64,000 nt of DNA. Origin: Candidatus Krumholzibacteriota bacterium (lineage in GTDB: Bacteria; Krumholzibacteriota; Krumholzibacteriia; JAJRXK01). Location of the stretch: NCBI GenBank assembly GCA_963727455.1, contig CAVSGG010000003.1:32001-96000 (forward strand), read 5' to 3'. Shown here one piece after another: positions 1 through 64,000 of this stretch (its first letter is position 1; each line of letters begins with the position of its first letter). A program made the translations under genes and the position numbers. Below the pieces are notes generated by a model, which was given only the letters and a program-made list of their open reading frames with translations, did not search any database and was not told where the DNA came from.

Positions 1-842
1 CCCGTATCCAACTTCATGGACTTGGCGCCCAGGCTCAGGATCGCCGAAAGCGCGTGGGCGTCCTTGGCGAGGCGGATGCGTTGGGTGAGGTGCGCGATGG
101 TCCCCTCGTTCATGGTCTGGACCAGCAAGTGGGTGAGCCTGGATGCCGCGCCAGCGAAGATCTCGCTCACGCCGTAGAGCTGATGGGCCGCGTCGTTGCC
201 GCGCGCTGCACCGTCGCCAGTGCGAGCCTCCGCTGCACCGTCGCCCCCCGGCGTACCCGGCGCCGGAGCCTTCGCATCGTGATGCTTCTCGACCAGGGTC
301 AGCTCCGCCCTTTCGCCGACGAAGGCCAAGAGCCGGCAGGCCTCGCTGCGCGCGCTGCTGAAGTCCAGGGTCAGCTCCTTCTCGAGCCGCACTCCCTTGG
401 GCACGAGCAGGAAGAGTCCGTGCCTCCACAGCGCCTGATTCAGGGCCTCGAAGCGACCGAACTCGGCACCAATGAGCGCTCCCAGATGCTGCTGCACCAG
501 CGGGCCGTACTCGAGATGCGCCGCCGCGGCGGCGAGAGAGAGCAAGACGACGCCCTTCGCGCGCGCCTCCTCGTTGAGCTTCGGGGCGGCGGGAACGGCT
601 GCGGCGCGCTTCGCTTCGGAAACGAGCCCGGCGCCATCGCCCGACAGCGGCCCCACCGGTTCGAATTGGGCGGGATCGCTATAGCGCCAGAGATGCGCCG
701 CACGATCGGGAGCGGCCCCCTGCAGAAAGCTCTGCAGCGCGGAACTTCGCTGCTCGAGGAGCCAGGCGGGTTCCTCGCGGAGCCGCGAGAATTCCTCGAG
801 CTCCTCGTGGCTGGAGATGGGCTTGACGAGAGACTGTGGCAT
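1..842 (-). CDS. sufD: Fe-S cluster assembly protein SufD (3' end runs off window)
   Basis: Not in the ORF track; read manually from ATG at 842 with RBS AGGAAG: MPQSLVKPISSHEELEEFSRLREEPAWLLEQRSSAL...HLWRYSDP (SufD-like N-terminus); directly downstream of sufB. Confidence 0.85.
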   Translation of the reverse strand, partial: MPQSLVKPISSHEELEEFSRLREEPAWLLEQRSSALQSFLQGAAPDRAAHLWRYSDPAQFEPVGPLSGDGAGLVSEAKRAAAVPAAPKLNEEARAKGVVLLSLAAAAAHLEYGPLVQQHLGALIGAEFGRFEALNQALWRHGLFLLVPKGVRLEKELTLDFSSARSEACRLLAFVGERAELTLVEKHHDAKAPAPGTPGGDGAAEARTGDGAARGNDAAHQLYGVSEIFAGAASRLTHLLVQTMNEGTIAHLTQRIRLAKDAHALSAILSLGAKSMKLDT

Positions 843-956
843 GGTCTTCCTGCTTGAAAATCCTCGGGAGTTTGGCGGATGCTGGCTCGGCCCTGAGAGC
901 TTTCGCGCGGCCAAGCTCGGCTCGCCCTGCTTTGGCGCGGCCTCACAAGCCGTGGC

Positions 957-2384
957 TCAGCCCACCGATCCTTCCATTTCCATTTCGATCAAACGGTTCA
1001 GTTCGACCGCATACTCCATGGGCAGCTCCTTCGTGAACGGTTCGATGAAGCCGTTGACGATGAGCAGGCGCGCCTCCTGCGCGCTGATACCGCGACTCAT
1101 GAGATAAAAGAGCTGCTCTTCGCCCACCTTCGACACCCGCGCCTCGTGTTCCACCTGCACGCGTTCTCCGCGCACTTCCATGGTGGGATAGGTGTCGCTG
1201 CGGCTGTCCTCGTCCAGCAGCAACGCGTCGCACTCGACCGAGACCTTGCAGTCGGTGGCGCCGGGATGGACCTTCACCAGCCCGCGATAACTCGAGCGGC
1301 CGCCGTCCTTGGAAATCGACTTCGAGGTGACGGTCGAAGTGGTGCGCGGCGCGGCATGAATGACCTTGCTGCCCGCGTCCTGGTGCTGCCCCTCGCCCGC
1401 GAACGCGACCGAGAGAATCTCGCCCTTCGCCCCTTCCCCCATCAGATAGATGCAGGGGAACTTCATGGTGAGCTTGCTGCCGATATTGCCATCCACCCAT
1501 TCCACGGTGGCGTTCTTGTGCGCTACCGCGCGCTTGGTGACCAGATTGTAGATATTGTTCGACCAGTTCTGGATGGTGGTGTAGCGGATGTACGCGTCTT
1601 CCTGCGCGATGAGCTCGACCACCGCGGAGTGCAGCGAGTCGGTGCTGTAATTCGGCGCGGTGCACCCTTCGATGTAGTGCACGCGGCTCCCCTTGTCGGC
1701 GATGATGAGCGTGCGCTCGAACTGCCCCGCGTTCTCGGCGTTGATGCGAAAGTACGCCTGCAGGGGAATCTCGACCTCCACTCCGGGAGGCACGTAGATG
1801 AAGCTGCCGCCGGACCACACCGCCGAATTCAGAGCTGCGAACTTGTTATCCTCGGGAGGAATCACCGTCGCGAAGTATTTCTTCACGATCTCCGGATGGC
1901 GCTTGAGCCCTTCGTCCATGCCGAAGAAATGAATGCCCTGTTCCTCGAGCTCCTTCTTCACCGAGTGGTAGACGACCTCGCTCTCGTACTGCGCGCTCAC
2001 TCCGGCCAGGAATTTCCGCTCGGCTTCGGGAATCCCCAAGCGGTCGAAAGTCTTTTTGATGTTGGCCGGAACATCGTCCCAAGTCTTGCCCTGCATCGCC
2101 ATGGGCTTGATGTAATAGTAGATGTTCTCGAAGTCGATCGCGCCCAACTCGCGGGTGTTGCCCCAGGTGGGCATGGGCTTGGCCAAATAGATGTCCAGCG
2201 CGTCGTGGCGGAACTGGCGCATCCACTCCGGCTCTTCCTTCATGCGGCTCATCATCTCCACCACTTCGTGGTTCAGACCGCGCGCACCCTTGTGAAAATA
2301 TTCCTCGGGATCGTGAAATCCGTACTTTTCCGCGTAGTCGTCGCGAAATCCGGCGCCCCGTGCCTTGGCAGTTGGCGTTTCCAT
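957..2384 (-). CDS. sufB: Fe-S cluster assembly protein SufB
   Basis: [54 protein letters not shown]...MEGSVG; start taken at METPTAK. Confidence 0.97.
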
Positions 2385-2386
2385 GG

Positions 2387-3160
2387 TCAAGCCCCCTTCG
2401 TCCCGGCGAACACTTCCTTCTCGATCCACTCGTAGCCCTTCTCCTCGAGTTCCTTGGCGAACTCGGGGCCTCCGCTGCGCACGATGCGGCCGTCCATGTA
2501 GACGTGCACCGTGTGCGGTTTAACGTAGTTGAGGATGCGCTGGTAGTGGGTTACCAGAAGTACGCCGGTCTCTTCCCCGCAAACGCGGTTGATGCCATCG
2601 CTCACGAGTTTCAATGCATCGATGTCCAGCCCGCTGTCGGTCTCGTCCAGCATCGCTACGCTGGGCTGCAGCATGGCCATTTGTAGAATTTCCAGGCGCT
2701 TCTTCTCTCCTCCGCTGAATCCGTCGTTCACGTAACGGCCAGCGAACTCGCGCGGAATCTCCAGCAACTCGAACTGCTCCATGAGTTGCTGGCGAAATTC
2801 GCGGACGGGCACCTCTTCGCCGCGCCGAGCGTTGACTGCCGAACGCAGAAAGTTGGCCACACTCACTCCGGGAATCGCAGAGGGATACTGAAAGGCGAGA
2901 AAGAGCCCGCGCCGGGCGCGCTCGTCGGCCGGCAGCCCCAGTATTTCCTCGCCGAGGAGTTTGACGCTGCCGCCGGTGACGGTATAGGAAGGATGGCCCA
3001 TCACCGCGTTGGTCAGGGTGCTCTTGCCGCTCCCGTTGGGACCCATCACCGCGACCTTCTCGCCCGCGTGCAGGGTGAGATTCAGACCCTTCACGATTTC
3101 CTTGTCTTCGATGGAAACGTGGAGGTCCTCGATCTGCAGCAAAATCTTCCGCTCGTTCAT
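2387..3160 (-). CDS. sufC: Fe-S cluster assembly ATPase SufC
   Basis: [46 protein letters not shown]; start at MNERKILL. Confidence 0.97.
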
Positions 3161-3219
3161 CGTCCAACTCCTGCCCGCGTGAAGCGGGAAACGGCTTCGA
3201 CCCGTCGTCGCCTTCGTTT

Positions 3220-3708
3220 CTAGCGCGGGGTCATTTCGTGTTCGAAACTCTTCAAAATGAGGCGCCGCGGTTCTTCGAAGCGCTCCTGCACGCGGCCGAA
3301 GCACAGGAGGTCCGCCAGCGAGGTGCCCGAGAGCACCGTGGAGAGCAAACCGTCGAGCACACCCCAGAGCGAGCGGATGTTGCACTGCGAACCCGCGTGC
3401 ACGCAGGCCTCGCCCTTTCCGTTGTGGTCTTCGCAAAAACTGCCCTCGAAGAGCTGTCCGGAGAACGCGGACAGAACTTCCTGGACCGAGATCTCGGCGG
3501 GGGGCCGTTTGAGAACGTACCCCCCACTCCTTCCCCGGACTGCCTCCACCAAACCGCGATCGCGCAACTGACCCAGGAGCTTGGCCGCATAGGAGGGGGT
3601 GAGAGCCTCTTCCTTGGCGATCTCATTCAGGCTGCGTGCCCCCAGGGGGGGACGCGCCAGCTGGAGAATGCAGCGTAGGCCATATTCTTCCTGTGAAGAG
3701 ATCTTCAT
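3220..3708 (-). CDS. Rrf2-family (IscR/SufR-like) transcriptional regulator
   Basis: [21 protein letters not shown] wing, three Cys ([17 protein letters not shown]); heads the suf operon. Confidence 0.92.
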
Positions 3709-3759
3709 GAGCCAAAAACCTGCTGTCTTTCCGCATCCGGTTCCGCCCGGAGCGAAGCA

Positions 3760-3791
3760 AAAGTACAAAACTCTACTCTTTTGTCAAGTAT
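3760..3791 (-). promoter_or_regulatory. sigma70-type promoter with overlapping Rrf2-type operator for the suf operon
   Basis: Minus strand TTGACA-16-TACTTT; imperfect palindrome ATACTTGAC-N6-GTAGAGTTT at 3768-3791. Confidence 0.6.
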
Positions 3792-3870
3792 AAGGCGGGC
3801 GGGGGGAAAGTGCCAGCGGGAAATCCCGCTTAATCACTTTAAAAAACAATGACTTAGGGAACTAATTCCC

Positions 3871-4458
3871 TCAGGATTTCCCCTGCAGGTAGTCGATCAC
3901 CATCTGGTAGGCTGGCTGACCGTCGGCCAGCAGTCGCCCCTGGGCATCGTAGACGCGAAAATGGGGCACGCTGTGCAGCTTGAACTGGCGTGCCACCGGG
4001 GATCCCCAGTCGATTCCGGTGACCCCTGGCCGGTTGATGTCGACCTTGATCACCGTGAGGTCGTCCCGCTGTTCATCCAGACGGCGCAAATGGGGAGAAA
4101 TCTGCCGGCAGGGCCCGCAATACTGGCTATAGAAGTCGATGATGTTGATCTGGCCCTTGACCAGATGCTTGGCAAGTTCGATGGGCGCCCCATGGGCGAG
4201 CACGATTTCCGGTTCGTCCGCGTTCGGAGGAGGCGGCACGGTCTCCGCTTGCGGAACCGCTTCGGCCGCGGCACTGGGGACCTCGGCACTCGGGGCGCCG
4301 TTCTCCGGCACGCCGCTGTTCTGGGCACTGGCATTCTGGGAACTGCCGCTTTGGGCCGAAGAATCGCTTCGTCCGCAGCCACTTGTCGCGAGAAGGGCCA
4401 GCAACGAGACCAGAGTCAGCGCCGGAGTCGGAGATGGAAACCACCGGAAGGAACGCAT
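3871..4458 (-). CDS. Thioredoxin-like lipoprotein
   Basis: Lipobox-like LATSGC, Pro/Ala linker, IIDFYSQYCGPC active site, cis-Pro SVPHF. Confidence 0.8.
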   Translation of the reverse strand: MRSFRWFPSPTPALTLVSLLALLATSGCGRSDSSAQSGSSQNASAQNSGVPENGAPSAEVPSAAAEAVPQAETVPPPPNADEPEIVLAHGAPIELAKHLVKGQINIIDFYSQYCGPCRQISPHLRRLDEQRDDLTVIKVDINRPGVTGIDWGSPVARQFKLHSVPHFRVYDAQGRLLADGQPAYQMVIDYLQGKS

Positions 4459-4734
4459 GGAACACCTTTCGTGGTGAAAGCCCCTGGATTGCCAGCTAAA
4501 GTAAGCAAGTCCCCCCGCCGAGCCAAATTTCCCAGGGCGGCGCAGAGAGCTTGCCCTGAAGCTCCGCGATTGGATCGCGGCTTGCGAGAGTTCGGCGTGG
4601 CCTCTATCGTCGCGCCGAGCCCTCGATTTCCTCCCCCAAGCGGCGGCTCGCTGCCAAAACCCCCTCCCGGGCAGCCACCCGGGCGAATTCTCCAGCCGGC
4701 GCCCGCGCCGGCGCCGATGTCCTGAGGCGGATTC

Positions 4735-4965
4735 ATGGCCGATCCCACCGACAAGGTCGCGAGTAACGTTCCCGGCCCCTATTACGTCGATTCGCAGTGC
4801 ATCGATTGCGACCTGTGCCGCCAGACGGCGCCGTCGAATTTCGAGCGCAACGAGGACGAGGGCTATAGTTATGTCTACAAGCAGCCCGAGACCAAAGAGG
4901 AGCTCGAGCAGTGCCAGGAGGCCCTGGAGGAGTGTCCCGTCGAAGCCATCGGGCAAGATGGCTGA
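4735..4965 (+). CDS. Ferredoxin
   Basis: CIDCDLC...CPVEAIG. Confidence 0.92.
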   Translation: MADPTDKVASNVPGPYYVDSQCIDCDLCRQTAPSNFERNEDEGYSYVYKQPETKEELEQCQEALEECPVEAIGQDG

Positions 4966-4993
4966 GAGAGAGAAGGCGGCCGAGGGAGAGACC

Positions 4994-5581
4994 ATGAAAC
5001 AACTCTTGAACGTGGCTCGCATGGGCAATCCGATCCTGCGCCGCAAGGCCGAGGAGGTCGCGCTCGCGCGCATTCCAGAGCCCGAATTCCAGGACTTTCT
5101 GGACAGCATGATCCTGACCATGCACGAGTACGAGGGCGTGGGACTGGCCGCGCCGCAAGTGCACCAGAGTCTGCGAGTCGTCGTTCTGCACGAGGAGGCC
5201 GGCATCGCGAACGAGGGCGAGCAGCCGCTCACGGTGCTCATCAATCCGCGCATCACCGTCCTGACCAAGGATCGCTCCTCGATGTGGGAGGGCTGCCTCA
5301 GCGTGCCCGGCCTGCGTGGCAAGGTGAGCCGTCCCAATCGGATACGGCTGCAAGCACTGGACCGCGCGGGCAAAACGATCCAGCTCGAGCTGGACGGATT
5401 CGCCGCCATCGTGATCCAGCACGAATGCGATCACCTGGACGGGGTACTCTTCTTGGACCGCATCGAGAACCGCCAGGAGCTGGCCTTCGAGCGCGAATTC
5501 GAGCGCTACTTCCGCCCCGAGCTGGAAACGGAGTTCGAAGCGGAGGGCGAAAACGCGGCCGAAGAGGAAGAGGCGAGCTAG
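4994..5581 (+). CDS. def: Peptide deformylase
   Basis: GVGLAAPQV, EGCLS, QHECDHLDG; start may alternatively be 4958. Confidence 0.95.
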   Translation: MKQLLNVARMGNPILRRKAEEVALARIPEPEFQDFLDSMILTMHEYEGVGLAAPQVHQSLRVVVLHEEAGIANEGEQPLTVLINPRITVLTKDRSSMWEGCLSVPGLRGKVSRPNRIRLQALDRAGKTIQLELDGFAAIVIQHECDHLDGVLFLDRIENRQELAFEREFERYFRPELETEFEAEGENAAEEEEAS

Positions 5582-5586
5582 GGCCG

Positions 5587-6066
5587 GTGGCTTCCAGTCT
5601 GCCCCGCCGTCCCTCGCGTCCCGACCACGAGCGACGCAAGCAGAAGGCGCTCACCCTCGCGGTCGGGCAGTTCAACCACGCCCTCTACTTCGAATGCCAC
5701 GAGACCCTCGAAGAGATCTGGCTGGAGGAATCCGGATCGGACGCCCTCTTCTTGCAGGGAATCATCCAGGCCGCCGCCGCCCTGCACAATCTCCATCGCG
5801 ACCGCTTCGAGGGTCCGGCGCGCCTTCTGGCCGCGGCGCGCGCGAAGCTCCTTCCCTACGGTCCGAGCCACCTCGGGGTCGACCTTCGCTCCTTCTGCGA
5901 TCTCTTGCAGGAGCTGCACGCAAGGGCCCGTGAGCGCGACCGCGCCCGGGCCGAAAAGACAGCGGACGAAACTGCAGAGCCGGGAAGCGAAGCCGCGAGC
6001 TTGCCGTGGAACCCCCATCCCGCGCCGCGCATCTTCTACCGAGAGCCCCCCTTCGAATACCGCTAG
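5587..6066 (+). CDS. DUF309 family protein
   Basis: FNHALYFECHETLEEIW...LQGIIQAAAALH pattern; GTG start inferred. Confidence 0.8.
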   Translation: MASSLPRRPSRPDHERRKQKALTLAVGQFNHALYFECHETLEEIWLEESGSDALFLQGIIQAAAALHNLHRDRFEGPARLLAAARAKLLPYGPSHLGVDLRSFCDLLQELHARARERDRARAEKTADETAEPGSEAASLPWNPHPAPRIFYREPPFEYR

Positions 6067-6106
6067 ACCATTTTCCTTGCAGCCCGCCGGCGGCCTCGAG
6101 CCCATC

Positions 6107-6135
6107 TTGCCCGCATTCTCACGGCCCTCTATACT
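6107..6135 (+). promoter_or_regulatory. sigma70-type promoter for mqnE
   Basis: TTGCCC-17-TATACT, ending 9 nt before the ATG. Confidence 0.55.
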
Positions 6136-6144
6136 GACTCGATC

Positions 6145-7301
<1,157 letters not shown>

Positions 7302-7305
<4 letters not shown>

Positions 7306-8792
7306 ACCCCGTAACTCCGCCCACGCGCCGCGGCGCAGGATGGCACAGCGCCCGCTGGAGCGGGCTCTTCGCCCTCCTTCTGCCCCTGCTGCTCGTCGCC
7401 TGCGCGGTGAATCCGGTCACCGGCAAGCGCCAGATCTCGCTGATGAGCGAGTCGCAGATGGAATCGCTGGGCGAGAGCAGCGACACGCAGATCGTGGACC
7501 AGTACGGACTGGTGAAGGATCCCCAACTGGCCGCCTACATCGACAGCCTGGGTCAGAGCATCATCCCGGTGAGTCACGTCCCCAACGAGAGCTTCCAGTT
7601 TCGGCTCTTGGATGATGCGGTGGTGAACGCCTTCGCCGTGCCCGGCGGTTACGTCTACGTCACCCGCGGCATCCTGGCCTACCTCAACGACCAGGCCGCC
7701 CTGGCCGGGGTGATGGGGCACGAGGTGGGGCACGTGGCCGCGCGCCACAGCGCGCAGCAGTACACCAAGCAGGTACTGATCGGGGCCGGGCTCTCCCTGG
7801 GCGCAGCGCTGAATTCCACCGTGGCCCAATACGCGCAGCTCGGAGGGGCGGCCGCGCAACTCCTCATGCTCAAGTATAGCCGCGACGACGAGCGCCAGGC
7901 CGACCGCCTGGGGGTGGAGTACGCCAGCAAGTTGCACTACGACACCCACGAGATGGCCGATTTCTTCCACACCCTCGATTCCCTCTACGGCGGCAGCGCC
8001 GGCCTGGCCAACTGGACCAGCACCCATCCTGATCCGGGCGAACGCTACCAGACCGTGAACACCCTCACCCAGGAGTGGCAGGCCAAGCTGCCCGGCCCCT
8101 TCAAGGTGGAGCGCAACAACTACCTGAGCCGGCTGGAGGGCCTCGTCTTCGGGACCGATCCACGCCAGGGGGTGGTGAAGGGGGACGAGTTCGTGCACCC
8201 CATGCTGCGCTTCCGCTTCCCGGTACCCGGCGGCTGGCAAGTGGTCAACACCTCCAGCCAGGTGCAGATGGCTCCGCCGGAGGGCGACGCGGCCGTGTTC
8301 TTCGGGGCCGAGGCGGCCCAGGATCCGGCCAGCGCGGCGCGGGACTTCGCCCAGAAGGCCGAAGTCACGGTGGGGCAGACCCGCAGCCTGAGCATCGGCG
8401 GCTGGCCCGCCACCCAGCAGTTCGGCAGCCTCAGCTCCAGCGATCAGCAGCAGACCCCCTTGAGCCTGGTCTCCACCTTCATCAACCGCGGCGACCATCT
8501 CTTCATCTTTCATGGTCTGAGCGCCAGCAGTGATTTCGAGCGTTTTCGCCCTACTTTCGTAAATGTGGCGCAGGGCTTCGCCGCCCTCACCGATCCGGCC
8601 CTCTTGCAGCTGAAGCCGGTGACCCTGCACATCCTCAAAACCACGCGCACGGCTTCCTTCGCGGAGCAAGTCTCCGCCTGGCCCCTTCCCGAGGATGTCG
8701 ATCTGGGCAGCGGGGGCCTGGCCCTGCTCAATGGCCACGGGCCCCAGGATTCGATCCCCGCGGGGACCCTACTGAAGGTCCTGCGCCGCTGA
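7302..8792 (+). CDS. M48 family metallopeptidase lipoprotein
   Basis: LVACAVNPVTG lipobox, VNAFAVPGG, HEVGH, YSRDDERQAD, STHP; ATGA overlap with mqnE. Confidence 0.9.
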
Positions 8793-8912
8793 GTCCGGGC
8801 GGCTGGGCGTGGCGCGGGCCCGCCTCGATCGTTGAAAAACTTGCCAAGCCCTCAAATCGACCTATCTTGCGCCGGTTTTTCGGCAGAATTTTTGGCTCTG
8901 TAGGAGGACGCC

Positions 8913-11015
8913 GTGTCCACCGTGATTTCAGATCTCTCGAAGGTCCGCAACATCGGGATCTCCGCGCACATCGACTCGGGGAAAACCACCCTCACCGAGA
9001 GAATCCTTTTTTATACCCAACGCATCCACGCCATCCACGAGGTACGGGGCAAGGACGGCGTCGGCGCAACCATGGACTCCATGGAACTCGAGCGCGAGCG
9101 CGGGATCACCATCGCCTCCGCCGCCACCTACTGCACCTGGAAGAACCACCAGATCAACATCATCGACACTCCGGGCCACGTGGATTTCACCATCGAGGTG
9201 GAACGCGCCCTGCGAGTGCTCGACGGGGCCGTCCTGGTGCTATGCTCGGTGGCCGGCGTGCAGAGCCAATCGATCACCGTCGACCGGCAGATGCGCCGCT
9301 ACAACGTTCCGCGTCTGGCCTTCATCAACAAGTGCGACCGCTCTGGCGCCAACCCCATGCGGGTGACCGAGCAGCTGCGCGAGAAGCTCAAGCACAACGC
9401 GGTGATGATGCAGATTCCCATCGGCCTGGAAGCGCAGCACGAGGGCGTGGTCGACCTGGTGAAGATGAAGGCCATCTACTTCGACGGCGAAAGCGGCGAA
9501 ACTCTGCGCGAGGAAGAAGTTCCCGCCGGACTCTTGCCCGAGGCGCAGGCGCGAAGGGAGCAGATGCTGGACGCGGCTTCCATGTTCTCCGACGAACTGA
9601 TGGAGGCGATGCTGGAGGACACGGTCACCGAGGAACTCATCCACGAAGCGGTGCGCCGCGCCACGATTGCGCGCGAGCTCACCCCGGTGTTCATGGGCAG
9701 CGCTTACAAGAACCGCGGGGTGCAGCTCCTCTTGGATGCGGTCACTCGCTATTTGCCCGATCCCACCGAAGTCCAGAACGAGGCGGTACGCATCGAGAAG
9801 GGCGAGGAAGTCACCTTCCCGGTCGAGGTCTCGCCGGACAAACCCCTGCTCTCTTTGGCCTTCAAGCTGGAAGTGAGTCCCTACGGACAGCTCACCTACC
9901 TGCGCGTCTATCAGGGAAAGCTGCGCAAGGGCGACACCATCGTGAACGCGCGCAGCGGAAATCGGGTCAAGGTGGGTCGTCTGGTGCGCATGCACGCCGA
10001 CCAGATGGAGGACATCGAGGCGACCGGGGCCGGCGACATCGTGGCCCTCTTCGGAGTGGACTGCGCCAGCGGCGACACTTTCACCGACGGCAGCTTCGAG
10101 GCTTCCATGAGCTCGATGCACGTGCCCGAGCCGGTGATCAAGCTGGCCATCACTCCCAAGGACAACAACGCCCAACAAAATCTGGCCAAGGCCCTGGCCC
10201 GTTTCACCAAGGAAGATCCCACCTTCCGCGCCGGCACCGACGAGGAGACGGGCGACACCATCATCGCGGGCATGGGCGAGCTGCATCTGGAAGTTTACGT
10301 CGAACGCATGAAGCGCGAGTTTCGGGCCGAGGTCGAAACCGGCGCGCCCCAGGTCGCCTTCCGCGAAACGATCACCCAGCCGGTGGACTTCGACTACGTG
10401 CACAAGAAGCAGACCGGGGGCAGCGGCCAATACGGTCGCGTGGTGGGAACCCTGGGACCGCAGGGTGAGGAGAGCGAGTTCCTCTTCGAGAACCACGTGG
10501 TGGGCGGACGCATTCCCTCCGAGTACATCAGCGCGGTGGAGAAGGGCTTCCGGGCTTCCTTGGACCGCGGCGAGTACATCGGGTACCCGGTGGTGGGCAT
10601 CAAGGTCGATCTCAAGGACGGCGCCTACCACGCGGTCGACAGTAGCGACACCGCCTTCCAGGCCGCGGCCAAGGGGGCGTTCCGCGAAAACTATCTCAAG
10701 GGCAAGCCGGTCGCCTTGGAGCCCATCATGCTGGTCTCGGTCGAGGGACCGTCGGAGTTCCAGGGCGAGATCCTGGCCACGGTGATGCAGCGCCGCGGCA
10801 TGATCGTGGGCACCACCGAGGACGCGGGCTTCGTGCGCATCGATGCCGAGGTCCCCTTGAGCGAGATGTTTGGCTATGCCACGATTCTGCGCAGCGGCAC
10901 GCAGGGCAAGGCCGAGTTCAGCATGGAGTTCAAACGTTACGGCAAGGCGCCGCAGGAAGTGGCCGAGGAACTCAGGGCCAAGTGGCTCGAGAAGCGCGCC
11001 GCCGGGAAGAGCTAG
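8913..11015 (+). CDS. fusA: Elongation factor G (spd/mtEFG1-like type)
   Basis: [39 protein letters not shown]; RBS AGGAGG. Confidence 0.97.
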
Positions 11016-11047
11016 CCGGCCGAGAACTAAGGGACAGGAGTCTTCGC

Positions 11048-11767
11048 ATGATCTACGGCAAGGATCTCAAGAACCGGAGCCCCCTGAGGGTCTTCGAGCG
11101 CTCCATCCATGGTGGCTTGGGCAAGGGGAACATCGGTCTGGTCATGAGCCGCGCCGGCGTGGGCAAGACCGCCTTCTTGGTGGACGTGGGTTTGGACGTC
11201 TGCATGGGAGGGGAGAAGGTCCTCCACGTCGACACCGAGCACACGGCGGAACGGGTGCGCGAGTACTACGAGGAAGTCTTCCGTGATCTCGCGCAGGGAG
11301 CGGGACTCGAAGACCGCACCGAGGTGCACCTTCAGGTCGAGCGCCGCCGCATGATTCACAGCTTCCTTCGCGGGTCCTTCAGCCTGGAGCGTTTGCAGCA
11401 GGCCATGATCTACATGAAGGAACACATCGACTTCGTCCCCAGCTGCATCATCCTGGACGGCTATCCCGCCTGGGAGCAGTTGGGCCCCGAAGAGCTTCGC
11501 GAGAGCCTCACCGCCGTGAAGAAGATGGCGGTGGAGAGCGAGACCGAAATTTGGATCTCCGCGCAGGGTCACCGCGAGGACGAACGCGACGAGATGGGAG
11601 TGCCGCTGCGCCTGCAGCCCTACCTGGAGGTCCTCTCGGTGGTGGTGCGCCTGGTCTCCAAGGGCAACGAGGTGCGGTTGCAGCTGGTCAAGGACCACGA
11701 GAATCCCGACCTGGCCGACCTGCACATCGAACTGGATCCCAAGACCCTGCTGCTCAAGTGGCGTTAG
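11048..11767 (+). CDS. RecA/KaiC-like P-loop ATPase of unknown function
   Basis: GGLGKGNIGLVMSRAGVGKT Walker A, IILDG Walker B-like; 32 bp after fusA. Confidence 0.75.
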   Translation: MIYGKDLKNRSPLRVFERSIHGGLGKGNIGLVMSRAGVGKTAFLVDVGLDVCMGGEKVLHVDTEHTAERVREYYEEVFRDLAQGAGLEDRTEVHLQVERRRMIHSFLRGSFSLERLQQAMIYMKEHIDFVPSCIILDGYPAWEQLGPEELRESLTAVKKMAVESETEIWISAQGHREDERDEMGVPLRLQPYLEVLSVVVRLVSKGNEVRLQLVKDHENPDLADLHIELDPKTLLLKWR

Positions 11768-12614
11768 GCACTTTGGGCGCAGGAATCTCCTCCACCGTGG
11801 CCAGAGAACCGTAGGGCACCGCAGCGCCGCTGCGAGTGGCCGGGAACTCGGTCATGCGCACCGCGCGCGTGATCTCGCTCTCGGCCGCCGCGAAGGAGCC
11901 GCTCTCGCCCGGCGAGAGTCGCAAGGCCCCGCTGCTGCGCGGGATCTCGGCCACCAGACGGCGCAATTCGATCGCGACATCCGTGAACACGCGCAGAGCA
12001 TCCCCGCTGAGAGGACGGCGCGTGTGGATCGCGATCCGCTGATCCTCCACCTGCAAATGAATGGATAGCGGTTCCACGACCTCGCGCGCGTCCGCCATCA
12101 ACAAATAGAGAGCCTGCGCCATCAACACCGAGCGCTGGTCCACGCTGTCCGTCTGGCATTCCCATTCCATGCGCAGAGCGAAACCGGGCGGCGGCGCGTG
12201 ACGTAGCTTGCGCTGCAGCGCGCGCAGGCGGCCTGTACCCTGGTTCACCGGCGAGATCTGCAGTCCGCGCAGAGTGAGCAGTTTGTTTTCGAAGAGAAAG
12301 GCCTGCTGCGAGCTAGGTCCCAGTCGCCGGCGGCAGAGGTAGTAGCTGCCCAGGCCGTCGCTCCCGCGCAGGACACAGGAGATTCCTCCGTGGCGCCCCT
12401 TGCCGCCCAGAGCCGTGGCCGCGTCCACCAGGGAGCGGGGCAGTCCTTGCTCCTGGGGGTTCAGCCCGCGGCTCTCGGCCAGGATGGCCAGATCCAATTG
12501 TTCCTGTTCGCGCTGACGGCGGCGGTGCACGCTGACGACGCTGCGCAAAAGAAGCACGAGCGCCAGGGTCAAGGCACTGAGTCCCAGCACGGGCAGGGTG
12601 TGGACGATGTTCAC
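11754..12614 (-). CDS. Hypothetical protein with N-terminal TM anchor
   Basis: Fills the gap between genes; hydrophobic LPVLGLSALTLALVLLL followed by basic residues; GTG start inferred. Confidence 0.55.
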   Translation of the reverse strand: MNIVHTLPVLGLSALTLALVLLLRSVVSVHRRRQREQEQLDLAILAESRGLNPQEQGLPRSLVDAATALGGKGRHGGISCVLRGSDGLGSYYLCRRRLGPSSQQAFLFENKLLTLRGLQISPVNQGTGRLRALQRKLRHAPPPGFALRMEWECQTDSVDQRSVLMAQALYLLMADAREVVEPLSIHLQVEDQRIAIHTRRPLSGDALRVFTDVAIELRRLVAEIPRSSGALRLSPGESGSFAAAESEITRAVRMTEFPATRSGAAVPYGSLATVEEIPAPKVPNAT

Positions 12615-12821
12615 AATGAGCTCCCGATCGGCATCGGGGGCACTCGGCAGGCACTCTGGTAAAAGTACGGTGGAGCAGACTCCGTGCCGCCCAGGGGCCC
12701 GGGTCGGCGGCAGGCGGGGCTTTCCCCGAGGCGGAGCACGATGGCGCAAAGGGCCCCACCGGGGTCCCGAGGGAACCGGGCAGACTGGCCCTCGAGTTCA
12801 GGCACGCGCAGGAGAGCGGGC

Positions 12822-12857
12822 AAAACGAGAGCCCCCCGCAAGGGCGGAGGGCTCTCG
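12822..12857 (-). terminator. Intrinsic terminator after tRNA-Glu
   Basis: CGAGAGCCC/GGGCTCTCG stem followed by a T-tract on the minus strand. Confidence 0.65.
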
Positions 12858-12860
12858 AGT

Positions 12861-12936
12861 TGGCAGCCCCTAGGGGAATCGAACCCCTGTTACCTGGCTG
12901 AGAACCAGGCGTCCTAGGCCACTAGACGAAGGGGCC
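12861..12936 (-). tRNA. tRNA-Glu (CTC)
   Basis: GGCCCCT...anticodon arm CCTGG-TTCTCAG-CCAGG...GGTTCGATTCC...GCCA; 76 nt. Confidence 0.96.
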
Positions 12937-13187
12937 ACGAATGTCGTGGAGCGTGAAGTATATAAAACGGGGCCAGGGACGCAAGCCACCGCGAGCGCCG
13001 CGGGCGCGTCTGCCTCACTCCGCGCGGGACCGCACAAAGGGCGGAAACCGGCGGCGCGCGCCGATTGGCGCCCTCTGGACAGGGCCCCTCGCGGGGATTA
13101 GTCTGTGGCCTCCATGCGGCGGCAGGAGAAAAAGATAAGGTCCGCGCCGCCTTTGTCCTGAGTCCGTGTTCCGAGAAACCACCCATC

Positions 13188-14900
13188 ATGACTCCCCCCG
13201 ACGACCCTAATTCCAAGCCCGAGAACTCCCTGGATGCCAAGGAGAGCCGGGATTTCATCCGCGACATCATTCGCGAGGACCTCGCCGAGGGAAAGCACGG
13301 GGGCCGGGTGCACACCCGCTTTCCTCCCGAACCCAACGGATACCTGCACATCGGGCACGCAAAGTCCGTCTGCCTGAATTTCGGGGTCGCCCGCGAATTC
13401 GGCGGACTGTGCAATCTCCGCTTCGACGACACCAATCCGGCCAAGGAAGATCCCGAGTACGTCGCGTCCATCCAGAACGACGTGCGCTGGTTGGGCTTCG
13501 ACTGGGAGGACCGGCTCTACTACGCTTCCAGCTACTTCGAGAAGATGTACGAGTACGCACTGCAGCTGGTGAAAAAGGGCAAGGCCTACGTCGACTCGCA
13601 AAGTGAAGAGGAGATCCGCCGCAACCGCGGTACCGTCAAGAGTCCGGGCACGCCCAGTCCCTATCGCGAGCGCAGCGTGGAGGAGAACCTGGATCTCTTC
13701 ACCCGCATGAAAGACGGCGAGTTCGAGGACGGAACCCACGTGCTTCGGGCCAAGATCGACATGGGCGCCTCCAACATGAAGATGCGCGACCCCTTGATCT
13801 ATCGTATCCGGCACGCGAGCCATCACCAGACCGGCGATACCTGGTGCATCTATCCTTTTTACGACTTTGCGCACTGTCTGGAAGACAGCATCGAGGGCAT
13901 CACCCACTCGCTGTGCACCCTGGAGTTCGAGATCAACCGCGAACTCTACGACTGGTTTCTCGACGAACTCGAAGTGGAGTGTCACCCGCAGCAGATCGAA
14001 TTCGCCCGCCTCAATCTGAATTACACGGTGATGAGTAAGCGCAAGCTGCTGCAACTGGTGCAGGAGAAGGTGGTGGCGGGTTGGGACGATCCGCGCATGC
14101 CCACCCTGGCCGGACTGCGCCGGCGCGGCTACACCCCGGCTGCCATCCGCACCTTCGCCGAACGTATCGGGGTGGCCAAGCGCGACAGTGTGGTGGACAT
14201 CGCGCTCCTGGAGCACACCCTGCGCGAGGACCTCAACGCCAACGCCTCGCGGGTGATGGCAGTCCTGGATCCGCTCAAGGTGGTCATCGAAAACTATCCC
14301 GAGGGTGAGGTCGAATGGATGGAAGCGATCAACAACCCCGAGGACGAAGGCGCAGGCACGCGCAAGGTCCCCTTCTCCCGCGAGATCTACATCGAGCGCA
14401 GCGATTTCCTGGAAGATCCCCCGCGGAAGTTCTTCCGTCTCTCGCCGGGCTGCGAGGTGCGCCTCAAGCACGCCTACTTCATCACTTGCACCGATCTCGT
14501 GAAGAACGACGCGGGCGAGATCGTCGAGCTACGCTGCGAGTACGATCCCCAAAGCCGCGGCGGCGAAGCGCCCGACGGGCGGCGGGTCAAGGGAACCCTG
14601 CACTGGGTGAGTGCGGCACAGTCCCTGAAGGCCGAGGTGAGGCTGTACGACAAGCTCTTCACGGTGGAGAACCCGGGCGAGGTGCGCGAGCTGCACTCGG
14701 TGTTGAACCCGGACTCGCTCGAAGTGTTGAAGGACTGTCGCGTGGAACCCTCGCTCAAAGAAGGCGCGGCGGGACAGGGCTACCAGTTCCTGCGCCACGG
14801 CTACTTCTGCCTCGATCCCGACACGCGGCCCGACGCGCTGGTGTTCAATCGCACGGTGGGACTGCGCGACACTTGGGCCAAGATTCAGAAGAAGAACTGA
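13188..14900 (+). CDS. glnS: Glutamine--tRNA ligase
   Basis: [60 protein letters not shown]. Confidence 0.97.
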
Positions 14901-14929
14901 GTGCGAAGAGTCGCAGACGATGCGCGCCC

Positions 14930-15565
14930 TCAGTGGGCGCCCACCAGGCGCAGGGGCGCCGGGGCCGAGCGCGTCAGTTGGGTGTCGAGTTCGCCGAGGG
15001 CGGTGACCCGCCAGAAGCCGGCGCCGCGCCCCATTTCCGCCAATTCTGAAGCGTCCACCACCGCAGTGGTGTCCTGGCTCACCAGCTCGAAGACCTCGTG
15101 GGAGTTCGCGTCGAAGACCTCGATGCGGTAACGCTGTGCCTCGGGGAAACTGCTCCAGCGAAAGCGTAGCTGCGGGGTGGCCACGCTACCGACCGGCGCG
15201 AGCGCGCTCAGTTGGCCCTCCGCGCCGCGATATACCGGCGCCGGTTCCAGCGGGGTGCGCAGCGAAGGATGCGGGAGCAGCACCACCGCCAAAATTGCGG
15301 CGGCTGCCAGCGGGATGAGCAGACGCTTGGGCAGAGGCCAGCGCTTCTTGGCGAAGCTCCGCCGCGCGCGCAGCACCGCGTCCAGCCCTTCGGCTTCATA
15401 GAGCATGCGCGCCAGTTCGGGAGAGTTTCGTAACTCCGTTTCGAAGTCCCGCTGCTCGCTCGCGCTCATCCTGCCCTCGCGATAGGCGAGAACTCGCGCC
15501 CCCTGCTCTTCGCTGAGTCCTTCCGCTTCTTCGAAGCGCTCGGGCGGCCGATTGCTTTCCTTCAC
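14930..15565 (-). CDS. Putative membrane anti-sigma factor with extracytoplasmic Ig-like domain
   Basis: GTG start overlaps the ECF stop; ASD-like LAYREGRMSASEQRDFETEL; TM LLIPLAAAAILAVVLL; C-terminal beta-rich domain (FRW...YRIEVFD...FWRVTA). Confidence 0.72.
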   Translation of the reverse strand: MKESNRPPERFEEAEGLSEEQGARVLAYREGRMSASEQRDFETELRNSPELARMLYEAEGLDAVLRARRSFAKKRWPLPKRLLIPLAAAAILAVVLLPHPSLRTPLEPAPVYRGAEGQLSALAPVGSVATPQLRFRWSSFPEAQRYRIEVFDANSHEVFELVSQDTTAVVDASELAEMGRGAGFWRVTALGELDTQLTRSAPAPLRLVGAH

Positions 15566-16101
15566 ACCCGTACCCCTCTCTCCAAGAGAAGACGGCGAAA
15601 CTTCTGGCGGCAACGGTAGAGGCGGCGGTAGAGCACCGTCTCGCTCAGGCCGGCGGCCTCCGCCAAGCGCCGCGGCTTTTCCCCATCGGCGAGTCGACTC
15701 AAGAAACCCCAGCACTGGCTGTCGCCCGCGCGCAACTCCTGCAGCGCCGCGCTCAAATGCTGCAGCAACTCCTTCTGTTCGAGCGCTTCCGCCGGCGTGC
15801 CCTCCGCGGCCAAACTCGTCGGCTCGACCAGTTCGCTCTCTTGTCTCGCGCGCGCATGCCTCTGGTAGAAATTGCCGATGGTGTTGCGCAGAACTTGAAA
15901 GCACCAGGCCATGGGCGGGAGCCCTTCGACGAGCCGCGCGCTCTCGATCTGCTGCGCGCGGCAGAGGACGGTGGTCATGGCCTCCTGCACCACGTCCTCC
16001 ACTTCGGCGGCCGGTACGCGCCGCGCCGCGATTTCCACGAAACGCTCCCGGAGCCTCTGGCTCCAGTCTTCAGCGGCGGAGCTGATCGGTGCGCGGTCCA
16101 T
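15562..16101 (-). CDS. ECF RNA polymerase sigma factor
   Basis: Region 2 VEDVVQEAM...WCFQVLRNTIGNFY; region 4 LAEAAGLSETVLYRRLYRCRQKFR. Confidence 0.88.
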   Translation of the reverse strand: MDRAPISSAAEDWSQRLRERFVEIAARRVPAAEVEDVVQEAMTTVLCRAQQIESARLVEGLPPMAWCFQVLRNTIGNFYQRHARARQESELVEPTSLAAEGTPAEALEQKELLQHLSAALQELRAGDSQCWGFLSRLADGEKPRRLAEAAGLSETVLYRRLYRCRQKFRRLLLERGVRV

Positions 16102-16136
16102 CCTGAATGTTTGGCTCGGGAAAAAATCTCTCGCGG
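16102..16136 (-). promoter_or_regulatory. Candidate ECF-dependent promoter, copy 1
   Basis: CCGCGAGAGATTTTTTCCCGAGCCAAACATTCAGG abutting the ECF ATG; 25/35 identical to 21137-21171. Confidence 0.5.
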
Positions 16137-16269
16137 CTTGCCGCCCGATGCTAGCAGAAGTGCCAAGAACGCAGCTAGCGGACAATTGCGTTTCTTCTTC
16201 GCCCCCGCGCGCAGCTACGTGCTACACTGGGCCCGGTCTCCGCCTTCCCCGCCCCTTGCGAAGGTGCCC

Positions 16270-18738
16270 ATGGATTGCCGCCCGGTCCCGTTTGCCAGCC
16301 CACGCGAGGCAGCTCCGCGTGCGCGTCGTTCCTGGCTCGCCAGCTTCGTGCTCGTGTGCGGTCTGCTCGCGACCTGGTCTCCGCTCTGGGCCCAGGATGC
16401 GAGCGAGGAGGTACGCGAAGCCCTCGCAGAGTATCGCTCCGATCTGGATGCAAAGAGCGCCAGTGCGCTGGCGAAGCGCCTGGAGTCTCTCGAGCCGCAA
16501 CTTGCCGAAAGTGGACAGGACAGCCTGCGCTCCGAGGTCCTGGAGACCGCGGGGCTGCTCTCCTTTCGCCACGGCGACCTGCACCATGCGCGGGCGCTGT
16601 GGGCCGAAGGACTGACGGCCGCCCGCGCCGCCAACTCGACTTCACAGATCATGGCCCTGCTCAACATGAACGCGGTGGGCGTGAGCCAGGCTGGCGACTA
16701 CGCGCGGGGAATCGAACTCTTCCAGGAACTCACCGCCCTACGCAGGGAGAGCGGCGACCGGCGCGGCGAGGGAATCGCGTGGAACAACATCGCCAACTGT
16801 TTCATGAAGTTGAATCGCCTGCCCGAGGCTTCGGCGGCCGTCGATTCGGCGAAGGTCTGTTTCGAGGATGTGCAATTCGATCGCGGGCTGGGCAGCGTCT
16901 ACATCCTGCGCGGTCTGGTTCGGCTCGAGATGCAGCGCAGTGAAGAGGCCCTTGCCTCCTTCGAGGCTGCAGCCGCGATGGCCTACCAACTCGGCCAGAA
17001 GGACCTCATTGCCACCGCCCTGGCCAATCGCGGCCGCCTCAAAATGCTGCGCGGCGAGCCGGTCGAACTCGCGCTGGCCGACGTCGACTCCGCTCTCGCC
17101 CTGTGGAAGGAAATGGACAACCGCCAGCAGTTGCTCATGGTGCACATGATGCGCGGGGAAGTGCTGGTGGAAACCGGCCATGGCCAAGAGGCCCTGGCGG
17201 ACCTGCGGAAAGTGCTCACCCAGCGCGAAGCGGCCGGCGAGGAGTTCGATGCGCTGCCGGTGCGCAATCTCATCGGGGCCGCCTACCTCGAATCGGATCG
17301 CCTCGAGGATGCGCAGTCCTATCTCGAGCAGACCCTGACCATCCTGGAAAGCCTGCGCGCCCAGGCCCTCGACGAAGAGACCCGCATGGGTCTCTACCGC
17401 CGCGGTGGACTGGCCCATCGCGACCTGGCCGATTGCCTCTTGCGCCAGGGCAAGGTGGAAGAGGCCTGGGCGGTGGCCGAACGCGGCCGGGCTTGGCTCT
17501 TGCGCGAACAGCTCGCACCGCCAAATACCGAGGCCGCGATCCTCGAACTTGCCAGTCTGCAGGAGAGGCTGCGCGCCTCGGGGGCGGTCTACGTGCACTT
17601 GGCCGAGAGTTTGGCCGGCGCCAGCTTCGCCTTCATCGTGAGCAGCGAGGGCATCAAGGTGGTGCGGCTCGCGGTTCCCCACTCCCTGATGACCGATCTG
17701 GAGATCGCCGTCTACCACATGGCCAACGGATCGCCCGACGAGCTGTGCGATCCACCACTGACGCGTCTGGGCGATGCCCTGGTGGGACCGCTGGTCGAGG
17801 ATCTGCCCGAGGATGGGCGTGGCGTTCTATTTTCGTTGCCGGGAAGCTTGAGCGATCTTCCCCTCGATGCTCTACGCTACGAGCGAGGGGGGAGCGCGCA
17901 GGTATTCGGCGAACGATACGCGACCGCGCTGGTCCCCTCGGCCACCACCTGGAACGCATTGGAGAAGCGCCCCGCGCCCAGCAAGGGCGTCTACGCCTTC
18001 GCCGACCCCAAGGCCGATCTCGCAAAGGGAGGCTCTCTCGCCATCACCCGCTTCCGCGACGTCCTGGGCTTGCCCCTGCCCCAGGCGCGCGAGGAGGCGC
18101 GCGCGATCACCCGGGGGGGCGGACACTCGCTCATGGGTGAGGAGGCTTCCAAAGCACAGTTTCTGCAGCTCATCGATCGTGATCTTGGGGTTCTCCACTT
18201 CGCCACGCACGCGGTGGTCGATCCGGTTTATCCCGAGCAGTCGGCCTTGCTATTGGCCGGTGGGGAGGACGACCGTCTGACCGCAGGCGAGATCGAGGCG
18301 CATCCTTTCCACGCCGATCTCGTCACCCTGAGTGGCTGCCGCACCGGCGGCGGGCTCACCTATGTGGGCGAGGGAACCCTGGGCCTGATGCGCTCCTTCT
18401 TCGTGGCCGGCGCGCGCAGCGTGGTCATGTCGCGTTGGGACGTGGAGGACAGAGCGGCGCGCCGTTTCATGGAGGAATTCTACGCCGCGCTCGAGTCGGG
18501 GGAGGACCGCGCCACCGCGATGCGCAACGCACGCATGCGCCTGCGCGAGGAAGGCTTCCCGCACCGCGACCGCTCCGCCTTCGTTTTGGCCGGGGTGGCG
18601 ACCGAGCCGGTGCTCTCGCTCCTGATGAACAAAGAGCCGGACCACGATCGGGCCCGGCTCTTCGTCATCGCCGCGCTGATCCTACTTTCGGGCTCCCTCC
18701 TCTGGCAGATCAGACGACGGCGCTCGAACGCCGCGTGA
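16270..18738 (+). CDS. TPR + CHAT (caspase-like) protease with signal peptide and C-terminal TM anchor
   Basis: Signal peptide ending LWA-QD; TPR repeats (GDRRGEGIAWNNIA etc.); catalytic HFATH (18196-18210) and LSGC (18328-18339); C-terminal LFVIAALILLSGSLLW-QIRRRR. Confidence 0.9.
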   Translation: MDCRPVPFASPREAAPRARRSWLASFVLVCGLLATWSPLWAQDASEEVREALAEYRSDLDAKSASALAKRLESLEPQLAESGQDSLRSEVLETAGLLSFRHGDLHHARALWAEGLTAARAANSTSQIMALLNMNAVGVSQAGDYARGIELFQELTALRRESGDRRGEGIAWNNIANCFMKLNRLPEASAAVDSAKVCFEDVQFDRGLGSVYILRGLVRLEMQRSEEALASFEAAAAMAYQLGQKDLIATALANRGRLKMLRGEPVELALADVDSALALWKEMDNRQQLLMVHMMRGEVLVETGHGQEALADLRKVLTQREAAGEEFDALPVRNLIGAAYLESDRLEDAQSYLEQTLTILESLRAQALDEETRMGLYRRGGLAHRDLADCLLRQGKVEEAWAVAERGRAWLLREQLAPPNTEAAILELASLQERLRASGAVYVHLAESLAGASFAFIVSSEGIKVVRLAVPHSLMTDLEIAVYHMANGSPDELCDPPLTRLGDALVGPLVEDLPEDGRGVLFSLPGSLSDLPLDALRYERGGSAQVFGERYATALVPSATTWNALEKRPAPSKGVYAFADPKADLAKGGSLAITRFRDVLGLPLPQAREEARAITRGGGHSLMGEEASKAQFLQLIDRDLGVLHFATHAVVDPVYPEQSALLLAGGEDDRLTAGEIEAHPFHADLVTLSGCRTGGGLTYVGEGTLGLMRSFFVAGARSVVMSRWDVEDRAARRFMEEFYAALESGEDRATAMRNARMRLREEGFPHRDRSAFVLAGVATEPVLSLLMNKEPDHDRARLFVIAALILLSGSLLWQIRRRRSNAA

Positions 18739-18757
18739 GCTTCCGCGCTCCTCTCGT

Positions 18758-20515
18758 TTAGCGCTTTACGCTCGCCGCGACGACGCTCGCATCAACTTCC
18801 CCGGCCGTCGCCTGGGCGGCCACCTGCAGACGCAAGGACTCGAGGACAGCGCCCTGGCGCGCCAGTTCCTCTTTTTGGGCCTGGATCTGCTTCTGTTGCT
18901 GCTGCAGAGAGGCGATGAGCACGGGAATGAGCTGGTCGTACTCCACGCTCAAACTCTTCTGCGCATCGTCGCCCTCGTGGACGATTTCGGGCACGACTTC
19001 GCGGAGTTCCTGCGCAATCAGTCCCAACTGCCGTCCCCGCTGCGACAGCTTCTTCCAGCGGAAGCTCACCGGGCGCAGCTTCATCAGTTCGTCGAGCCCG
19101 TAATCCAGGTCCGCGATGTCCTTCTTGAGACGTCGGTCCGAGGGAGTGTCCACCGCCATCGCGTAGACCACGCTCCAGCGTTTGCTGGAGCTTCCCAGAG
19201 TCCACAAGCTACCCGCCGAGGGCAGCACCGAGCCGCCGAAGACCGAAGTGCGGGTGTCGTAGTCGATCTGGATGGCGGGCAGACTGTTGCTGCCGGCGCG
19301 GATGACGAAGTCGTCCCCGTCGGTGACCGAGTTGCGCAGGTACCACTTGACCCCGACACCGTTGTGAAAGCGGATGTCGACGTCGTTACCGCTCCCGTTC
19401 AGATTGATGATGTCCTTCGCGCCAAACACTCCGCCGACGGTAAACCCGGCCGCGGTTCCGTAGATTCCGTCGAGTACCCACTGCAATCCGGTGGAGTAGA
19501 TTCCTCCGTGAGCGAGCCCCACGCCCGACTCACCCAGATCGTACCAGCGAGTGAACTCCAACTTCGAAGGACTCAGGCGCACGCCCAGATCTTCATAGGG
19601 CGCGGCGCCAGTGCCCGTATCGCGTCCCAGGAGAATCTCGTTGGGCTGGCTGGAGGAGTTCAGGTGCAAAAGCGCGTCGGGCGTGGTGGTGCCGATGCCC
19701 ACCTGACCGTTGGGTTCGATCGCCAGGCGCTGCGAGCCGCCATTCTCAATGGTGAAGACGCTGGAAGGACTCTGCTCGAAGACCAGTCCCCAAGATCCTC
19801 CCGAGCGCAAGCGCATCGAGACGGGCACTTCCATGGGGGTGTGGAGATCCAGCTTGTGCTGGGGACTGGTCTCTCCCACTCCCACGTTGCCGCTCACCCC
19901 TAAGGTGAGGTCGTCGCCGTTGATGTTCCAGTCACCGTCGGCGCCACCTGCGCCGGTGGCGTTGATGGTGAGGTCGTTGCCGTTGGGCACCACGCTGACG
20001 TTGGTTCCACCCACCAGATTCACCGGACCCGTGAGACCATTGAGGGTCTTCACCGCGGCCTGCTCGTCGACGGCCAGAGCGTAGGGCACCGCACTGAGTT
20101 CACTGCGCGGGGCGAGTTCGCTGCCGCCATCCACCGTGAGCGCCAGCCACAAACTCTGGTCGAAGTCGACCGTTGCGAGCGAAGTCGAAGAGCCCAGAGT
20201 GGCTTCGGCGAGGCCGTCCACCAGGTCGAGCACTTGGGTCTCTTCCCACAACATGGTCCCCGCAGAGGGATCGTCGTAGAGACGAAATACGAGGGTGTGA
20301 CTTCCCTGCAGCGCGGTGCCGCTGCCGTCCTCGACGATTCCCTGCCAGCCGATGGTCTGAGGAACCGCGGCGTGGGCGGGGGAGGCCAAGTTGGCCAGGG
20401 GGGTGAGTGCGCTGAGAGGCGCGAGGAGTCCGAGGAATGTGAGCATCCCGAGGAAAGTGAACACTCCGAGGGACGGCCCCAAAGAGAGCTGTCTGAAAAA
20501 TGCAAACCGGCGCAT
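18758..20515 (-). CDS. Secreted tail-fibre-like protein with C-terminal peptidase S74 intramolecular chaperone
   Basis: Signal peptide; GNVGVG/GQVGIGTTTP repeats; PSDRRLKKDI...LRPVSFRWK...GLIAQEL...VEYDQLIPVLI followed by a coiled coil. Confidence 0.85.
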   Translation of the reverse strand: MRRFAFFRQLSLGPSLGVFTFLGMLTFLGLLAPLSALTPLANLASPAHAAVPQTIGWQGIVEDGSGTALQGSHTLVFRLYDDPSAGTMLWEETQVLDLVDGLAEATLGSSTSLATVDFDQSLWLALTVDGGSELAPRSELSAVPYALAVDEQAAVKTLNGLTGPVNLVGGTNVSVVPNGNDLTINATGAGGADGDWNINGDDLTLGVSGNVGVGETSPQHKLDLHTPMEVPVSMRLRSGGSWGLVFEQSPSSVFTIENGGSQRLAIEPNGQVGIGTTTPDALLHLNSSSQPNEILLGRDTGTGAAPYEDLGVRLSPSKLEFTRWYDLGESGVGLAHGGIYSTGLQWVLDGIYGTAAGFTVGGVFGAKDIINLNGSGNDVDIRFHNGVGVKWYLRNSVTDGDDFVIRAGSNSLPAIQIDYDTRTSVFGGSVLPSAGSLWTLGSSSKRWSVVYAMAVDTPSDRRLKKDIADLDYGLDELMKLRPVSFRWKKLSQRGRQLGLIAQELREVVPEIVHEGDDAQKSLSVEYDQLIPVLIASLQQQQKQIQAQKEELARQGAVLESLRLQVAAQATAGEVDASVVAASVKR

Positions 20516-20547
20516 GGGCTTCTCCTTTCGCAAGACATAGCAGCGCT

Positions 20548-21084
20548 TCAGCGCGCCAGGACCAGGCGCCGGACTTGCTCGAAACCGGGAGCCTTGAGTT
20601 GGTAGAAGTAGACTCCGCTCGCCAGATTGTCGGCGGCGAAGACGAGACGGTGTTCTCCCGCACTCTGGTTTTGATCCACCAGAGTGGCGACGCGGCGTCC
20701 GCGGACGTCATAGATGCTGAGCAAGACGTGTCCGTCCTCGACAAGCGCGTAGCGGATGGTGGTGCGGGGGTTGAAGGGATTGGGGTAGTTCTGGTCCAGG
20801 CGAGTGCTCTTGGGCAGCGTGGGCGTCGGATCTAGGACCGCGGTGGCCGTACCCGAGTTCTTCTTTGCCCAGAAGCCGTGGCGCACGATGCGCTCTGGCC
20901 TGCTGGACCGGCCGGTGATCGCTTGGCCCACGCTGTGGCGAAGCTCTCGGTCCAGGCGAACGGCCTTGCGGCCGCCGGCACCGAGGAACTCGCGCTTGAG
21001 TTCGTGCTGCGCCGGCGCGACGGCCCCCAGGGCGATCGCGAAGACTGCTGTCAGGCTGAGCAGGACCAGGAAGCGTCGGAACAT
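20548..21084 (-). CDS. Small secreted protein with T9SS type-A / FlgD-like C-terminal domain
   Basis: RBS GAGGAGG, signal peptide, LDQNYPNPFNPRTTIRY...IYDVRGRRVATL...LASGVYFYQL. Confidence 0.85.
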   Translation of the reverse strand: MFRRFLVLLSLTAVFAIALGAVAPAQHELKREFLGAGGRKAVRLDRELRHSVGQAITGRSSRPERIVRHGFWAKKNSGTATAVLDPTPTLPKSTRLDQNYPNPFNPRTTIRYALVEDGHVLLSIYDVRGRRVATLVDQNQSAGEHRLVFAADNLASGVYFYQLKAPGFEQVRRLVLAR

Positions 21085-21136
21085 CTGCGCTTCCTCCTCG
21101 ATCGGCACCGGGGGGAACTCATCGGGGCCGCTTGCC

Positions 21137-21171
21137 CCTGATCATTTGGCGAGAACGAAAATCTCCCGCGG
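21137..21171 (-). promoter_or_regulatory. Candidate ECF-dependent promoter, copy 2
   Basis: CCGCGGGAGATTTTCGTTCTCGCCAAATGATCAGG, 52 bp upstream of the ATG at 21084. Confidence 0.5.
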
Positions 21172-21218
21172 GGAATTCGGGCCGGCGCGCTCTTTCGCTC
21201 TCAGCGTGACGGCGCTCT

Positions 21219-21304
21219 GTGTACCCGGGTACACTCGGTGAGCCGTGCAGCGGTGTAGCCGGGTACACTCGATCAGGCGCGCAGCCGTATACCCGGGTAC
21301 ACTC
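21219..21304. repeat. Three palindromic repeats GTGTACCCGGGTACAC(TC) at exact 34-bp period
   Basis: Copies start at 21219 (perfect), 21253 and 21287 (one mismatch each). Confidence 0.9.
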
Positions 21305-21379
21305 TCGACGGGCCCCACGAAGGCAGCTCGCTGGAGAATCGAAACCCGAGCCTTGGCAAGCGCCCGACCGAGACCCAAT

Positions 21380-21399
21380 TTTTATAGCCGGCTATAAAA
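21380..21399. repeat. Perfect 20-bp palindrome TTTTATAGCCGGCTATAAAA
   Basis: Read directly; second copy at 22105-22124. Confidence 0.9.
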
Positions 21400-21502
21400 T
21401 CGACGGGCCGTGAGGCCGAAGAAAAGGGGAATCTCAGCGCAGCGCGCGATGGATCGAACCAATCACAGACCATCTACGTTTTGATTACTGACTGGAGTAA
21501 GA

Positions 21503-21955
21503 GTGCATCGTCTCCTCTCGTGGCTCCTCATCGCAGCTTTCACTCTCAGCGCCTGCGCCTCGGGCGCACCGCCCCCCGTGGAGACCGATACCGAGACTTC
21601 CGAAGCCGATCGTTTGCCGGAGGTCCTCTCCTCCTGCAAGCCCGGTGATCGCATCGAAGTCTGGGCCAAGAGCGGCGAGTGCTTCGAGGCAACATTCGAA
21701 GCTTGCGACTCGACGACACTTAGCGTGGCCGACAAGAGCTATGAGCACGTTTACCAGCGTGACGACCACGGGTATCGCAATCAGACTCGATATCAGCTCG
21801 CAGAGCTTGCAAGGGTGCGAGCCGCTCCGTTTTTGAGCAAATCTGCCGCTAAGAAGCTCACGCTTGGTGGAATCGCGATCAGCGTCGCAGCTGTCGCGGG
21901 AATGACGGTTTTGGGAACTTTGGTCTGGTTAATGGTAGGCCTGAATTATCATTGA
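21503..21955 (+). CDS. Hypothetical lipoprotein with C-terminal TM helix, paralog 1
   Basis: RBS GGAG, GTG start, lipobox LSAC, hydrophobic C-terminus; paralog of 22228-22677. Confidence 0.75.
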   Translation: MHRLLSWLLIAAFTLSACASGAPPPVETDTETSEADRLPEVLSSCKPGDRIEVWAKSGECFEATFEACDSTTLSVADKSYEHVYQRDDHGYRNQTRYQLAELARVRAAPFLSKSAAKKLTLGGIAISVAAVAGMTVLGTLVWLMVGLNYH

Positions 21956-21978
21956 GAGCTCCTCGCGGCCGCGGACTC

Positions 21979-22062
21979 GTTACGCCGGGTAGATTGGGAA
22001 AGACTGGGACTTGTCTACCCGGGTACACTGTGAGTGAAGGATAGCTGGATACCCGCAGAGAG
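21979..22062. repeat. Second, more degenerate set of the 34-bp-period palindromes
   Basis: GTCTACCCGGGTACAC at 22013; weak copies at 21979 and 22047. Confidence 0.6.
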
Positions 22063-22104
22063 ATTGGAACTCCAAATTTTGCAAACTGTTGTATCATCTC
22101 CCAA

Positions 22105-22124
22105 GTTTATAGCCGGCGATAAAA
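22105..22124. repeat. Second copy of the 20-bp palindrome (GTTTATAGCCGGCGATAAAA)
   Basis: 18/20 match; starts 123 bp before its start codon, same as copy 1. Confidence 0.85.
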
Positions 22125-22227
22125 ATCTTCAGGCTGAGCTAATAAGGGGCAGAAAATGTCCTCGCAGCCAGGCGCGGTTCCCTCAAGCCGCAGACAATCC
22201 TCACTTTGATCTCTGATGGAGGTCAGC

Positions 22228-22677
22228 ATGCGGCGTCTCCTCTCATGGGTGCTCCTTGGAACCCTCACCCTCAGCGCCTGCGCCTCGGGCGCACCGCCCC
22301 CCGTGGAGACCGATACCGAAACTTCCGAAGCCGATCGTTTGCCGGAGGTCCTCTCCTCCTGCAAGCCCGGTGATCGCATCGAAGTCTGGGCCAAGAGCGG
22401 CGAGTGCTTCGAGGCCACCTTCGTGTCCTACGAAGCGTCGACTCTCACCGTCGACAACAAGACCTACAGACGGACCTACCAGCGGGACAACCGGCGCCAT
22501 CGCGCTCAGATGGAGTATACGATCGAGGAGATCGCCCGCCTTCGCGTCAATCCACCTCCCGAAGAGACTTACTCTCCGCAACTCTCGCCAATTGGCGTCG
22601 CGGCAGTTGCCATCATGACGGTAGCCGTTGTTGGCACGATCTTGTTTGCCCTAGCTTTCCGTGATGTCCGTTTCTGA
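22228..22677 (+). CDS. Hypothetical lipoprotein with C-terminal TM helix, paralog 2
   Basis: RBS GGAGGT, lipobox LSAC, hydrophobic C-terminus. Confidence 0.78.
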   Translation: MRRLLSWVLLGTLTLSACASGAPPPVETDTETSEADRLPEVLSSCKPGDRIEVWAKSGECFEATFVSYEASTLTVDNKTYRRTYQRDNRRHRAQMEYTIEEIARLRVNPPPEETYSPQLSPIGVAAVAIMTVAVVGTILFALAFRDVRF

Positions 22678-22781
22678 GCGAAACATTCCGCGTAGTGATG
22701 TCGGGGAGATTCCTCGGACTTGATTTCAGAAGCTCGCCCAAGCGAAAAAGCCCGGCACAGTGGCCACACTGTCCTCAAAGC

Positions 22782-22809
22782 AAAAAGCCCAGCCGAAGCT
22801 GGGCTCTTT
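22782..22809 (-). terminator. Intrinsic terminator after tRNA-Gln (possibly bidirectional)
   Basis: GCCCAGC-TTCG-GCTGGGC followed by TTTTT on the minus strand. Confidence 0.75.
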
Positions 22810-22822
22810 CGCGCCAAAACTG

Positions 22823-22896
22823 TGGTTGCCCGGGGAGGATTCGAACCCCCATCGACTGAGCCAGAGTCAGTTGTCCTGCCGTTGGACGACCGGGCA
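22823..22896 (-). tRNA. tRNA-Gln (CTG)
   Basis: TGCCCGG...ACTGA-CTCTGGC-TCAGT...GGTTCGAATCC...CCGGGCAACCA; U1-A72; 74 nt. Confidence 0.96.
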
Positions 22897-22994
22897 ATGA
22901 GCGTCAATAATTAGACAAGAGGGGCCCGCTTGGCAAGCTGCGATGCGTCGCGCCGCGATTCAGGGCCCTCCGCGCAGCGAACGCCGATTCGAAG

Positions 22995-24440
22995 CTAGCT
23001 CTCCTTTGCGCCGAGCAGGCGTTTGACCACCGTCTCCTTGCCCAACACCTCCATGCTGGCGAACAGGCTAGGCCCCACTCTCTGGCCGGTCAGGGCCGCG
23101 CGCGTGGGGTGCACCAGCTCGCCCAGCTTCACGCCGAGTTCCTCGGCATAGCTCCGCAACAACGCCTCCAGCGCGGCAGAGCGAAACTCCTCCAAACCAT
23201 CCACCCGCCGCCCCAGCTCGCGGAGCCGCTCCACCGCCTCCGCGTCCAGACTCTCTTCGGTCTCCGGATCCCGCGGATACTCCTCGCTGAAGTAGCACGC
23301 CAGACGCTCGGCCGCCTCGCCCAAAAAGCTGATGCGCGCGCCCATGATCTTGACGACTTCCTTCAGCTTCGCGCGCGCCGCCTCGTCGTCCTTTCCGACC
23401 AGACCCGCGCGAACCATGCGCGGCCACACCAGCGCCGCGCGCTGCTGATCGTCGAGATTCTTCATGTGCTGCGCGTTGATGTAGCGGCACTTCTCGGGAT
23501 CGAAGACAGCGGCAGTGTTGTTCAGGCGCTTCAAGGAGAAGGCCTTGATGAGCTGGGGCATCTCGAAGACTTCCTGCTCGCCGCCGGGATTCCAGCCCAG
23601 AAGCGCGAGGTAGTTCACCAAAGCCTGCGGCAGGTAACCCTCCTCACGGAATTCCTCCACGCTGGCCGCCCCGTGGCGCTTGCTCAACCTCTGCTTGTCC
23701 GGCCCCAAGATCATCGGCAAGTGTCCAAACTTCGGCAGCTTGAAACCGAAGACGTTGAAGAGGTGAATCTGTCGCGGGGTGTTGCTGATGTGATCGTCGC
23801 CGCGCAGCACGTGGCTGATCTGCATGAGTCCGTCGTCGACCACGCAGGCAAAGTTGTAGGTGGGAAAGCCGTCGCTCTTGACCGCCACCCAGTCGTCCAG
23901 CACCGCGCACTCGAACTCGGTGTCTCCGTGCACGATATCGCTCCACTTGATCGCGCCCTCGTCGGGCATGCGCACGCGAATCACCGAACTGCGGCCGTCC
24001 GCCTCGCGGGCGGCGCGTTCTTCTGGACTGAGATCGCGGCACACACCCTCGTAAATCTTCTGCCGGCCTTCGGCGATGGCCTTCTTGCGCATCGCCTCGA
24101 GCTCCCCGGGCGTGCAGTAACAGCGGTAGGCTAAGCCCTTGTCGAGCATCTGCTGCGCGTAGTCGTCGTAAATTTCGCGTCGTTCGCTCTGCACGTAGGG
24201 GCCGAACTCACCGCCGACCCCCGGGCCTTCGTCATAATCCAATTCCAGCCACTGAAACGCGCGCAGGATCTGTTGATGGCTATCCTCGGTGGAGCGCTCC
24301 TGATCGGTGTCCTCGATGCGCAGAATGAACACACCCTGTTGCCCGCGCGCGTAGAGCCAATTGAAGATGGCGGTACGGGCGCCTCCGACGTGCAGGGTGC
24401 CGGTCGGACTTGGCGCGAAGCGGACGCGGATGTGGTTCAT
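22995..24440 (-). CDS. gltX: Glutamate--tRNA ligase
   Basis: RVRFAPSPTGTLHVGGAR, LRIEDTD, YRCYCT, RLSKRHGA. Confidence 0.97.
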   Translation of the reverse strand: MNHIRVRFAPSPTGTLHVGGARTAIFNWLYARGQQGVFILRIEDTDQERSTEDSHQQILRAFQWLELDYDEGPGVGGEFGPYVQSERREIYDDYAQQMLDKGLAYRCYCTPGELEAMRKKAIAEGRQKIYEGVCRDLSPEERAAREADGRSSVIRVRMPDEGAIKWSDIVHGDTEFECAVLDDWVAVKSDGFPTYNFACVVDDGLMQISHVLRGDDHISNTPRQIHLFNVFGFKLPKFGHLPMILGPDKQRLSKRHGAASVEEFREEGYLPQALVNYLALLGWNPGGEQEVFEMPQLIKAFSLKRLNNTAAVFDPEKCRYINAQHMKNLDDQQRAALVWPRMVRAGLVGKDDEAARAKLKEVVKIMGARISFLGEAAERLACYFSEEYPRDPETEESLDAEAVERLRELGRRVDGLEEFRSAALEALLRSYAEELGVKLGELVHPTRAALTGQRVGPSLFASMEVLGKETVVKRLLGAKES

Positions 24441-25510
24441 CGACCACCGTCCTTCGATTGCGGCGCAGAACCGGACTTCGGTGCGGTATCGGGCTCTTGT
24501 GCGGGCACGGCGGGACTCTCGCTCCTCGGTGCACCCGGATCTCCCAGCTTCTGCGGATCCAAGAGCTCGAGCAGACGGGGGACGCTCACCCCGTACACCC
24601 GAGGCACCGCTTCCTCGAAGAGCACCCCTTGCTGCAGGAGGTCGAGCAGCTGCACGACTCTCGCCCAACCGTAGTCCTGCGCCAGATGCCACGCCATGAG
24701 GAAGGCGTTGTACTGGGCGATGCGACCGTCCTCCTTGCCAGTGAGCGGATAGATGGTGCGTAAGACTTCCCCTGAAGAGAGAAGCACCGAGCGATCTCCC
24801 CGAAACTGAACCATGAAATCTTCCAGCACTCCCCCTTCTTCGGCGAGATAGCTCGCCAAGCCGGCGCGCAACCACTGAGGCAGGTTTCCGTGGCACTTCA
24901 TGTCCAGAAACGATGTTGCCACCCCATTGCGAATGGCGTGCAGGGCCAGGGTGCGGCTCCACAGGACGCCGATGGGCTCGTAGGCGATGAACGGTCCATC
25001 GACCACTTGTGTAACCCAAAAGTCCTTTCCCGTGACCTTCTTGTAGTCCTTCAAGGTCGGGGCGGCGTAGATCTGGATCTTCCCCTTCGGAGTGAAGTGC
25101 AGCGCGTCCTTCATGTCCTGGTGGAACAGGTCGTGCAATTCGAGCCAGCGTCCCGTCATTTCCTCACGAACGTTGTCACTGCGATTGATCGTGAACCAAC
25201 GGCCGGTCATGGTGCTGTCGGTGACCACCAGGTCGGGATGATTCAAGCGCGTCTTGAAGTGGTAGTAGGTATTAGGTCCGTAGGGGACTCCTTCGTCGTC
25301 GTAGAGAATTCCCCACTCGCCCTGAGATTCCGCCGGCCACCAGTAGGGCTGATCGAGATTGTTGGGGTAGCCCTTCTCCGCAATGCGTGGCGCATCGAAA
25401 GTGGGATAGAGCCCCAGCCCGGGACTCGGTGTGCCCGGAGTGCTCGCGCATCCACCCAAAAGAGAAAGAGAAGCGATTGCGAGAACGAGAACGATAGCTT
25501 TCGGCGACAT
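24437..25510 (-). CDS. Hypothetical lipoprotein, degenerate peptidase MA-like fold
   Basis: Lipobox LGGC; LPQWLRAGLASYLA resembles PxWxxEGxAxY but there is no HExxH. Confidence 0.6.
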   Translation of the reverse strand: MSPKAIVLVLAIASLSLLGGCASTPGTPSPGLGLYPTFDAPRIAEKGYPNNLDQPYWWPAESQGEWGILYDDEGVPYGPNTYYHFKTRLNHPDLVVTDSTMTGRWFTINRSDNVREEMTGRWLELHDLFHQDMKDALHFTPKGKIQIYAAPTLKDYKKVTGKDFWVTQVVDGPFIAYEPIGVLWSRTLALHAIRNGVATSFLDMKCHGNLPQWLRAGLASYLAEEGGVLEDFMVQFRGDRSVLLSSGEVLRTIYPLTGKEDGRIAQYNAFLMAWHLAQDYGWARVVQLLDLLQQGVLFEEAVPRVYGVSVPRLLELLDPQKLGDPGAPRSESPAVPAQEPDTAPKSGSAPQSKDGGR

Positions 25511-25518
25511 ACCTGAAC

Positions 25519-26775
25519 CTATTCGTTTCTGAGTGCGTCGGTGATTTGCATCCGCGCCGCGCGGCGGGCCGGATACGCTCCGAAAATGAGTCCAACCATC
25601 ATAGAAAAACCCAGGGCAAGCGCCAACATCCACGCCTTCCAGTAGAAGGGGAAGCTGAGCTGCTCGTTGAGACCGCGGGCCAAGAGGTATCCCAGGATCG
25701 CGCCCGCGACCCCGCCCAGTCCAGTGAGCAACGTGGCTTCGGCCAGAAACTGGCGCATCACATCGCTCCGGCGAGCCCCCAGGGCCCGGCGCACACCGAC
25801 CTCGCGCGTTCGCTCGCTCACCGAGATCAGAAACATGTTCATCACGCCGATGCCGCCCACGAGAAGTCCGATGGAGGAGAGCACCACCAGCGCGAGCATC
25901 ACGCCCATGGTGAGCGAGTCGAGTAGCTTCTGAAGCGTTCGACTCTCCACCACCGCGAAGTCATTCTTCTGCCCGGGGCGCAACCCGCGTAGCTGCCGCA
26001 TGATGGCGATGACTTCGTTCTTGGCCTCATCGAGCGTGAAGCCGCGGCGCACCGTAGCCTGCATCGTGATCTGGTCGTGATCGGTTGCGAAGTCCTTTTC
26101 GAAAGTGGTGTAAGGAACGGTGGCGTAGTTCTCTCCCAGGCGCCCGGTGATGTGTTTTCGCTCCTGAAACACTCCGATCACCCGGTAGCGTTCGTTGCCG
26201 ACACGCACTGCCTTCCCCAGAGGATCGGCATGGGGAAAGAGTTGCTGCCAGGGGCCATAGCCCAGGACGATTACGCGGCGGCGGCGCTGGATGTCGTCAA
26301 AGTTGAGAAAGCGTCCTTCCGCGATCTTCATGCTGAAAATTTCGGTGGCGCCCTGGGATGAACCCCAGATCCAGATGAACTCCGAACGCTCCTTACCCCG
26401 AAACAACATGGGGGGTGTAACGCCCTGTCCCAATTCATGTGTGTACACCACGGCATCCAGAGTCTTGGCGCGGTCCTTCAGCTGCTCATAATCGTGCACC
26501 GTGAAGTCACGCCGGTTGGCGGCCTCCTTGGCTTCCTTGGCATCGAGAAAGTCGTACTTGGAAATGGTGAGGTAGGGTTGGTTCGCCGAAACGATGTCCT
26601 CGCGCAGTTTCTCCTTCAGACCGAAGAGCAGGGATATCATGGCCAAAAGGGTGGCGGTGCCGATGGACACGCCGAGGATGAGCAGGAGCGAACGCATGCG
26701 CTGTGAGCGCAGGGCCTCGAAGGCGATCCGCAGGTTCTCGCCGGAAAGCTGACGCCAGCGGCTGCGATCACTCAT
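25519..26775 (-). CDS. MacB/FtsX-family ABC permease
   Basis: RSLLLILGVSIG, VGGIGVMN..LISVSERTREVGVRRALGA, PARRAA. Confidence 0.92.
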   Translation of the reverse strand: MSDRSRWRQLSGENLRIAFEALRSQRMRSLLLILGVSIGTATLLAMISLLFGLKEKLREDIVSANQPYLTISKYDFLDAKEAKEAANRRDFTVHDYEQLKDRAKTLDAVVYTHELGQGVTPPMLFRGKERSEFIWIWGSSQGATEIFSMKIAEGRFLNFDDIQRRRRVIVLGYGPWQQLFPHADPLGKAVRVGNERYRVIGVFQERKHITGRLGENYATVPYTTFEKDFATDHDQITMQATVRRGFTLDEAKNEVIAIMRQLRGLRPGQKNDFAVVESRTLQKLLDSLTMGVMLALVVLSSIGLLVGGIGVMNMFLISVSERTREVGVRRALGARRSDVMRQFLAEATLLTGLGGVAGAILGYLLARGLNEQLSFPFYWKAWMLALALGFSMMVGLIFGAYPARRAARMQITDALRNE

Positions 26776-28006
26776 GCCGCAACGCCTCCACCGGGTCGAG
26801 TTGGCTCGCCTTGTGCGCGGGGATGGTCCCGAACAGGATGCCCAGCACCAGGGTGACGCCGATGCCCAGACCCACCGCCTGCATTTGAATGCTGGCCGGG
26901 ATGGGGGTCAACACGCTCACGAGCAGCGCCAGAATGAACCCGATGAGGGTCCCCAGGATTCCCCCCACCACGCTCAGGGTGACCGCCTCCACCAGAAACT
27001 GCCAGAGGATGTTGGTGCGCGTGGCGCCCAGCGCCTTGCGCACACCGATCTCGCGCGTGCGGTCGGTCACCGACACCAACATCACGTTCATGAGCACGAT
27101 CCCGCCCACGATGAGACTGATGCTGACCGTGGCCACCAGGACGTTGCGGATGTAGCCCTGGATCTTCTGCCACAATTCGAGAAGGATCTCGCTGGTCACC
27201 ACCGCGAAGTCGTTGTCTTGCGCGGGATGCAGGCGATGCCGAATGCGCAGCGCGACGCTCGCCTCGTCGATGGCCAAAGCGACATCGTTCACGTCTTTGG
27301 CCTTGATGCGAATCTCCACGCTCTGGTGGGCGGAAAAGACTTTCTGCCAGGTGGTCACGGGAATGATGATGAAGCGATCACGGCTGCTCCCCAACACGGT
27401 ACCCCGTTTGGCCAAGACGCCGATCACCGTGTATCGCCGATCGGCGATCTTGATTTTCCTTCCCACCGGATCGCGGTCTTTTCCGAAGAGTTTCTGGGCG
27501 ATCTCGTAGCCGAGAACGCACACCGGACGGGAACGTTCCACGTCCAGGCGCGCCAGATGGCGCCCCTCCTTCAGAGAAATGTCTTCGATCGCGGGATAGA
27601 CTTCGGTGCGTCCCTCGACCTCGATGTCTTCCAGACGTTCCTCTCGCCATTGCACCAGAGTTCTGGTGGACTGCTTGGCGCCGACTGCCGCGGCTGAAGG
27701 CACGTGCTCGCGCAGGTAGTCGACGTCCTTCAGAGTGAGTTTGGGGTTGTAGAGGGAATCCAGGAAGGCGTCGACGTCGGTAATGAACTGAAGGCCATTG
27801 ACGCGCTCGATGCTGAAAACTCCGCTGCCCTCCTCCAGAACTTTCTGGCGCGCATAGTGGTCGATACCGTCCAGGAGCGACACGACCGCAATGACCGACA
27901 TGACACCGACGATGTTGCCGAGCAGAGTGAGAAAGGTGCGCAGCTTGTTGACACGCAGGTTCGACAGGGCGATCCCCACGCCCTCGTTCAGCTGAACAGC
28001 CTTCAT
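26768..28006 (-). CDS. MacB/FtsX-family ABC permease
   Basis: KLRTFLTLLG, GGIVLMNVMLVSVTDRTREIGVRKALGA, LDPVEALRHE. Confidence 0.92.
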   Translation of the reverse strand: MKAVQLNEGVGIALSNLRVNKLRTFLTLLGNIVGVMSVIAVVSLLDGIDHYARQKVLEEGSGVFSIERVNGLQFITDVDAFLDSLYNPKLTLKDVDYLREHVPSAAAVGAKQSTRTLVQWREERLEDIEVEGRTEVYPAIEDISLKEGRHLARLDVERSRPVCVLGYEIAQKLFGKDRDPVGRKIKIADRRYTVIGVLAKRGTVLGSSRDRFIIIPVTTWQKVFSAHQSVEIRIKAKDVNDVALAIDEASVALRIRHRLHPAQDNDFAVVTSEILLELWQKIQGYIRNVLVATVSISLIVGGIVLMNVMLVSVTDRTREIGVRKALGATRTNILWQFLVEAVTLSVVGGILGTLIGFILALLVSVLTPIPASIQMQAVGLGIGVTLVLGILFGTIPAHKASQLDPVEALRHE

Positions 28007-28037
28007 CGGCTCACTCCAAAAGATCGGAAGAGTACGA

Positions 28038-29255
28038 TCAGTCCTTGCTAGCGCCTTCGTCCTCGTCCGACTCGGCGTTCTTCTTGGAGGGCTTCTTCTC
28101 TTCCTTCTCGATTTCCACTCGCTCGCCGCTCTTCAGGGTGCGCAACGCGGTGAAAGGTCCTTTGACCACCACTTCGCCTTCCTTGAGTCCGGAGGGCACT
28201 TCGAAGCGCTCCTCGCCCGCGATGCCCACGTCCACCGCGCGGAACTGCGCTTCCTTGGAATCGTTCAGGACGAAAACGCCCTCCTTGCCGTCCCGTTCCA
28301 CCAGAGAGGCGATGGGAATGGAGAGGCAGCTGTCGCGCTGCGCTACCGTGATGTCAGCGGTGGCGGACAGTCCCGGCTTCACCCCTTCAATCTTGTCGAG
28401 CAGGCGCAACACCACCTTGAAGTCGACCGCCTCCTGGCCCAGTCCGGTCGAGGAGAAGATGGGGCTGTTGCCCACTTCGGTGACCACCGCCGTAAATGTC
28501 GTGTCGGGATAGGCGTCGATCTCCACCTTGGCCTTCTGGCCCAACTTGACGCGGACGATCTCGGTTTCGTCGACTTTCACTTCGGCTTCCATGGTGTCCA
28601 GGTCGGCCACCGTCAGAAGTAGCGTGCCCGGGTTGTTCATGGTGCCGATGATGGCGTTCTCCCCGACCTCCACGTTGAGCCGGGTCACGATGCCGCTGAT
28701 GGGCGCGCTGAGTGTGACCTTGCTGAGGTCGTGACGCACGCGGGAGAGGTTGGCTTTGGCCTGATCCACTCGCGCCTGCGCCGCGCGCACCTGGGCCGTC
28801 TGCACCTTCACCGTGGTGAGCGCCGACTCGTATTGGTCCTCCGTATTGAGACCCTGATCGAGCAACCGCTTGGCGCGCTTCAAGTCGAGCTCGGCCTTCT
28901 CCTTGTTCGCGTTGGCCAGGGCGAGATCTTCCTGCGCGCTCTGCAGGGCGGCCTCCTGCGCCGTCACCACCGAGCGGTATTCCTCTGGATCGATTTCCAA
29001 GAGGAAATCCCCCTTGTGCACCACGTCGCCTTCCTCTACCGCCACGCGCGTGATCTTGCCCATGATGGTGGCGCTCACGTCGATGCTGCTCTTGGGCTCG
29101 AGTTTCCCGCTGGCGTTCACGACTTCGGTCAAGGGCCCGCGCGTGACGGAATCCACGCGCACTTTGGTGAGCTTCTCGCGGCTCGCGAGATTGGCGATCA
29201 CGAGTGCGCCCAAAACCACGACGACGCCGATGGCAATCCAAATCTTCTTCTTCAT
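28038..29255 (-). CDS. Efflux periplasmic adaptor (MacA/HlyD family)
   Basis: N-terminal TM, VEEGDVVHKGDFL lipoyl half, coiled coil, APISGIV, VDETEI. Confidence 0.92.
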   Translation of the reverse strand: MKKKIWIAIGVVVVLGALVIANLASREKLTKVRVDSVTRGPLTEVVNASGKLEPKSSIDVSATIMGKITRVAVEEGDVVHKGDFLLEIDPEEYRSVVTAQEAALQSAQEDLALANANKEKAELDLKRAKRLLDQGLNTEDQYESALTTVKVQTAQVRAAQARVDQAKANLSRVRHDLSKVTLSAPISGIVTRLNVEVGENAIIGTMNNPGTLLLTVADLDTMEAEVKVDETEIVRVKLGQKAKVEIDAYPDTTFTAVVTEVGNSPIFSSTGLGQEAVDFKVVLRLLDKIEGVKPGLSATADITVAQRDSCLSIPIASLVERDGKEGVFVLNDSKEAQFRAVDVGIAGEERFEVPSGLKEGEVVVKGPFTALRTLKSGERVEIEKEEKKPSKKNAESDEDEGASKD

Positions 29256-29295
29256 CTGGCTCGTCGCAGCGCGAGGCGGCGACTCTCACCTCCAC

Positions 29296-30078
29296 CTACA
29301 TGAATAATCCGTACATCAAGAGGCCGATGCCGTTGCCGAGCACCCAGGGCGCGGCAGCCGCGAACCATGCTTTGCCCTTGGAGAGCCGGTGCACGACTTG
29401 AAAGCCGATCGCCAAGAGAAAGAGCTCCCAGATGGAGAAGAAGTTGGTGAAGGACTGCAGAAAGTGATAGCCGATGCTCGAGGTGTCCGTTCCCGCTCCA
29501 AAGAGTCCAAAGAGCGGGGCCAGACTGTAGCCCACCGTCATCGCCGAGCCCTTGGCCAGCACCAAAGGCACCGTGGCAAGGAGCGCCAGACCACCTCCCA
29601 CCCAAGTGCAGAGGAAGACCACGTCGAGGGTGAGCTTGAAGCCCGCCTTGCCGCCCACCACCATGCAGGCCAACCAGTAGAAGACGGCGCCGATGGCAAA
29701 CGCGGCCGTGCCGCCGAGACCGGCCTGCACCGCCGTGATCAGGCGCTTGCCCACCGTGGGCGTCTTGGCCTCTTCGATTTTCTTCAGGTACTCCTCGTTC
29801 CCTTGCAGCTTGTCCCCGAAGGGTCCGTGCAACGCGGCTTCCATTTGCTCGGGTCCGGAGATGTGCGCGATGAGGGCGCTCCCCAAACCGACCGAGAGCA
29901 CGACCGCCACCACGCCCACCCAGGGCTGGGTGCGCCGCGCCACCGCCTCGAAGGTGGCGCGCGGCGAGACGATGATACTCAAGAGACGCGCGAAACCCCG
30001 CGGTCCTTTGGCTTCCGCCGCAGGCTGCGGCGGGGCGGGCGCCACGGGTTCTTCTGTGGGAAAGTGATCCGATGTCAT
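29296..30078 (-). CDS. Yip1-family membrane protein
   Basis: IIVSPRATFE motif, about five TM helices, typical position before a MacA-like gene; ATGA overlap with ilvC. Confidence 0.8.
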   Translation of the reverse strand: MTSDHFPTEEPVAPAPPQPAAEAKGPRGFARLLSIIVSPRATFEAVARRTQPWVGVVAVVLSVGLGSALIAHISGPEQMEAALHGPFGDKLQGNEEYLKKIEEAKTPTVGKRLITAVQAGLGGTAAFAIGAVFYWLACMVVGGKAGFKLTLDVVFLCTWVGGGLALLATVPLVLAKGSAMTVGYSLAPLFGLFGAGTDTSSIGYHFLQSFTNFFSIWELFLLAIGFQVVHRLSKGKAWFAAAAPWVLGNGIGLLMYGLFM

Positions 30079-31106
30079 CTCTGCTCCTTTGGTCCATTCA
30101 GACGACAGCGTGAAAGAAACGCCCGCAGTCCCCTGCCCGTCTCCTGCATGGGATGTTTGGCTTCTTCCTCGCGCTTCTTCTTCAACCAAGGCGAGCCCGC
30201 GGCCCGCTCTCTCAGGAACTCTCGGGCGAAGCTCCCGTCCTCGATCTCGTCCAGAAGCGTCTCCATCGCGGCGCGGCTCTCCTTGCCGATCACCCGCGGG
30301 CCGGCGCGCAGTCCACCGAAAGCGGCGGTGGGAGAAATCCCTTCGCGCATTCCGTCCACCCCTTTTTCGTGCACCAGATCGGTGATGATCTTCACCTCGT
30401 GTAGACACTCGAAGTAGGCGCCCTCGGCGCTGTAGCCGCGCGCCACCAGCAGCTCCCAGGCCGCGGTGATGAGCTCGATGAGGCCGCCGCAAAGCACGGT
30501 CTGCTCGCCGAAGAGATCGCTCACTGCCTCTTCGCGGAAGGAACTGAGAAAGCCGCCGCCCGCGAGCGCACCGCACCCCTTCGCGTAGGCCAGCGCCACT
30601 TGCAAACTCTCCTCGGGCGCAGGTCCCTGCACGCCGATGAGCCCGGGCAGGCCGCCTCCGTTCTGAAACGACGCGCGCAGCGCATGCCCCTGTCCCTTGG
30701 GCGCCACCAGGAGTACGCGCCGGCTCTCCTCGAGTTCGAGTAACTCGAAGGCCACCGCGAATCCGTGAGAAAAGGCGAGGTAGGCTTCGGGGTCCATGGC
30801 CTCTCGCAGATGCTCGTCGTAGATCTTCGCGTGGAGCTCGTCGGGAAGCAGCAGCATCACCAGAAACGCCCCGCGTGCGGCGGAGGCGAAATCCTCCACC
30901 AGAAAGCCGGCCTCTCGCGCCTTTTGCGCGTGGGAGCTCTGGGGCCGCAGGCCCACCACCACCTCCATCCCGCTGTCGCGCAGGTTGAGGGCGTGGGCGT
31001 GCCCCTGGTTTCCGTAGCCCAGGATGGCGATGCGCTTTCCCGCAAGGAGCGAAAGATCGCCGTCCTGAAGATCGAACTGACGGCGGCTGGTAGGTGCTTG
31101 CGACAT
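30075..31106 (-). CDS. ilvC: Ketol-acid reductoisomerase
   Basis: ILGYGNQGHAHALNLRDSG, LLPDE, FSHGF, APKG, DLFGEQTVLCGG, AYFECLHE. Confidence 0.95.
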   Translation of the reverse strand: MSQAPTSRRQFDLQDGDLSLLAGKRIAILGYGNQGHAHALNLRDSGMEVVVGLRPQSSHAQKAREAGFLVEDFASAARGAFLVMLLLPDELHAKIYDEHLREAMDPEAYLAFSHGFAVAFELLELEESRRVLLVAPKGQGHALRASFQNGGGLPGLIGVQGPAPEESLQVALAYAKGCGALAGGGFLSSFREEAVSDLFGEQTVLCGGLIELITAAWELLVARGYSAEGAYFECLHEVKIITDLVHEKGVDGMREGISPTAAFGGLRAGPRVIGKESRAAMETLLDEIEDGSFAREFLRERAAGSPWLKKKREEEAKHPMQETGRGLRAFLSRCRLNGPKEQR

Positions 31107-31203
31107 GGTGGTTTGCGGTGTCGAGCCGCGGCGCGGAGGTGAGTTGGGGCCTTGCTCTAGATCCTAGTCCCGCCTTGGGGTGGGGACAAGGCAAAGGGCG
31201 GGT

Positions 31204-31232
31204 TTGACACCGCTTGGCGGCGAAGATACCTT
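31204..31232 (+). promoter_or_regulatory. sigma70-type promoter for tRNA-Met/tilS
   Basis: TTGACA-17-TACCTT. Confidence 0.55.
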
Positions 31233-31332
31233 TGCCCCTTGCCGAAACGGCCCTGGCGCCATGCACGGCCCAAATGGCCTCAGCGCCTTGTACAGCCTTA
31301 CTCGCACCCGGGATTCCGGGCGCAGCTCGGGG

Positions 31333-31409
31333 GCCGGCGTAGCTCAGTTGGTTAGAGCAGCGGAATCATAATCCGCGTGTCCGGGGTTCGAATCCCTGCG
31401 CCGGCACCA
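31333..31409 (+). tRNA. tRNA with CAT anticodon, most likely elongator tRNA-Met
   Basis: GCCGGCG...GCGGA-ATCATAA-TCCGC...GGTTCGAATCC...CGCCGGCACCA; paired G1-C72 so not initiator. Confidence 0.93.
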
Positions 31410-31437
31410 TTTCCCGCCATGAAACTGGAGGACCGGC

Positions 31438-32853
31438 ATGGCCTCCTCCTCTCACCAAGCCGATTTGCTGCAACTCTTGCGAGAGCTTCCGCCTGAGCGC
31501 GGAGGAATTCTCTCGGGCGAGCGCCTGGTGATCGCGCTTTCCGGCGGCGCCGACTCGGTGGCCCTGCTCGACCTCTTGCTGCGCTTGCGAGAAGAAAGAG
31601 GCCTGCGTCTCTTGGCGGCGCACCTCGACCACGGTCTGAGAGAGAGCAGCGCACAGGACGGCGAATTCTGTCGCGCGTTTTGCGAGGCGCGCGGCGTAGA
31701 GTTCGTGCTGGAACGCACCGACCCGCGCCCCCTCGCGCGAAAGACGGGGACCGGACTGGAGGCGGCCAGCCGCCAGCTGCGTTACGAGTTCCTGGACCGC
31801 CTTCGCGAAGCTCGTGGCTTCGACCGGGTGTGCACGGGCCACCATCGGGACGATCACCTGGAGACGCTCTTGCTCTGGCTCTTCCGTGGCACCAGTCCCG
31901 CCGGGATGGAGGGGATTCGCGCGCGCACCGTCGACCGCTTGCGGCCCTTGCGCGAGTTCTCCCGCGCGCAGATTCGCGAGTATCTGAAGTGGCGCGAGTT
32001 GCAGTGGAGAGAGGACGAGAGCAACACGAGCGCGGACTTCCGCCGCAACCGGGTGCGCCACGAGCTCGTCCCCCTCCTGAACGAGATTTTTGACGAGGGC
32101 GCGCCGGAGCGGCTGGGAAACTTCGCGGAGCACTGCGCCACCCTGGCGGCCTGGCTCGCCGAGCAGGCCGAGGAGGCACGCGCCACCCTGAACCGCGAGC
32201 CGGAGCCCCCCCTGGATCCCGCCGCCTGCGAGCTCCTCCACCGGCCTGGATTTTGCGCACTTCAAGAGCCAGTACAATTGGAGATCCTGCGCCACATCGC
32301 GCGCGAATTGGAGCCGGCGGGGCCCCAGCACTGGAATCGAGAGAATCTGCTGCGCTTGCGCGAATTCGCGCTCAAAGCGCCCGTGGGAAGCCGCTTTCCC
32401 CTGGCCCAGGGGGGCTGGCTCGTGATCGACCGCGATCAGCTGCGATTTCAGCCACCCGGGGCGAGCGCTGAGGCCGATCGCGACTCGATGCGACTTTCCG
32501 TGGAGCTTTTGCCCGCCGAAGGCGTTGAGACTACTATGACAGCTAGGAACTGCACCCAGATTGACGCGGACAAGATCCATGGAAACTTGAACTTGCGGTG
32601 CTTCCGGCCGGGAGACCGCATGCGAGTGGAAGGAATGCCCGGACGCAAGAAAGTGGCGGAGCTCTACCGCGAACACGGAGTACCCGCCGACCACCGCGAT
32701 TCCATGTGGATCGTGGAGGACGAGGAAGGCATCGTCTGGACCGTGGGGGTCGCGACCTCGCAACACTGTCGAATCACGAGCGCAACGCAGAGAGTCTTGC
32801 GTTTGAGCTTGCAACCCCAAAAGAAGGAATCCGATCTCGATGACCGGACCTGA
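31438..32853 (+). CDS. tilS: tRNA(Ile)-lysidine synthetase
   Basis: [10 protein letters not shown]-loop, [28 protein letters not shown]. Confidence 0.95.
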
Positions 32854-34885
32854 TCGTGATCGCCGCACGCCGCCTCCGCGGAACCGGCGCCGCCGCGCTC
32901 CCAGCGGTGGATCACCGAGACCACTCCCCCCCGGACGCACCATGGGCTTCTGGCTCGTGATCATCGTCCTGCTATTCTTCGGCTTCCAACTGCTCTATCT
33001 GGACAGCAAGAAGGAATACAACCTGAGCTATTCCACCTTCATCCAGCAGGTGGACAAGGGAAACATCGCCGAGGCCACGCAGAACGAGCGCGAGATCACC
33101 GGACGTCTGGCCAAGAAGGAGATGCTCAAGACCGATGACGGCTCCCAGCAACAGGTCGAGTCGTTCAAGGTCATCCTGCCCGTTCAGGATCCCAAGCTCA
33201 TCCAGCGTATTCAGGACAAGAATCCCGATGCCGTCATCAAGGGCAAACTCAGCGGCATGAACTGGTGGGGCGCGGTCCTTACCTATTTGCCCTTCATCCT
33301 CATCATCGCGATCTGGGTGTTCTTTTTGCGGCAAATGCAATCCGGCGGGAACAAGGCCTTCAGTTTCGGCAAGAGCAAGGCGAAACTCATCGACGCCGAC
33401 CGGCCCACCGTCACCTTCCTCGACGTGGCGGGCTGTGACGAGGCCAAGCAGGAACTCGAGGAAGTGGTCGAGTTCTTGAAATCTCCGCGCAAATTCCAGC
33501 GCCTCGGGGGACGTGTGCCCAAGGGCGCGCTTTTGGTGGGACCCCCCGGCACGGGCAAGACCCTTCTGGGCCGCGCCGTGGCCGGTGAAGCAGGGGTTCC
33601 ATTCTTTCACATGTCCGGTTCGGACTTCGTCGAGATGTTCGTCGGGGTCGGCGCTTCGCGAGTCCGCGACCTCTTCGAGCAGGGCAAGCGCGCCGCGCCG
33701 TGCATTCTCTTCATCGACGAGATCGACGCGGTGGGCCGCCATCGCGGTGCCGGACTGGGGGGCGGTCACGACGAACGTGAGCAGACCCTCAATCAGCTGC
33801 TCGTCGAGATGGACGGCTTCGAGAGCAACGACGGCGTCATTCTCATCGCCGCGACCAACCGTCCCGATGTGCTCGATCCCGCCCTTTTGCGCCCGGGCCG
33901 TTTCGACCGCCAGGTGATGGTCGATCTGCCGGACATTCGCGGACGCGAGGGAATCCTCAAGGTGCACATGCGCAAGGTGCAGGTCGGACCCGACGTGGAC
34001 ACCCGCGTGTTGGCCAAGGGGACTCCGGGGATGAGCGGCGCCGACCTGGCGAACCTGGTCAACGAGGGCGCGCTCCTGGCCGCGCGCCGGGGTCACGAAG
34101 TGGTGACCATGCTCGACATGGAAGACGCCAAGGAGAAAGTACTGCTGGGTCCGGAGAGACGCAGCCGCGTGATGAGCCCGAAGGAACTCGAGCTCACCGC
34201 CTACCACGAGTGCGGTCATGCCATCGTGGCCGCCTCGATCCCCGACTACGACCAGGTCCACAAGATCACCATCATTCCGCGCGGCCGCGCGGCCGGGCTC
34301 ACCTGGGTCTTGCCCGACGAGGATCGCATCCCACGTCAGGACTGGGCGGAGGCTCGCATTGCCCATGCTCTGGGTGGGCGCGCCGCGGAGGAATTGATCT
34401 TCGACATGATCTCGGCCGGTGCGAGCGACGACATTCAGAAGGCGACCGAGCTGGCGCGGCGGATGGTCACGCGTTGGGGCATGAGTCAACTCGGTCCCAT
34501 CGCGCTGGCGCAGCAGAACGAGCAGATCTTCTTGGGAAGAGAGATCTCCCAGCACCGCGACTACAGCGAGAAGACCGCCATCGCCATCGACGACGAGGTC
34601 TCCCGTCTCATCCGCGAGAGCCACGACCGGGCCAAGAACATCCTCTCGGAGAACATCGATGCGCTGCACAAGATGGCCAAGGCCCTCCTGGAGCGGGAAA
34701 CCCTGGATGGCGAGGACGTGAACATGATCCTCAAGGGCGAGGAGCTTCCGCCTTTGGCCCCGCCCGAACCCGTCGAGGAGGGAGAACCCGCCGACCTGCC
34801 TCCGAAGGAGTCGCCCACTGGCCAGGAATCCTCTCCGACTCCCAAGGGCCTTCACGGGCAGCCGGGACCCGATCCGGCGCTTTGA
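32840..34885 (+). CDS. ftsH: ATP-dependent zinc metalloprotease FtsH
   Basis: Two TM helices, [42 protein letters not shown]. Confidence 0.98.
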
Positions 34886-34961
34886 CGGCCTTTGATTTGC
34901 TAGAATGAGGGTTCGGGGGAGTGTCCCCCGGACCCTTACTTTTTTTGCCGGCAAGGTCGCG

Positions 34962-35879
34962 ATGCCCCAATCTGACAAAGTCCTGGCCCACTCGCCGCGA
35001 TTTTGGCCCCACCGACCCCTGATCATGGGGATCGTCAACGTCACCCCCGATTCTTTCAGCGACGGGGGACGCCACTACCACTGGCAGGATGCGGTTGGCT
35101 TCGGCCTGCGGCTGGCCCAAGAGGGCGCAGACCTCTTGGACATCGGTGGCGAGAGCACCCGGCCCGGCGCGCCCCCGGTCGAACTCGAAGAAGAGCTAGC
35201 TCGCGTGCTCCCGGTGGTGCGAGTGTTGAAGGGGGAGGTGGACCTTCCCTTGAGCATCGATACGCGCAAGGCGGCGGTAGCGAAGGAAGCCCTGGCCTGC
35301 GGCGCGCATTGGGTCAACGACATCAGCGCCCTTGGCGATCCCGCCATGGCGCAGGTCGTGGCCGAAGCGGGGGCTGGCGTTATCCTCATGCACATGCAGG
35401 GGGAACCGGCCACCATGCAGAAGAATCCGCACTACCAAGACGTGGTGGAAGAGATCGCAAGCAGCCTGCAGAGCCGCGCCGCCGTGGCTGAGGAAGCCGG
35501 CATCGATCCGTCGCGCATCTGGCTGGACCCGGGAATCGGTTTTGGAAAGACCCTGCAACACAACTTGCGAATTTTCGCGGCGCTCGACCGATTCGCGCGT
35601 CTAGGCTACCCTGTAGTCTTGGGAGCCAGCCGGAAACGCTTCCTCGCGCAACTGTACGACTGTGAGCAGAGTGTGGACCGACTCGCGGGCAGTTTAGCTG
35701 CGGCTGGTCTCTGTCTTCGCTTGCGCAGAAGCGTGGTTCGCGTCCACGATGTGGCCGCGACGCGCCAATATCTAACGGTACGGCGCGCGCTCATGGCCGG
35801 AGCGCCCCTACCCTGGGAACCCTCGGGCCTGGATCGAATGGAAGAGTATCCCGCCCCTACCACCCACGACGAAGAGTAG
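34962..35879 (+). CDS. folP: Dihydropteroate synthase
   Basis: MGIVNVTPDSFSDGG, DIGGESTRPG, DPGIGFGK, SRKRF, RVHDV. Confidence 0.96.
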   Translation: MPQSDKVLAHSPRFWPHRPLIMGIVNVTPDSFSDGGRHYHWQDAVGFGLRLAQEGADLLDIGGESTRPGAPPVELEEELARVLPVVRVLKGEVDLPLSIDTRKAAVAKEALACGAHWVNDISALGDPAMAQVVAEAGAGVILMHMQGEPATMQKNPHYQDVVEEIASSLQSRAAVAEEAGIDPSRIWLDPGIGFGKTLQHNLRIFAALDRFARLGYPVVLGASRKRFLAQLYDCEQSVDRLAGSLAAAGLCLRLRRSVVRVHDVAATRQYLTVRRALMAGAPLPWEPSGLDRMEEYPAPTTHDEE

Positions 35880-35914
35880 GCCGGCCGGGACCAACCAAGC
35901 TAAGGAACGCGGAA

Positions 35915-36757
35915 TTGGGTACTGTCCTGGAATTCTTGCGCAGCTACTACATTCTGGATCTCCTCGACGTTCTCATCGTTGCCTTCCTCTTCTACCGCCT
36001 GTACTTGATCATCCGCGGCACCCGCGCCATTCAGATGTTTTTGGGGCTGGGCGTGCTGTTTCTCTTTTCCTCTCTCGCGCAGAGTTTCGGCCTCACCCTC
36101 TTGGACCGTATCATCGTGAGCTTGCAGACGGTCTGGCTCATCGGATTCATCATCATCTTTCAGCCCGAGCTGCGGCGCGCTCTCACCTACCTGGGACAGA
36201 CGCGTTATCTGCGCCGTTTCTTGGCCGAGAGTCGTCCGGAAATGGTGGATGAAATTCTGCTGGCGATCTCCAGGCTGCAGAAGGCGGGGCTGGGCGCGAT
36301 CCTGGTGCTCCAGCGCAACACCGGCCTCAAGACCCACGTGGAAACCGGCACCCTCATCGACGCCAAGATCAAGGCGACCCTGCTGGAGACCATCTTTACG
36401 CCGCCCACTCCGCTGCACGACGGCGCCGTGATTCTCCAACACGATCGCATCGTGGCCGCCGGTTGCATCTTGCCGCTGTCGCGCAACGAGCACCTGGCCT
36501 ATACCCTGGGCACCCGGCACCGCGCCGCCCTGGGCATCACCGAAGAGAGCGACGCCCTGGCCATCGTGGTGAGCGAGGAAAACCGTCAGCTCAGTGTGGC
36601 CGAGGAGGGACGGCTCCGGCGGCGCCTCAGTCTGGAAGATCTCGAGGCGAGGCTGCTGGAGATCTACGGTCAGCCCGAGACCCTGCCCAACCTGGCCGAC
36701 GAGGAACTGGGGGGCGAAGACGCCACGAGCGAGCGTCCCGACCATCGCAGTCTGTGA
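35915..36757 (+). CDS. cdaA: Diadenylate cyclase CdaA
   Basis: Three TM helices, FQPELRRAL, PLHDGA, GTRHRAA, VVSEE; TTG start. Confidence 0.93.
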   Translation: MGTVLEFLRSYYILDLLDVLIVAFLFYRLYLIIRGTRAIQMFLGLGVLFLFSSLAQSFGLTLLDRIIVSLQTVWLIGFIIIFQPELRRALTYLGQTRYLRRFLAESRPEMVDEILLAISRLQKAGLGAILVLQRNTGLKTHVETGTLIDAKIKATLLETIFTPPTPLHDGAVILQHDRIVAAGCILPLSRNEHLAYTLGTRHRAALGITEESDALAIVVSEENRQLSVAEEGRLRRRLSLEDLEARLLEIYGQPETLPNLADEELGGEDATSERPDHRSL

Positions 36758-37121
36758 GAAGGAACCCCCACCGACAAACTCCGGTGCCGGCGGAGAGCCC
36801 CCGGCATCCAAGAGCCACTCCGCCGACCCGGGGAGCGATGCGGCGGGTGCACCAACCCCGCCCTCGCTCCGCTCCCTGAACCGCTCCAAGGCGTGGGGCT
36901 GGCGATCCGCAGGGCGATGGCGCCCCGGCGCCGCCGGCCTGCGTCCTCTGCCCTCTGCAGGGGTGGGACCAGCGGAACTCGCAACCCTCAGCTCGGTCGC
37001 GAAGTGTTGAAAAACCAACAAGTTAAGGGAGAGAACCCACGCGAGCGCGGACACGACGCAGGGCCCTCAGAGCTGACAGCGCCTGGGGATGGGCAGACTT
37101 TGTTCGCGAAGCGGGACAGCC

Positions 37122-38741
37122 TCAGTCCTTCAGCCAGGTGGGCAGGGCGACGATTCGATCCTGGAGCAGTTTCACGAAGACCGCGACCGTATCGGGACAG
37201 AACTGGGTCCGCACCTTGGTCGAGAGATGCCAGATGGCTTCCGTCAGGCCCATGCCCTCGCTGTAGGTGCGGTTGGAGGTCATCGCGTCGAAGGAATCGG
37301 CCACGGTGACGATGCGCGCGCCCAAGCTTATTTCTTCGCCCTTGAGCTGGTCCGGGTAACCCTCGCCATCCCAGCGTTCGTGGTGATGCCGCACCATCTT
37401 GCGCGCTTGCTTGAGGAAGAGAATCTTGCGCAGGATTCTATCCCCGAGGGCGGGGTGCTCCTTCATGATCTCTAGTTCTTCGTCGGTGAGACGGCCGGGC
37501 TTGTTCAGGATTCCCTCGTGAATGCCGATCTTGCCGATGTCGTGCAGGGTCGCGCCCAAGCGCACGTCCTCCAGCGCCTCCCGGGAGAAGTTCATCGCCT
37601 TGGCGATGGCCAGCGCGTAGCGGCTCACGCGTGCGGTGTGGCCGCGCGTGTAGGTGTCCTTGGCTTCCATGGCCGACATCAGACTCTGGATGGTGGCCAC
37701 GTAGCTCTCCTGCAGCTTCTGGAAGAGCTCGGCCTTCTCCATCGCGATTCCGGTCGAAGCGAGCAAGCTGGAGAGCAGCATCTGATCGGCCAGCTCGAAC
37801 GGACGACCTCCGAGCTTGGGTCCCAAGAAGAGCAGCCCCGCGAGTTTGTTCCCGGTGAGAATGGGCGCCACCAGCGCGAAGCCCATCTGTTGCAAGTGTC
37901 GCAGGTCGCGGCCCAGTGTCACCCCCGAGGGGATCTCGGTGAAATCGACGCTGCGCGCGTGCTCTTGAATGTAGCTGAGGAAAGAGATCTCGCGCTTCAA
38001 GTGAACGCTCTGAATCTCGATGCGGTCCACGCCCTTGGCCGAGTGCAGCTCGAGCAACTCCTGATCGTTCTTGCTCACGAAGATGGCGGCCGATTCGATG
38101 ACGAGCTGCCCCATGACGGTCAGCAGGAGAATGTTGATCTGGTCGTCGACGTCGATGGAGGAGTTGATCTGGTGGCTCACGTCGAAAAGCGCGCGCTGAC
38201 TCAAGAGCTGCACCTTGAGCTGCCGGTACGCGACCGCCAATTCGCGCTGTCCCTCGTCCAGTTCGCTCGAGAGCTCGACGTTCTGCTGCGATAGATCTTT
38301 GCGCAGCGCAACACTGTTCAGTGCGTGTTCCACGCGCGCCGCGACTTCCACCGGACTCATGGTGTGCACGAGATAGTCCTGCGCCCCGGCCTGAAAAGCC
38401 TGGCGCGTGGCCCTCTCATCGCCACCCATGCCAAACACGAGCACCGGGACTCCTCCGGACTCGCCCTCACGCGAACTCAAACGCGAGCACAGCGAGAAAC
38501 CGGACAGATCGGGAAGTTCGCGCTCGATCAGAACGAGATCTATGGGTTGGGCATGGAAATATTTGAGACCCTGGCTCCCGTCCACGGCCACCAGAACTTC
38601 AAATCCGCTTTCGACCAATACGCGACTGATCAGCCCGCGGTGCACGGGGTCGGAATCGATCAGAAGAACACGCTGCGCCGGTGCCGAAGCGGCGAGAGTC
38701 AAGACTGAAGGGTTTGTGGGCTTGGTGGCAAATCCGCTCAT
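37122..38741 (-). CDS. Atypical receiver-GAF-HD-GYP phosphodiesterase
   Basis: YTRGH, LHDIGKIG, HHHERWDGEGYP, VADSFDAM intact; receiver has Glu at the phospho-Asp position (LVLIE) and His at the conserved Lys. Confidence 0.9.
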   Translation of the reverse strand: MSGFATKPTNPSVLTLAASAPAQRVLLIDSDPVHRGLISRVLVESGFEVLVAVDGSQGLKYFHAQPIDLVLIERELPDLSGFSLCSRLSSREGESGGVPVLVFGMGGDERATRQAFQAGAQDYLVHTMSPVEVAARVEHALNSVALRKDLSQQNVELSSELDEGQRELAVAYRQLKVQLLSQRALFDVSHQINSSIDVDDQINILLLTVMGQLVIESAAIFVSKNDQELLELHSAKGVDRIEIQSVHLKREISFLSYIQEHARSVDFTEIPSGVTLGRDLRHLQQMGFALVAPILTGNKLAGLLFLGPKLGGRPFELADQMLLSSLLASTGIAMEKAELFQKLQESYVATIQSLMSAMEAKDTYTRGHTARVSRYALAIAKAMNFSREALEDVRLGATLHDIGKIGIHEGILNKPGRLTDEELEIMKEHPALGDRILRKILFLKQARKMVRHHHERWDGEGYPDQLKGEEISLGARIVTVADSFDAMTSNRTYSEGMGLTEAIWHLSTKVRTQFCPDTVAVFVKLLQDRIVALPTWLKD

Positions 38742-38759
38742 GGGACCATCTCGTCTCAC

Positions 38760-40973
38760 TCAGTGAGCTCCGACCAGGATGTTCGTCACCGGCTCGACTT
38801 CCCCCTCTTCCTCGATAATTTCCAGGAACGCCTGCAAGACCTCGGCGTCGTAACGCATCCCCCAGTTCTCGCGAATGACTTCCAGCGCCTCGCCGCGACT
38901 CAGCGCCGCGCGGTAGGGTAGGTCGCGCGTCATGGCGACGAAGGACTCCACCACCGAGACGATGCGCGCGCTCAGGGGAATGGCCGCTCCACGCAGACCG
39001 TGGGGATAGCCTTCTCCGTTGAATCGCTCGTGGTGGTAGAGCACGACATCGGTGATCGTCTGGGAAAACTCCATCGCCGAGAGGATGTTCACCCCGGTGA
39101 GCGGATGCTGCTTGATGAGCTGCCACTCTTCCGGCGAGAGACTGCGGGGAGACTTCAGGACCAGGTCGCTGATCTCGATCATCCCGATGTCGCGCAGCAC
39201 CGTGCCATATACCAAGTCGCGGATTTGATCGCTGGGATAGTTGATCTTGGTCGCCACCTTGCCCACGTAGTGCGAGATCAACTCCGTGCTGGCGCGCGCT
39301 CCGGGGCCGCTGCGCTTCTCGATGAGATTCACGAAAGTCTGCGCCACGCCCAGGTTGCGGTCGTGCAAGTCCCGGATGAGACGCGCGTTCTCCAGCGCAA
39401 CCCCGGCCTGGTTCAAAAGGATCTCCAGGAACTCGTGGTCGACCCCCTCGGCGCGCCCGCCCGAAAGCCGCGGTCCCAGAGCCAAAATTCCGTACATTTT
39501 GTTCTTGCCGGTCAAGGGCGCTACGAGATCAAAGCCGTACTCGCGCAGGCAACCCATGACCTTCTCCAGACCCTTGGGCACATTTTCCGGATCCAATTGC
39601 AGTGGGTGGTTCACCCCGCCCATGAGCTGGGGATCTTCCAGGGCAATCTCGCTGAGCGAGATCTCCTCCGGCCCGCGCTGCTTGCGCGGCACCAAGCGAT
39701 CCCCCACCATCTCGAACCAGGCCACCGAACCCACGCCCACCTGAGCGATGGTGGTGAGCAAGACGAGGTTCACCAAATGGTCTTCGTCCCGGGTGCTGTT
39801 GAATTCTTTGCCGATGGTGAAGAGGGCCTTTTGCTGGTGGATTTTGCGGTTGAGATCGCGATCCTCGCTCTTGGAGCCGGAGCCCTTCGTTCTGGTTCGT
39901 CCACTCAGTTCTTCTCCGCCGATCGCGAGCGCGTGCGCGATCTTGCGGCCGAGCAGGTCGAGGGCCAAGACTTCGCTGGGACCGTACTCGTTTCCCGCGT
40001 GCTCCTTGCGCAGAAAGAGAGCGCCCTCGAGCTTCTCGCCGACGATGATCGGCACTGCCATCTGACAGTTCAGTTCGGTGAGCAGCTGGATTTCGCTGGG
40101 TGTCGCTTCGTCGGCATCGAGGTCGTCCATGGGCACCGGAGTGTTGGCTTTGAGGAGCCTCATCGCGATGGCGCCGCTCAGATTCAGCGAATGTTCCTTG
40201 TAGCCGACCTCTTCCAGCTTCTTGCCCTTGCGCGTCATGAGATGGCAGGAATCCGCCAGGTCGACACCGTAGAGCAGCGCCGCCACTGCGCCCTTCATGC
40301 CCGCCAGATCCTGGGCCGCGCCGAAGGCCTGCTCGGCCTCGGCCAGGCTCAGATAGCGCGCAGCGGGAACGGGCCTATCCACCTCGCGAATGCGCAATTT
40401 GCTGCTAGGATCGGGAGGCGTCGCGGGCGGAGCAGGCTCGCCGCCGCCGGCGCCCGCGTCGAATTCCACCCAATCGTGAATGAGGGATTCCTCGAAGGAC
40501 TCGCTTGCTGCCCGCTCTTCTTGGTCCACCGCGTCCGCTTCCGGACTCCACACGATCTCCTCTTCGCTCGCCGCAAGCGGCTCGTGGCGGGAAGGATTCG
40601 CAGCGGGAGCGGGAGTAGGAGCGTTGGCGAAATATTCCGAACTCTCTTCGAGTGAGGAGAAGAAGGAGGGCACGCCTCCGTCGCAACGCGCGCTCAAGAA
40701 GTTCTGCACCGTATCCGAGCAGCCTACGAACGCGGGACGGAACCCGAGCTGATTGCGCTCGCCGACGAAGTCACCCAAGAGCTTGGCGACGCCGCCCCCC
40801 AGACTCTCCAACTCGGAGAATTCGAAGATGACCTTGGACTTTTGCCTTTCGTCGCACTTCTGCAGCAGCTCCTGGACACTGGCGCGTTCCTTGACGCCCA
40901 GGTGTCCGGAGACCTTGATCACGAAGAGCTCGGGATCGGCGAGTTTGACGTGGGAAAACTTCGCTCTGGGCAT
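38760..40973 (-). CDS. STAS-GAF-GAF-degenerate HD-GYP protein
   Basis: N-terminal STAS-like domain; LRDIGMI (HD changed to RD), HHERFNGEGYP, VVESFVAM. Confidence 0.85.
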   Translation of the reverse strand: MPRAKFSHVKLADPELFVIKVSGHLGVKERASVQELLQKCDERQKSKVIFEFSELESLGGGVAKLLGDFVGERNQLGFRPAFVGCSDTVQNFLSARCDGGVPSFFSSLEESSEYFANAPTPAPAANPSRHEPLAASEEEIVWSPEADAVDQEERAASESFEESLIHDWVEFDAGAGGGEPAPPATPPDPSSKLRIREVDRPVPAARYLSLAEAEQAFGAAQDLAGMKGAVAALLYGVDLADSCHLMTRKGKKLEEVGYKEHSLNLSGAIAMRLLKANTPVPMDDLDADEATPSEIQLLTELNCQMAVPIIVGEKLEGALFLRKEHAGNEYGPSEVLALDLLGRKIAHALAIGGEELSGRTRTKGSGSKSEDRDLNRKIHQQKALFTIGKEFNSTRDEDHLVNLVLLTTIAQVGVGSVAWFEMVGDRLVPRKQRGPEEISLSEIALEDPQLMGGVNHPLQLDPENVPKGLEKVMGCLREYGFDLVAPLTGKNKMYGILALGPRLSGGRAEGVDHEFLEILLNQAGVALENARLIRDLHDRNLGVAQTFVNLIEKRSGPGARASTELISHYVGKVATKINYPSDQIRDLVYGTVLRDIGMIEISDLVLKSPRSLSPEEWQLIKQHPLTGVNILSAMEFSQTITDVVLYHHERFNGEGYPHGLRGAAIPLSARIVSVVESFVAMTRDLPYRAALSRGEALEVIRENWGMRYDAEVLQAFLEIIEEEGEVEPVTNILVGAH

Positions 40974-40985
40974 AAAGTCCCTGAC

Positions 40986-41022
40986 AAAAATTGCGGCGGT
41001 CCGCCCTGAGGCCGACCGCCGC
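40986..41022 (-). terminator. Terminator-like hairpin after the HTH gene
   Basis: GCGGCGGTC...GACCGCCGC stem followed by AATTTTT. Confidence 0.5.
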
Positions 41023-41065
41023 GACGAAACCCTGATTCGAGGTGGGTCAGCGACGCACTCGAGGC

Positions 41066-41290
41066 TCAGACGAGTTCTTTCGTCAGCCAACGGTCGAGGA
41101 CGCTCTTCAGAAAGCGCCACTCACTCCCCACTTTCTTCGCGGGGATCTTGCCCTCCTTCGCGAGCCGGCAGACCGTCTTCACGTGCATTTTCAGATAGTC
41201 CGCGGCCTCCGTGGAGGTCATGACGGGAGAGCTGGTGTCCTCCCCACCGATGTAGATATTGGCGTAATCGCCAAAGTTCTTCTCGCTCAT
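41066..41290 (-). CDS. Small excisionase-like (HTH_17, MerR-like) DNA-binding protein
   Basis: MTSTEAADYLKMHVKTVCRLAKEGKIPAKKVGSEWRF...LDRWL. Confidence 0.88.
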   Translation of the reverse strand: MSEKNFGDYANIYIGGEDTSSPVMTSTEAADYLKMHVKTVCRLAKEGKIPAKKVGSEWRFLKSVLDRWLTKELV

Positions 41291-41350
41291 TCCGTTCCCC
41301 TTGTTACCTCTAGGTGTGGTCCCCAGGATGTTTGGACTCGCAAACTAATC

Positions 41351-41367
41351 AGCAACCCGTATGCCAA
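41351..41367 (-). promoter_or_regulatory. sigma54 (-24/-12) promoter for the HTH gene
   Basis: TTGGCATACGGGTTGCT, GG-N10-GC, 60 bp upstream of the ATG. Confidence 0.72.
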
Positions 41368-41520
41368 CGGACGAGCTAGAATCAGGATCGTCCAATCGTC
41401 CATTTCCGAGCACTTTGAGCCGCTTCGAGGAAGCACGTGCCCCTTGCCGTCCGTTGCTGGAAACCACCAGCCGCTTGGGTGGATTGCAAGGTGCCAACCG
41501 CATTCGGGAAAGCTTTCATC

Positions 41521-43704
41521 CTAGGAGGCGGGTGACACAAATCCGCCGCTTTGAGGCCCCGGACCGTTCACGCCCAGAGCCTGAAGCAGGGAATGCAGCG
41601 CGCCCCAGTGGAAGGGTTCGAGCCAGCAAGCGTCCGCGCCGGTGCGCTGGACGAGTGCCTCGGCATGCTGACGCTCCACCGAAGTGCTGAGAATCAAGGG
41701 AGTGGAGGAAAACGCGCGTCTCAAATCGGCGAAGCCGGCCGCATCCTCGCGACCCAGCCGCAGATCGCTCAGCACGAAAGCGAGCCGCGCTCCTTCCACC
41801 ATCGAGATTCCGCGGGCGATGTCCTGCGCCGCGGTGACCTCATAGCCCCTCAGTTCGAGGATCCGCGCCAACTCGCGCCGGCGGAATTCGCTGTGGTTCA
41901 CCAAGAGCACCCTTCGAGTGACGGGAGCAGCGGGCTCCTGTTGCGCGCTTGGCGCAGCGGGCTCTTGAAATTCGGGATACATGTCCAGCATCGGATCGTG
42001 GACGCTGCCCGGCTCGGCCGCTTCCGGCATGGCCATGCGCAGGCGCAGAAGACGTGCGATGCTCAAAAGTGGAAGGGTCTTCCCCTGACGCCGTACCAGC
42101 TTGGTGGACACTTCGTCCCAGCCGTCCAGGGTCTCGTTGCTCGCCTCGAGCGCCATGTTCTCCGACAATCCGTAGCAGTAAATCCCCAGGCGCTTCTCCA
42201 CCGAGCCGACAATGACGATGCCCGTGGCTTCCTCCGCCATGGGATCGACCCCGGCCACGTACTGGGCGAGGTCGACCAAAGGGACGGTGTGTCCATTGCG
42301 GATGAAATGTTCTCCGTCGGTGTCACGATGAAAAAGCAGGCCGTCCGTACTCAGATACTCGTCGATCAGCAATCCCGGAAGCGCGGCCTGAACCGAACCC
42401 AGGTCCACCAACTTGACCACGGGATGCTGCGGATCGCGGGGCAAGCTGAGCACGAAACGCGTGCCCGGCTGATCGGCCGGTTCGACGACGATGATTCCGT
42501 GCAGCTCCTCGATGAGTCTTCGGCAGCGTCGTAGGCCGCGGTACAGACCCAGAGGATCGGAGTGGGTGAGCGCGGGCGTGCCCTCGAGCTGGGGCCCGTT
42601 GTCGCGCAGGGAAATCCGCAGGCGATCGCTCTCGCCGCTCAGATGAAGTTCGAGCCGTCCGCGTGGTGGCGCATCTTCCTCCTGCAACATCTGATCTAAG
42701 ATGTCGCAGGAATCCTCCAAGAGATGATCGACCACCCGGTTCAGTTTGCGTTCCACCGCAGAGTCGAGCGTGCACTGCAAGACGCCGCGCACGCGGTAGT
42801 CAAGTCGTCCTTGGAGCGCGTTGCGACGCTCTTCCAAAAGCAGGGCCACTTTGCGCACGAAGGGATCGTCCGACTCGTCGAGGGTGGATTCCACCGTGGT
42901 GGGAGGCGCCGTTTCGATGGAAGCCGTCTCCTCCTCGATCGTGGCAGCGCTCTCTTCAGGAGGACTCGGATCCGGCGCACTCTCGAGCTGCAAGAATTCA
43001 CTGAGGGTCGTTTGGAGCTGCGTGAGCTTCTCGCGCAGCTCGCGTCGGGAGCGCAATCTCTCCCTGAGCTCCTCATCGACCGTGCCCAGACACTGCGTGA
43101 GTTCCTCTGCGCTTTTTAGGATGGGTTCCTGGGGATCGCTCGGGTTCGTCTCTCGCTCACCCTGCGCGGAAGACTCGAGTTCCGCCGAAGGCCGCGGAGT
43201 TTCCTCCACGCTCGCGTCCTCGTCTTCGCTCGTTGCGAGTGTCGGCTCGTCCTTTTCGTCCGCGATCTCCTCGAGGTCCAGGATCTTCTTGGCCGCGGCG
43301 CCCTCTTGGTTGTGACGGAGCAGAGCGCGCAGCTCGCCGATCTGTTGCTCGAAGGGGCTCAGGTCCGCGTCGTCCTGCTGAGACTCGAGATGGCGCAGGA
43401 GTTCTTCTTCGAACTCGATGACTCCGTCGAGAATGAGTTCTTGGGTGGGGGAGGTTGGCCGCTCGCTGCGCTGGATGCTCTGCAGCCATTGCAGAAATTC
43501 TTCCAGAAAAGCGGGGAGGCTCGACAGACGCAGCGCGCGGGCTCCACCGGCCAAAAGACGGGTGGCCATGACGGCGCGCTTGATCGCGACGAGATCCGAA
43601 CGGTTGGACTCCGCTCCTGTGAGAAGACGCAGCCGGCCGATCTGCTCGGAGATTTGCTCCGAGAAGAGATGGATCTGCAGCGGCTGCGATGAGTTCTCCG
43701 GCAT
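41521..43704 (-). CDS. Degenerate CheA-like protein (Hpt-HATPase-CheW-REC architecture)
   Basis: ATRLLAGGARAL (Hpt-like), HLLEDS/LRDNG/GTRFVLSLP (HATPase-like), NGHTVPLVDL (CheW-like), C-terminal receiver. Confidence 0.78.
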   Translation of the reverse strand: MPENSSQPLQIHLFSEQISEQIGRLRLLTGAESNRSDLVAIKRAVMATRLLAGGARALRLSSLPAFLEEFLQWLQSIQRSERPTSPTQELILDGVIEFEEELLRHLESQQDDADLSPFEQQIGELRALLRHNQEGAAAKKILDLEEIADEKDEPTLATSEDEDASVEETPRPSAELESSAQGERETNPSDPQEPILKSAEELTQCLGTVDEELRERLRSRRELREKLTQLQTTLSEFLQLESAPDPSPPEESAATIEEETASIETAPPTTVESTLDESDDPFVRKVALLLEERRNALQGRLDYRVRGVLQCTLDSAVERKLNRVVDHLLEDSCDILDQMLQEEDAPPRGRLELHLSGESDRLRISLRDNGPQLEGTPALTHSDPLGLYRGLRRCRRLIEELHGIIVVEPADQPGTRFVLSLPRDPQHPVVKLVDLGSVQAALPGLLIDEYLSTDGLLFHRDTDGEHFIRNGHTVPLVDLAQYVAGVDPMAEEATGIVIVGSVEKRLGIYCYGLSENMALEASNETLDGWDEVSTKLVRRQGKTLPLLSIARLLRLRMAMPEAAEPGSVHDPMLDMYPEFQEPAAPSAQQEPAAPVTRRVLLVNHSEFRRRELARILELRGYEVTAAQDIARGISMVEGARLAFVLSDLRLGREDAAGFADLRRAFSSTPLILSTSVERQHAEALVQRTGADACWLEPFHWGALHSLLQALGVNGPGPQSGGFVSPAS

Positions 43705-43737
43705 GGGTCCCCGCCCCCCTCGTCGAGCAACCTGCGC

Positions 43738-44574
43738 TTAAAGTTCGACGGCCCCGAACTCGTTTAGATCATAGATACGCTCGTCGCGGGTCGCCTTCGT
43801 CGGCACGGCGGATAGCTCCACCGCGCCGAAGGAGCTGAGATCATACACTGGTTCCTCCTCGCGCGTGGACTCGGTGCCCGCAGAATCCGCGGAAACGGGG
43901 CGCGCATCGGCGGCGACCGCCGCTTGCGGGGCGGCAAAGCCCTCCGAGACGGCGGGGCCAGGCGCGGATGGCGCCGGGGCCTGCGGCTGGGGGTGGAAAA
44001 GCTCCTCGTGAACCGCGGCCAGTTCTTCCTCGGCCGATTTCGGGGGCATTTCGCGCGTCGCGGCGTCTTGGACCCCGGTCTGAAGCGTTTGTGAGGACAA
44101 GGGGTCCTGCGCGGGTGCCGCGTCTTGCGAATCGGCCGCGCTCTCTGCGGGGGGCGATTCCGGGGCCTTAGCCTTCGCGCGCGCCTCCTCCACGAGCTTG
44201 CGATCCTCGCGCCAGCGCTCAAGAATCGCGACCAGGGTGGGTTCGTCCTGGAAAGCTGCCAAATCCACCGCGCCGGGATCGTCGATCTTGGCCGCCTTCT
44301 TCATGAGATTGCGGCGCTGCCGACCCTCGTTTGCAACGAGATTGGCCGGTTGCGCTGCCGTCACCACTGCCAGATAGCCCAGAAGACCCAGCAAGGCCAC
44401 GCCGCCGCAGACGGCGTAGAAATTCCGCAGGGCGATGGAATCCGAGAAATCCAGATGGCCTCCGAAATAGGTGAAATACGCGTAGATGAGGCCGAAACCA
44501 CAGGATGCGACGAGTAAGAAGACGAAGAGCCCCAGCTTCCAGGGCGAGGTGACAACGATTCTCTGCGCCGACAC
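43738..44574 (-). CDS. Hypothetical 2-TM protein with low-complexity tail and tandem C-terminal motif
   Basis: RBS AAGGAG, GTG start, two TM helices, Pro/Ala/Glu linker, VYDLSSFGAVEL and IYDLNEFGAVEL. Confidence 0.75.
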   Translation of the reverse strand: MSAQRIVVTSPWKLGLFVFLLVASCGFGLIYAYFTYFGGHLDFSDSIALRNFYAVCGGVALLGLLGYLAVVTAAQPANLVANEGRQRRNLMKKAAKIDDPGAVDLAAFQDEPTLVAILERWREDRKLVEEARAKAKAPESPPAESAADSQDAAPAQDPLSSQTLQTGVQDAATREMPPKSAEEELAAVHEELFHPQPQAPAPSAPGPAVSEGFAAPQAAVAADARPVSADSAGTESTREEEPVYDLSSFGAVELSAVPTKATRDERIYDLNEFGAVEL

Positions 44575-44633
44575 GGCTGATCTCCTTGGAGGATAGTTCT
44601 GAGCACAAGCGGAACGTCCGACACCGGATCAAA

Positions 44634-44649
44634 GGCAAGATGGATGCCA
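44634..44649 (-). promoter_or_regulatory. sigma54 (-24/-12) promoter for the 2-TM/pseudo-CheA operon
   Basis: TGGCATCCATCTTGCC, GG-N10-GC, 59 bp upstream of the GTG. Confidence 0.68.
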
Positions 44650-44815
44650 CCGGCAGCCTTGGGTGAGGAGGGAAAGGAAGAGACGCAATTCCCGCGCATG
44701 CGCCCGAAATCGGCCATTTGCGGTCGTAACCCCCTCTGAAGCCCTTCGCGCGCCCCCTCTTTAGCGCTCCGCGTCGGCCTGGCGCGGCTCGGAACGAGCC
44801 GCCCGCTTGCCCGGC

Positions 44816-44831
44816 TGGCACGCCTCCTGCC
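44816..44831 (+). promoter_or_regulatory. sigma54 (-24/-12) promoter for the divergent hypothetical gene
   Basis: TGGCACGCCTCCTGCC, GG-N10-GC, 49 bp upstream of the ATG. Confidence 0.6.
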
Positions 44832-44880
44832 AGATTGCCTGAAAGGGCGGCCGATTGCCCGGCCGTCGGAAGGAAGGGCC

Positions 44881-45678
44881 ATGGTGCAACGCCGTTACCT
44901 CTTGCTCGATTCTGCGGAATCCTCGCGGGCGCCCCTGGAAGGGGACACCGAGGACTTCCTGCTGCGCTGCCTCTTGGGAGCACGGCGCGAGGCCTCCTTC
45001 CCCAGCAACGAGGGCGGTTTCGACGAGGACGTCAACGTGTATCTGGTGGGCCTCTTGGGTCGCTTCTTCTCATCGGGCTACCATGAGGAGGCGCGGCTCT
45101 ACGTGCACTCCTTCGATCTGGACCTGAGGCGGTGTGTCGAAGAGAGCCAGGATCCGCGCCAGATCTACCGACTCTACAAGGTCAACGCCGACCATCTGCT
45201 CCTGGCCATCGGCCTCTTCCAGAGCGTCGAGGGGCTCCAGCAGGGCGCGCGGCCCTACCTCGAGCGGCAGGCTCGCGAGCTGGAAGGCCGCGGCGGTCTC
45301 TACTATCAAATCGCCAGTTCGCGCCTGCGTCACCTCAAGCGCAGCGGCAGCGGCACCGAAACGGCGCTCAGCAAATTGGGAGACGGTTTTTCTCGCTACG
45401 CGGAGGTGTTGCGCTATCTGCGTTCGAGCTACTTCCAACTCACCCGGCGATTGGGCGAGGGAACGCTCTACCATCTCGCGCGCGCCACCGAGAAAGCGGA
45501 TCCCCCCACCACCTCCACTCAGGAACTCTACGATCTCTTTCTGGATCGCTATTCGGAGTGGCGCAAGAACCCCGACGCCGAGCGCCGCGAGGCCCTGGCG
45601 CGCGCGGCGGAGCGTCTACGCGAGGCGGACGATTCCTTCCATTTTGAAGTTCCTGGAGAAGACGAGCCCGGGGCCTGA
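44881..45678 (+). CDS. Hypothetical, probably all-alpha cytoplasmic protein
   Basis: RBS GGAAGG, typical GC3-rich codons, globular composition; no family recognised with confidence. Confidence 0.72.
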   Translation: MVQRRYLLLDSAESSRAPLEGDTEDFLLRCLLGARREASFPSNEGGFDEDVNVYLVGLLGRFFSSGYHEEARLYVHSFDLDLRRCVEESQDPRQIYRLYKVNADHLLLAIGLFQSVEGLQQGARPYLERQARELEGRGGLYYQIASSRLRHLKRSGSGTETALSKLGDGFSRYAEVLRYLRSSYFQLTRRLGEGTLYHLARATEKADPPTTSTQELYDLFLDRYSEWRKNPDAERREALARAAERLREADDSFHFEVPGEDEPGA

Positions 45679-45684
45679 GACGAT

Positions 45685-46518
45685 TCAGCGCTCACGCAGG
45701 AAATTCAAGACCTCTTCGTGCAGCGCTTCCTTGGGGGCCTCGTCCATGAAGACGTGTCCCCCGCTTTCGAATTCGCGCAGCACGGTGTGGTCGCTGGTGG
45801 ATTGCTTGCGCAGGAAGCGCAGACTGCTCGCGTCGACGCGCGGGTCGTCGCGGCAGATCGCCCCGTAGATGGGAGTCTTCTGCCACCAATCGCTTTTGCG
45901 CGCCTGTTCGATTCCCTCCAGCACTTCCACTTTCCAACCCAGACGCCGCCGCACCCAGCGACTGCGGTGCAGCCCCAGCGCCAGCGCGAGGCGGGCCCGC
46001 CAACCCAGGTGGATGTGAATGGCCGGCGCGAGCAGAATGAGCGAACGCGGACGCGGCCGAACATTCATCTGCAGCGCGACGGAAGCACCGAAGCTGAAGC
46101 CGACCACGTGGAGCTGACGGCACCACACGGCCAGCATGCGGTAACGCAATTCGGCCTCCACCAGCCAGGCGCGCCACGAGTGGGTGGAGAGTTCCTCATC
46201 GCCCGCCGGATGCGCCGGCATGCGCGCACAGAGCACCGAAAATCCGGCGCGGTGCAGGGCTTCGGCCAGGCTCTTCAGCTGCTTGGGGCCCCCGGTGCTG
46301 CCGTGCAGCAGCAAAACGCCGCCGCGGGAGCGCTCGTTCACCTTGAGGAACGCGCGGTCCTCGCTCGCGATGCCGAGGGCCTCTTCGGTGAGCGCGGTCT
46401 GCTGGGCGTAGGCCCGCAGGAGCGCGAGGCGGCTGCGCGGGTCGCCCTGGCCTTCCTTGATGTGGTTTTCCAGTTCCCAGATGTTCTTACCCAGAATCTG
46501 TTCGGTATCCTCGCTCAC
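45685..46518 (-). CDS. Alpha/beta hydrolase (carboxylesterase-like)
   Basis: LLLHGSTG, GFSFG nucleophile, DDPRVD, GGHVF; GTG start inferred. Confidence 0.85.
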   Translation of the reverse strand: MSEDTEQILGKNIWELENHIKEGQGDPRSRLALLRAYAQQTALTEEALGIASEDRAFLKVNERSRGGVLLLHGSTGGPKQLKSLAEALHRAGFSVLCARMPAHPAGDEELSTHSWRAWLVEAELRYRMLAVWCRQLHVVGFSFGASVALQMNVRPRPRSLILLAPAIHIHLGWRARLALALGLHRSRWVRRRLGWKVEVLEGIEQARKSDWWQKTPIYGAICRDDPRVDASSLRFLRKQSTSDHTVLREFESGGHVFMDEAPKEALHEEVLNFLRER

Positions 46519-46622
46519 GCCCTTGGTCCTCGTCTTGGTTCGTTCGGGTTTTCGTCCTTGGCGGCTCTGAAGACGGGCTAATGTAGCACAGCTGCGCCTC
46601 CAGCGCGCCCTTTCCTCGTCTC

Positions 46623-47831
46623 TCAACTGGCGCGCGCCGCGCCGGCCGCCAGCCGGATGAGATCCTGCGCCATGAGAGACTTGAGCTCGGCCTCGTTCTC
46701 GCGCTGCAAGGCCGCTTTCAACTCGAAAGCCCCGGTCGGATCCCCCAGTTCGGCCAAATACCAGCTGGCCGTCTCGCGCAGCACCGGCGAGGGGTCCTTC
46801 AGGAGCGCGCGGGCCGCATCGAGGCAATCCGAACGCCTCAGGTTGGCGGCCACGATGAGGGCGTTGCGCAAGAGGCCCTCGCGGCGCGGGCGCCACAGGG
46901 GCGTACTCTTGAAGCGGCGCCGGAAATTTTCTTCGTTCAAACCGAGCAGTTCGGGCAGGGTGATTCCGCTCACTGCGGGTCCCGCCGCGGTGAAGTCCTC
47001 CTGCGCGGGATCCTGCCCGCGGCGGTTCGCGCGGTGCGCGATGGGACACGAGCTCTGGCAGAGATCACAGCCGAAGAGCCACGCTCCCATCGAGGGACGC
47101 AGCGCGCGCGGAATGGTGCCGCGATGTTCGATGGTCAGATAGCTGATGCAGCGGCTGCTGTCCAGAACTCCCGGAGCTACGAAGGCATCGGTGGGACAGG
47201 CGGGTTGGCAGGCGCGGCAAGTGCCGCAAGAGCCCATGGCGCGCTCCTCCTGAAGCGGCCCCACCGACAACTCCAGGTCGCAGACCATCACGCCGAGAAA
47301 GGCCCAGCTCCCGTGCCTCGCACTCAAGAGCAGTCCGTTCTTTCCCAGCCAACCCAAACCCGCGGCTGCCGCGAGCTGGCGCTCGAGCGCGGGACCGGTG
47401 TCGACATAGGCGTGCCGTTTCACAGGACGCGGTGACAGAGCGGACTCCAGGCGATTGCCGAGTTCCTCCAGACGCTCCAGGAGGATTTGATGATAGTCCT
47501 TGCCGCGCGCGTAGCTGGACACGAAGGGGGCAATGCCGTGTTCCTCATCCAAAGGCAAGAGGCGCGCGGGATACGCGCTGGCTACCATCAGCACCGACCG
47601 GGCCCAGGGAAAACGCTTGCGCAGATCCAAACGGACCTCGGCGCTGCTCTTCAGCCATTCCATCTGGGCCTGGTAGTCCTTGGCAAGCCAGTCCCGCAGA
47701 CGCGACTCCTCCTGTGGCAAAGCACAGGGAGCCACCCCGGCGGCGGAGAAGCCGCACTCTGAGGCGAGCTTGGAAATCAGGAGACGTGTCGCCGCTTCCT
47801 CCGGCGTGATGCCGTCTCCCTCGGGTTTCAT
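46623..47831 (-). CDS. queG: Epoxyqueuosine reductase
   Basis: YARGKDYH, VDTGPALER, GWLGKN, CGTCRACQPACPT, CISYLTIE, FGCDLCQSSCP. Confidence 0.95.
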   Translation of the reverse strand: MKPEGDGITPEEAATRLLISKLASECGFSAAGVAPCALPQEESRLRDWLAKDYQAQMEWLKSSAEVRLDLRKRFPWARSVLMVASAYPARLLPLDEEHGIAPFVSSYARGKDYHQILLERLEELGNRLESALSPRPVKRHAYVDTGPALERQLAAAAGLGWLGKNGLLLSARHGSWAFLGVMVCDLELSVGPLQEERAMGSCGTCRACQPACPTDAFVAPGVLDSSRCISYLTIEHRGTIPRALRPSMGAWLFGCDLCQSSCPIAHRANRRGQDPAQEDFTAAGPAVSGITLPELLGLNEENFRRRFKSTPLWRPRREGLLRNALIVAANLRRSDCLDAARALLKDPSPVLRETASWYLAELGDPTGAFELKAALQRENEAELKSLMAQDLIRLAAGAARAS

Positions 47832-48424
47832 CGCGCCGTGGTTTGTGCTGCGATTCCGTGATCGAGAATTCCCATCATCGTGCGGACCAGTTCTTCGGGG
47901 GAGCCGTCACGCTGGGGGCTATACCAAGTATAGATCCAGTTGATCATGCCGAAGACCGAGAGAGTCGCACGCCGGCGCTCCTCTTCCTCCCAAGCACCGC
48001 CGCTCAATTCGTCGATGACCTTGGACACGATCTGGTAGTACTCCCGCTTCATGTCGTCGATGTGTTGCCGATAGCCCCCGTCCAGAGAATTGGCCTCGTG
48101 ACTCAACACACGCATCTCGGTGACGTTTTGCGTGAAGAACTCCAGATGATTGCGCACGATCTCCTCGAGCTGGCGCCGCGGATCACTGATTCCCGCAAGG
48201 CGTTCCTTGAGACGGTCCAGCACTTCGCGGAAGCAGAAACTCTGGATGGAGAAGAGGATCTCCTCCTTGCCGGAAAAGTAGTGATACATCCCGGCCAGTG
48301 ACATGCCGGTGACCTTGGCGATGTCGCGCATGGACGCGTGATGGTATCCCTTCTCGCTGAAGACCTGGGCGGCACCGCTCAATACCACGCGCGATTTTTC
48401 GTCGTGTTTCTTGGCTTGATCCAT
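47828..48424 (-). CDS. TetR/AcrR-family regulator
   Basis: FSEKGYHHASMRDIAKVTGMSLAGMYHYFSGKEEIL; GMINWIYTWY. Confidence 0.92.
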   Translation of the reverse strand: MDQAKKHDEKSRVVLSGAAQVFSEKGYHHASMRDIAKVTGMSLAGMYHYFSGKEEILFSIQSFCFREVLDRLKERLAGISDPRRQLEEIVRNHLEFFTQNVTEMRVLSHEANSLDGGYRQHIDDMKREYYQIVSKVIDELSGGAWEEEERRRATLSVFGMINWIYTWYSPQRDGSPEELVRTMMGILDHGIAAQTTAR

Positions 48425-48513
48425 GGCAGTCCATCCTCAATGGAGACGCAGATTCGAACCGACTATCCGCCTCCGCCCAAAGGTCGCGCGGGCTGAGCCC
48501 CGCGCGCACGAGC

Positions 48514-49974
48514 CTAGGCCGAGGGGTAGTTGGGGGCTCCCTTGGTGACCTGGACGTCATGGGGATGACTCTCCCGCAATCCGGCCGGGCTCACCCTTAG
48601 GAATGTCGTATCTGATTTTAAGGTCTCCAAATCTTTTGCCCCGCAATAACCCATTCCGGCGCGCAATCCGCCCATCAACTGGTGCACCGTATCCTTGAGG
48701 GGACCCTTGAAGGCCACGCGACCCTCGATTCCCTCCGGCACCAGTTTGGCCGCCTCCGTTTCGTCCTGGAAGTAGCGGTCTCCCGAGCCCTGCTGCATCG
48801 CCCCCACCGAACCCATTCCCCGGTAGACCTTGTAACTGCGGCCTTCGTAGAGAATCAACTCGCCCGGGCTCTCCTGGGTGCCGGCCAAGAGCCCGCCCAC
48901 CATGACGCAGTTCGCTCCGGCGGCCAGGGCCTTCACGATGTCTCCGCTGTACTTGATGCCCCCGTCGGCGATGAGGGGAATGCCGGCTCCGCCGCAGACT
49001 TTCGCGACCTCCCAGATGGCGCTGATCTGAGGCACCCCGATCCCGGCCACCACGCGAGTGGTGCAGATGCTGCCCGGTCCCATGCCCACTTTCACGGCAT
49101 CACAGCCGGTATCCAGCAGCGCCCGCGCGGCCTCCTGGGTCGCGATGTTGCCCACCACGAGCGGCAGCTCGGGATACTGCCTCTTGATGAGCCGCGCGGC
49201 CTGCAGGATGTTGCGGCTGTGTCCGTGCGCGGAGTCGAGGGCGATCACGTCCACTCCCCGTTCCACCAGCCGCTCCAGGCGTTCCTCGAGCAGAGGATCG
49301 GCCCCCACCGCCGCGCCGGCACGCAGGCGCCCGTGCTCGTCCTTGCAGCTGTTGGGGTAGTCCAGCTTCTTCTGGATGTCCTTGATGGTAATGAGCCCGC
49401 GCAGCATCCCTTCTTCGTCGACCACCGGCAGTTTCTCGATGCGGCCGCTGTGCAGAATGCGCGCGGCTTCCTTCAGGGTGGTGCCCACCGCTGCGGTGAT
49501 GAGATTTTCTTTCGTCATCACCGCCTCGATCGGCTGGTGGGGATCCTCCAGGAAGCGTAGGTCGCGGTTGGTCAGGATGCCCACCAACTTGCCTTCGCGG
49601 GTGATGGGCACTCCGGAAATGCGGAACTTCCGCATGACCTCCAGGGCCTGGGTCACCTGATCCTCGGGGCTCAGGGTGATGGGCCGGCTGATCATCCCGC
49701 TCTCGCTGCGTTTGACCCGGTCGACCTGATTGGCCTGTTCCTCGGGGCTCATGTTCTTGTGGATGAAGCCCAGTCCCCCCTGACGGGCCATGGCAATGGC
49801 CATCTCCGCCTCGGTCACGGTGTCCATGGCGGCCGAGACCAGGGGGATCTCCAGGGAGATCTGCCGGGTTAGGTAGGTTTGCACTTTTGTTTCACGTGGT
49901 AGGACTTCGCTGTAACGCGGTACCAGGAGGACGTCGTCGAAGGTGAGTCCCTCACCCTGGATTCTATCGCTCAT
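48514..49974 (-). CDS. guaB: IMP dehydrogenase
   Basis: [20 protein letters not shown] pair, [29 protein letters not shown]. Confidence 0.98.
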
Positions 49975-50029
49975 CGGAGCTCAGCTCCCGCGGATGGGTG
50001 CGACGCAAGGGGAACGGCAGGTGGCCGGT

Positions 50030-50058
50030 AGAATAGGCCCGGGAAGGGACAGGGTCAA
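50030..50058 (-). promoter_or_regulatory. sigma70-type promoter for guaB
   Basis: TTGACC-17-TATTCT. Confidence 0.6.
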
Positions 50059-50081
50059 CCGACGCGCCCGCGCCGCGGGCT

Positions 50082-50621
50082 TCAGGGCTGTACGGACTTC
50101 ACCTGGGCGGAGAAGATGACCGCCACCGTGACGTGCTTGCCCTGCGGGAGGTCGACTCCAGACGCGTCGGTCTCGCAGGCGGGAAAGTTGACGGTGCCCT
50201 CCACCTGCGCCGGATTGACCTTGGTGAAGACCAGAAGGCCGTCGCTGTCGTCGGTGCGGAAATCCTGGCGCGTGTCCGCCGAACGCACCGTCAGCTGGCC
50301 ATGCCAGGCGTTTTCCAGCGCGTTGTTGACGGGGAACGAGGCCTTGCGAACGATCAGATCGCCCACCGGCCCACTCAGGCTGAGGGTGCTCCCCCCCTGC
50401 ATCTCGAAACCGAGGCTCAGGCGGGCGTCGCTGCCGCCCGTGGGCACCATGAGCTCGGCGACATCGCCTTTGGCCTGCGATTGCAGGTCGCCGGTGATCG
50501 ACCACTGCACCGCATAGTCGCTGGGCGGCGGCGGCTCGAAGGTCTCCTCATCCTTCGAACCGCAGGCTACGAGAAACAGGACCAGGGCACAGAGGGAAAA
50601 CGACATTCCACGGGCGTGCAT
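50082..50621 (-). CDS. Hypothetical lipoprotein
   Basis: RBS AAGGAA, lipobox LVAC, beta-rich mature part. Confidence 0.7.
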   Translation of the reverse strand: MHARGMSFSLCALVLFLVACGSKDEETFEPPPPSDYAVQWSITGDLQSQAKGDVAELMVPTGGSDARLSLGFEMQGGSTLSLSGPVGDLIVRKASFPVNNALENAWHGQLTVRSADTRQDFRTDDSDGLLVFTKVNPAQVEGTVNFPACETDASGVDLPQGKHVTVAVIFSAQVKSVQP

Positions 50622-50663
50622 GACGGTTCCTTTCCCGACGCGCGCAAGCTTCGCGTGCGTCAC

Positions 50664-52607
50664 TTAAGCGCGCGGCCGCGCCAGGGACTTGTTCAGAAGC
50701 ATCCACATCATCACCGCGAGACCACCCAGGGAGAGAAGGTCGAGCCACCACCCTCCGGTGACCCAAGACTGCGGCATCCAGGGCATCGGGACGTGAGAGA
50801 CGATCAAGATGGCAATGAGAATGCTCGCGATCGCCTCTCCGGCCACCAGCCCGCTGCCGAACAAGAGGCCGCGTTGGATCGCTTGCTGTTGCTCCTGGGC
50901 ATCGTCGCCGCGCCGCTTGGTGCGCGCTTCGACATACTTGTAGACCCCGCCACCGATGATGATGGGGAAGGTGACCGTCCAGGGAAGGTACATCCCCACC
51001 GCCAGGGGCATGGCGTGCAAGCGAAACTTCGTATTGCGGGGTTCGAGGAAGATCCGGTCGATGAGAATGGCGGCCACCCCAACCAGGGCGCCGTAGCCGA
51101 CGAGGTTCCAGGGAATCTGCTCGCCCTTGCCGAAGATTCCTCCCACCAGTTTCTCGAACATGACTCCCTGGGGCGCCTTGAGCGCCTCCACTCCGGCGCG
51201 GGCCGGCTCCCCGATTCCGTAGGCCTTCTGTAAGAGCGTCATGGTGGGCGCGATGATGAAGGCGGGAACGATGGTCCCCAAGATCTCGCCGGTCTGCAGC
51301 GCGCGCGGGGTGGCGCCCACGATGTGTCCGATCTTGAGGTCCTGGCAGATGTCGCCGCTGGTGCAAGTGGCGCAACACACCACTCCGGCCACGCCCAGGG
51401 TGGCAAGCATGCCCGCCTTGCCGGTATAGCCCAGGGCCAAGAGCAGGCCCGCGGTGAAGAGCACGGTGCAAATCGTCATGCCCGACACGGGACTGTTGCT
51501 CGAACCCACCAGTCCCACGATGTAGGCCGCGACCGCCACGAAGAAGAAGCCCAGAATGAAGAGCAGCACCGTGGCCAGTGCGGCCGTGCTCAGATGCGTG
51601 GTCATCATCCAGTAAACGAGGAAGCTCAAGATGATGCTCGCGACGAGCAGAGTGAGAAGCGTGCGGCCGGTGATTCCGCGCTCGGTGCGCGGCATCTTCG
51701 AAGTGTCTTCCAGCCCCATGACGCCGTGCATCGCGGTGCGCAGGGCGGTGCCCATGCTCGGCGCGATCTTGATGATGGAGTAAATGCCGGCCACCACCAT
51801 GGCGCCGATGCCGAAGTAACGAATCTGCGCGTCCCACACGTCCATCAACACTTGGGCAGTGCCACCGCTGAAATCCATACCGTTGGCCAAGAACGGCAGT
51901 GCGCCCACGAAGGCCACCGCGCCGCCCAAGAACACCAGGAGAGATACCTCCCAGCCCACGATGAAACCCACCGCGGCCAGCATGGGCGAAATGTCGGTCC
52001 CCAGGTAGAAACCGGTCTTGCCCACCCTGAAACCCACTTCGACGGTGCCCTTGAAGATCCCCACCACCGAGGCCAGGCCCTTGAAGAGCATGCCCCAACC
52101 CAGCGCGGCAAAGATTCCGCGCATCTCGCTGCCACCCTTGTCGCCCGCCTTTAGGACCTCGGCACAGGCCACTCCTTCGGGAAACACGAGTTCGGGTTGT
52201 TCGATGATCATGGGACGGCGCAGCGGAATCATCATTACGACGCCCATGACTCCGCCGGCAATCGCGATGAGAGTGGTTTCCCAGTAGTTGAAGTGCTGCC
52301 AGATACCCAGGAGCACGATCGCGGGCACGGTGAAGATGATCCCCGCCGCCAAACTCTCGCCCGAAGAGGCGATGGTGTGGACCACGTTGTTCTCCAGGAT
52401 GGTACCGCGGCGCAGCAGTCCACGAAGCACTCCCATGGAGATGACAGAGGCGGGAATCGCGGCGCTCACGGTCATGCCGGCGTACAGTCCGACGTAGATG
52501 TTGGCGGCGCACATGATGATGCTGAGAATCAGGCCCAGGCCCAGAGCGACCGCGGTCAGCTCCGGCAGGCTCTTCTCGGCCGGAATGTAGGGGCGAATCT
52601 CACTCAA
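50664..52607 (-). CDS. OPT-family oligopeptide transporter
   Basis: PELT, YVGLYAGMTVSAAIPA, ENNVV, FPEG, GSSNSPVSG, QDLKIG..VGATP, APQG; TTG start inferred. Confidence 0.93.
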   Translation of the reverse strand: MSEIRPYIPAEKSLPELTAVALGLGLILSIIMCAANIYVGLYAGMTVSAAIPASVISMGVLRGLLRRGTILENNVVHTIASSGESLAAGIIFTVPAIVLLGIWQHFNYWETTLIAIAGGVMGVVMMIPLRRPMIIEQPELVFPEGVACAEVLKAGDKGGSEMRGIFAALGWGMLFKGLASVVGIFKGTVEVGFRVGKTGFYLGTDISPMLAAVGFIVGWEVSLLVFLGGAVAFVGALPFLANGMDFSGGTAQVLMDVWDAQIRYFGIGAMVVAGIYSIIKIAPSMGTALRTAMHGVMGLEDTSKMPRTERGITGRTLLTLLVASIILSFLVYWMMTTHLSTAALATVLLFILGFFFVAVAAYIVGLVGSSNSPVSGMTICTVLFTAGLLLALGYTGKAGMLATLGVAGVVCCATCTSGDICQDLKIGHIVGATPRALQTGEILGTIVPAFIIAPTMTLLQKAYGIGEPARAGVEALKAPQGVMFEKLVGGIFGKGEQIPWNLVGYGALVGVAAILIDRIFLEPRNTKFRLHAMPLAVGMYLPWTVTFPIIIGGGVYKYVEARTKRRGDDAQEQQQAIQRGLLFGSGLVAGEAIASILIAILIVSHVPMPWMPQSWVTGGWWLDLLSLGGLAVMMWMLLNKSLARPRA

Positions 52608-52742
52608 GATGAAACTCCGGATCAGAGGGAATCGGGCAGAGCACTGCGAGTGTGCTGCTTCACCCAAGGACGCGGCAATACAAAATCCGGATTCATTGGC
52701 TCGAAGAAAAGGACTATTCGCCCCGAATTGAAGCGAAGTTGC

Positions 52743-53057
52743 TTAAACCATCGGCTCGTGATGCATGAAGTAGCGCGCCACCATCACCACGAACACGCCA
52801 ACTACCCACAACACCATGGCAAGATAGCCCAAGAGGCGAGCCCAGCGGATTTGATCCTCACCCCGATAGCGGCCAGGGGCCGCCTCTAACGCGCGTTGCG
52901 CGCGCGCGGCCAGGATGAAGCCGAGAATCGTTCCTACCACCGGCATGACCGAGAAGCCCAGCGCGGAGAAGACGAGAGCCCGGATGGCGAGACGATGGAT
53001 GGGAGGGGGCGGCTCTGGAGGCGTTCTTTGCGGGATCTCGCCGGGACTTTCGGCCAT
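52743..53057 (-). CDS. DUF4190-like small membrane protein
   Basis: LAIRALVFSALG...ILGFILA..A...YRGE...ARLLGY pattern, two TM helices. Confidence 0.7.
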   Translation of the reverse strand: MAESPGEIPQRTPPEPPPPIHRLAIRALVFSALGFSVMPVVGTILGFILAARAQRALEAAPGRYRGEDQIRWARLLGYLAMVLWVVGVFVVMVARYFMHHEPMV

Positions 53058-53061
53058 CGTT

Positions 53062-53718
53062 TCACTCCTTCAATTCTTCCAATGCGGGCCGCCCCGGCTT
53101 CAGGGAAAAACGCTCACGGGTGCGGCAGTAGTCGTAGTGACCCATGCGTCCGATGAAGTCCAGTCTCTCCTTGTCCAGATAGAGATTCTCGTCCGCGAGG
53201 CCATCCTCCAGGTGGATACATACCACTTTCCCCAGCACGACGTTCCCACCGGCGGGAGCGCCCGGATTCATGTGGATCACTTGCAGGGTCTCGCATTCGA
53301 AGGCCAGTGGAGAAGCGGCCACCCGGGGCGGAGTGACCACCGTGCTCGCCTTCTGCTTCAGTCCGGAGAACTCGAATTCGCTCTCCCCGTAGGGAAGAGG
53401 CTCGGCGCATCCCACGACGCGGTGAATGATGGAATCGACCGCGACGTTCACCACGAACTCGCCGCTGCCGCCTTCACTCTTCGGCTTGCAGTTGCGCAGA
53501 GTGTCCTTCTCCGCGCCGCGAGCGTCGTTGGCGGGACAGAAGAGCAGGCTCATCGGATCGCTTCCCACGCCGTTGAAGAAGGAGAAGGGAGCCAGATTGA
53601 GACTCCCATCCGGAGAGATGGTCGAAACGAGGGCGATGGGACGCGGCGCGATGCCTTGGATCAAGAGCTTGTAGCGCTGACGAGTCTCCAGCTCCCCGGG
53701 GAACAGGGCTCTACTCAT
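53062..53718 (-). CDS. Flavin reductase family protein
   Basis: PRPIALVST, NLAPFSFFN, KDTLRN, EFVVN, ESEF, GRMG..DY. Confidence 0.9.
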   Translation of the reverse strand: MSRALFPGELETRQRYKLLIQGIAPRPIALVSTISPDGSLNLAPFSFFNGVGSDPMSLLFCPANDARGAEKDTLRNCKPKSEGGSGEFVVNVAVDSIIHRVVGCAEPLPYGESEFEFSGLKQKASTVVTPPRVAASPLAFECETLQVIHMNPGAPAGGNVVLGKVVCIHLEDGLADENLYLDKERLDFIGRMGHYDYCRTRERFSLKPGRPALEELKE

Positions 53719-53816
53719 ATTTTGACTCCAGGTCTGAAGCGGAGGCCCTGTAGTATCGAGACCCAGAGCCCTCAGTGTCTAGCTTGAAGCTAAGCCGCAA
53801 GCGAAAGAAGGCTACT

Positions 53817-54515
53817 TTGAAGAGAATCCGCGACCGCCTGATCATCTTCGACATCGACGGAACTCTGCTGCTGAGCGGAACGGTAGCTCGGGAGTTGTTT
53901 GAGCGGGCCTTCGAAGAGGTCTTTGCAATGCCGCCGCTTCTGAACGATCTCTCGTTCGCGGGACGTTGCGATCGCGGCGTGGTGTCTCTCCTCTTGCAGC
54001 GCGCGCAGGCGAGCGAACGGCTCGCCAGCGAGTTTCCGCGTTTCGCGGCGCGCTACGCCGTGCTCATGCGCGAACAGTACCCCACCGCGAGAGGGCCCCG
54101 CCTGATGCCCGGCGCGAAGGAACTCTTGTTCGCGCTGCAAGAGAAGCCCGAGGTAGTGCTGATGATCGGCAGCGGCAATCTGCCACAGACCGCGCAAGTC
54201 AAGTTAGAGCGCTTCGGACTGGACACCTTCTTCGTGCACGGCGTGTACGGAGATCTTCACGAAGAGAGGGCTCCACTCTTCGCGTCCGCCCTGGAGCTGG
54301 CGCGCGAGGAACTCGGCTGGAGCGGGGCGCGTGAGCGCTCATGGATCGTCGGTGACACCGTCAGCGACATCGAGGCGGCCCGCGAAGTCGGCGTGAAGTG
54401 CCTCGCGGTCGCAACTGGCCCCACTCCGGCGGATCTCTTGCTAGAGGCACGGCCCGATTCTCTTTTCCCCGATCTCTCCGCCCTAGAAGACGTCCTCGCT
54501 GTCCTCTTGGCCTGA
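53817..54515 (+). CDS. HAD-family hydrolase
   Basis: IFDIDGTLL, SGN, VGDTVSDIEAA, AVATG; TTG start inferred. Confidence 0.88.
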   Translation: MKRIRDRLIIFDIDGTLLLSGTVARELFERAFEEVFAMPPLLNDLSFAGRCDRGVVSLLLQRAQASERLASEFPRFAARYAVLMREQYPTARGPRLMPGAKELLFALQEKPEVVLMIGSGNLPQTAQVKLERFGLDTFFVHGVYGDLHEERAPLFASALELAREELGWSGARERSWIVGDTVSDIEAAREVGVKCLAVATGPTPADLLLEARPDSLFPDLSALEDVLAVLLA

Positions 54516-55859
54516 TTCCTCCACCAGGGAGCGATTCTCAGGCGCCGGCTGCTCGGCCGCTTCGGCCAGGCGAGCCGCGTCGCCGTTGCGCAGGTGGATG
54601 TCGCGCTGAGGAAATGGAATCTCGATGCCGGCCTCTTTGAGCTTGTACCAGATGCTGAAGAGCAGCTCACTGCGCACTCTGGGTTCCAGCATCTCGTCGT
54701 TCAACCAGGCGCGCAGTTCGAAGTCGATCGAAGAATCGCCGAAGTTGCGAAAGAGGACACGCGGCTTGGGCTGGGGCAAGAGCTCCGGGTTCTCCTTGGC
54801 CGCGTCCACGAGAACCTTCTCCACTTCCCTCGGATCGGATCCGTAACTCACGCCAACGCGAATGTCGATGCGGACCTTCGAATCGCTCAGGCTGTAGTTG
54901 GTCACCGGGTTGGCGACCAGGAGCTTGTTGGGCACCACGATCTCGTGTCCGCTGCGGTTGCGCACGACCGAGCTGCGCAGTCCGATGCGCAGTACCTTGG
55001 CCACGCCACCCTCCATCGAGACGATGTCACCGCGCTTGATCGTGCGCTCGAAAAGCAGAATGAGGCCGCTGGCGAAGTTCTGCACCAAATCCTGCAGCCC
55101 GAAGCCGATGCCCACGCCCAAAGCGCCCAAGCCAATCTGCAGAGTGCCCAGGTCGAAACCGATGGTATCCAGGGCCACCATCACTCCGACCACGATGAGC
55201 ACGTAACGCAGCACGGTCCCCAGCGCTTCGCTCAACGGGCGGTCCATCCCCATTCTCGGGAGCACTCGTCCGCCCAGGAGGTCCCCCAGAAAGCGAGCCC
55301 CAGCGAAGAAGAGGAGCAAAAGAGCGATCCCCAGAAGCACGGAGAGGCTGGAGATGTCGCGCTCGGCGAGGTGAAACAGAGGCCGGTTGAGCCAGGCGAG
55401 CAAGCTTCCCAGGGCTCCGATTTGCTGCAATCCGGCCAGCACGAAGAGCACCGGCAAAACCACGAAGCGGATGCGGGCCTTGCGACGCGGATCGGATACC
55501 AGAACGCGCGAGAGCGCGCTGATGATCCGGAACACGAGGAAGAACCCCAAAACCGGCAGAACCCGGCTTTCCTCGACCGCCACCTGGGGCGCGTACGCGC
55601 GGATGAGCCAATCCATCAGGGAGAGAACCGCGACGGCCACCAGGGGCCAGATCGCCACGTGCACCACGACCATCGAGAGCATTCTCAAACTGCGCTGGCC
55701 GGGGGGCTCGCCCTGGATGCGCCGGCGAAGAGGGCGACAGAAAAGGCGCGCCAGGGGATAGGTGAGAAGAGTGAGCGCCAAGAGAATGGCCAGATCCCGC
55801 ACCCAACTCGGTTGCGAAAGATCGGTCAACACCTGCATGCTCAAGAGGGAATGTTCCAT
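54483..55859 (-). CDS. mscS: Mechanosensitive channel, MscS family
   Basis: GALGVGIGFGLQDLVQNFASGLILLFER, VPN, VGVSYGSD, FGDSS, IEIPFPQRDIH. Confidence 0.9.
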   Translation of the reverse strand: MEHSLLSMQVLTDLSQPSWVRDLAILLALTLLTYPLARLFCRPLRRRIQGEPPGQRSLRMLSMVVVHVAIWPLVAVAVLSLMDWLIRAYAPQVAVEESRVLPVLGFFLVFRIISALSRVLVSDPRRKARIRFVVLPVLFVLAGLQQIGALGSLLAWLNRPLFHLAERDISSLSVLLGIALLLLFFAGARFLGDLLGGRVLPRMGMDRPLSEALGTVLRYVLIVVGVMVALDTIGFDLGTLQIGLGALGVGIGFGLQDLVQNFASGLILLFERTIKRGDIVSMEGGVAKVLRIGLRSSVVRNRSGHEIVVPNKLLVANPVTNYSLSDSKVRIDIRVGVSYGSDPREVEKVLVDAAKENPELLPQPKPRVLFRNFGDSSIDFELRAWLNDEMLEPRVRSELLFSIWYKLKEAGIEIPFPQRDIHLRNGDAARLAEAAEQPAPENRSLVEESGQEDSEDVF

Positions 55860-55865
55860 GGAACC

Positions 55866-56675
55866 TCAGTGGAAAAAGCGGGCTTTCAAGACGCCGAAGC
55901 TGGGGGCTTCGCTGGGCACCATCGTGTCGATCTGCACTTCGAGCACGAGATCGAAGAGAAGGATGTTGTCCTGGATGGAAGGGCAGGCTTGGGGGTCGGA
56001 AATGCCGTACAAGTACAGCATGCCACTCGTGCCGTCCAGCAGAAAGCTGCAGGCGTTGGTGCCGTCGTAGCAGTTGGCCGAACTGTCTCCGGCCGGAATG
56101 ATGGACGCGTCCATGGTGGCGTTGGGATCGGACAGCAGCACCAGGAGTTCGTTGCCGGTATGAATGTTGTAGGAGGTGAGATCGACCTGGTAGTTCTCTC
56201 CGGAGAATCCGGGGTTGCTGAGGATGGGCACGTCGACCCCGGTCACGAAGCCGAAGTTGCTCTGGTCGATCGCGCTGTAGAAGTCGACCGCGATGGTGCC
56301 GGGGTAGGAGGCGCCCAAGTCGATGACGGCAAAACTGACCCCCTTCAGATCGAGGGAGTCCGTGTCGGCCTGCGGCGGGTAGATGGTCCCGGCGGCTTCC
56401 GTGGGGTACAGCCCCAGCGTATGATCGATGCTGGGCACCCCATCGCTCCCGCAGTTCAGAACGCGCGGCTGAAGGGAAATCGCGGGGAAGGCTGCGCTCG
56501 GCGCGGCCGCCTCTCCCGAGGGACGAGAGCGGGCCGCGATCTGCCGGGAGAGTTGCGAGGGCACGACGGTCGCCGGGGTCGACCGCAGTCGCACGCCGGT
56601 CGCCTCGCGCGCCCAGGCCTCCCTTGCGGCGAGAAGACTCAGAAAAACGACCAACACCAAAGGTAGCTTGCGCAT
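55866..56675 (-). CDS. Secreted hypothetical protein with C-terminal SFGxxKxxF motif
   Basis: RBS AGGAG, signal peptide, acidic Cys-containing domain, ends VPSEAPSFGVLKARFFH. Confidence 0.78.
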   Translation of the reverse strand: MRKLPLVLVVFLSLLAAREAWAREATGVRLRSTPATVVPSQLSRQIAARSRPSGEAAAPSAAFPAISLQPRVLNCGSDGVPSIDHTLGLYPTEAAGTIYPPQADTDSLDLKGVSFAVIDLGASYPGTIAVDFYSAIDQSNFGFVTGVDVPILSNPGFSGENYQVDLTSYNIHTGNELLVLLSDPNATMDASIIPAGDSSANCYDGTNACSFLLDGTSGMLYLYGISDPQACPSIQDNILLFDLVLEVQIDTMVPSEAPSFGVLKARFFH

Positions 56676-56867
56676 GCTCGGGCTCCTGGGGAATGTGGTG
56701 CCATCTCGTAGCCATCGCGTCGGAATACGATGACTTCAGTGTAGTGACCTCTCTCGCGTCAGGGCAAGGACGCAGCACAAGCACCGAGATTGATGCAGCC
56801 GGAGCGACGTGCTAGCCTCTCTGCCTAACTTGGCATTCCTTCTCCTACCCACGGACTCGATCGATTC

Positions 56868-57623
56868 ATGAGCCGCATTCGAATTTGCCTTCTGCTGCTT
56901 TGCGCAATGCTGAGTCTTGCCCCGGCGCAAGAAGCGCGCGCCACGGTGGGTTGGGAGCATTTTGCCGCACCCGCGGTGGTCGCCGGCGCCCGGCTTCTCT
57001 CTCCGAATCTGAAGGTGTTGCTCGAATACGAGTACGGTCATCTCGCTCTGAGCGATCTGGCCAACTTTTCGAGCTACCGCATCACCGGCACGGGTACGCT
57101 CGACACCTATCGCGACTATCGCTATGCACTGCGCAGCGAGAACACGAATGGTTTCCGGCTCGGCATTCGCCTGCGCGAGCAACTCGATCTCTACTGGACG
57201 CGCATGGCTGCCGACAGCCGTTACCAGGTGTGGGTGGACGGCGAGGAGCAGGTTTCCGATCCCGCGGGAGTTCCGCGCGTGGACCTACCGAAGGTACATG
57301 TGCGCCAGGACATTCTCAGCGCGGGTTGGCACTTCCGTTCCTTGCAGTGGCAGCGAATCTCGCCCACCGTGCACGCTGGTGTGGGATGGACGCTCACGAG
57401 TCAGGACGAGGGCTTTCAGGCGACCTACCGGCCGGCCGTCGACAACAGCGACAGCCGCTTGACCCTGGAATTGGGAGGCGGACTCGATTGGAATTGGCGC
57501 AAGATCGAAATCGGAATCGATGTGCGGACCTCTACCTTCCGCTGGGAATCCAAGGATAACCAGGTGTCCGCTTCACAGATCTGGACGTGGATGGGAAGCC
57601 TCCACGGCGGCATTTTGTTCTAG
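56868..57623 (+). CDS. Outer-membrane beta-barrel-like protein
   Basis: Signal peptide, alternating aromatic/hydrophobic strands, C-terminal Phe (GILF). Confidence 0.7.
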   Translation: MSRIRICLLLLCAMLSLAPAQEARATVGWEHFAAPAVVAGARLLSPNLKVLLEYEYGHLALSDLANFSSYRITGTGTLDTYRDYRYALRSENTNGFRLGIRLREQLDLYWTRMAADSRYQVWVDGEEQVSDPAGVPRVDLPKVHVRQDILSAGWHFRSLQWQRISPTVHAGVGWTLTSQDEGFQATYRPAVDNSDSRLTLELGGGLDWNWRKIEIGIDVRTSTFRWESKDNQVSASQIWTWMGSLHGGILF

Positions 57624-57652
57624 CGGTTCACTGTCGGCGCGGTCGCGCCTTA

Positions 57653-57874
57653 TCAATAATCGTCGTCGTCGTCGACGAAATCGCCGTCGAGAACCTCGTC
57701 ATCCAGATCCTCGTCATCGAGGTCCTCGTCATCGAGATCATCATCATCCAGGAGGTCCTCATCGTCGAGCTCGTCGTCGTCGAGTTCGTCCTCGAATCCC
57801 TCGTTGTCGAAATCATCATCGAAGTCGTCCGCGATGGCGAGATAACGCCGGGCCGATTTCATTTCCACGCTCAT
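57653..57874 (-). CDS. Small hyper-acidic protein
   Basis: RBS GGAGAGGT, ATG; about 40 of the last 58 residues are D/E, with LDDED repeats. Confidence 0.65.
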   Translation of the reverse strand: MSVEMKSARRYLAIADDFDDDFDNEGFEDELDDDELDDEDLLDDDDLDDEDLDDEDLDDEVLDGDFVDDDDDY

Positions 57875-57979
57875 CGTACCTCTCCGTAGATCTGAACGTT
57901 GAACGATCTGAGTTGGGATCCAACCAGAGACACTTCCGCTAGATAGTCTTTCCGCCCAGGGCGCCGCAAGAGAAAAATC

Positions 57980-58534
57980 TCAGCCCTTGAGGACCCCCAC
58001 AAAGGGGAGGTGGCGGTACTTTTCCTGCCAGTCCAGGCCGTAGCCGATCACGAACTCGCTGGGGATGTCGAAGCCGACCCAGTCGACCGGAACCTCGATG
58101 ACCCTGGCCTTCACCTTGTTGAGGAGGGCCACCACCTTGAGCGAGTTCGGGCGCCGAGCCCTCAGAATCTGCAGAAGATAGGCCAGGGTGTGGCCCGTAT
58201 CGACGATGTCCTCCACCAGGATCACATCCCGGCTGGTGATGTCCTCCTTGAGGTCCTTTACGATTCGCACCACGCCGCTGGACTCGGCCTGGCCGTGGTA
58301 GGAGCTTACGCTCAAGAAGTCGATCTCGTGCAGCAAGGACAGCCGGCGCTGCAGATCGGCGTGGAACATCACCCCGCCCTTGAGAATGCTCACCACGATG
58401 GGGACGCGGCCTTCGTACTCGGCCGAGATCTCCCGGCCCAATTCCGTGACCCGCCGTTGGATGTCCTCGCTCGAGATGAGGACACGGTCGATCAAGGGAT
58501 CACGATCCACGTATTCCTGGTCGTCGAACGTCAC
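57980..58534 (-). CDS. hpt: Hypoxanthine phosphoribosyltransferase
   Basis: ILKGG, VSSY, ILVEDIVDTGHTL, FVIGYGLD...YRHLP. Confidence 0.95.
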   Translation of the reverse strand: MTFDDQEYVDRDPLIDRVLISSEDIQRRVTELGREISAEYEGRVPIVVSILKGGVMFHADLQRRLSLLHEIDFLSVSSYHGQAESSGVVRIVKDLKEDITSRDVILVEDIVDTGHTLAYLLQILRARRPNSLKVVALLNKVKARVIEVPVDWVGFDIPSEFVIGYGLDWQEKYRHLPFVGVLKG

Positions 58535-59208
58535 TCGTTTGCTCCTTGGTAACCCGCTTCGGCCCGACCTCGTTGGATGAGGATGTCTTGAACCTTGGCG
58601 CAGATCATGTCGATCGCCACCGTATTGTGGCCTCCCTCGGGAATGATGAGCTGAGCGTAGCGCTTGCTCGGCTCCACGAACTGTAGATGCATAGGCTTCA
58701 CCGTCTCGCGGTACTGGCGAATCACCGAATCCATGCTGCGCCCGCGTTCGGAAATGTCGCGTTCGAGGCGCCGAATGAAACGTTCGTCATCTTCCACGTC
58801 GACGTACAGGCGGATGTCCATCTGTCCGCGCAGCTCGGGGCTTTCCAGGACGAGGATGCCTTCCACGAAGAGAATGTCAGCGGGCGTCACCGGCTCCACC
58901 TGGTCGCTGCGACGCTGGGTGGTGAAGTCATAGACAGGAACAGCGACTTTCTTGCCCGCGCGCAGCGCGGCCAGGTGCTGCACCAGAAGGGAAGTCTCGA
59001 ACGCTCCCGGATGGTCGTAGTTGATGCGGTGGCGCTCCGATGCGCTCAGATCGGGCCGGTCGAGATAGTAGGAATCATGGTGGATGATCTCCACCGTCTT
59101 GCGCGGAAAGCGCTCTCGCACTTTGAGAGCGACCGTGGTCTTGCCACTGCCGCTCCCCCCACCGATTCCGATGATGACGGGGGGATGCTGGATGTCCGAG
59201 GTGGTCAT
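58531..59208 (-). CDS. udk: Uridine kinase
   Basis: GIGGGSGSGKTT, NYDHP, VEGIL, RRLERD...RGR, VKPMHLQFVEPSKRYA. Confidence 0.95.
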   Translation of the reverse strand: MTTSDIQHPPVIIGIGGGSGSGKTTVALKVRERFPRKTVEIIHHDSYYLDRPDLSASERHRINYDHPGAFETSLLVQHLAALRAGKKVAVPVYDFTTQRRSDQVEPVTPADILFVEGILVLESPELRGQMDIRLYVDVEDDERFIRRLERDISERGRSMDSVIRQYRETVKPMHLQFVEPSKRYAQLIIPEGGHNTVAIDMICAKVQDILIQRGRAEAGYQGANE

Positions 59209-59407
59209 GGTTGTCACTCTTCGTGATCGCCGCAGCAGTGGATCCTTGCAGAGCAGCTGGTTTGCCCGAGACGAGCTTCCACGACTTCGGACACGAGTAG
59301 CCTAGCGGCGCAAGCTGGGGGCGTCAACGGGACGCGTCGTGTGCTGCCGAGCCCTCGTGCCGTGGCGAGACGCGCCGTGTTCGAGGCCAGGATGGTCCAG
59401 GACCGGC

Positions 59408-59436
59408 TTGACACTGCGAATTTCGTTGCGGATGAT
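59408..59436 (+). promoter_or_regulatory. sigma70-type promoter for nupC
   Basis: TTGACA-17-GATGAT, ending 7 nt before the ATG at 59444. Confidence 0.5.
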
Positions 59437-59443
59437 CAAACCC

Positions 59444-60673
59444 ATGACACATCTCGTGGGGCTCTTGGGCCTCGTCGTTCTCATGGGGCTCGCCTGGCTC
59501 TTCTCCACCAACCGCCGGGCTGTTGATTGGCGGCTGGTCGGCTCCGGCCTCCTCTTGCAGCTTGCCTTTGCCGCGATCGTCCTACTCCTCCCTCCCGGCC
59601 GGGCCTTCTTCGACTTGATTCGCCAGGTCGTCACCCGTTTTCTGGCCTTCACCTACGAGGGCAGCGAATTTGTCTTCGGCGATCTGGCCCGGCCCAATGG
59701 AAGCGTGGGGATGGTCTTCGCCTTTTACGTGCTGCCCTCGATCATCTTCTTCAGTGCCACCATGTCGGTGCTCTACCATCTGGGCATCATGCAGCGGGTG
59801 GTTTCGGTCATGGCGCGCTTCATGACCCGCGTCATGGGGGTGAGCGGCAGCGAGAGCCTCTCGGTGGCGGCCAACGTCTTCATCGGCCAGACCGAAGCCC
59901 CCCTGGTGGTGCGGCCCTACATCGCGCAGATGACCCAGGCGGAATTGATGGTGCTGATGACCGGGGGCTTCGCCACCATCGCCGGCAGCGTCCTGGCCGG
60001 GTACATCTCCTTCGGAATCGACGCGGGCCATCTCCTGGCGGCCAGCGTGATGAGCGCGCCCGCCGCCCTCGTCATCGCGCGCATCATGGTCCCCGAGACC
60101 GAGGAGAGCCTCACCCGGGGCAAGGTTCAGCTCCATCTGCCCAAGACCACCGCGAATTTGGTGGAAGCGGCGGCCGAGGGCTGCTCGCAGGGGATGAAGC
60201 TGGCCCTGAACGTGGCCGCCATGCTCATCGGGTTCATCGCGCTCATCGCGGTCTTCGACGCCATCTTGGGCAAGGGGGCCTCTCTTATCGGACTCAGCTG
60301 GTGGCCGTCCAGCCTGCACGAGCTCTTTGGCTACCTGCTGTGGCCCATCGCGTGGGTGATGGGGGTTCCGGCCCACGACTGCTTCAAGTTCGCCGGACTC
60401 TTGGGCACCAAGATCTCCATCAACGAATTCGTGGCCTACGCCGACCTGGCCAAATACGAGCACACCGCAGCCCTCAGCCCGCGCGCTTCGGTCATCGCCA
60501 CCTACGCACTGTGCGGCTTCGCCAACTTCGGCAGCATCGGCATCCAGCTGGGGGGCATCGGACCTTTGGCCCCCGAACGTCGCGGGGACCTGGCCCGTCT
60601 GGGCCTACGGGCCATGATCGGCGGCGCGCTCGCCTCCTGGATGACCGCCACCATCGCCGGCCTCATGATCTGA
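59444..60673 (+). CDS. nupC: Concentrative nucleoside transporter (NupC family)
   Basis: FIGQTEAPL, GGFATIAGSVL, SVMSAPAA, INEFVAY, YALCGFANFGSIGI. Confidence 0.93.
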   Translation: MTHLVGLLGLVVLMGLAWLFSTNRRAVDWRLVGSGLLLQLAFAAIVLLLPPGRAFFDLIRQVVTRFLAFTYEGSEFVFGDLARPNGSVGMVFAFYVLPSIIFFSATMSVLYHLGIMQRVVSVMARFMTRVMGVSGSESLSVAANVFIGQTEAPLVVRPYIAQMTQAELMVLMTGGFATIAGSVLAGYISFGIDAGHLLAASVMSAPAALVIARIMVPETEESLTRGKVQLHLPKTTANLVEAAAEGCSQGMKLALNVAAMLIGFIALIAVFDAILGKGASLIGLSWWPSSLHELFGYLLWPIAWVMGVPAHDCFKFAGLLGTKISINEFVAYADLAKYEHTAALSPRASVIATYALCGFANFGSIGIQLGGIGPLAPERRGDLARLGLRAMIGGALASWMTATIAGLMI

Positions 60674-61189
60674 ACCTTCGCGCGCTGCGCCACCGCGGTC
60701 TCCAGGGGGAGCGCCCCCGGCAGGGAGGGTTCGCATTCTGCCGGGACCCTCCGCCGTGCTCGATCCTTGTACCTTCGAAATAGTTTTCTCAAGCTCTTCT
60801 AAAGGCTTGAGTTAAAGCGCCTGGGGGACGCGCCCTCCGAGGAGGTCTTTGGTTCTACAAAATATTATGTTTGCGCTTTATCTTCTTATTTTTGGCCCTA
60901 CGGAACGCGAACTTGCTGGCACCACACCCCCGCCCCGGGCCAGCGAGAAAGCTCCGACGCAGCGACGCCCCAGACCTGCGCAGAAGAAGGGAGGCGAAGC
61001 GCGCTCGGTAGCGACGATTGGACAGCTTCGGCTGCCCGCTATATATAGGTAGCTCTGCGGCAGCAGTAGGCGGCGCCGGGCGCCGATTCTCCCCCCGTCT
61101 CAGCTCTGCCCGCGGATCTGAGGCCTGGAGCAGCATTGCGCCCCGGCCAAATTGGTCTCCCTACGAAGAATGATGGGGTTTTGAAGTTC

Positions 61190-63844
61190 ATGGCGAAGAA
61201 GACCACCCGTAGCAAGATGCCCAAGACCGACGGCAAGCAGCTCGTCATCGTCGAGAGCCCGTCCAAGGCGCGAACCATCAACAAATATCTGGGAAAGGAC
61301 TTCGTGGTGGTCGCCAGCGTGGGCCACGTACGCGACCTCCCCAGCAAGAACCCCAAGGGAGACAAGTCCCCGGTCCCGGGAATCGATCTGGAGAATCACT
61401 TCGAGCCGCGCTACGAAGTACTCAAGGGCAAGTCCAAGCTGGTGAGCGAGCTGAAGCGCGCCGCCAAGAACGCGCGCGAGGTCTGGTTCGCCACCGACCT
61501 CGATCGCGAGGGCGAGGCCATCGCCTGGCATCTGGCCGAACTCGTGGGGATCACCCCGGAGGAAGCCAAGCGCGTCATCTTCAGCGCCATCACCCGCGAT
61601 GAGATCGATCATGCGTTCAAGGACCCGCGTGCCATCGACATGGATCGCGTCAACGCGCAGCAGGCGCGGCGCATCCTCGATCGCATCGTGGGCTACCAGG
61701 TTTCTCCGCTCTTGTGGAAGAAAGTGGCGCGCGGACTTTCCGCGGGCCGCGTACAGAGCGTCGCCGTGCGCCTGGTGGTGGAGCGCGAACGCGAGATCCG
61801 CGCCTTCGTGCCGGACGAGAGCTGGCAGATCCTGGCCAATTTCCACGGCGATACTGCGGTGGGCGAGAGCTTGAGCACCGATTGGGCGGCCCTGCTCGCA
61901 ACGCGCGACGACAAGGGAAAACCCCCCACGCAGAAGGAGCTCAATGCGTGGCTCGCCAAGAAGGAAGCGGTGCGCGCCGAGTTGGTCAAAGTGGCCGGAG
62001 AGAAATTCGAACTCGAACTGAAGGGCATGATCGACGGCGTGTCCCAGGATGAGAAGTTCAAGGACGCGTCGGCCCAGGACAACACGCCCGCCGTGCTCGA
62101 AGTGGCGCGGCTGGCCGGTTTGCAGTCCATCCAGACTGAGGTCACTCAAGATCCCAAGGGCAAGGGCCCGGCGCGCTATCGGCGCACGGTCCGCGGAGAA
62201 ATCGATCCCGCGGCCAAGTACAGGGTGAGTTCGATCGAATCCAAGCGCACCAGTACACGCCCCGCCGCTCCCTTCATCACCTCCACTTTGCAGCAGGCAG
62301 GATCCTCACGCTTGGGATTCGCTGCGCGGCGCACCATGCAGGCGGCGCAGCAGCTCTACGAGGGAGTCGACATTCCTGGCGAGGGACCGACCGGTTTGAT
62401 CACCTACATGCGAACCGACAGCACCCGCCTGAGTGGCGATGCGCTGGCGATGGCGCGCGAGTTCATCTCAAAGGAATACGGCCACGAGTACTTGCCCGAG
62501 AAGCCCAATTTCTTCTCGTCTTCGAATCGCCAGGCCCAGGACGCGCACGAGGCGATCCGCCCCACCTCACTCGCGCACTCTCCGCAGAAGCTCAAGAAGG
62601 TGCTGCGGCCGGATCAGTACAAGGTGTATTCCCTCATCTGGAGTCGTTTCGTGGCCTGCCAGATGAAGCCCGCCCAGTGGGACTCCACCAGCGTGTTCAT
62701 CGAGGGCGGCATCGACCCCAAACGACCGCTCACCTTCAAGACCCAGGGGCGCACCCTGGCATTCGACGGCTTTTACAGAGTGGCGGGGGTTCCTTTGGCC
62801 AGCGATGAACAGTCGCTTCCTCCGCTGAAGGAGAACGACTCACTCTCGCCCTTCGCCATCGAGCCCAAGCAGCGGTTCTCGGCGCCGCCTGCGCGCTATA
62901 CCGAGGCCAGTCTCATCAAGAAGCTGGAGGCCGAAGGCATCGGACGGCCTTCCACCTACGCCTCCATCATCCAGGTCATTCAGCTGCGCAAGTACGTGGA
63001 GCAAATCGAGCGGCGCTTCTATGCCACCGATCTGGGCGAGATCGTCATCGACAAACTGCGCGAGGCGTTTCCCGGCATCTTTCGGGTGGACTACACCAAG
63101 AAAATGGAAGCCGAGCTCGACAAGATCGAAGAGGAGCACCACGACTGGATCAGCATGTTGGAGAAGTTCTACGAACCCTTCTCGCAAAAGCTGGAGAAGG
63201 CCCTGGAGGAACTGGGGCACGCCAAGGCGGAAACCCAACCCGCGCCCGACGAGTATCGCTGTGGTGCCTGCGGCGCTCCCACCGTCTACCGCTTCGGGAA
63301 AAACGGGCGCTTCCTCTCTTGTTCCACCTATCCCAAGTGTCGCTGGGCCAGTCCCATCGATCGCGACGGAAGGCCCCGGCCGGTGGAGGAGACGAACGTG
63401 GCCTGCCCCAAGTGCGGCGAGCCCATGATCAAACGGGTGGGTCGCTTTGGTCCCTTCCTCGGATGCCGGCGATACAACGACGAGAAGAACCCCTGTGACG
63501 GCATTCTCAATCTGGACAAGAAGACGCACAAGGTGGTGGCACCCTCCCAACCTCCTCTCCAGACCGATCTGCCTTGTCCCAAGTGCGGAAAGCCGCTCAA
63601 TCTGCGCCTCGGCTTGCGCGGACCCTGGTTGGGGTGCTCGAGCTTTCCCAAGTGTCGCGGCCGCATGGCCTGGACCAAGCTCGACGCGGAAGTGAAGGAG
63701 AAGTGGCAGCGCGCTCTGGACGAGCACGTCGCGAAGCACCCCATCCCCATCATCACGACGGTGGACGGGGAGGCGCTCACCGACGAGAGGGGCAAGCCGT
63801 TGCCCGATTCGCCGGTTCCCGGCGAGGAACTCCTCAACGTCTGA
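61190..63844 (+). CDS. topA: DNA topoisomerase I
   Basis: VIVESPSKA, ATDLDREGEAIAWH, SAGRVQS, LITYMRTDS, AHEAIRPT, GIGRPSTYA, three C4 zinc ribbons. Confidence 0.97.
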   Translation: MAKKTTRSKMPKTDGKQLVIVESPSKARTINKYLGKDFVVVASVGHVRDLPSKNPKGDKSPVPGIDLENHFEPRYEVLKGKSKLVSELKRAAKNAREVWFATDLDREGEAIAWHLAELVGITPEEAKRVIFSAITRDEIDHAFKDPRAIDMDRVNAQQARRILDRIVGYQVSPLLWKKVARGLSAGRVQSVAVRLVVEREREIRAFVPDESWQILANFHGDTAVGESLSTDWAALLATRDDKGKPPTQKELNAWLAKKEAVRAELVKVAGEKFELELKGMIDGVSQDEKFKDASAQDNTPAVLEVARLAGLQSIQTEVTQDPKGKGPARYRRTVRGEIDPAAKYRVSSIESKRTSTRPAAPFITSTLQQAGSSRLGFAARRTMQAAQQLYEGVDIPGEGPTGLITYMRTDSTRLSGDALAMAREFISKEYGHEYLPEKPNFFSSSNRQAQDAHEAIRPTSLAHSPQKLKKVLRPDQYKVYSLIWSRFVACQMKPAQWDSTSVFIEGGIDPKRPLTFKTQGRTLAFDGFYRVAGVPLASDEQSLPPLKENDSLSPFAIEPKQRFSAPPARYTEASLIKKLEAEGIGRPSTYASIIQVIQLRKYVEQIERRFYATDLGEIVIDKLREAFPGIFRVDYTKKMEAELDKIEEEHHDWISMLEKFYEPFSQKLEKALEELGHAKAETQPAPDEYRCGACGAPTVYRFGKNGRFLSCSTYPKCRWASPIDRDGRPRPVEETNVACPKCGEPMIKRVGRFGPFLGCRRYNDEKNPCDGILNLDKKTHKVVAPSQPPLQTDLPCPKCGKPLNLRLGLRGPWLGCSSFPKCRGRMAWTKLDAEVKEKWQRALDEHVAKHPIPIITTVDGEALTDERGKPLPDSPVPGEELLNV

Positions 63845-63847
63845 AAC

Positions 63848-63885
63848 AGAAGAGGCCGGCACCTGAGGTGACCGGCCTCTCCTTC
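63848..63885 (+). terminator. Hairpin between convergent genes after topA
   Basis: AGAGGCCGG...CCGGCCTCT stem; weak T-tract. Confidence 0.45.
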
Positions 63886-63924
63886 GACCAGCGCATCTCA
63901 CACCGATGGGCGTGGCTGACCCTC

Positions 63925-64000
63925 TCAGTTCTTCGTCACGCCCGTTCCTTCGCAGGGATAGTCGGTCGTCGCCGCATTGAAGGCATGCGTGTTGACGTTC
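63925..64000 (-). CDS. 3' end of a CDS entering from beyond the window
   Basis: ...NVNTHAFNAATTDYPCEGTGVTKN-stop. Confidence 0.45.
   Translation of the reverse strand, partial: NVNTHAFNAATTDYPCEGTGVTKN

Follow-up and report, generated by a model that had tools for sequence, protein, structure and literature searches.

In M. xanthus, DdvA is a transmembrane anti-sigma factor with a periplasmic TPR-CHAT region, and it has been proposed to act as its own site-1 protease (PMC11506125, PMC6061681). The DdvA/DdvS system was described in publications of 2018 and 2024 (PMC6061681, PMC11506125), and the site-1 role of CHAT is proposed and unproven (PMC11506125). Mutants of the DdvA catalytic dyad have no phenotype absent a known signal, autoproteolysis was not observed, and the periplasmic domain blocks RseP sterically; the authors state that the site-1 role cannot be validated before the trigger is found (PMC11506125). 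Fused anti-sigma/TPR-CHAT proteins are reported only from Myxococcota and one Comamonas (PMC11506125); we identified the fused form also in a Vicinamibacterales MAG (L132). Group ECF54, reported as restricted to Actinobacteria, has a CHAT/TPR gene conserved beside the ECF sigma gene, for which a regulatory role has been suggested (Huang et al., 2015, cited in PMC7826278 supplement). No recognizable anti-sigma is listed for ECF54, whose neighbouring genes encode a subtilase and a carboxypeptidase-regulatory-like domain (PMC7826278). In Type III-E craspase (Cas7-11, Csx29, Csx30, and CASP-sigma), a TPR-CHAT protease is likewise linked genetically to an ECF-like sigma factor and to an inhibitor, its substrate, in a cytoplasmic, RNA-guided, and Cas-bound complex (PMC10028731).

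An earlier note on the DNA analysed here placed the known CHAT-sigma systems in the cytoplasm, under Cas control, which DdvA contradicts (PMC11506125, PMC6061681), and knew of no experimental description of a system of the proposed kind, a claim to novelty that does not stand in view of the DdvA precedent and the CHAT/TPR gene context of ECF54 (PMC7826278 supplement). Among literature passages retrieved for split CHAT/anti-sigma systems, only those from papers on DdvA, craspase, and ECF classification matched. The DegS/RseA/RseP/sigma-E system of E. coli is the textbook example of regulated intramembrane proteolysis, in which an anchored periplasmic site-1 protease, separate from the anti-sigma, cleaves the periplasmic portion of that protein before an M50 site-2 protease acts. 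DegS belongs to the serine proteases and senses through a PDZ domain, whereas the candidate described here, a cysteine protease of clan CD, would sense through its TPR region.

Genes and predicted proteins of the locus

The window (the whole stretch of 64,000 nt that was analysed) contains a five-gene block encoding an ECF sigma factor, a single-pass membrane protein, a TPR-CHAT protein, an S74 fibre, and a type IX secretion system (T9SS) cargo protein; all of the parts that the earlier note had described, including the T9SS-CTD and S74 pair, are present. The source organism is an uncultured bacterium from wetland. The block is syntenic in two further genomes of the same genus, and its flanking genes encode EF-G, GlnRS, tRNA-Gln, GluRS, and a MacB-type efflux system (annotated for ~6 kb upstream and ~10 kb downstream). 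The large ORFs at ~8.9–31.3 kb of the window encode EF-G, a KaiC-like ATPase, GlnRS, GluRS, an MA peptidase, MacB/FtsX, HlyD, and Yip1; no CRISPR, CBASS, or phage genes were identified among them, nor were the craspase partners Cas7-11/gRAMP and Csx30. The proposed independence from CRISPR is consistent with the annotated flanks (~6 kb upstream, ~10 kb downstream), which lack CRISPR and CBASS genes, and the absence of cas genes nearby separates the locus from craspase. A sequencing-run search returned eight DNA metagenome runs that contain part of the stretch, with no RNA runs among those listed.

The sigma gene (15562–16101, minus strand) encodes a 179-aa protein that matches TIGR02937 over residues 10–171 (NCBIfam, 53.3 bits against a cut-off of 42.9); its match to Pfam Sigma70_r2 (19.7 bits) lies under the cut-off of 24, and among PDB sequences it is closest to an ECF SigH/SigE chimera (E 2e-5). 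With the superfamily model above its cut-off, the product is predicted to be an ECF (sigma-70 group 4) factor. The TGA stop of this gene overlaps the GTG start of the next (GTGA at 15562–15565), which encodes a 211-aa single-pass membrane protein (14930–15565, minus strand) with no Pfam or NCBIfam matches. Its AF2 model (pLDDT 81) has four N-terminal helices (residues 19–69), a transmembrane (TM) helix (80–96), a disordered linker of ~24 residues (97–120), and a beta-sandwich (121–207) that matches FN3 domains (Foldseek E ~1e-4). A profile search against the PDB gave only RslA (3hug_B), and weakly (E 0.22). The modelled helix-bundle N-terminus and the start/stop overlap with the sigma gene support this protein as a candidate anti-sigma, and its relatives lend further support. 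The H-x3-C-x2-C zinc motif is absent from the window protein and present in three relatives (L048, L051, and L052; alignment read by eye), and two split triads (L095 and L111) have anti-sigmas that are Pfam zf-HC2 proteins. A word-based search for homologues gave eight close matches, and an exhaustive profile search gave 15,255 matches at E ≤ 1e-3, with 175 reaching E ≤ 1e-30; giant proteins bearing tandem FN3-like repeats make up many of the profile matches.

Divergent from the sigma gene, with 168 bp between, is the gene for the 822-aa TPR-CHAT protein (16270–18738, plus strand; PF12770, E 5.5e-53). The protein comprises a signal peptide or anchor (~18–41), a TPR superhelix (~42–415), the CHAT domain (~427–776), and a TM helix (792–821) with an RRRR tail. 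Both the HFATH and LSGC motifs are present, and H643, H647, and C690 are invariant in 12/12 aligned relatives, all of which also have the N-terminal hydrophobic signal, the C-terminal TM helix, and the basic tail. The PF12770 domain and conserved His/Cys dyad assign the protein, at the level of sequence, to the CHAT family. The best PDB folds for its AF2 model (pLDDT 82.7, pTM 0.76) are DdvA structures 8rw5 and 8rot_A (Foldseek TMq 0.53 and 0.52, respectively), with a weaker match to craspase Csx29 (TMq ~0.34); PDB searches by sequence (single-sequence and profile) gave TPR proteins only, so that the DdvA link emerged by fold alone. The model fits a DdvA-type separase/craspase fold, and the protein's signal peptide, C-terminal TM helix, and basic tail predict that it is periplasmic, in agreement with the claim that the protease lies on the same side of the membrane as the anti-sigma ectodomain.

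The fibre gene (18758–20533, minus strand; PF13884, E 9.3e-17) encodes a secreted 591-aa protein with its own signal peptide, a C-terminal S74 intramolecular-chaperone domain, and a weak Bdello_MAT_N match (E 9e-4); a genome search found no other S74 protein. Chaperone domains of the S74 kind (PF13884) characteristically occur in the tail fibres and spikes of phages. The stop of the cargo gene (20548–21084/21108, minus strand; PF18962, E 7.8e-9; TIGR04183, 38.6 bits), for which the ATG at 21084 is the likely start, lies 14 nt upstream of the fibre start. The small encoded protein consists of a signal peptide, a ~75-aa passenger, and a T9SS type A C-terminal domain (CTD), and given that the genome encodes a T9SS (SprA_N match at C8, 45 bits against a cut-off of 27), it is classed as a T9SS cargo. 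Beyond the genus only the CTD is conserved in alignment, and analogous loci have a different T9SS cargo in place of the fibre. Elsewhere in the genome, contig C17 bears a second CHAT locus, at which S8 is matched weakly, and a CHAT gene on C1 has no sigma gene beside it.

Conservation of the gene triad and of the linker

The earlier note named a neighbourhood survey as a check on its triad, and conservation of the triad is borne out in surveys centred on either partner. In Krumholzibacteriota, loci fetched around full-length anti-sigma homologues have sigma, anti-sigma, and CHAT genes together in 13 of 20 cases, across four families and in three gene orders (divergent; CHAT, sigma, anti-sigma; and sigma, anti-sigma, CHAT). 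In many of the surveyed loci, the CHAT gene comes third in the sigma operon. The cognate sigma gene adjoins 14 of the 19 closest CHAT loci. Among 80 related CHAT genes gathered using the CHAT alignment, 42 have an ECF-like ORF within 1.7 kb and 38 have none within that distance. A family-specific sigma profile places a sigma gene beside 19/80 of these loci, and a broader iterated profile, which is home-made and was verified by Pfam/NCBIfam at a few loci only, detects one within the flanks of 48/80. There are 17 sigma-like ORFs in the 3.46 Mb of the organism's own genome, and therefore chance adjacency is expected at ~2%. The surveyed CHAT-ECF loci span Krumholzibacteriota, Acidobacteriota, Bacteroidales, Planctomycetota, and one delta-proteobacterial MAG, which suggests a coupling much broader than the narrow spread reported for fused forms. 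CHAT is not obligatory for the sigma/anti-sigma pair: L043 and L049 have both genes and no CHAT within ~7.5 kb. Conversely, L063 and L065 have a CHAT gene and flanks without a sigma gene. The CHAT linkage is kept where neighbouring cargo genes differ or are missing.

The linker of the window anti-sigma (pLDDT 44–71) contains Y112-R113-G114, an instance of an [LFMVY]-R-[GS] motif found in 26/26 non-redundant FN3-type anti-sigmas that adjoin a CHAT gene. At the level of the family, Arg occupies its column in 104 of 109 representatives and Gly or Ser the next column in 99 of 109, with variable flanking columns. The motif is missing from L035, L039/L041, L042, and L049, at which no CHAT was seen; L043 keeps it although no CHAT lies within ~7.5 kb. 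This correlation represents few independent events, because the loci that lack both motif and CHAT belong mostly to one clade (family f8). The hydrophobic-Arg-Gly/Ser motif is a candidate cleavage site and lends indirect support to a site-1 role for CHAT; separase, a relative of CHAT, cleaves after Arg (PMC11506125). A complex prediction for CHAT 42–790 with anti-sigma 97–211 (score 0.12, mark 0.32) speaks neither for nor against contact.

A motif shared by the sigma and cargo genes

Two copies of a motif with the consensus GGGAGAT-N12/13-CAAAY were identified on the minus strand: GAGAGAT-N12-CAAAC (16109–16136), which ends 7 nt before the sigma ATG, and GGGAGAT-N12-CAAAT (21144–21171), 60 nt upstream of the cargo ATG. 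The excess of two matches over 0.02 expected is circular, because the pattern was written from those two sites; independent support comes instead from conservation in relatives. The motif lies upstream of the sigma gene in 15 non-redundant genomes, and a second copy precedes a CTD-protein or fibre gene also at L033, L034, L040, L044/L070, L058, and L061, so that the motif link claimed between the sigma gene and the fibre operon is seen again in other families. The fetched loci, 1.0 Mb in all, contain 30 matches against ~5 expected, with duplicate loci counted. A degenerate form is not enriched across the organism's own genome (18 matches against ~17 expected), which gives no regulon past the two sites. 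A separate repeat pair (15999–16033 and 22926–22960, 71% identity) is distinct from the shared motif and was dismissed as chance.

The copy before the sigma gene is a candidate ECF-dependent promoter, from which transcripts would be leaderless or nearly so. Textbook ECF promoters have a longer spacer than the motif, and at L036, L037, L069, and L071 the CAAA element overlaps the sigma ATG, which a simple -10 reading fails to explain. The ECF54 promoter motif (GTATCAG / CTCC) is unlike that of the window (PMC7826278). In the window's genus, the CHAT gene is without the motif and is transcribed divergently.

Proposed switch and alternative explanations

Both DdvS/DdvA and the locus combine an ECF sigma factor and single-pass anti-sigma (a candidate in the window) with a TPR-CHAT that has a His/Cys dyad and lies, by prediction for the locus, on the periplasmic side. 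For both, site-1 cleavage is proposed to fall in a flexible linker next to the membrane, and site-2 cleavage to an M50-type enzyme (RseP for DdvA). In DdvA, a single polypeptide carries the ZAS domain, TM, and TPR-CHAT, and one subunit of a dimer would cut the other, whereas here the 211-aa anti-sigma and the 822-aa TPR-CHAT protein are products of separate, divergently transcribed genes, and the protease has its own signal peptide and C-terminal anchor. The anti-sigma, unlike that of DdvA, has an FN3-like ectodomain and no zinc motif, and the DdvS regulon is a CBASS/CRISPR island, whereas that of the window sigma would apparently be T9SS cargo and fibre. Since DdvA is an anti-sigma fused to TPR-CHAT and is also the best fold match, the locus may be regarded as a variant in which the two are split and would act in trans, with a sensor domain resembling FN3. 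By gene context, it differs from ECF54 in having a candidate anti-sigma and lacking a subtilase.

We propose, with a probability of roughly 0.45, that the locus encodes a cell-envelope switch of three components in which a protease gates an ECF sigma factor. At rest, the 211-aa membrane protein would hold the sigma factor via its cytoplasmic helical domain and expose the FN3-like domain in the periplasm on the ~24-residue flexible linker. The TPR-CHAT protein would be exported, with its C-terminal helix as an anchor in the inner membrane; so anchored, it would have its caspase-like domain, and not its TPR arm, beside the membrane and the anti-sigma linker. Once the TPR arm and/or the FN3 domain senses a signal, CHAT would make the site-1 cut in the linker, at the hydrophobic-Arg-Gly/Ser site (R113-G114). 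The M50 site-2 protease encoded in the genome (C5:5752–7050; PF02163, 227 bits) would then cut within the membrane, and the freed sigma factor would transcribe its own gene and the adjacent T9SS-cargo/S74 fibre operon from GGGAGAT-N12/13-CAAAY.

Alternatively, CHAT might not gate the switch but serve as its output or as an accessory effector, processing periplasmic or surface substrates (such as T9SS cargo, fibre, or other envelope proteins), while the sigma factor is released by another route, for example a different site-1 protease or a conformational change. As the third gene of the sigma operon at many loci, CHAT would be sigma-induced like a member of the regulon, and the pairs without CHAT (L043 and L049) accord with this reading. 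We nevertheless consider it unlikely, given that CHAT stays linked even where nearby cargo genes differ or are absent, that the Arg-Gly/Ser linker motif goes together with an adjacent CHAT gene, and that in the window's genus CHAT has no motif copy and is divergent.

CHAT might also be a sensor or co-anti-sigma that does not cut the anti-sigma, its TPR-CHAT body docking on the FN3 domain or linker and shielding it as RseB does RseA. CHAT would then leave on signal or cut only itself, or the Arg-Gly motif would serve for docking or for cleavage by a different protease. In DdvA, the periplasmic domain acts on RseP by steric block and catalysis is unproven (PMC11506125), and conservation of the linker motif denotes constraint rather than cleavage. 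Invariance of the His/Cys dyad across relatives of ~20–30% identity, however, argues for retained catalysis on some substrate, and makes this reading quite doubtful.

The S74 domain, of a kind typical of phage tail fibres and spikes, raises the prospect that the fibre is phage-derived and that CHAT detects a periplasmic phage protein, in a defence switch like DdvA/DdvS. DdvA offers a precedent (PMC11506125), but the housekeeping flanks, with no phage, CRISPR, or CBASS genes in the annotated ~8.9–31.3 kb, the synteny of the block in two congeneric genomes, the fibre's own signal peptide, and the occurrence of other T9SS cargo in its position elsewhere render this improbable. That a CHAT gene and an ordinary ECF pair, both of common kinds in bacterial genomes, are adjacent by chance is barely credible against frequencies of 13/20 and 42/80 where ~2% is expected, and adjacency survives three gene orders.

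For the protease-gated switch, the split arrangement offers enzyme and substrate as two small soluble pieces (the periplasmic CHAT, and the FN3 domain with its linker), and the conserved candidate site makes extracytoplasmic caspase-like gating of an ECF sigma factor a simple cleavage and reporter question; DdvA is the sole CHAT-linked anti-sigma studied so far. More tentatively, exported TPR-CHATs might be dedicated trans-acting site-1 proteases (cutting between hydrophobic-Arg and Gly/Ser) of ECF switches widespread in multiple phyla, with a feedback loop in Krumholzibacteriota by which the switch would register the state of the T9SS cargo or fibre under its control, a generalization that is possible rather than probable. 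In Krumholzibacteriota, the coupling suggests that envelope signalling is tied to T9SS cargo and a Bdellovibrio-like adhesive fibre. If so, the switch would provide feedback on secretion or surface contact, analogous to the sensing of unassembled porins by DegS.

Components of the locus

The source genome comprises 18 contigs (3.46 Mb), with the window (GC ~64%) at C3:32001-96000. Five genes lie between glnS (13065-14900) and tRNA-Gln/gltX (22823-25019), and the parts described in the earlier note are all in place. Because GlnRS (13065-14900), tRNA-Gln(CTG) (22823-22896) and GluRS (22995-25019) are encoded on its flanks, the five-gene block is regarded as an insert among translation genes. An ECF sigma factor gene (15562-16101, minus strand; TIGR02937, 53.3 bits, cut-off 42.9) is followed by the gene for a 211-aa anti-sigma candidate (14930-15565, minus strand), the GTG start of which overlaps the sigma stop codon as GTGA. 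Divergent from the sigma gene, across a 168-bp spacer, is the gene for an 822-aa TPR-CHAT protein (16270-18738, plus strand; PF12770, E 5.5e-53). Convergent with the CHAT gene is a two-gene minus-strand operon, encoding a small T9SS-cargo protein (20548-21084/21108; PF18962, TIGR04183) and a fibre of 591 aa that carries an S74 intramolecular-chaperone domain (18758-20533; PF13884). Elsewhere the genome has genes for a SprA-like T9SS translocon and for an M50 site-2 protease; a genome search found no further S74 protein. In two same-genus loci the frames are broken: the anti-sigma and fibre genes of L033 (7528-8563 and 2958-4731) are each split over two overlapping frames, and the final 25 CHAT codons of L034 (about 11728-11843), encoding the TM anchor, are out of frame; either frameshifts or faulty assembly account for this.

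The TPR-CHAT protein carries the motifs HFATH and LSGC, and H643, H647 and C690 are invariant in 12/12 relatives, which outside the genus are no more than 21-36% identical. Its body is predicted from sequence to be periplasmic, because a hydrophobic signal at the N-terminus and a C-terminal TM helix with Arg/Lys after it are common to all 12 relatives. In the AF2 model (pLDDT 82.7, pTM 0.76), ~15 residues separate the CHAT domain (~427-776) from the membrane anchor. The best PDB folds for this model are those of the DdvA periplasmic domain (8rw5 and 8rot_A; TMq 0.53 and 0.52), ranking above craspase Csx29 (TMq ~0.34) and separase (~0.3).

Neither Pfam nor NCBIfam gives a match for the anti-sigma candidate. 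In its AF2 model, built from 18 relatives (pLDDT 81), residues 19-69 form four N-terminal helices, residues 80-96 a TM helix and residues 121-207 a beta-sandwich that resembles FN3 domains; the linker at 97-120 is disordered. The sole match of the family profile to PDB sequences is the anti-sigma RslA (E 0.22, non-significant). Relatives in one genus have an N-terminal H-x3-C-x2-C zinc motif, noted by eye, and one of these has a weak NCBIfam anti-sigma match (E 0.005). On the basis of this model and these matches, the protein is read as a putative class I-like anti-sigma, with predicted sigma binding. Giant proteins of 1100-4900 aa (P0009, P0010, P0017, P0052 and others) also carry the FN3-like ectodomain of the family, in 8-32 tandem copies.

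Conservation and a candidate cleavage site

Anti-sigma homologues are present in 61/208 genomes of the phylum. For 20 matches spanning most of the query length, flanks of up to ~8 kb were retrieved on each side; the triad proposed in the earlier note is conserved, occurring complete at 13 of the 20 loci. Three gene orders are found: divergent (the window's genus), CHAT>sigma>anti-sigma, and sigma>anti-sigma>CHAT. L035, L039, L041 and L042, on short contigs from one family, have neither sigma nor CHAT; L045 reaches a contig edge; and at L043 and L049 a sigma/anti-sigma pair stands with no CHAT within ~7.5 kb. From the CHAT side, the best 80 of 510 relatives in a species-representative collection were considered. 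A cognate sigma adjoins CHAT in 14/19 of the closest loci, and a broader home-made ECF profile finds a sigma-like ORF no more than 1.7 kb from CHAT at 42 of these best 80, spanning Krumholzibacteriota, Acidobacteriota, Bacteroidales, Planctomycetota and one delta-proteobacterial MAG. With 17 sigma-like ORFs over its 3.46 Mb, the source genome gives a chance adjacency of ~2%; somewhat higher values would apply in ECF-rich phyla.

The linker between the TM helix and FN3 domain is variable save for a hydrophobic-Arg-Gly/Ser triplet (here Y112-R113-G114). Every one of the 26 non-redundant FN3-type anti-sigmas encoded beside a CHAT gene has the triplet, and these extend to Thermoanaerobaculia, other Acidobacteriota, and delta- and Pseudomonadota-labelled MAGs. 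L035, L039/L041, L042 and L049, loci at which no CHAT was seen, lack it; L043, also without CHAT, keeps it. This correlation between linker sequence and CHAT adjacency is suggestive only, because the exceptions are few and three come from one clade. Across 109 representatives of the family (170-270 aa), counted irrespective of gene context, the triplet's Arg column holds Arg in 104 and the column after it Gly/Ser in 99; neighbouring columns vary. Separase, a CHAT relative, cuts after arginine (PMC11506125), and a P1 arginine at the triplet would fit this. The triplet is a candidate cleavage site; the cut itself we infer.

Shared motif and putative regulon

The motif described as linking the sigma gene and the fibre operon is real: its copies before the sigma gene (16109-16136) and the T9SS-cargo gene (21144-21171) are identical at 20/27 positions, and both same-genus genomes keep it before both genes. 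On the gene strand it reads GRGAGAT-N12/13-SAAAY. The degenerate pattern has 30 copies in ~1.0 Mb of fetched loci vs ~5 expected, duplicate loci counted in, and lies just upstream of the sigma gene in 15 non-redundant genomes. Besides the window's genus, L040 (another family), L044/L070, L058 and L061 have a second copy ahead of a CTD-protein or fibre-like gene; the copies outside the genus took no part in defining the pattern. In eight genomes, 7 nt separate the end of CAAAC from the sigma start codon, which would fit a -10 element and a leaderless sigma mRNA.

In four CHAT>sigma loci the motif lies inside the CHAT 3' end (L036 ~7396-7421, L037 ~9085-9109, L069 ~4678-4703 and L071 ~3071-3096), and CAAA runs into the sigma ATG, which overlaps the CHAT stop as ATGA; a simple -10 element does not account for this placement. 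There, GGGAGAT-N13-CAAAT in the last CHAT codons imposes a conserved ...GRS.G..K tail, and the motif is under nucleotide-level constraint. Across the source genome the pattern is not above chance (18 found vs ~17 expected). We infer that the motif is a promoter, and that of this sigma; if so, the regulon would be small and local.

Just upstream of the motif-bearing promoter region are three tandem copies of a 16-bp palindrome, GTGTACCCGGGTACAC, with a distant fourth (21219-21302 and 22013-22028). Another palindrome, TTTATAGCCGGCTATAAA, occurs at 21378-21398 and 22106-22126, once before each of two paralogous plus-strand genes of ~150 aa (21503-21955 and 22216-22677; 300-nt repeat, 80% identity). 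Both products begin like a signal peptide or lipoprotein and have a TM helix at the C-terminus; Pfam gives no match for them. The palindromes look like operator sites of a dimeric regulator.

Relation to DdvA and other CHAT arrangements

The earlier note was aware of no experimental account of an extracytoplasmic CHAT-sigma system, and its CHAT comparators were exclusively cytoplasmic and CRISPR-linked. A closer case exists in DdvS/DdvA of Myxococcus xanthus (see also PMC6061681), in which DdvA combines a ZAS anti-sigma with a periplasmic TPR-CHAT in a single polypeptide; the linker of one DdvA faces the active site of its partner in the dimer, truncated DdvA is degraded by RseP, and dyad mutants have no phenotype absent the triggering signal (PMC11506125). 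The authors of that study propose CHAT as the site-1 protease, with validation awaiting the trigger, and give fused forms only for Myxococcota and one Comamonas (PMC11506125). The interpretation in the earlier note is reasonable, and the concept is not new.

In a Vicinamibacterales (Acidobacteriota) MAG, an ECF sigma gene is immediately followed by the gene for a 1163-aa zf-HC2-TPR-CHAT fusion (L132 3249-6737, plus strand; Pfam); this is the DdvA architecture outside the phyla given in the DdvA paper (PMC11506125). By Pfam, two other Acidobacteriota MAGs (L095, L111) have split triads with zf-HC2 anti-sigmas, and two Bacteroidales loci (L123, L128) have C-terminally anchored CHAT proteins beside ECF sigmas. 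In the latter, a ~730-aa ORF follows the CHAT/sigma pair (L123 6375-8558 and L128 6326-8530, plus strand), with an N-terminus that by eye is C39-peptidase ABC exporter-like.

The source genome has two further CHAT genes, on C17 and C1, the latter with no adjoining sigma gene. The C17 locus (C17:47395-56007; L001 1395-10007) encodes a 1053-aa exported CHAT with no C-terminal anchor, divergent from a 554-aa ORF that by appearance joins sigma, anti-sigma-like segment, TM and TPR in one protein (TIGR02937 34 bits, below cut-off). Its two neighbours are a FlgD_ig/T9SS-type cargo protein and, at the opposite end, a weak subtilase-like protein, recalling the actinobacterial ECF54 context, for which the ECF classification gives a separate CHAT/TPR protein and no anti-sigma (PMC7826278).

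In a full-text literature search, no split anti-sigma/CHAT system came to light. The window locus represents the DdvA kind in a split, trans-acting form, with an FN3-type anti-sigma, a conserved Arg-Gly/Ser linker site and a putative T9SS-cargo/fibre output, and with proteolysis by CHAT as the proposed step.
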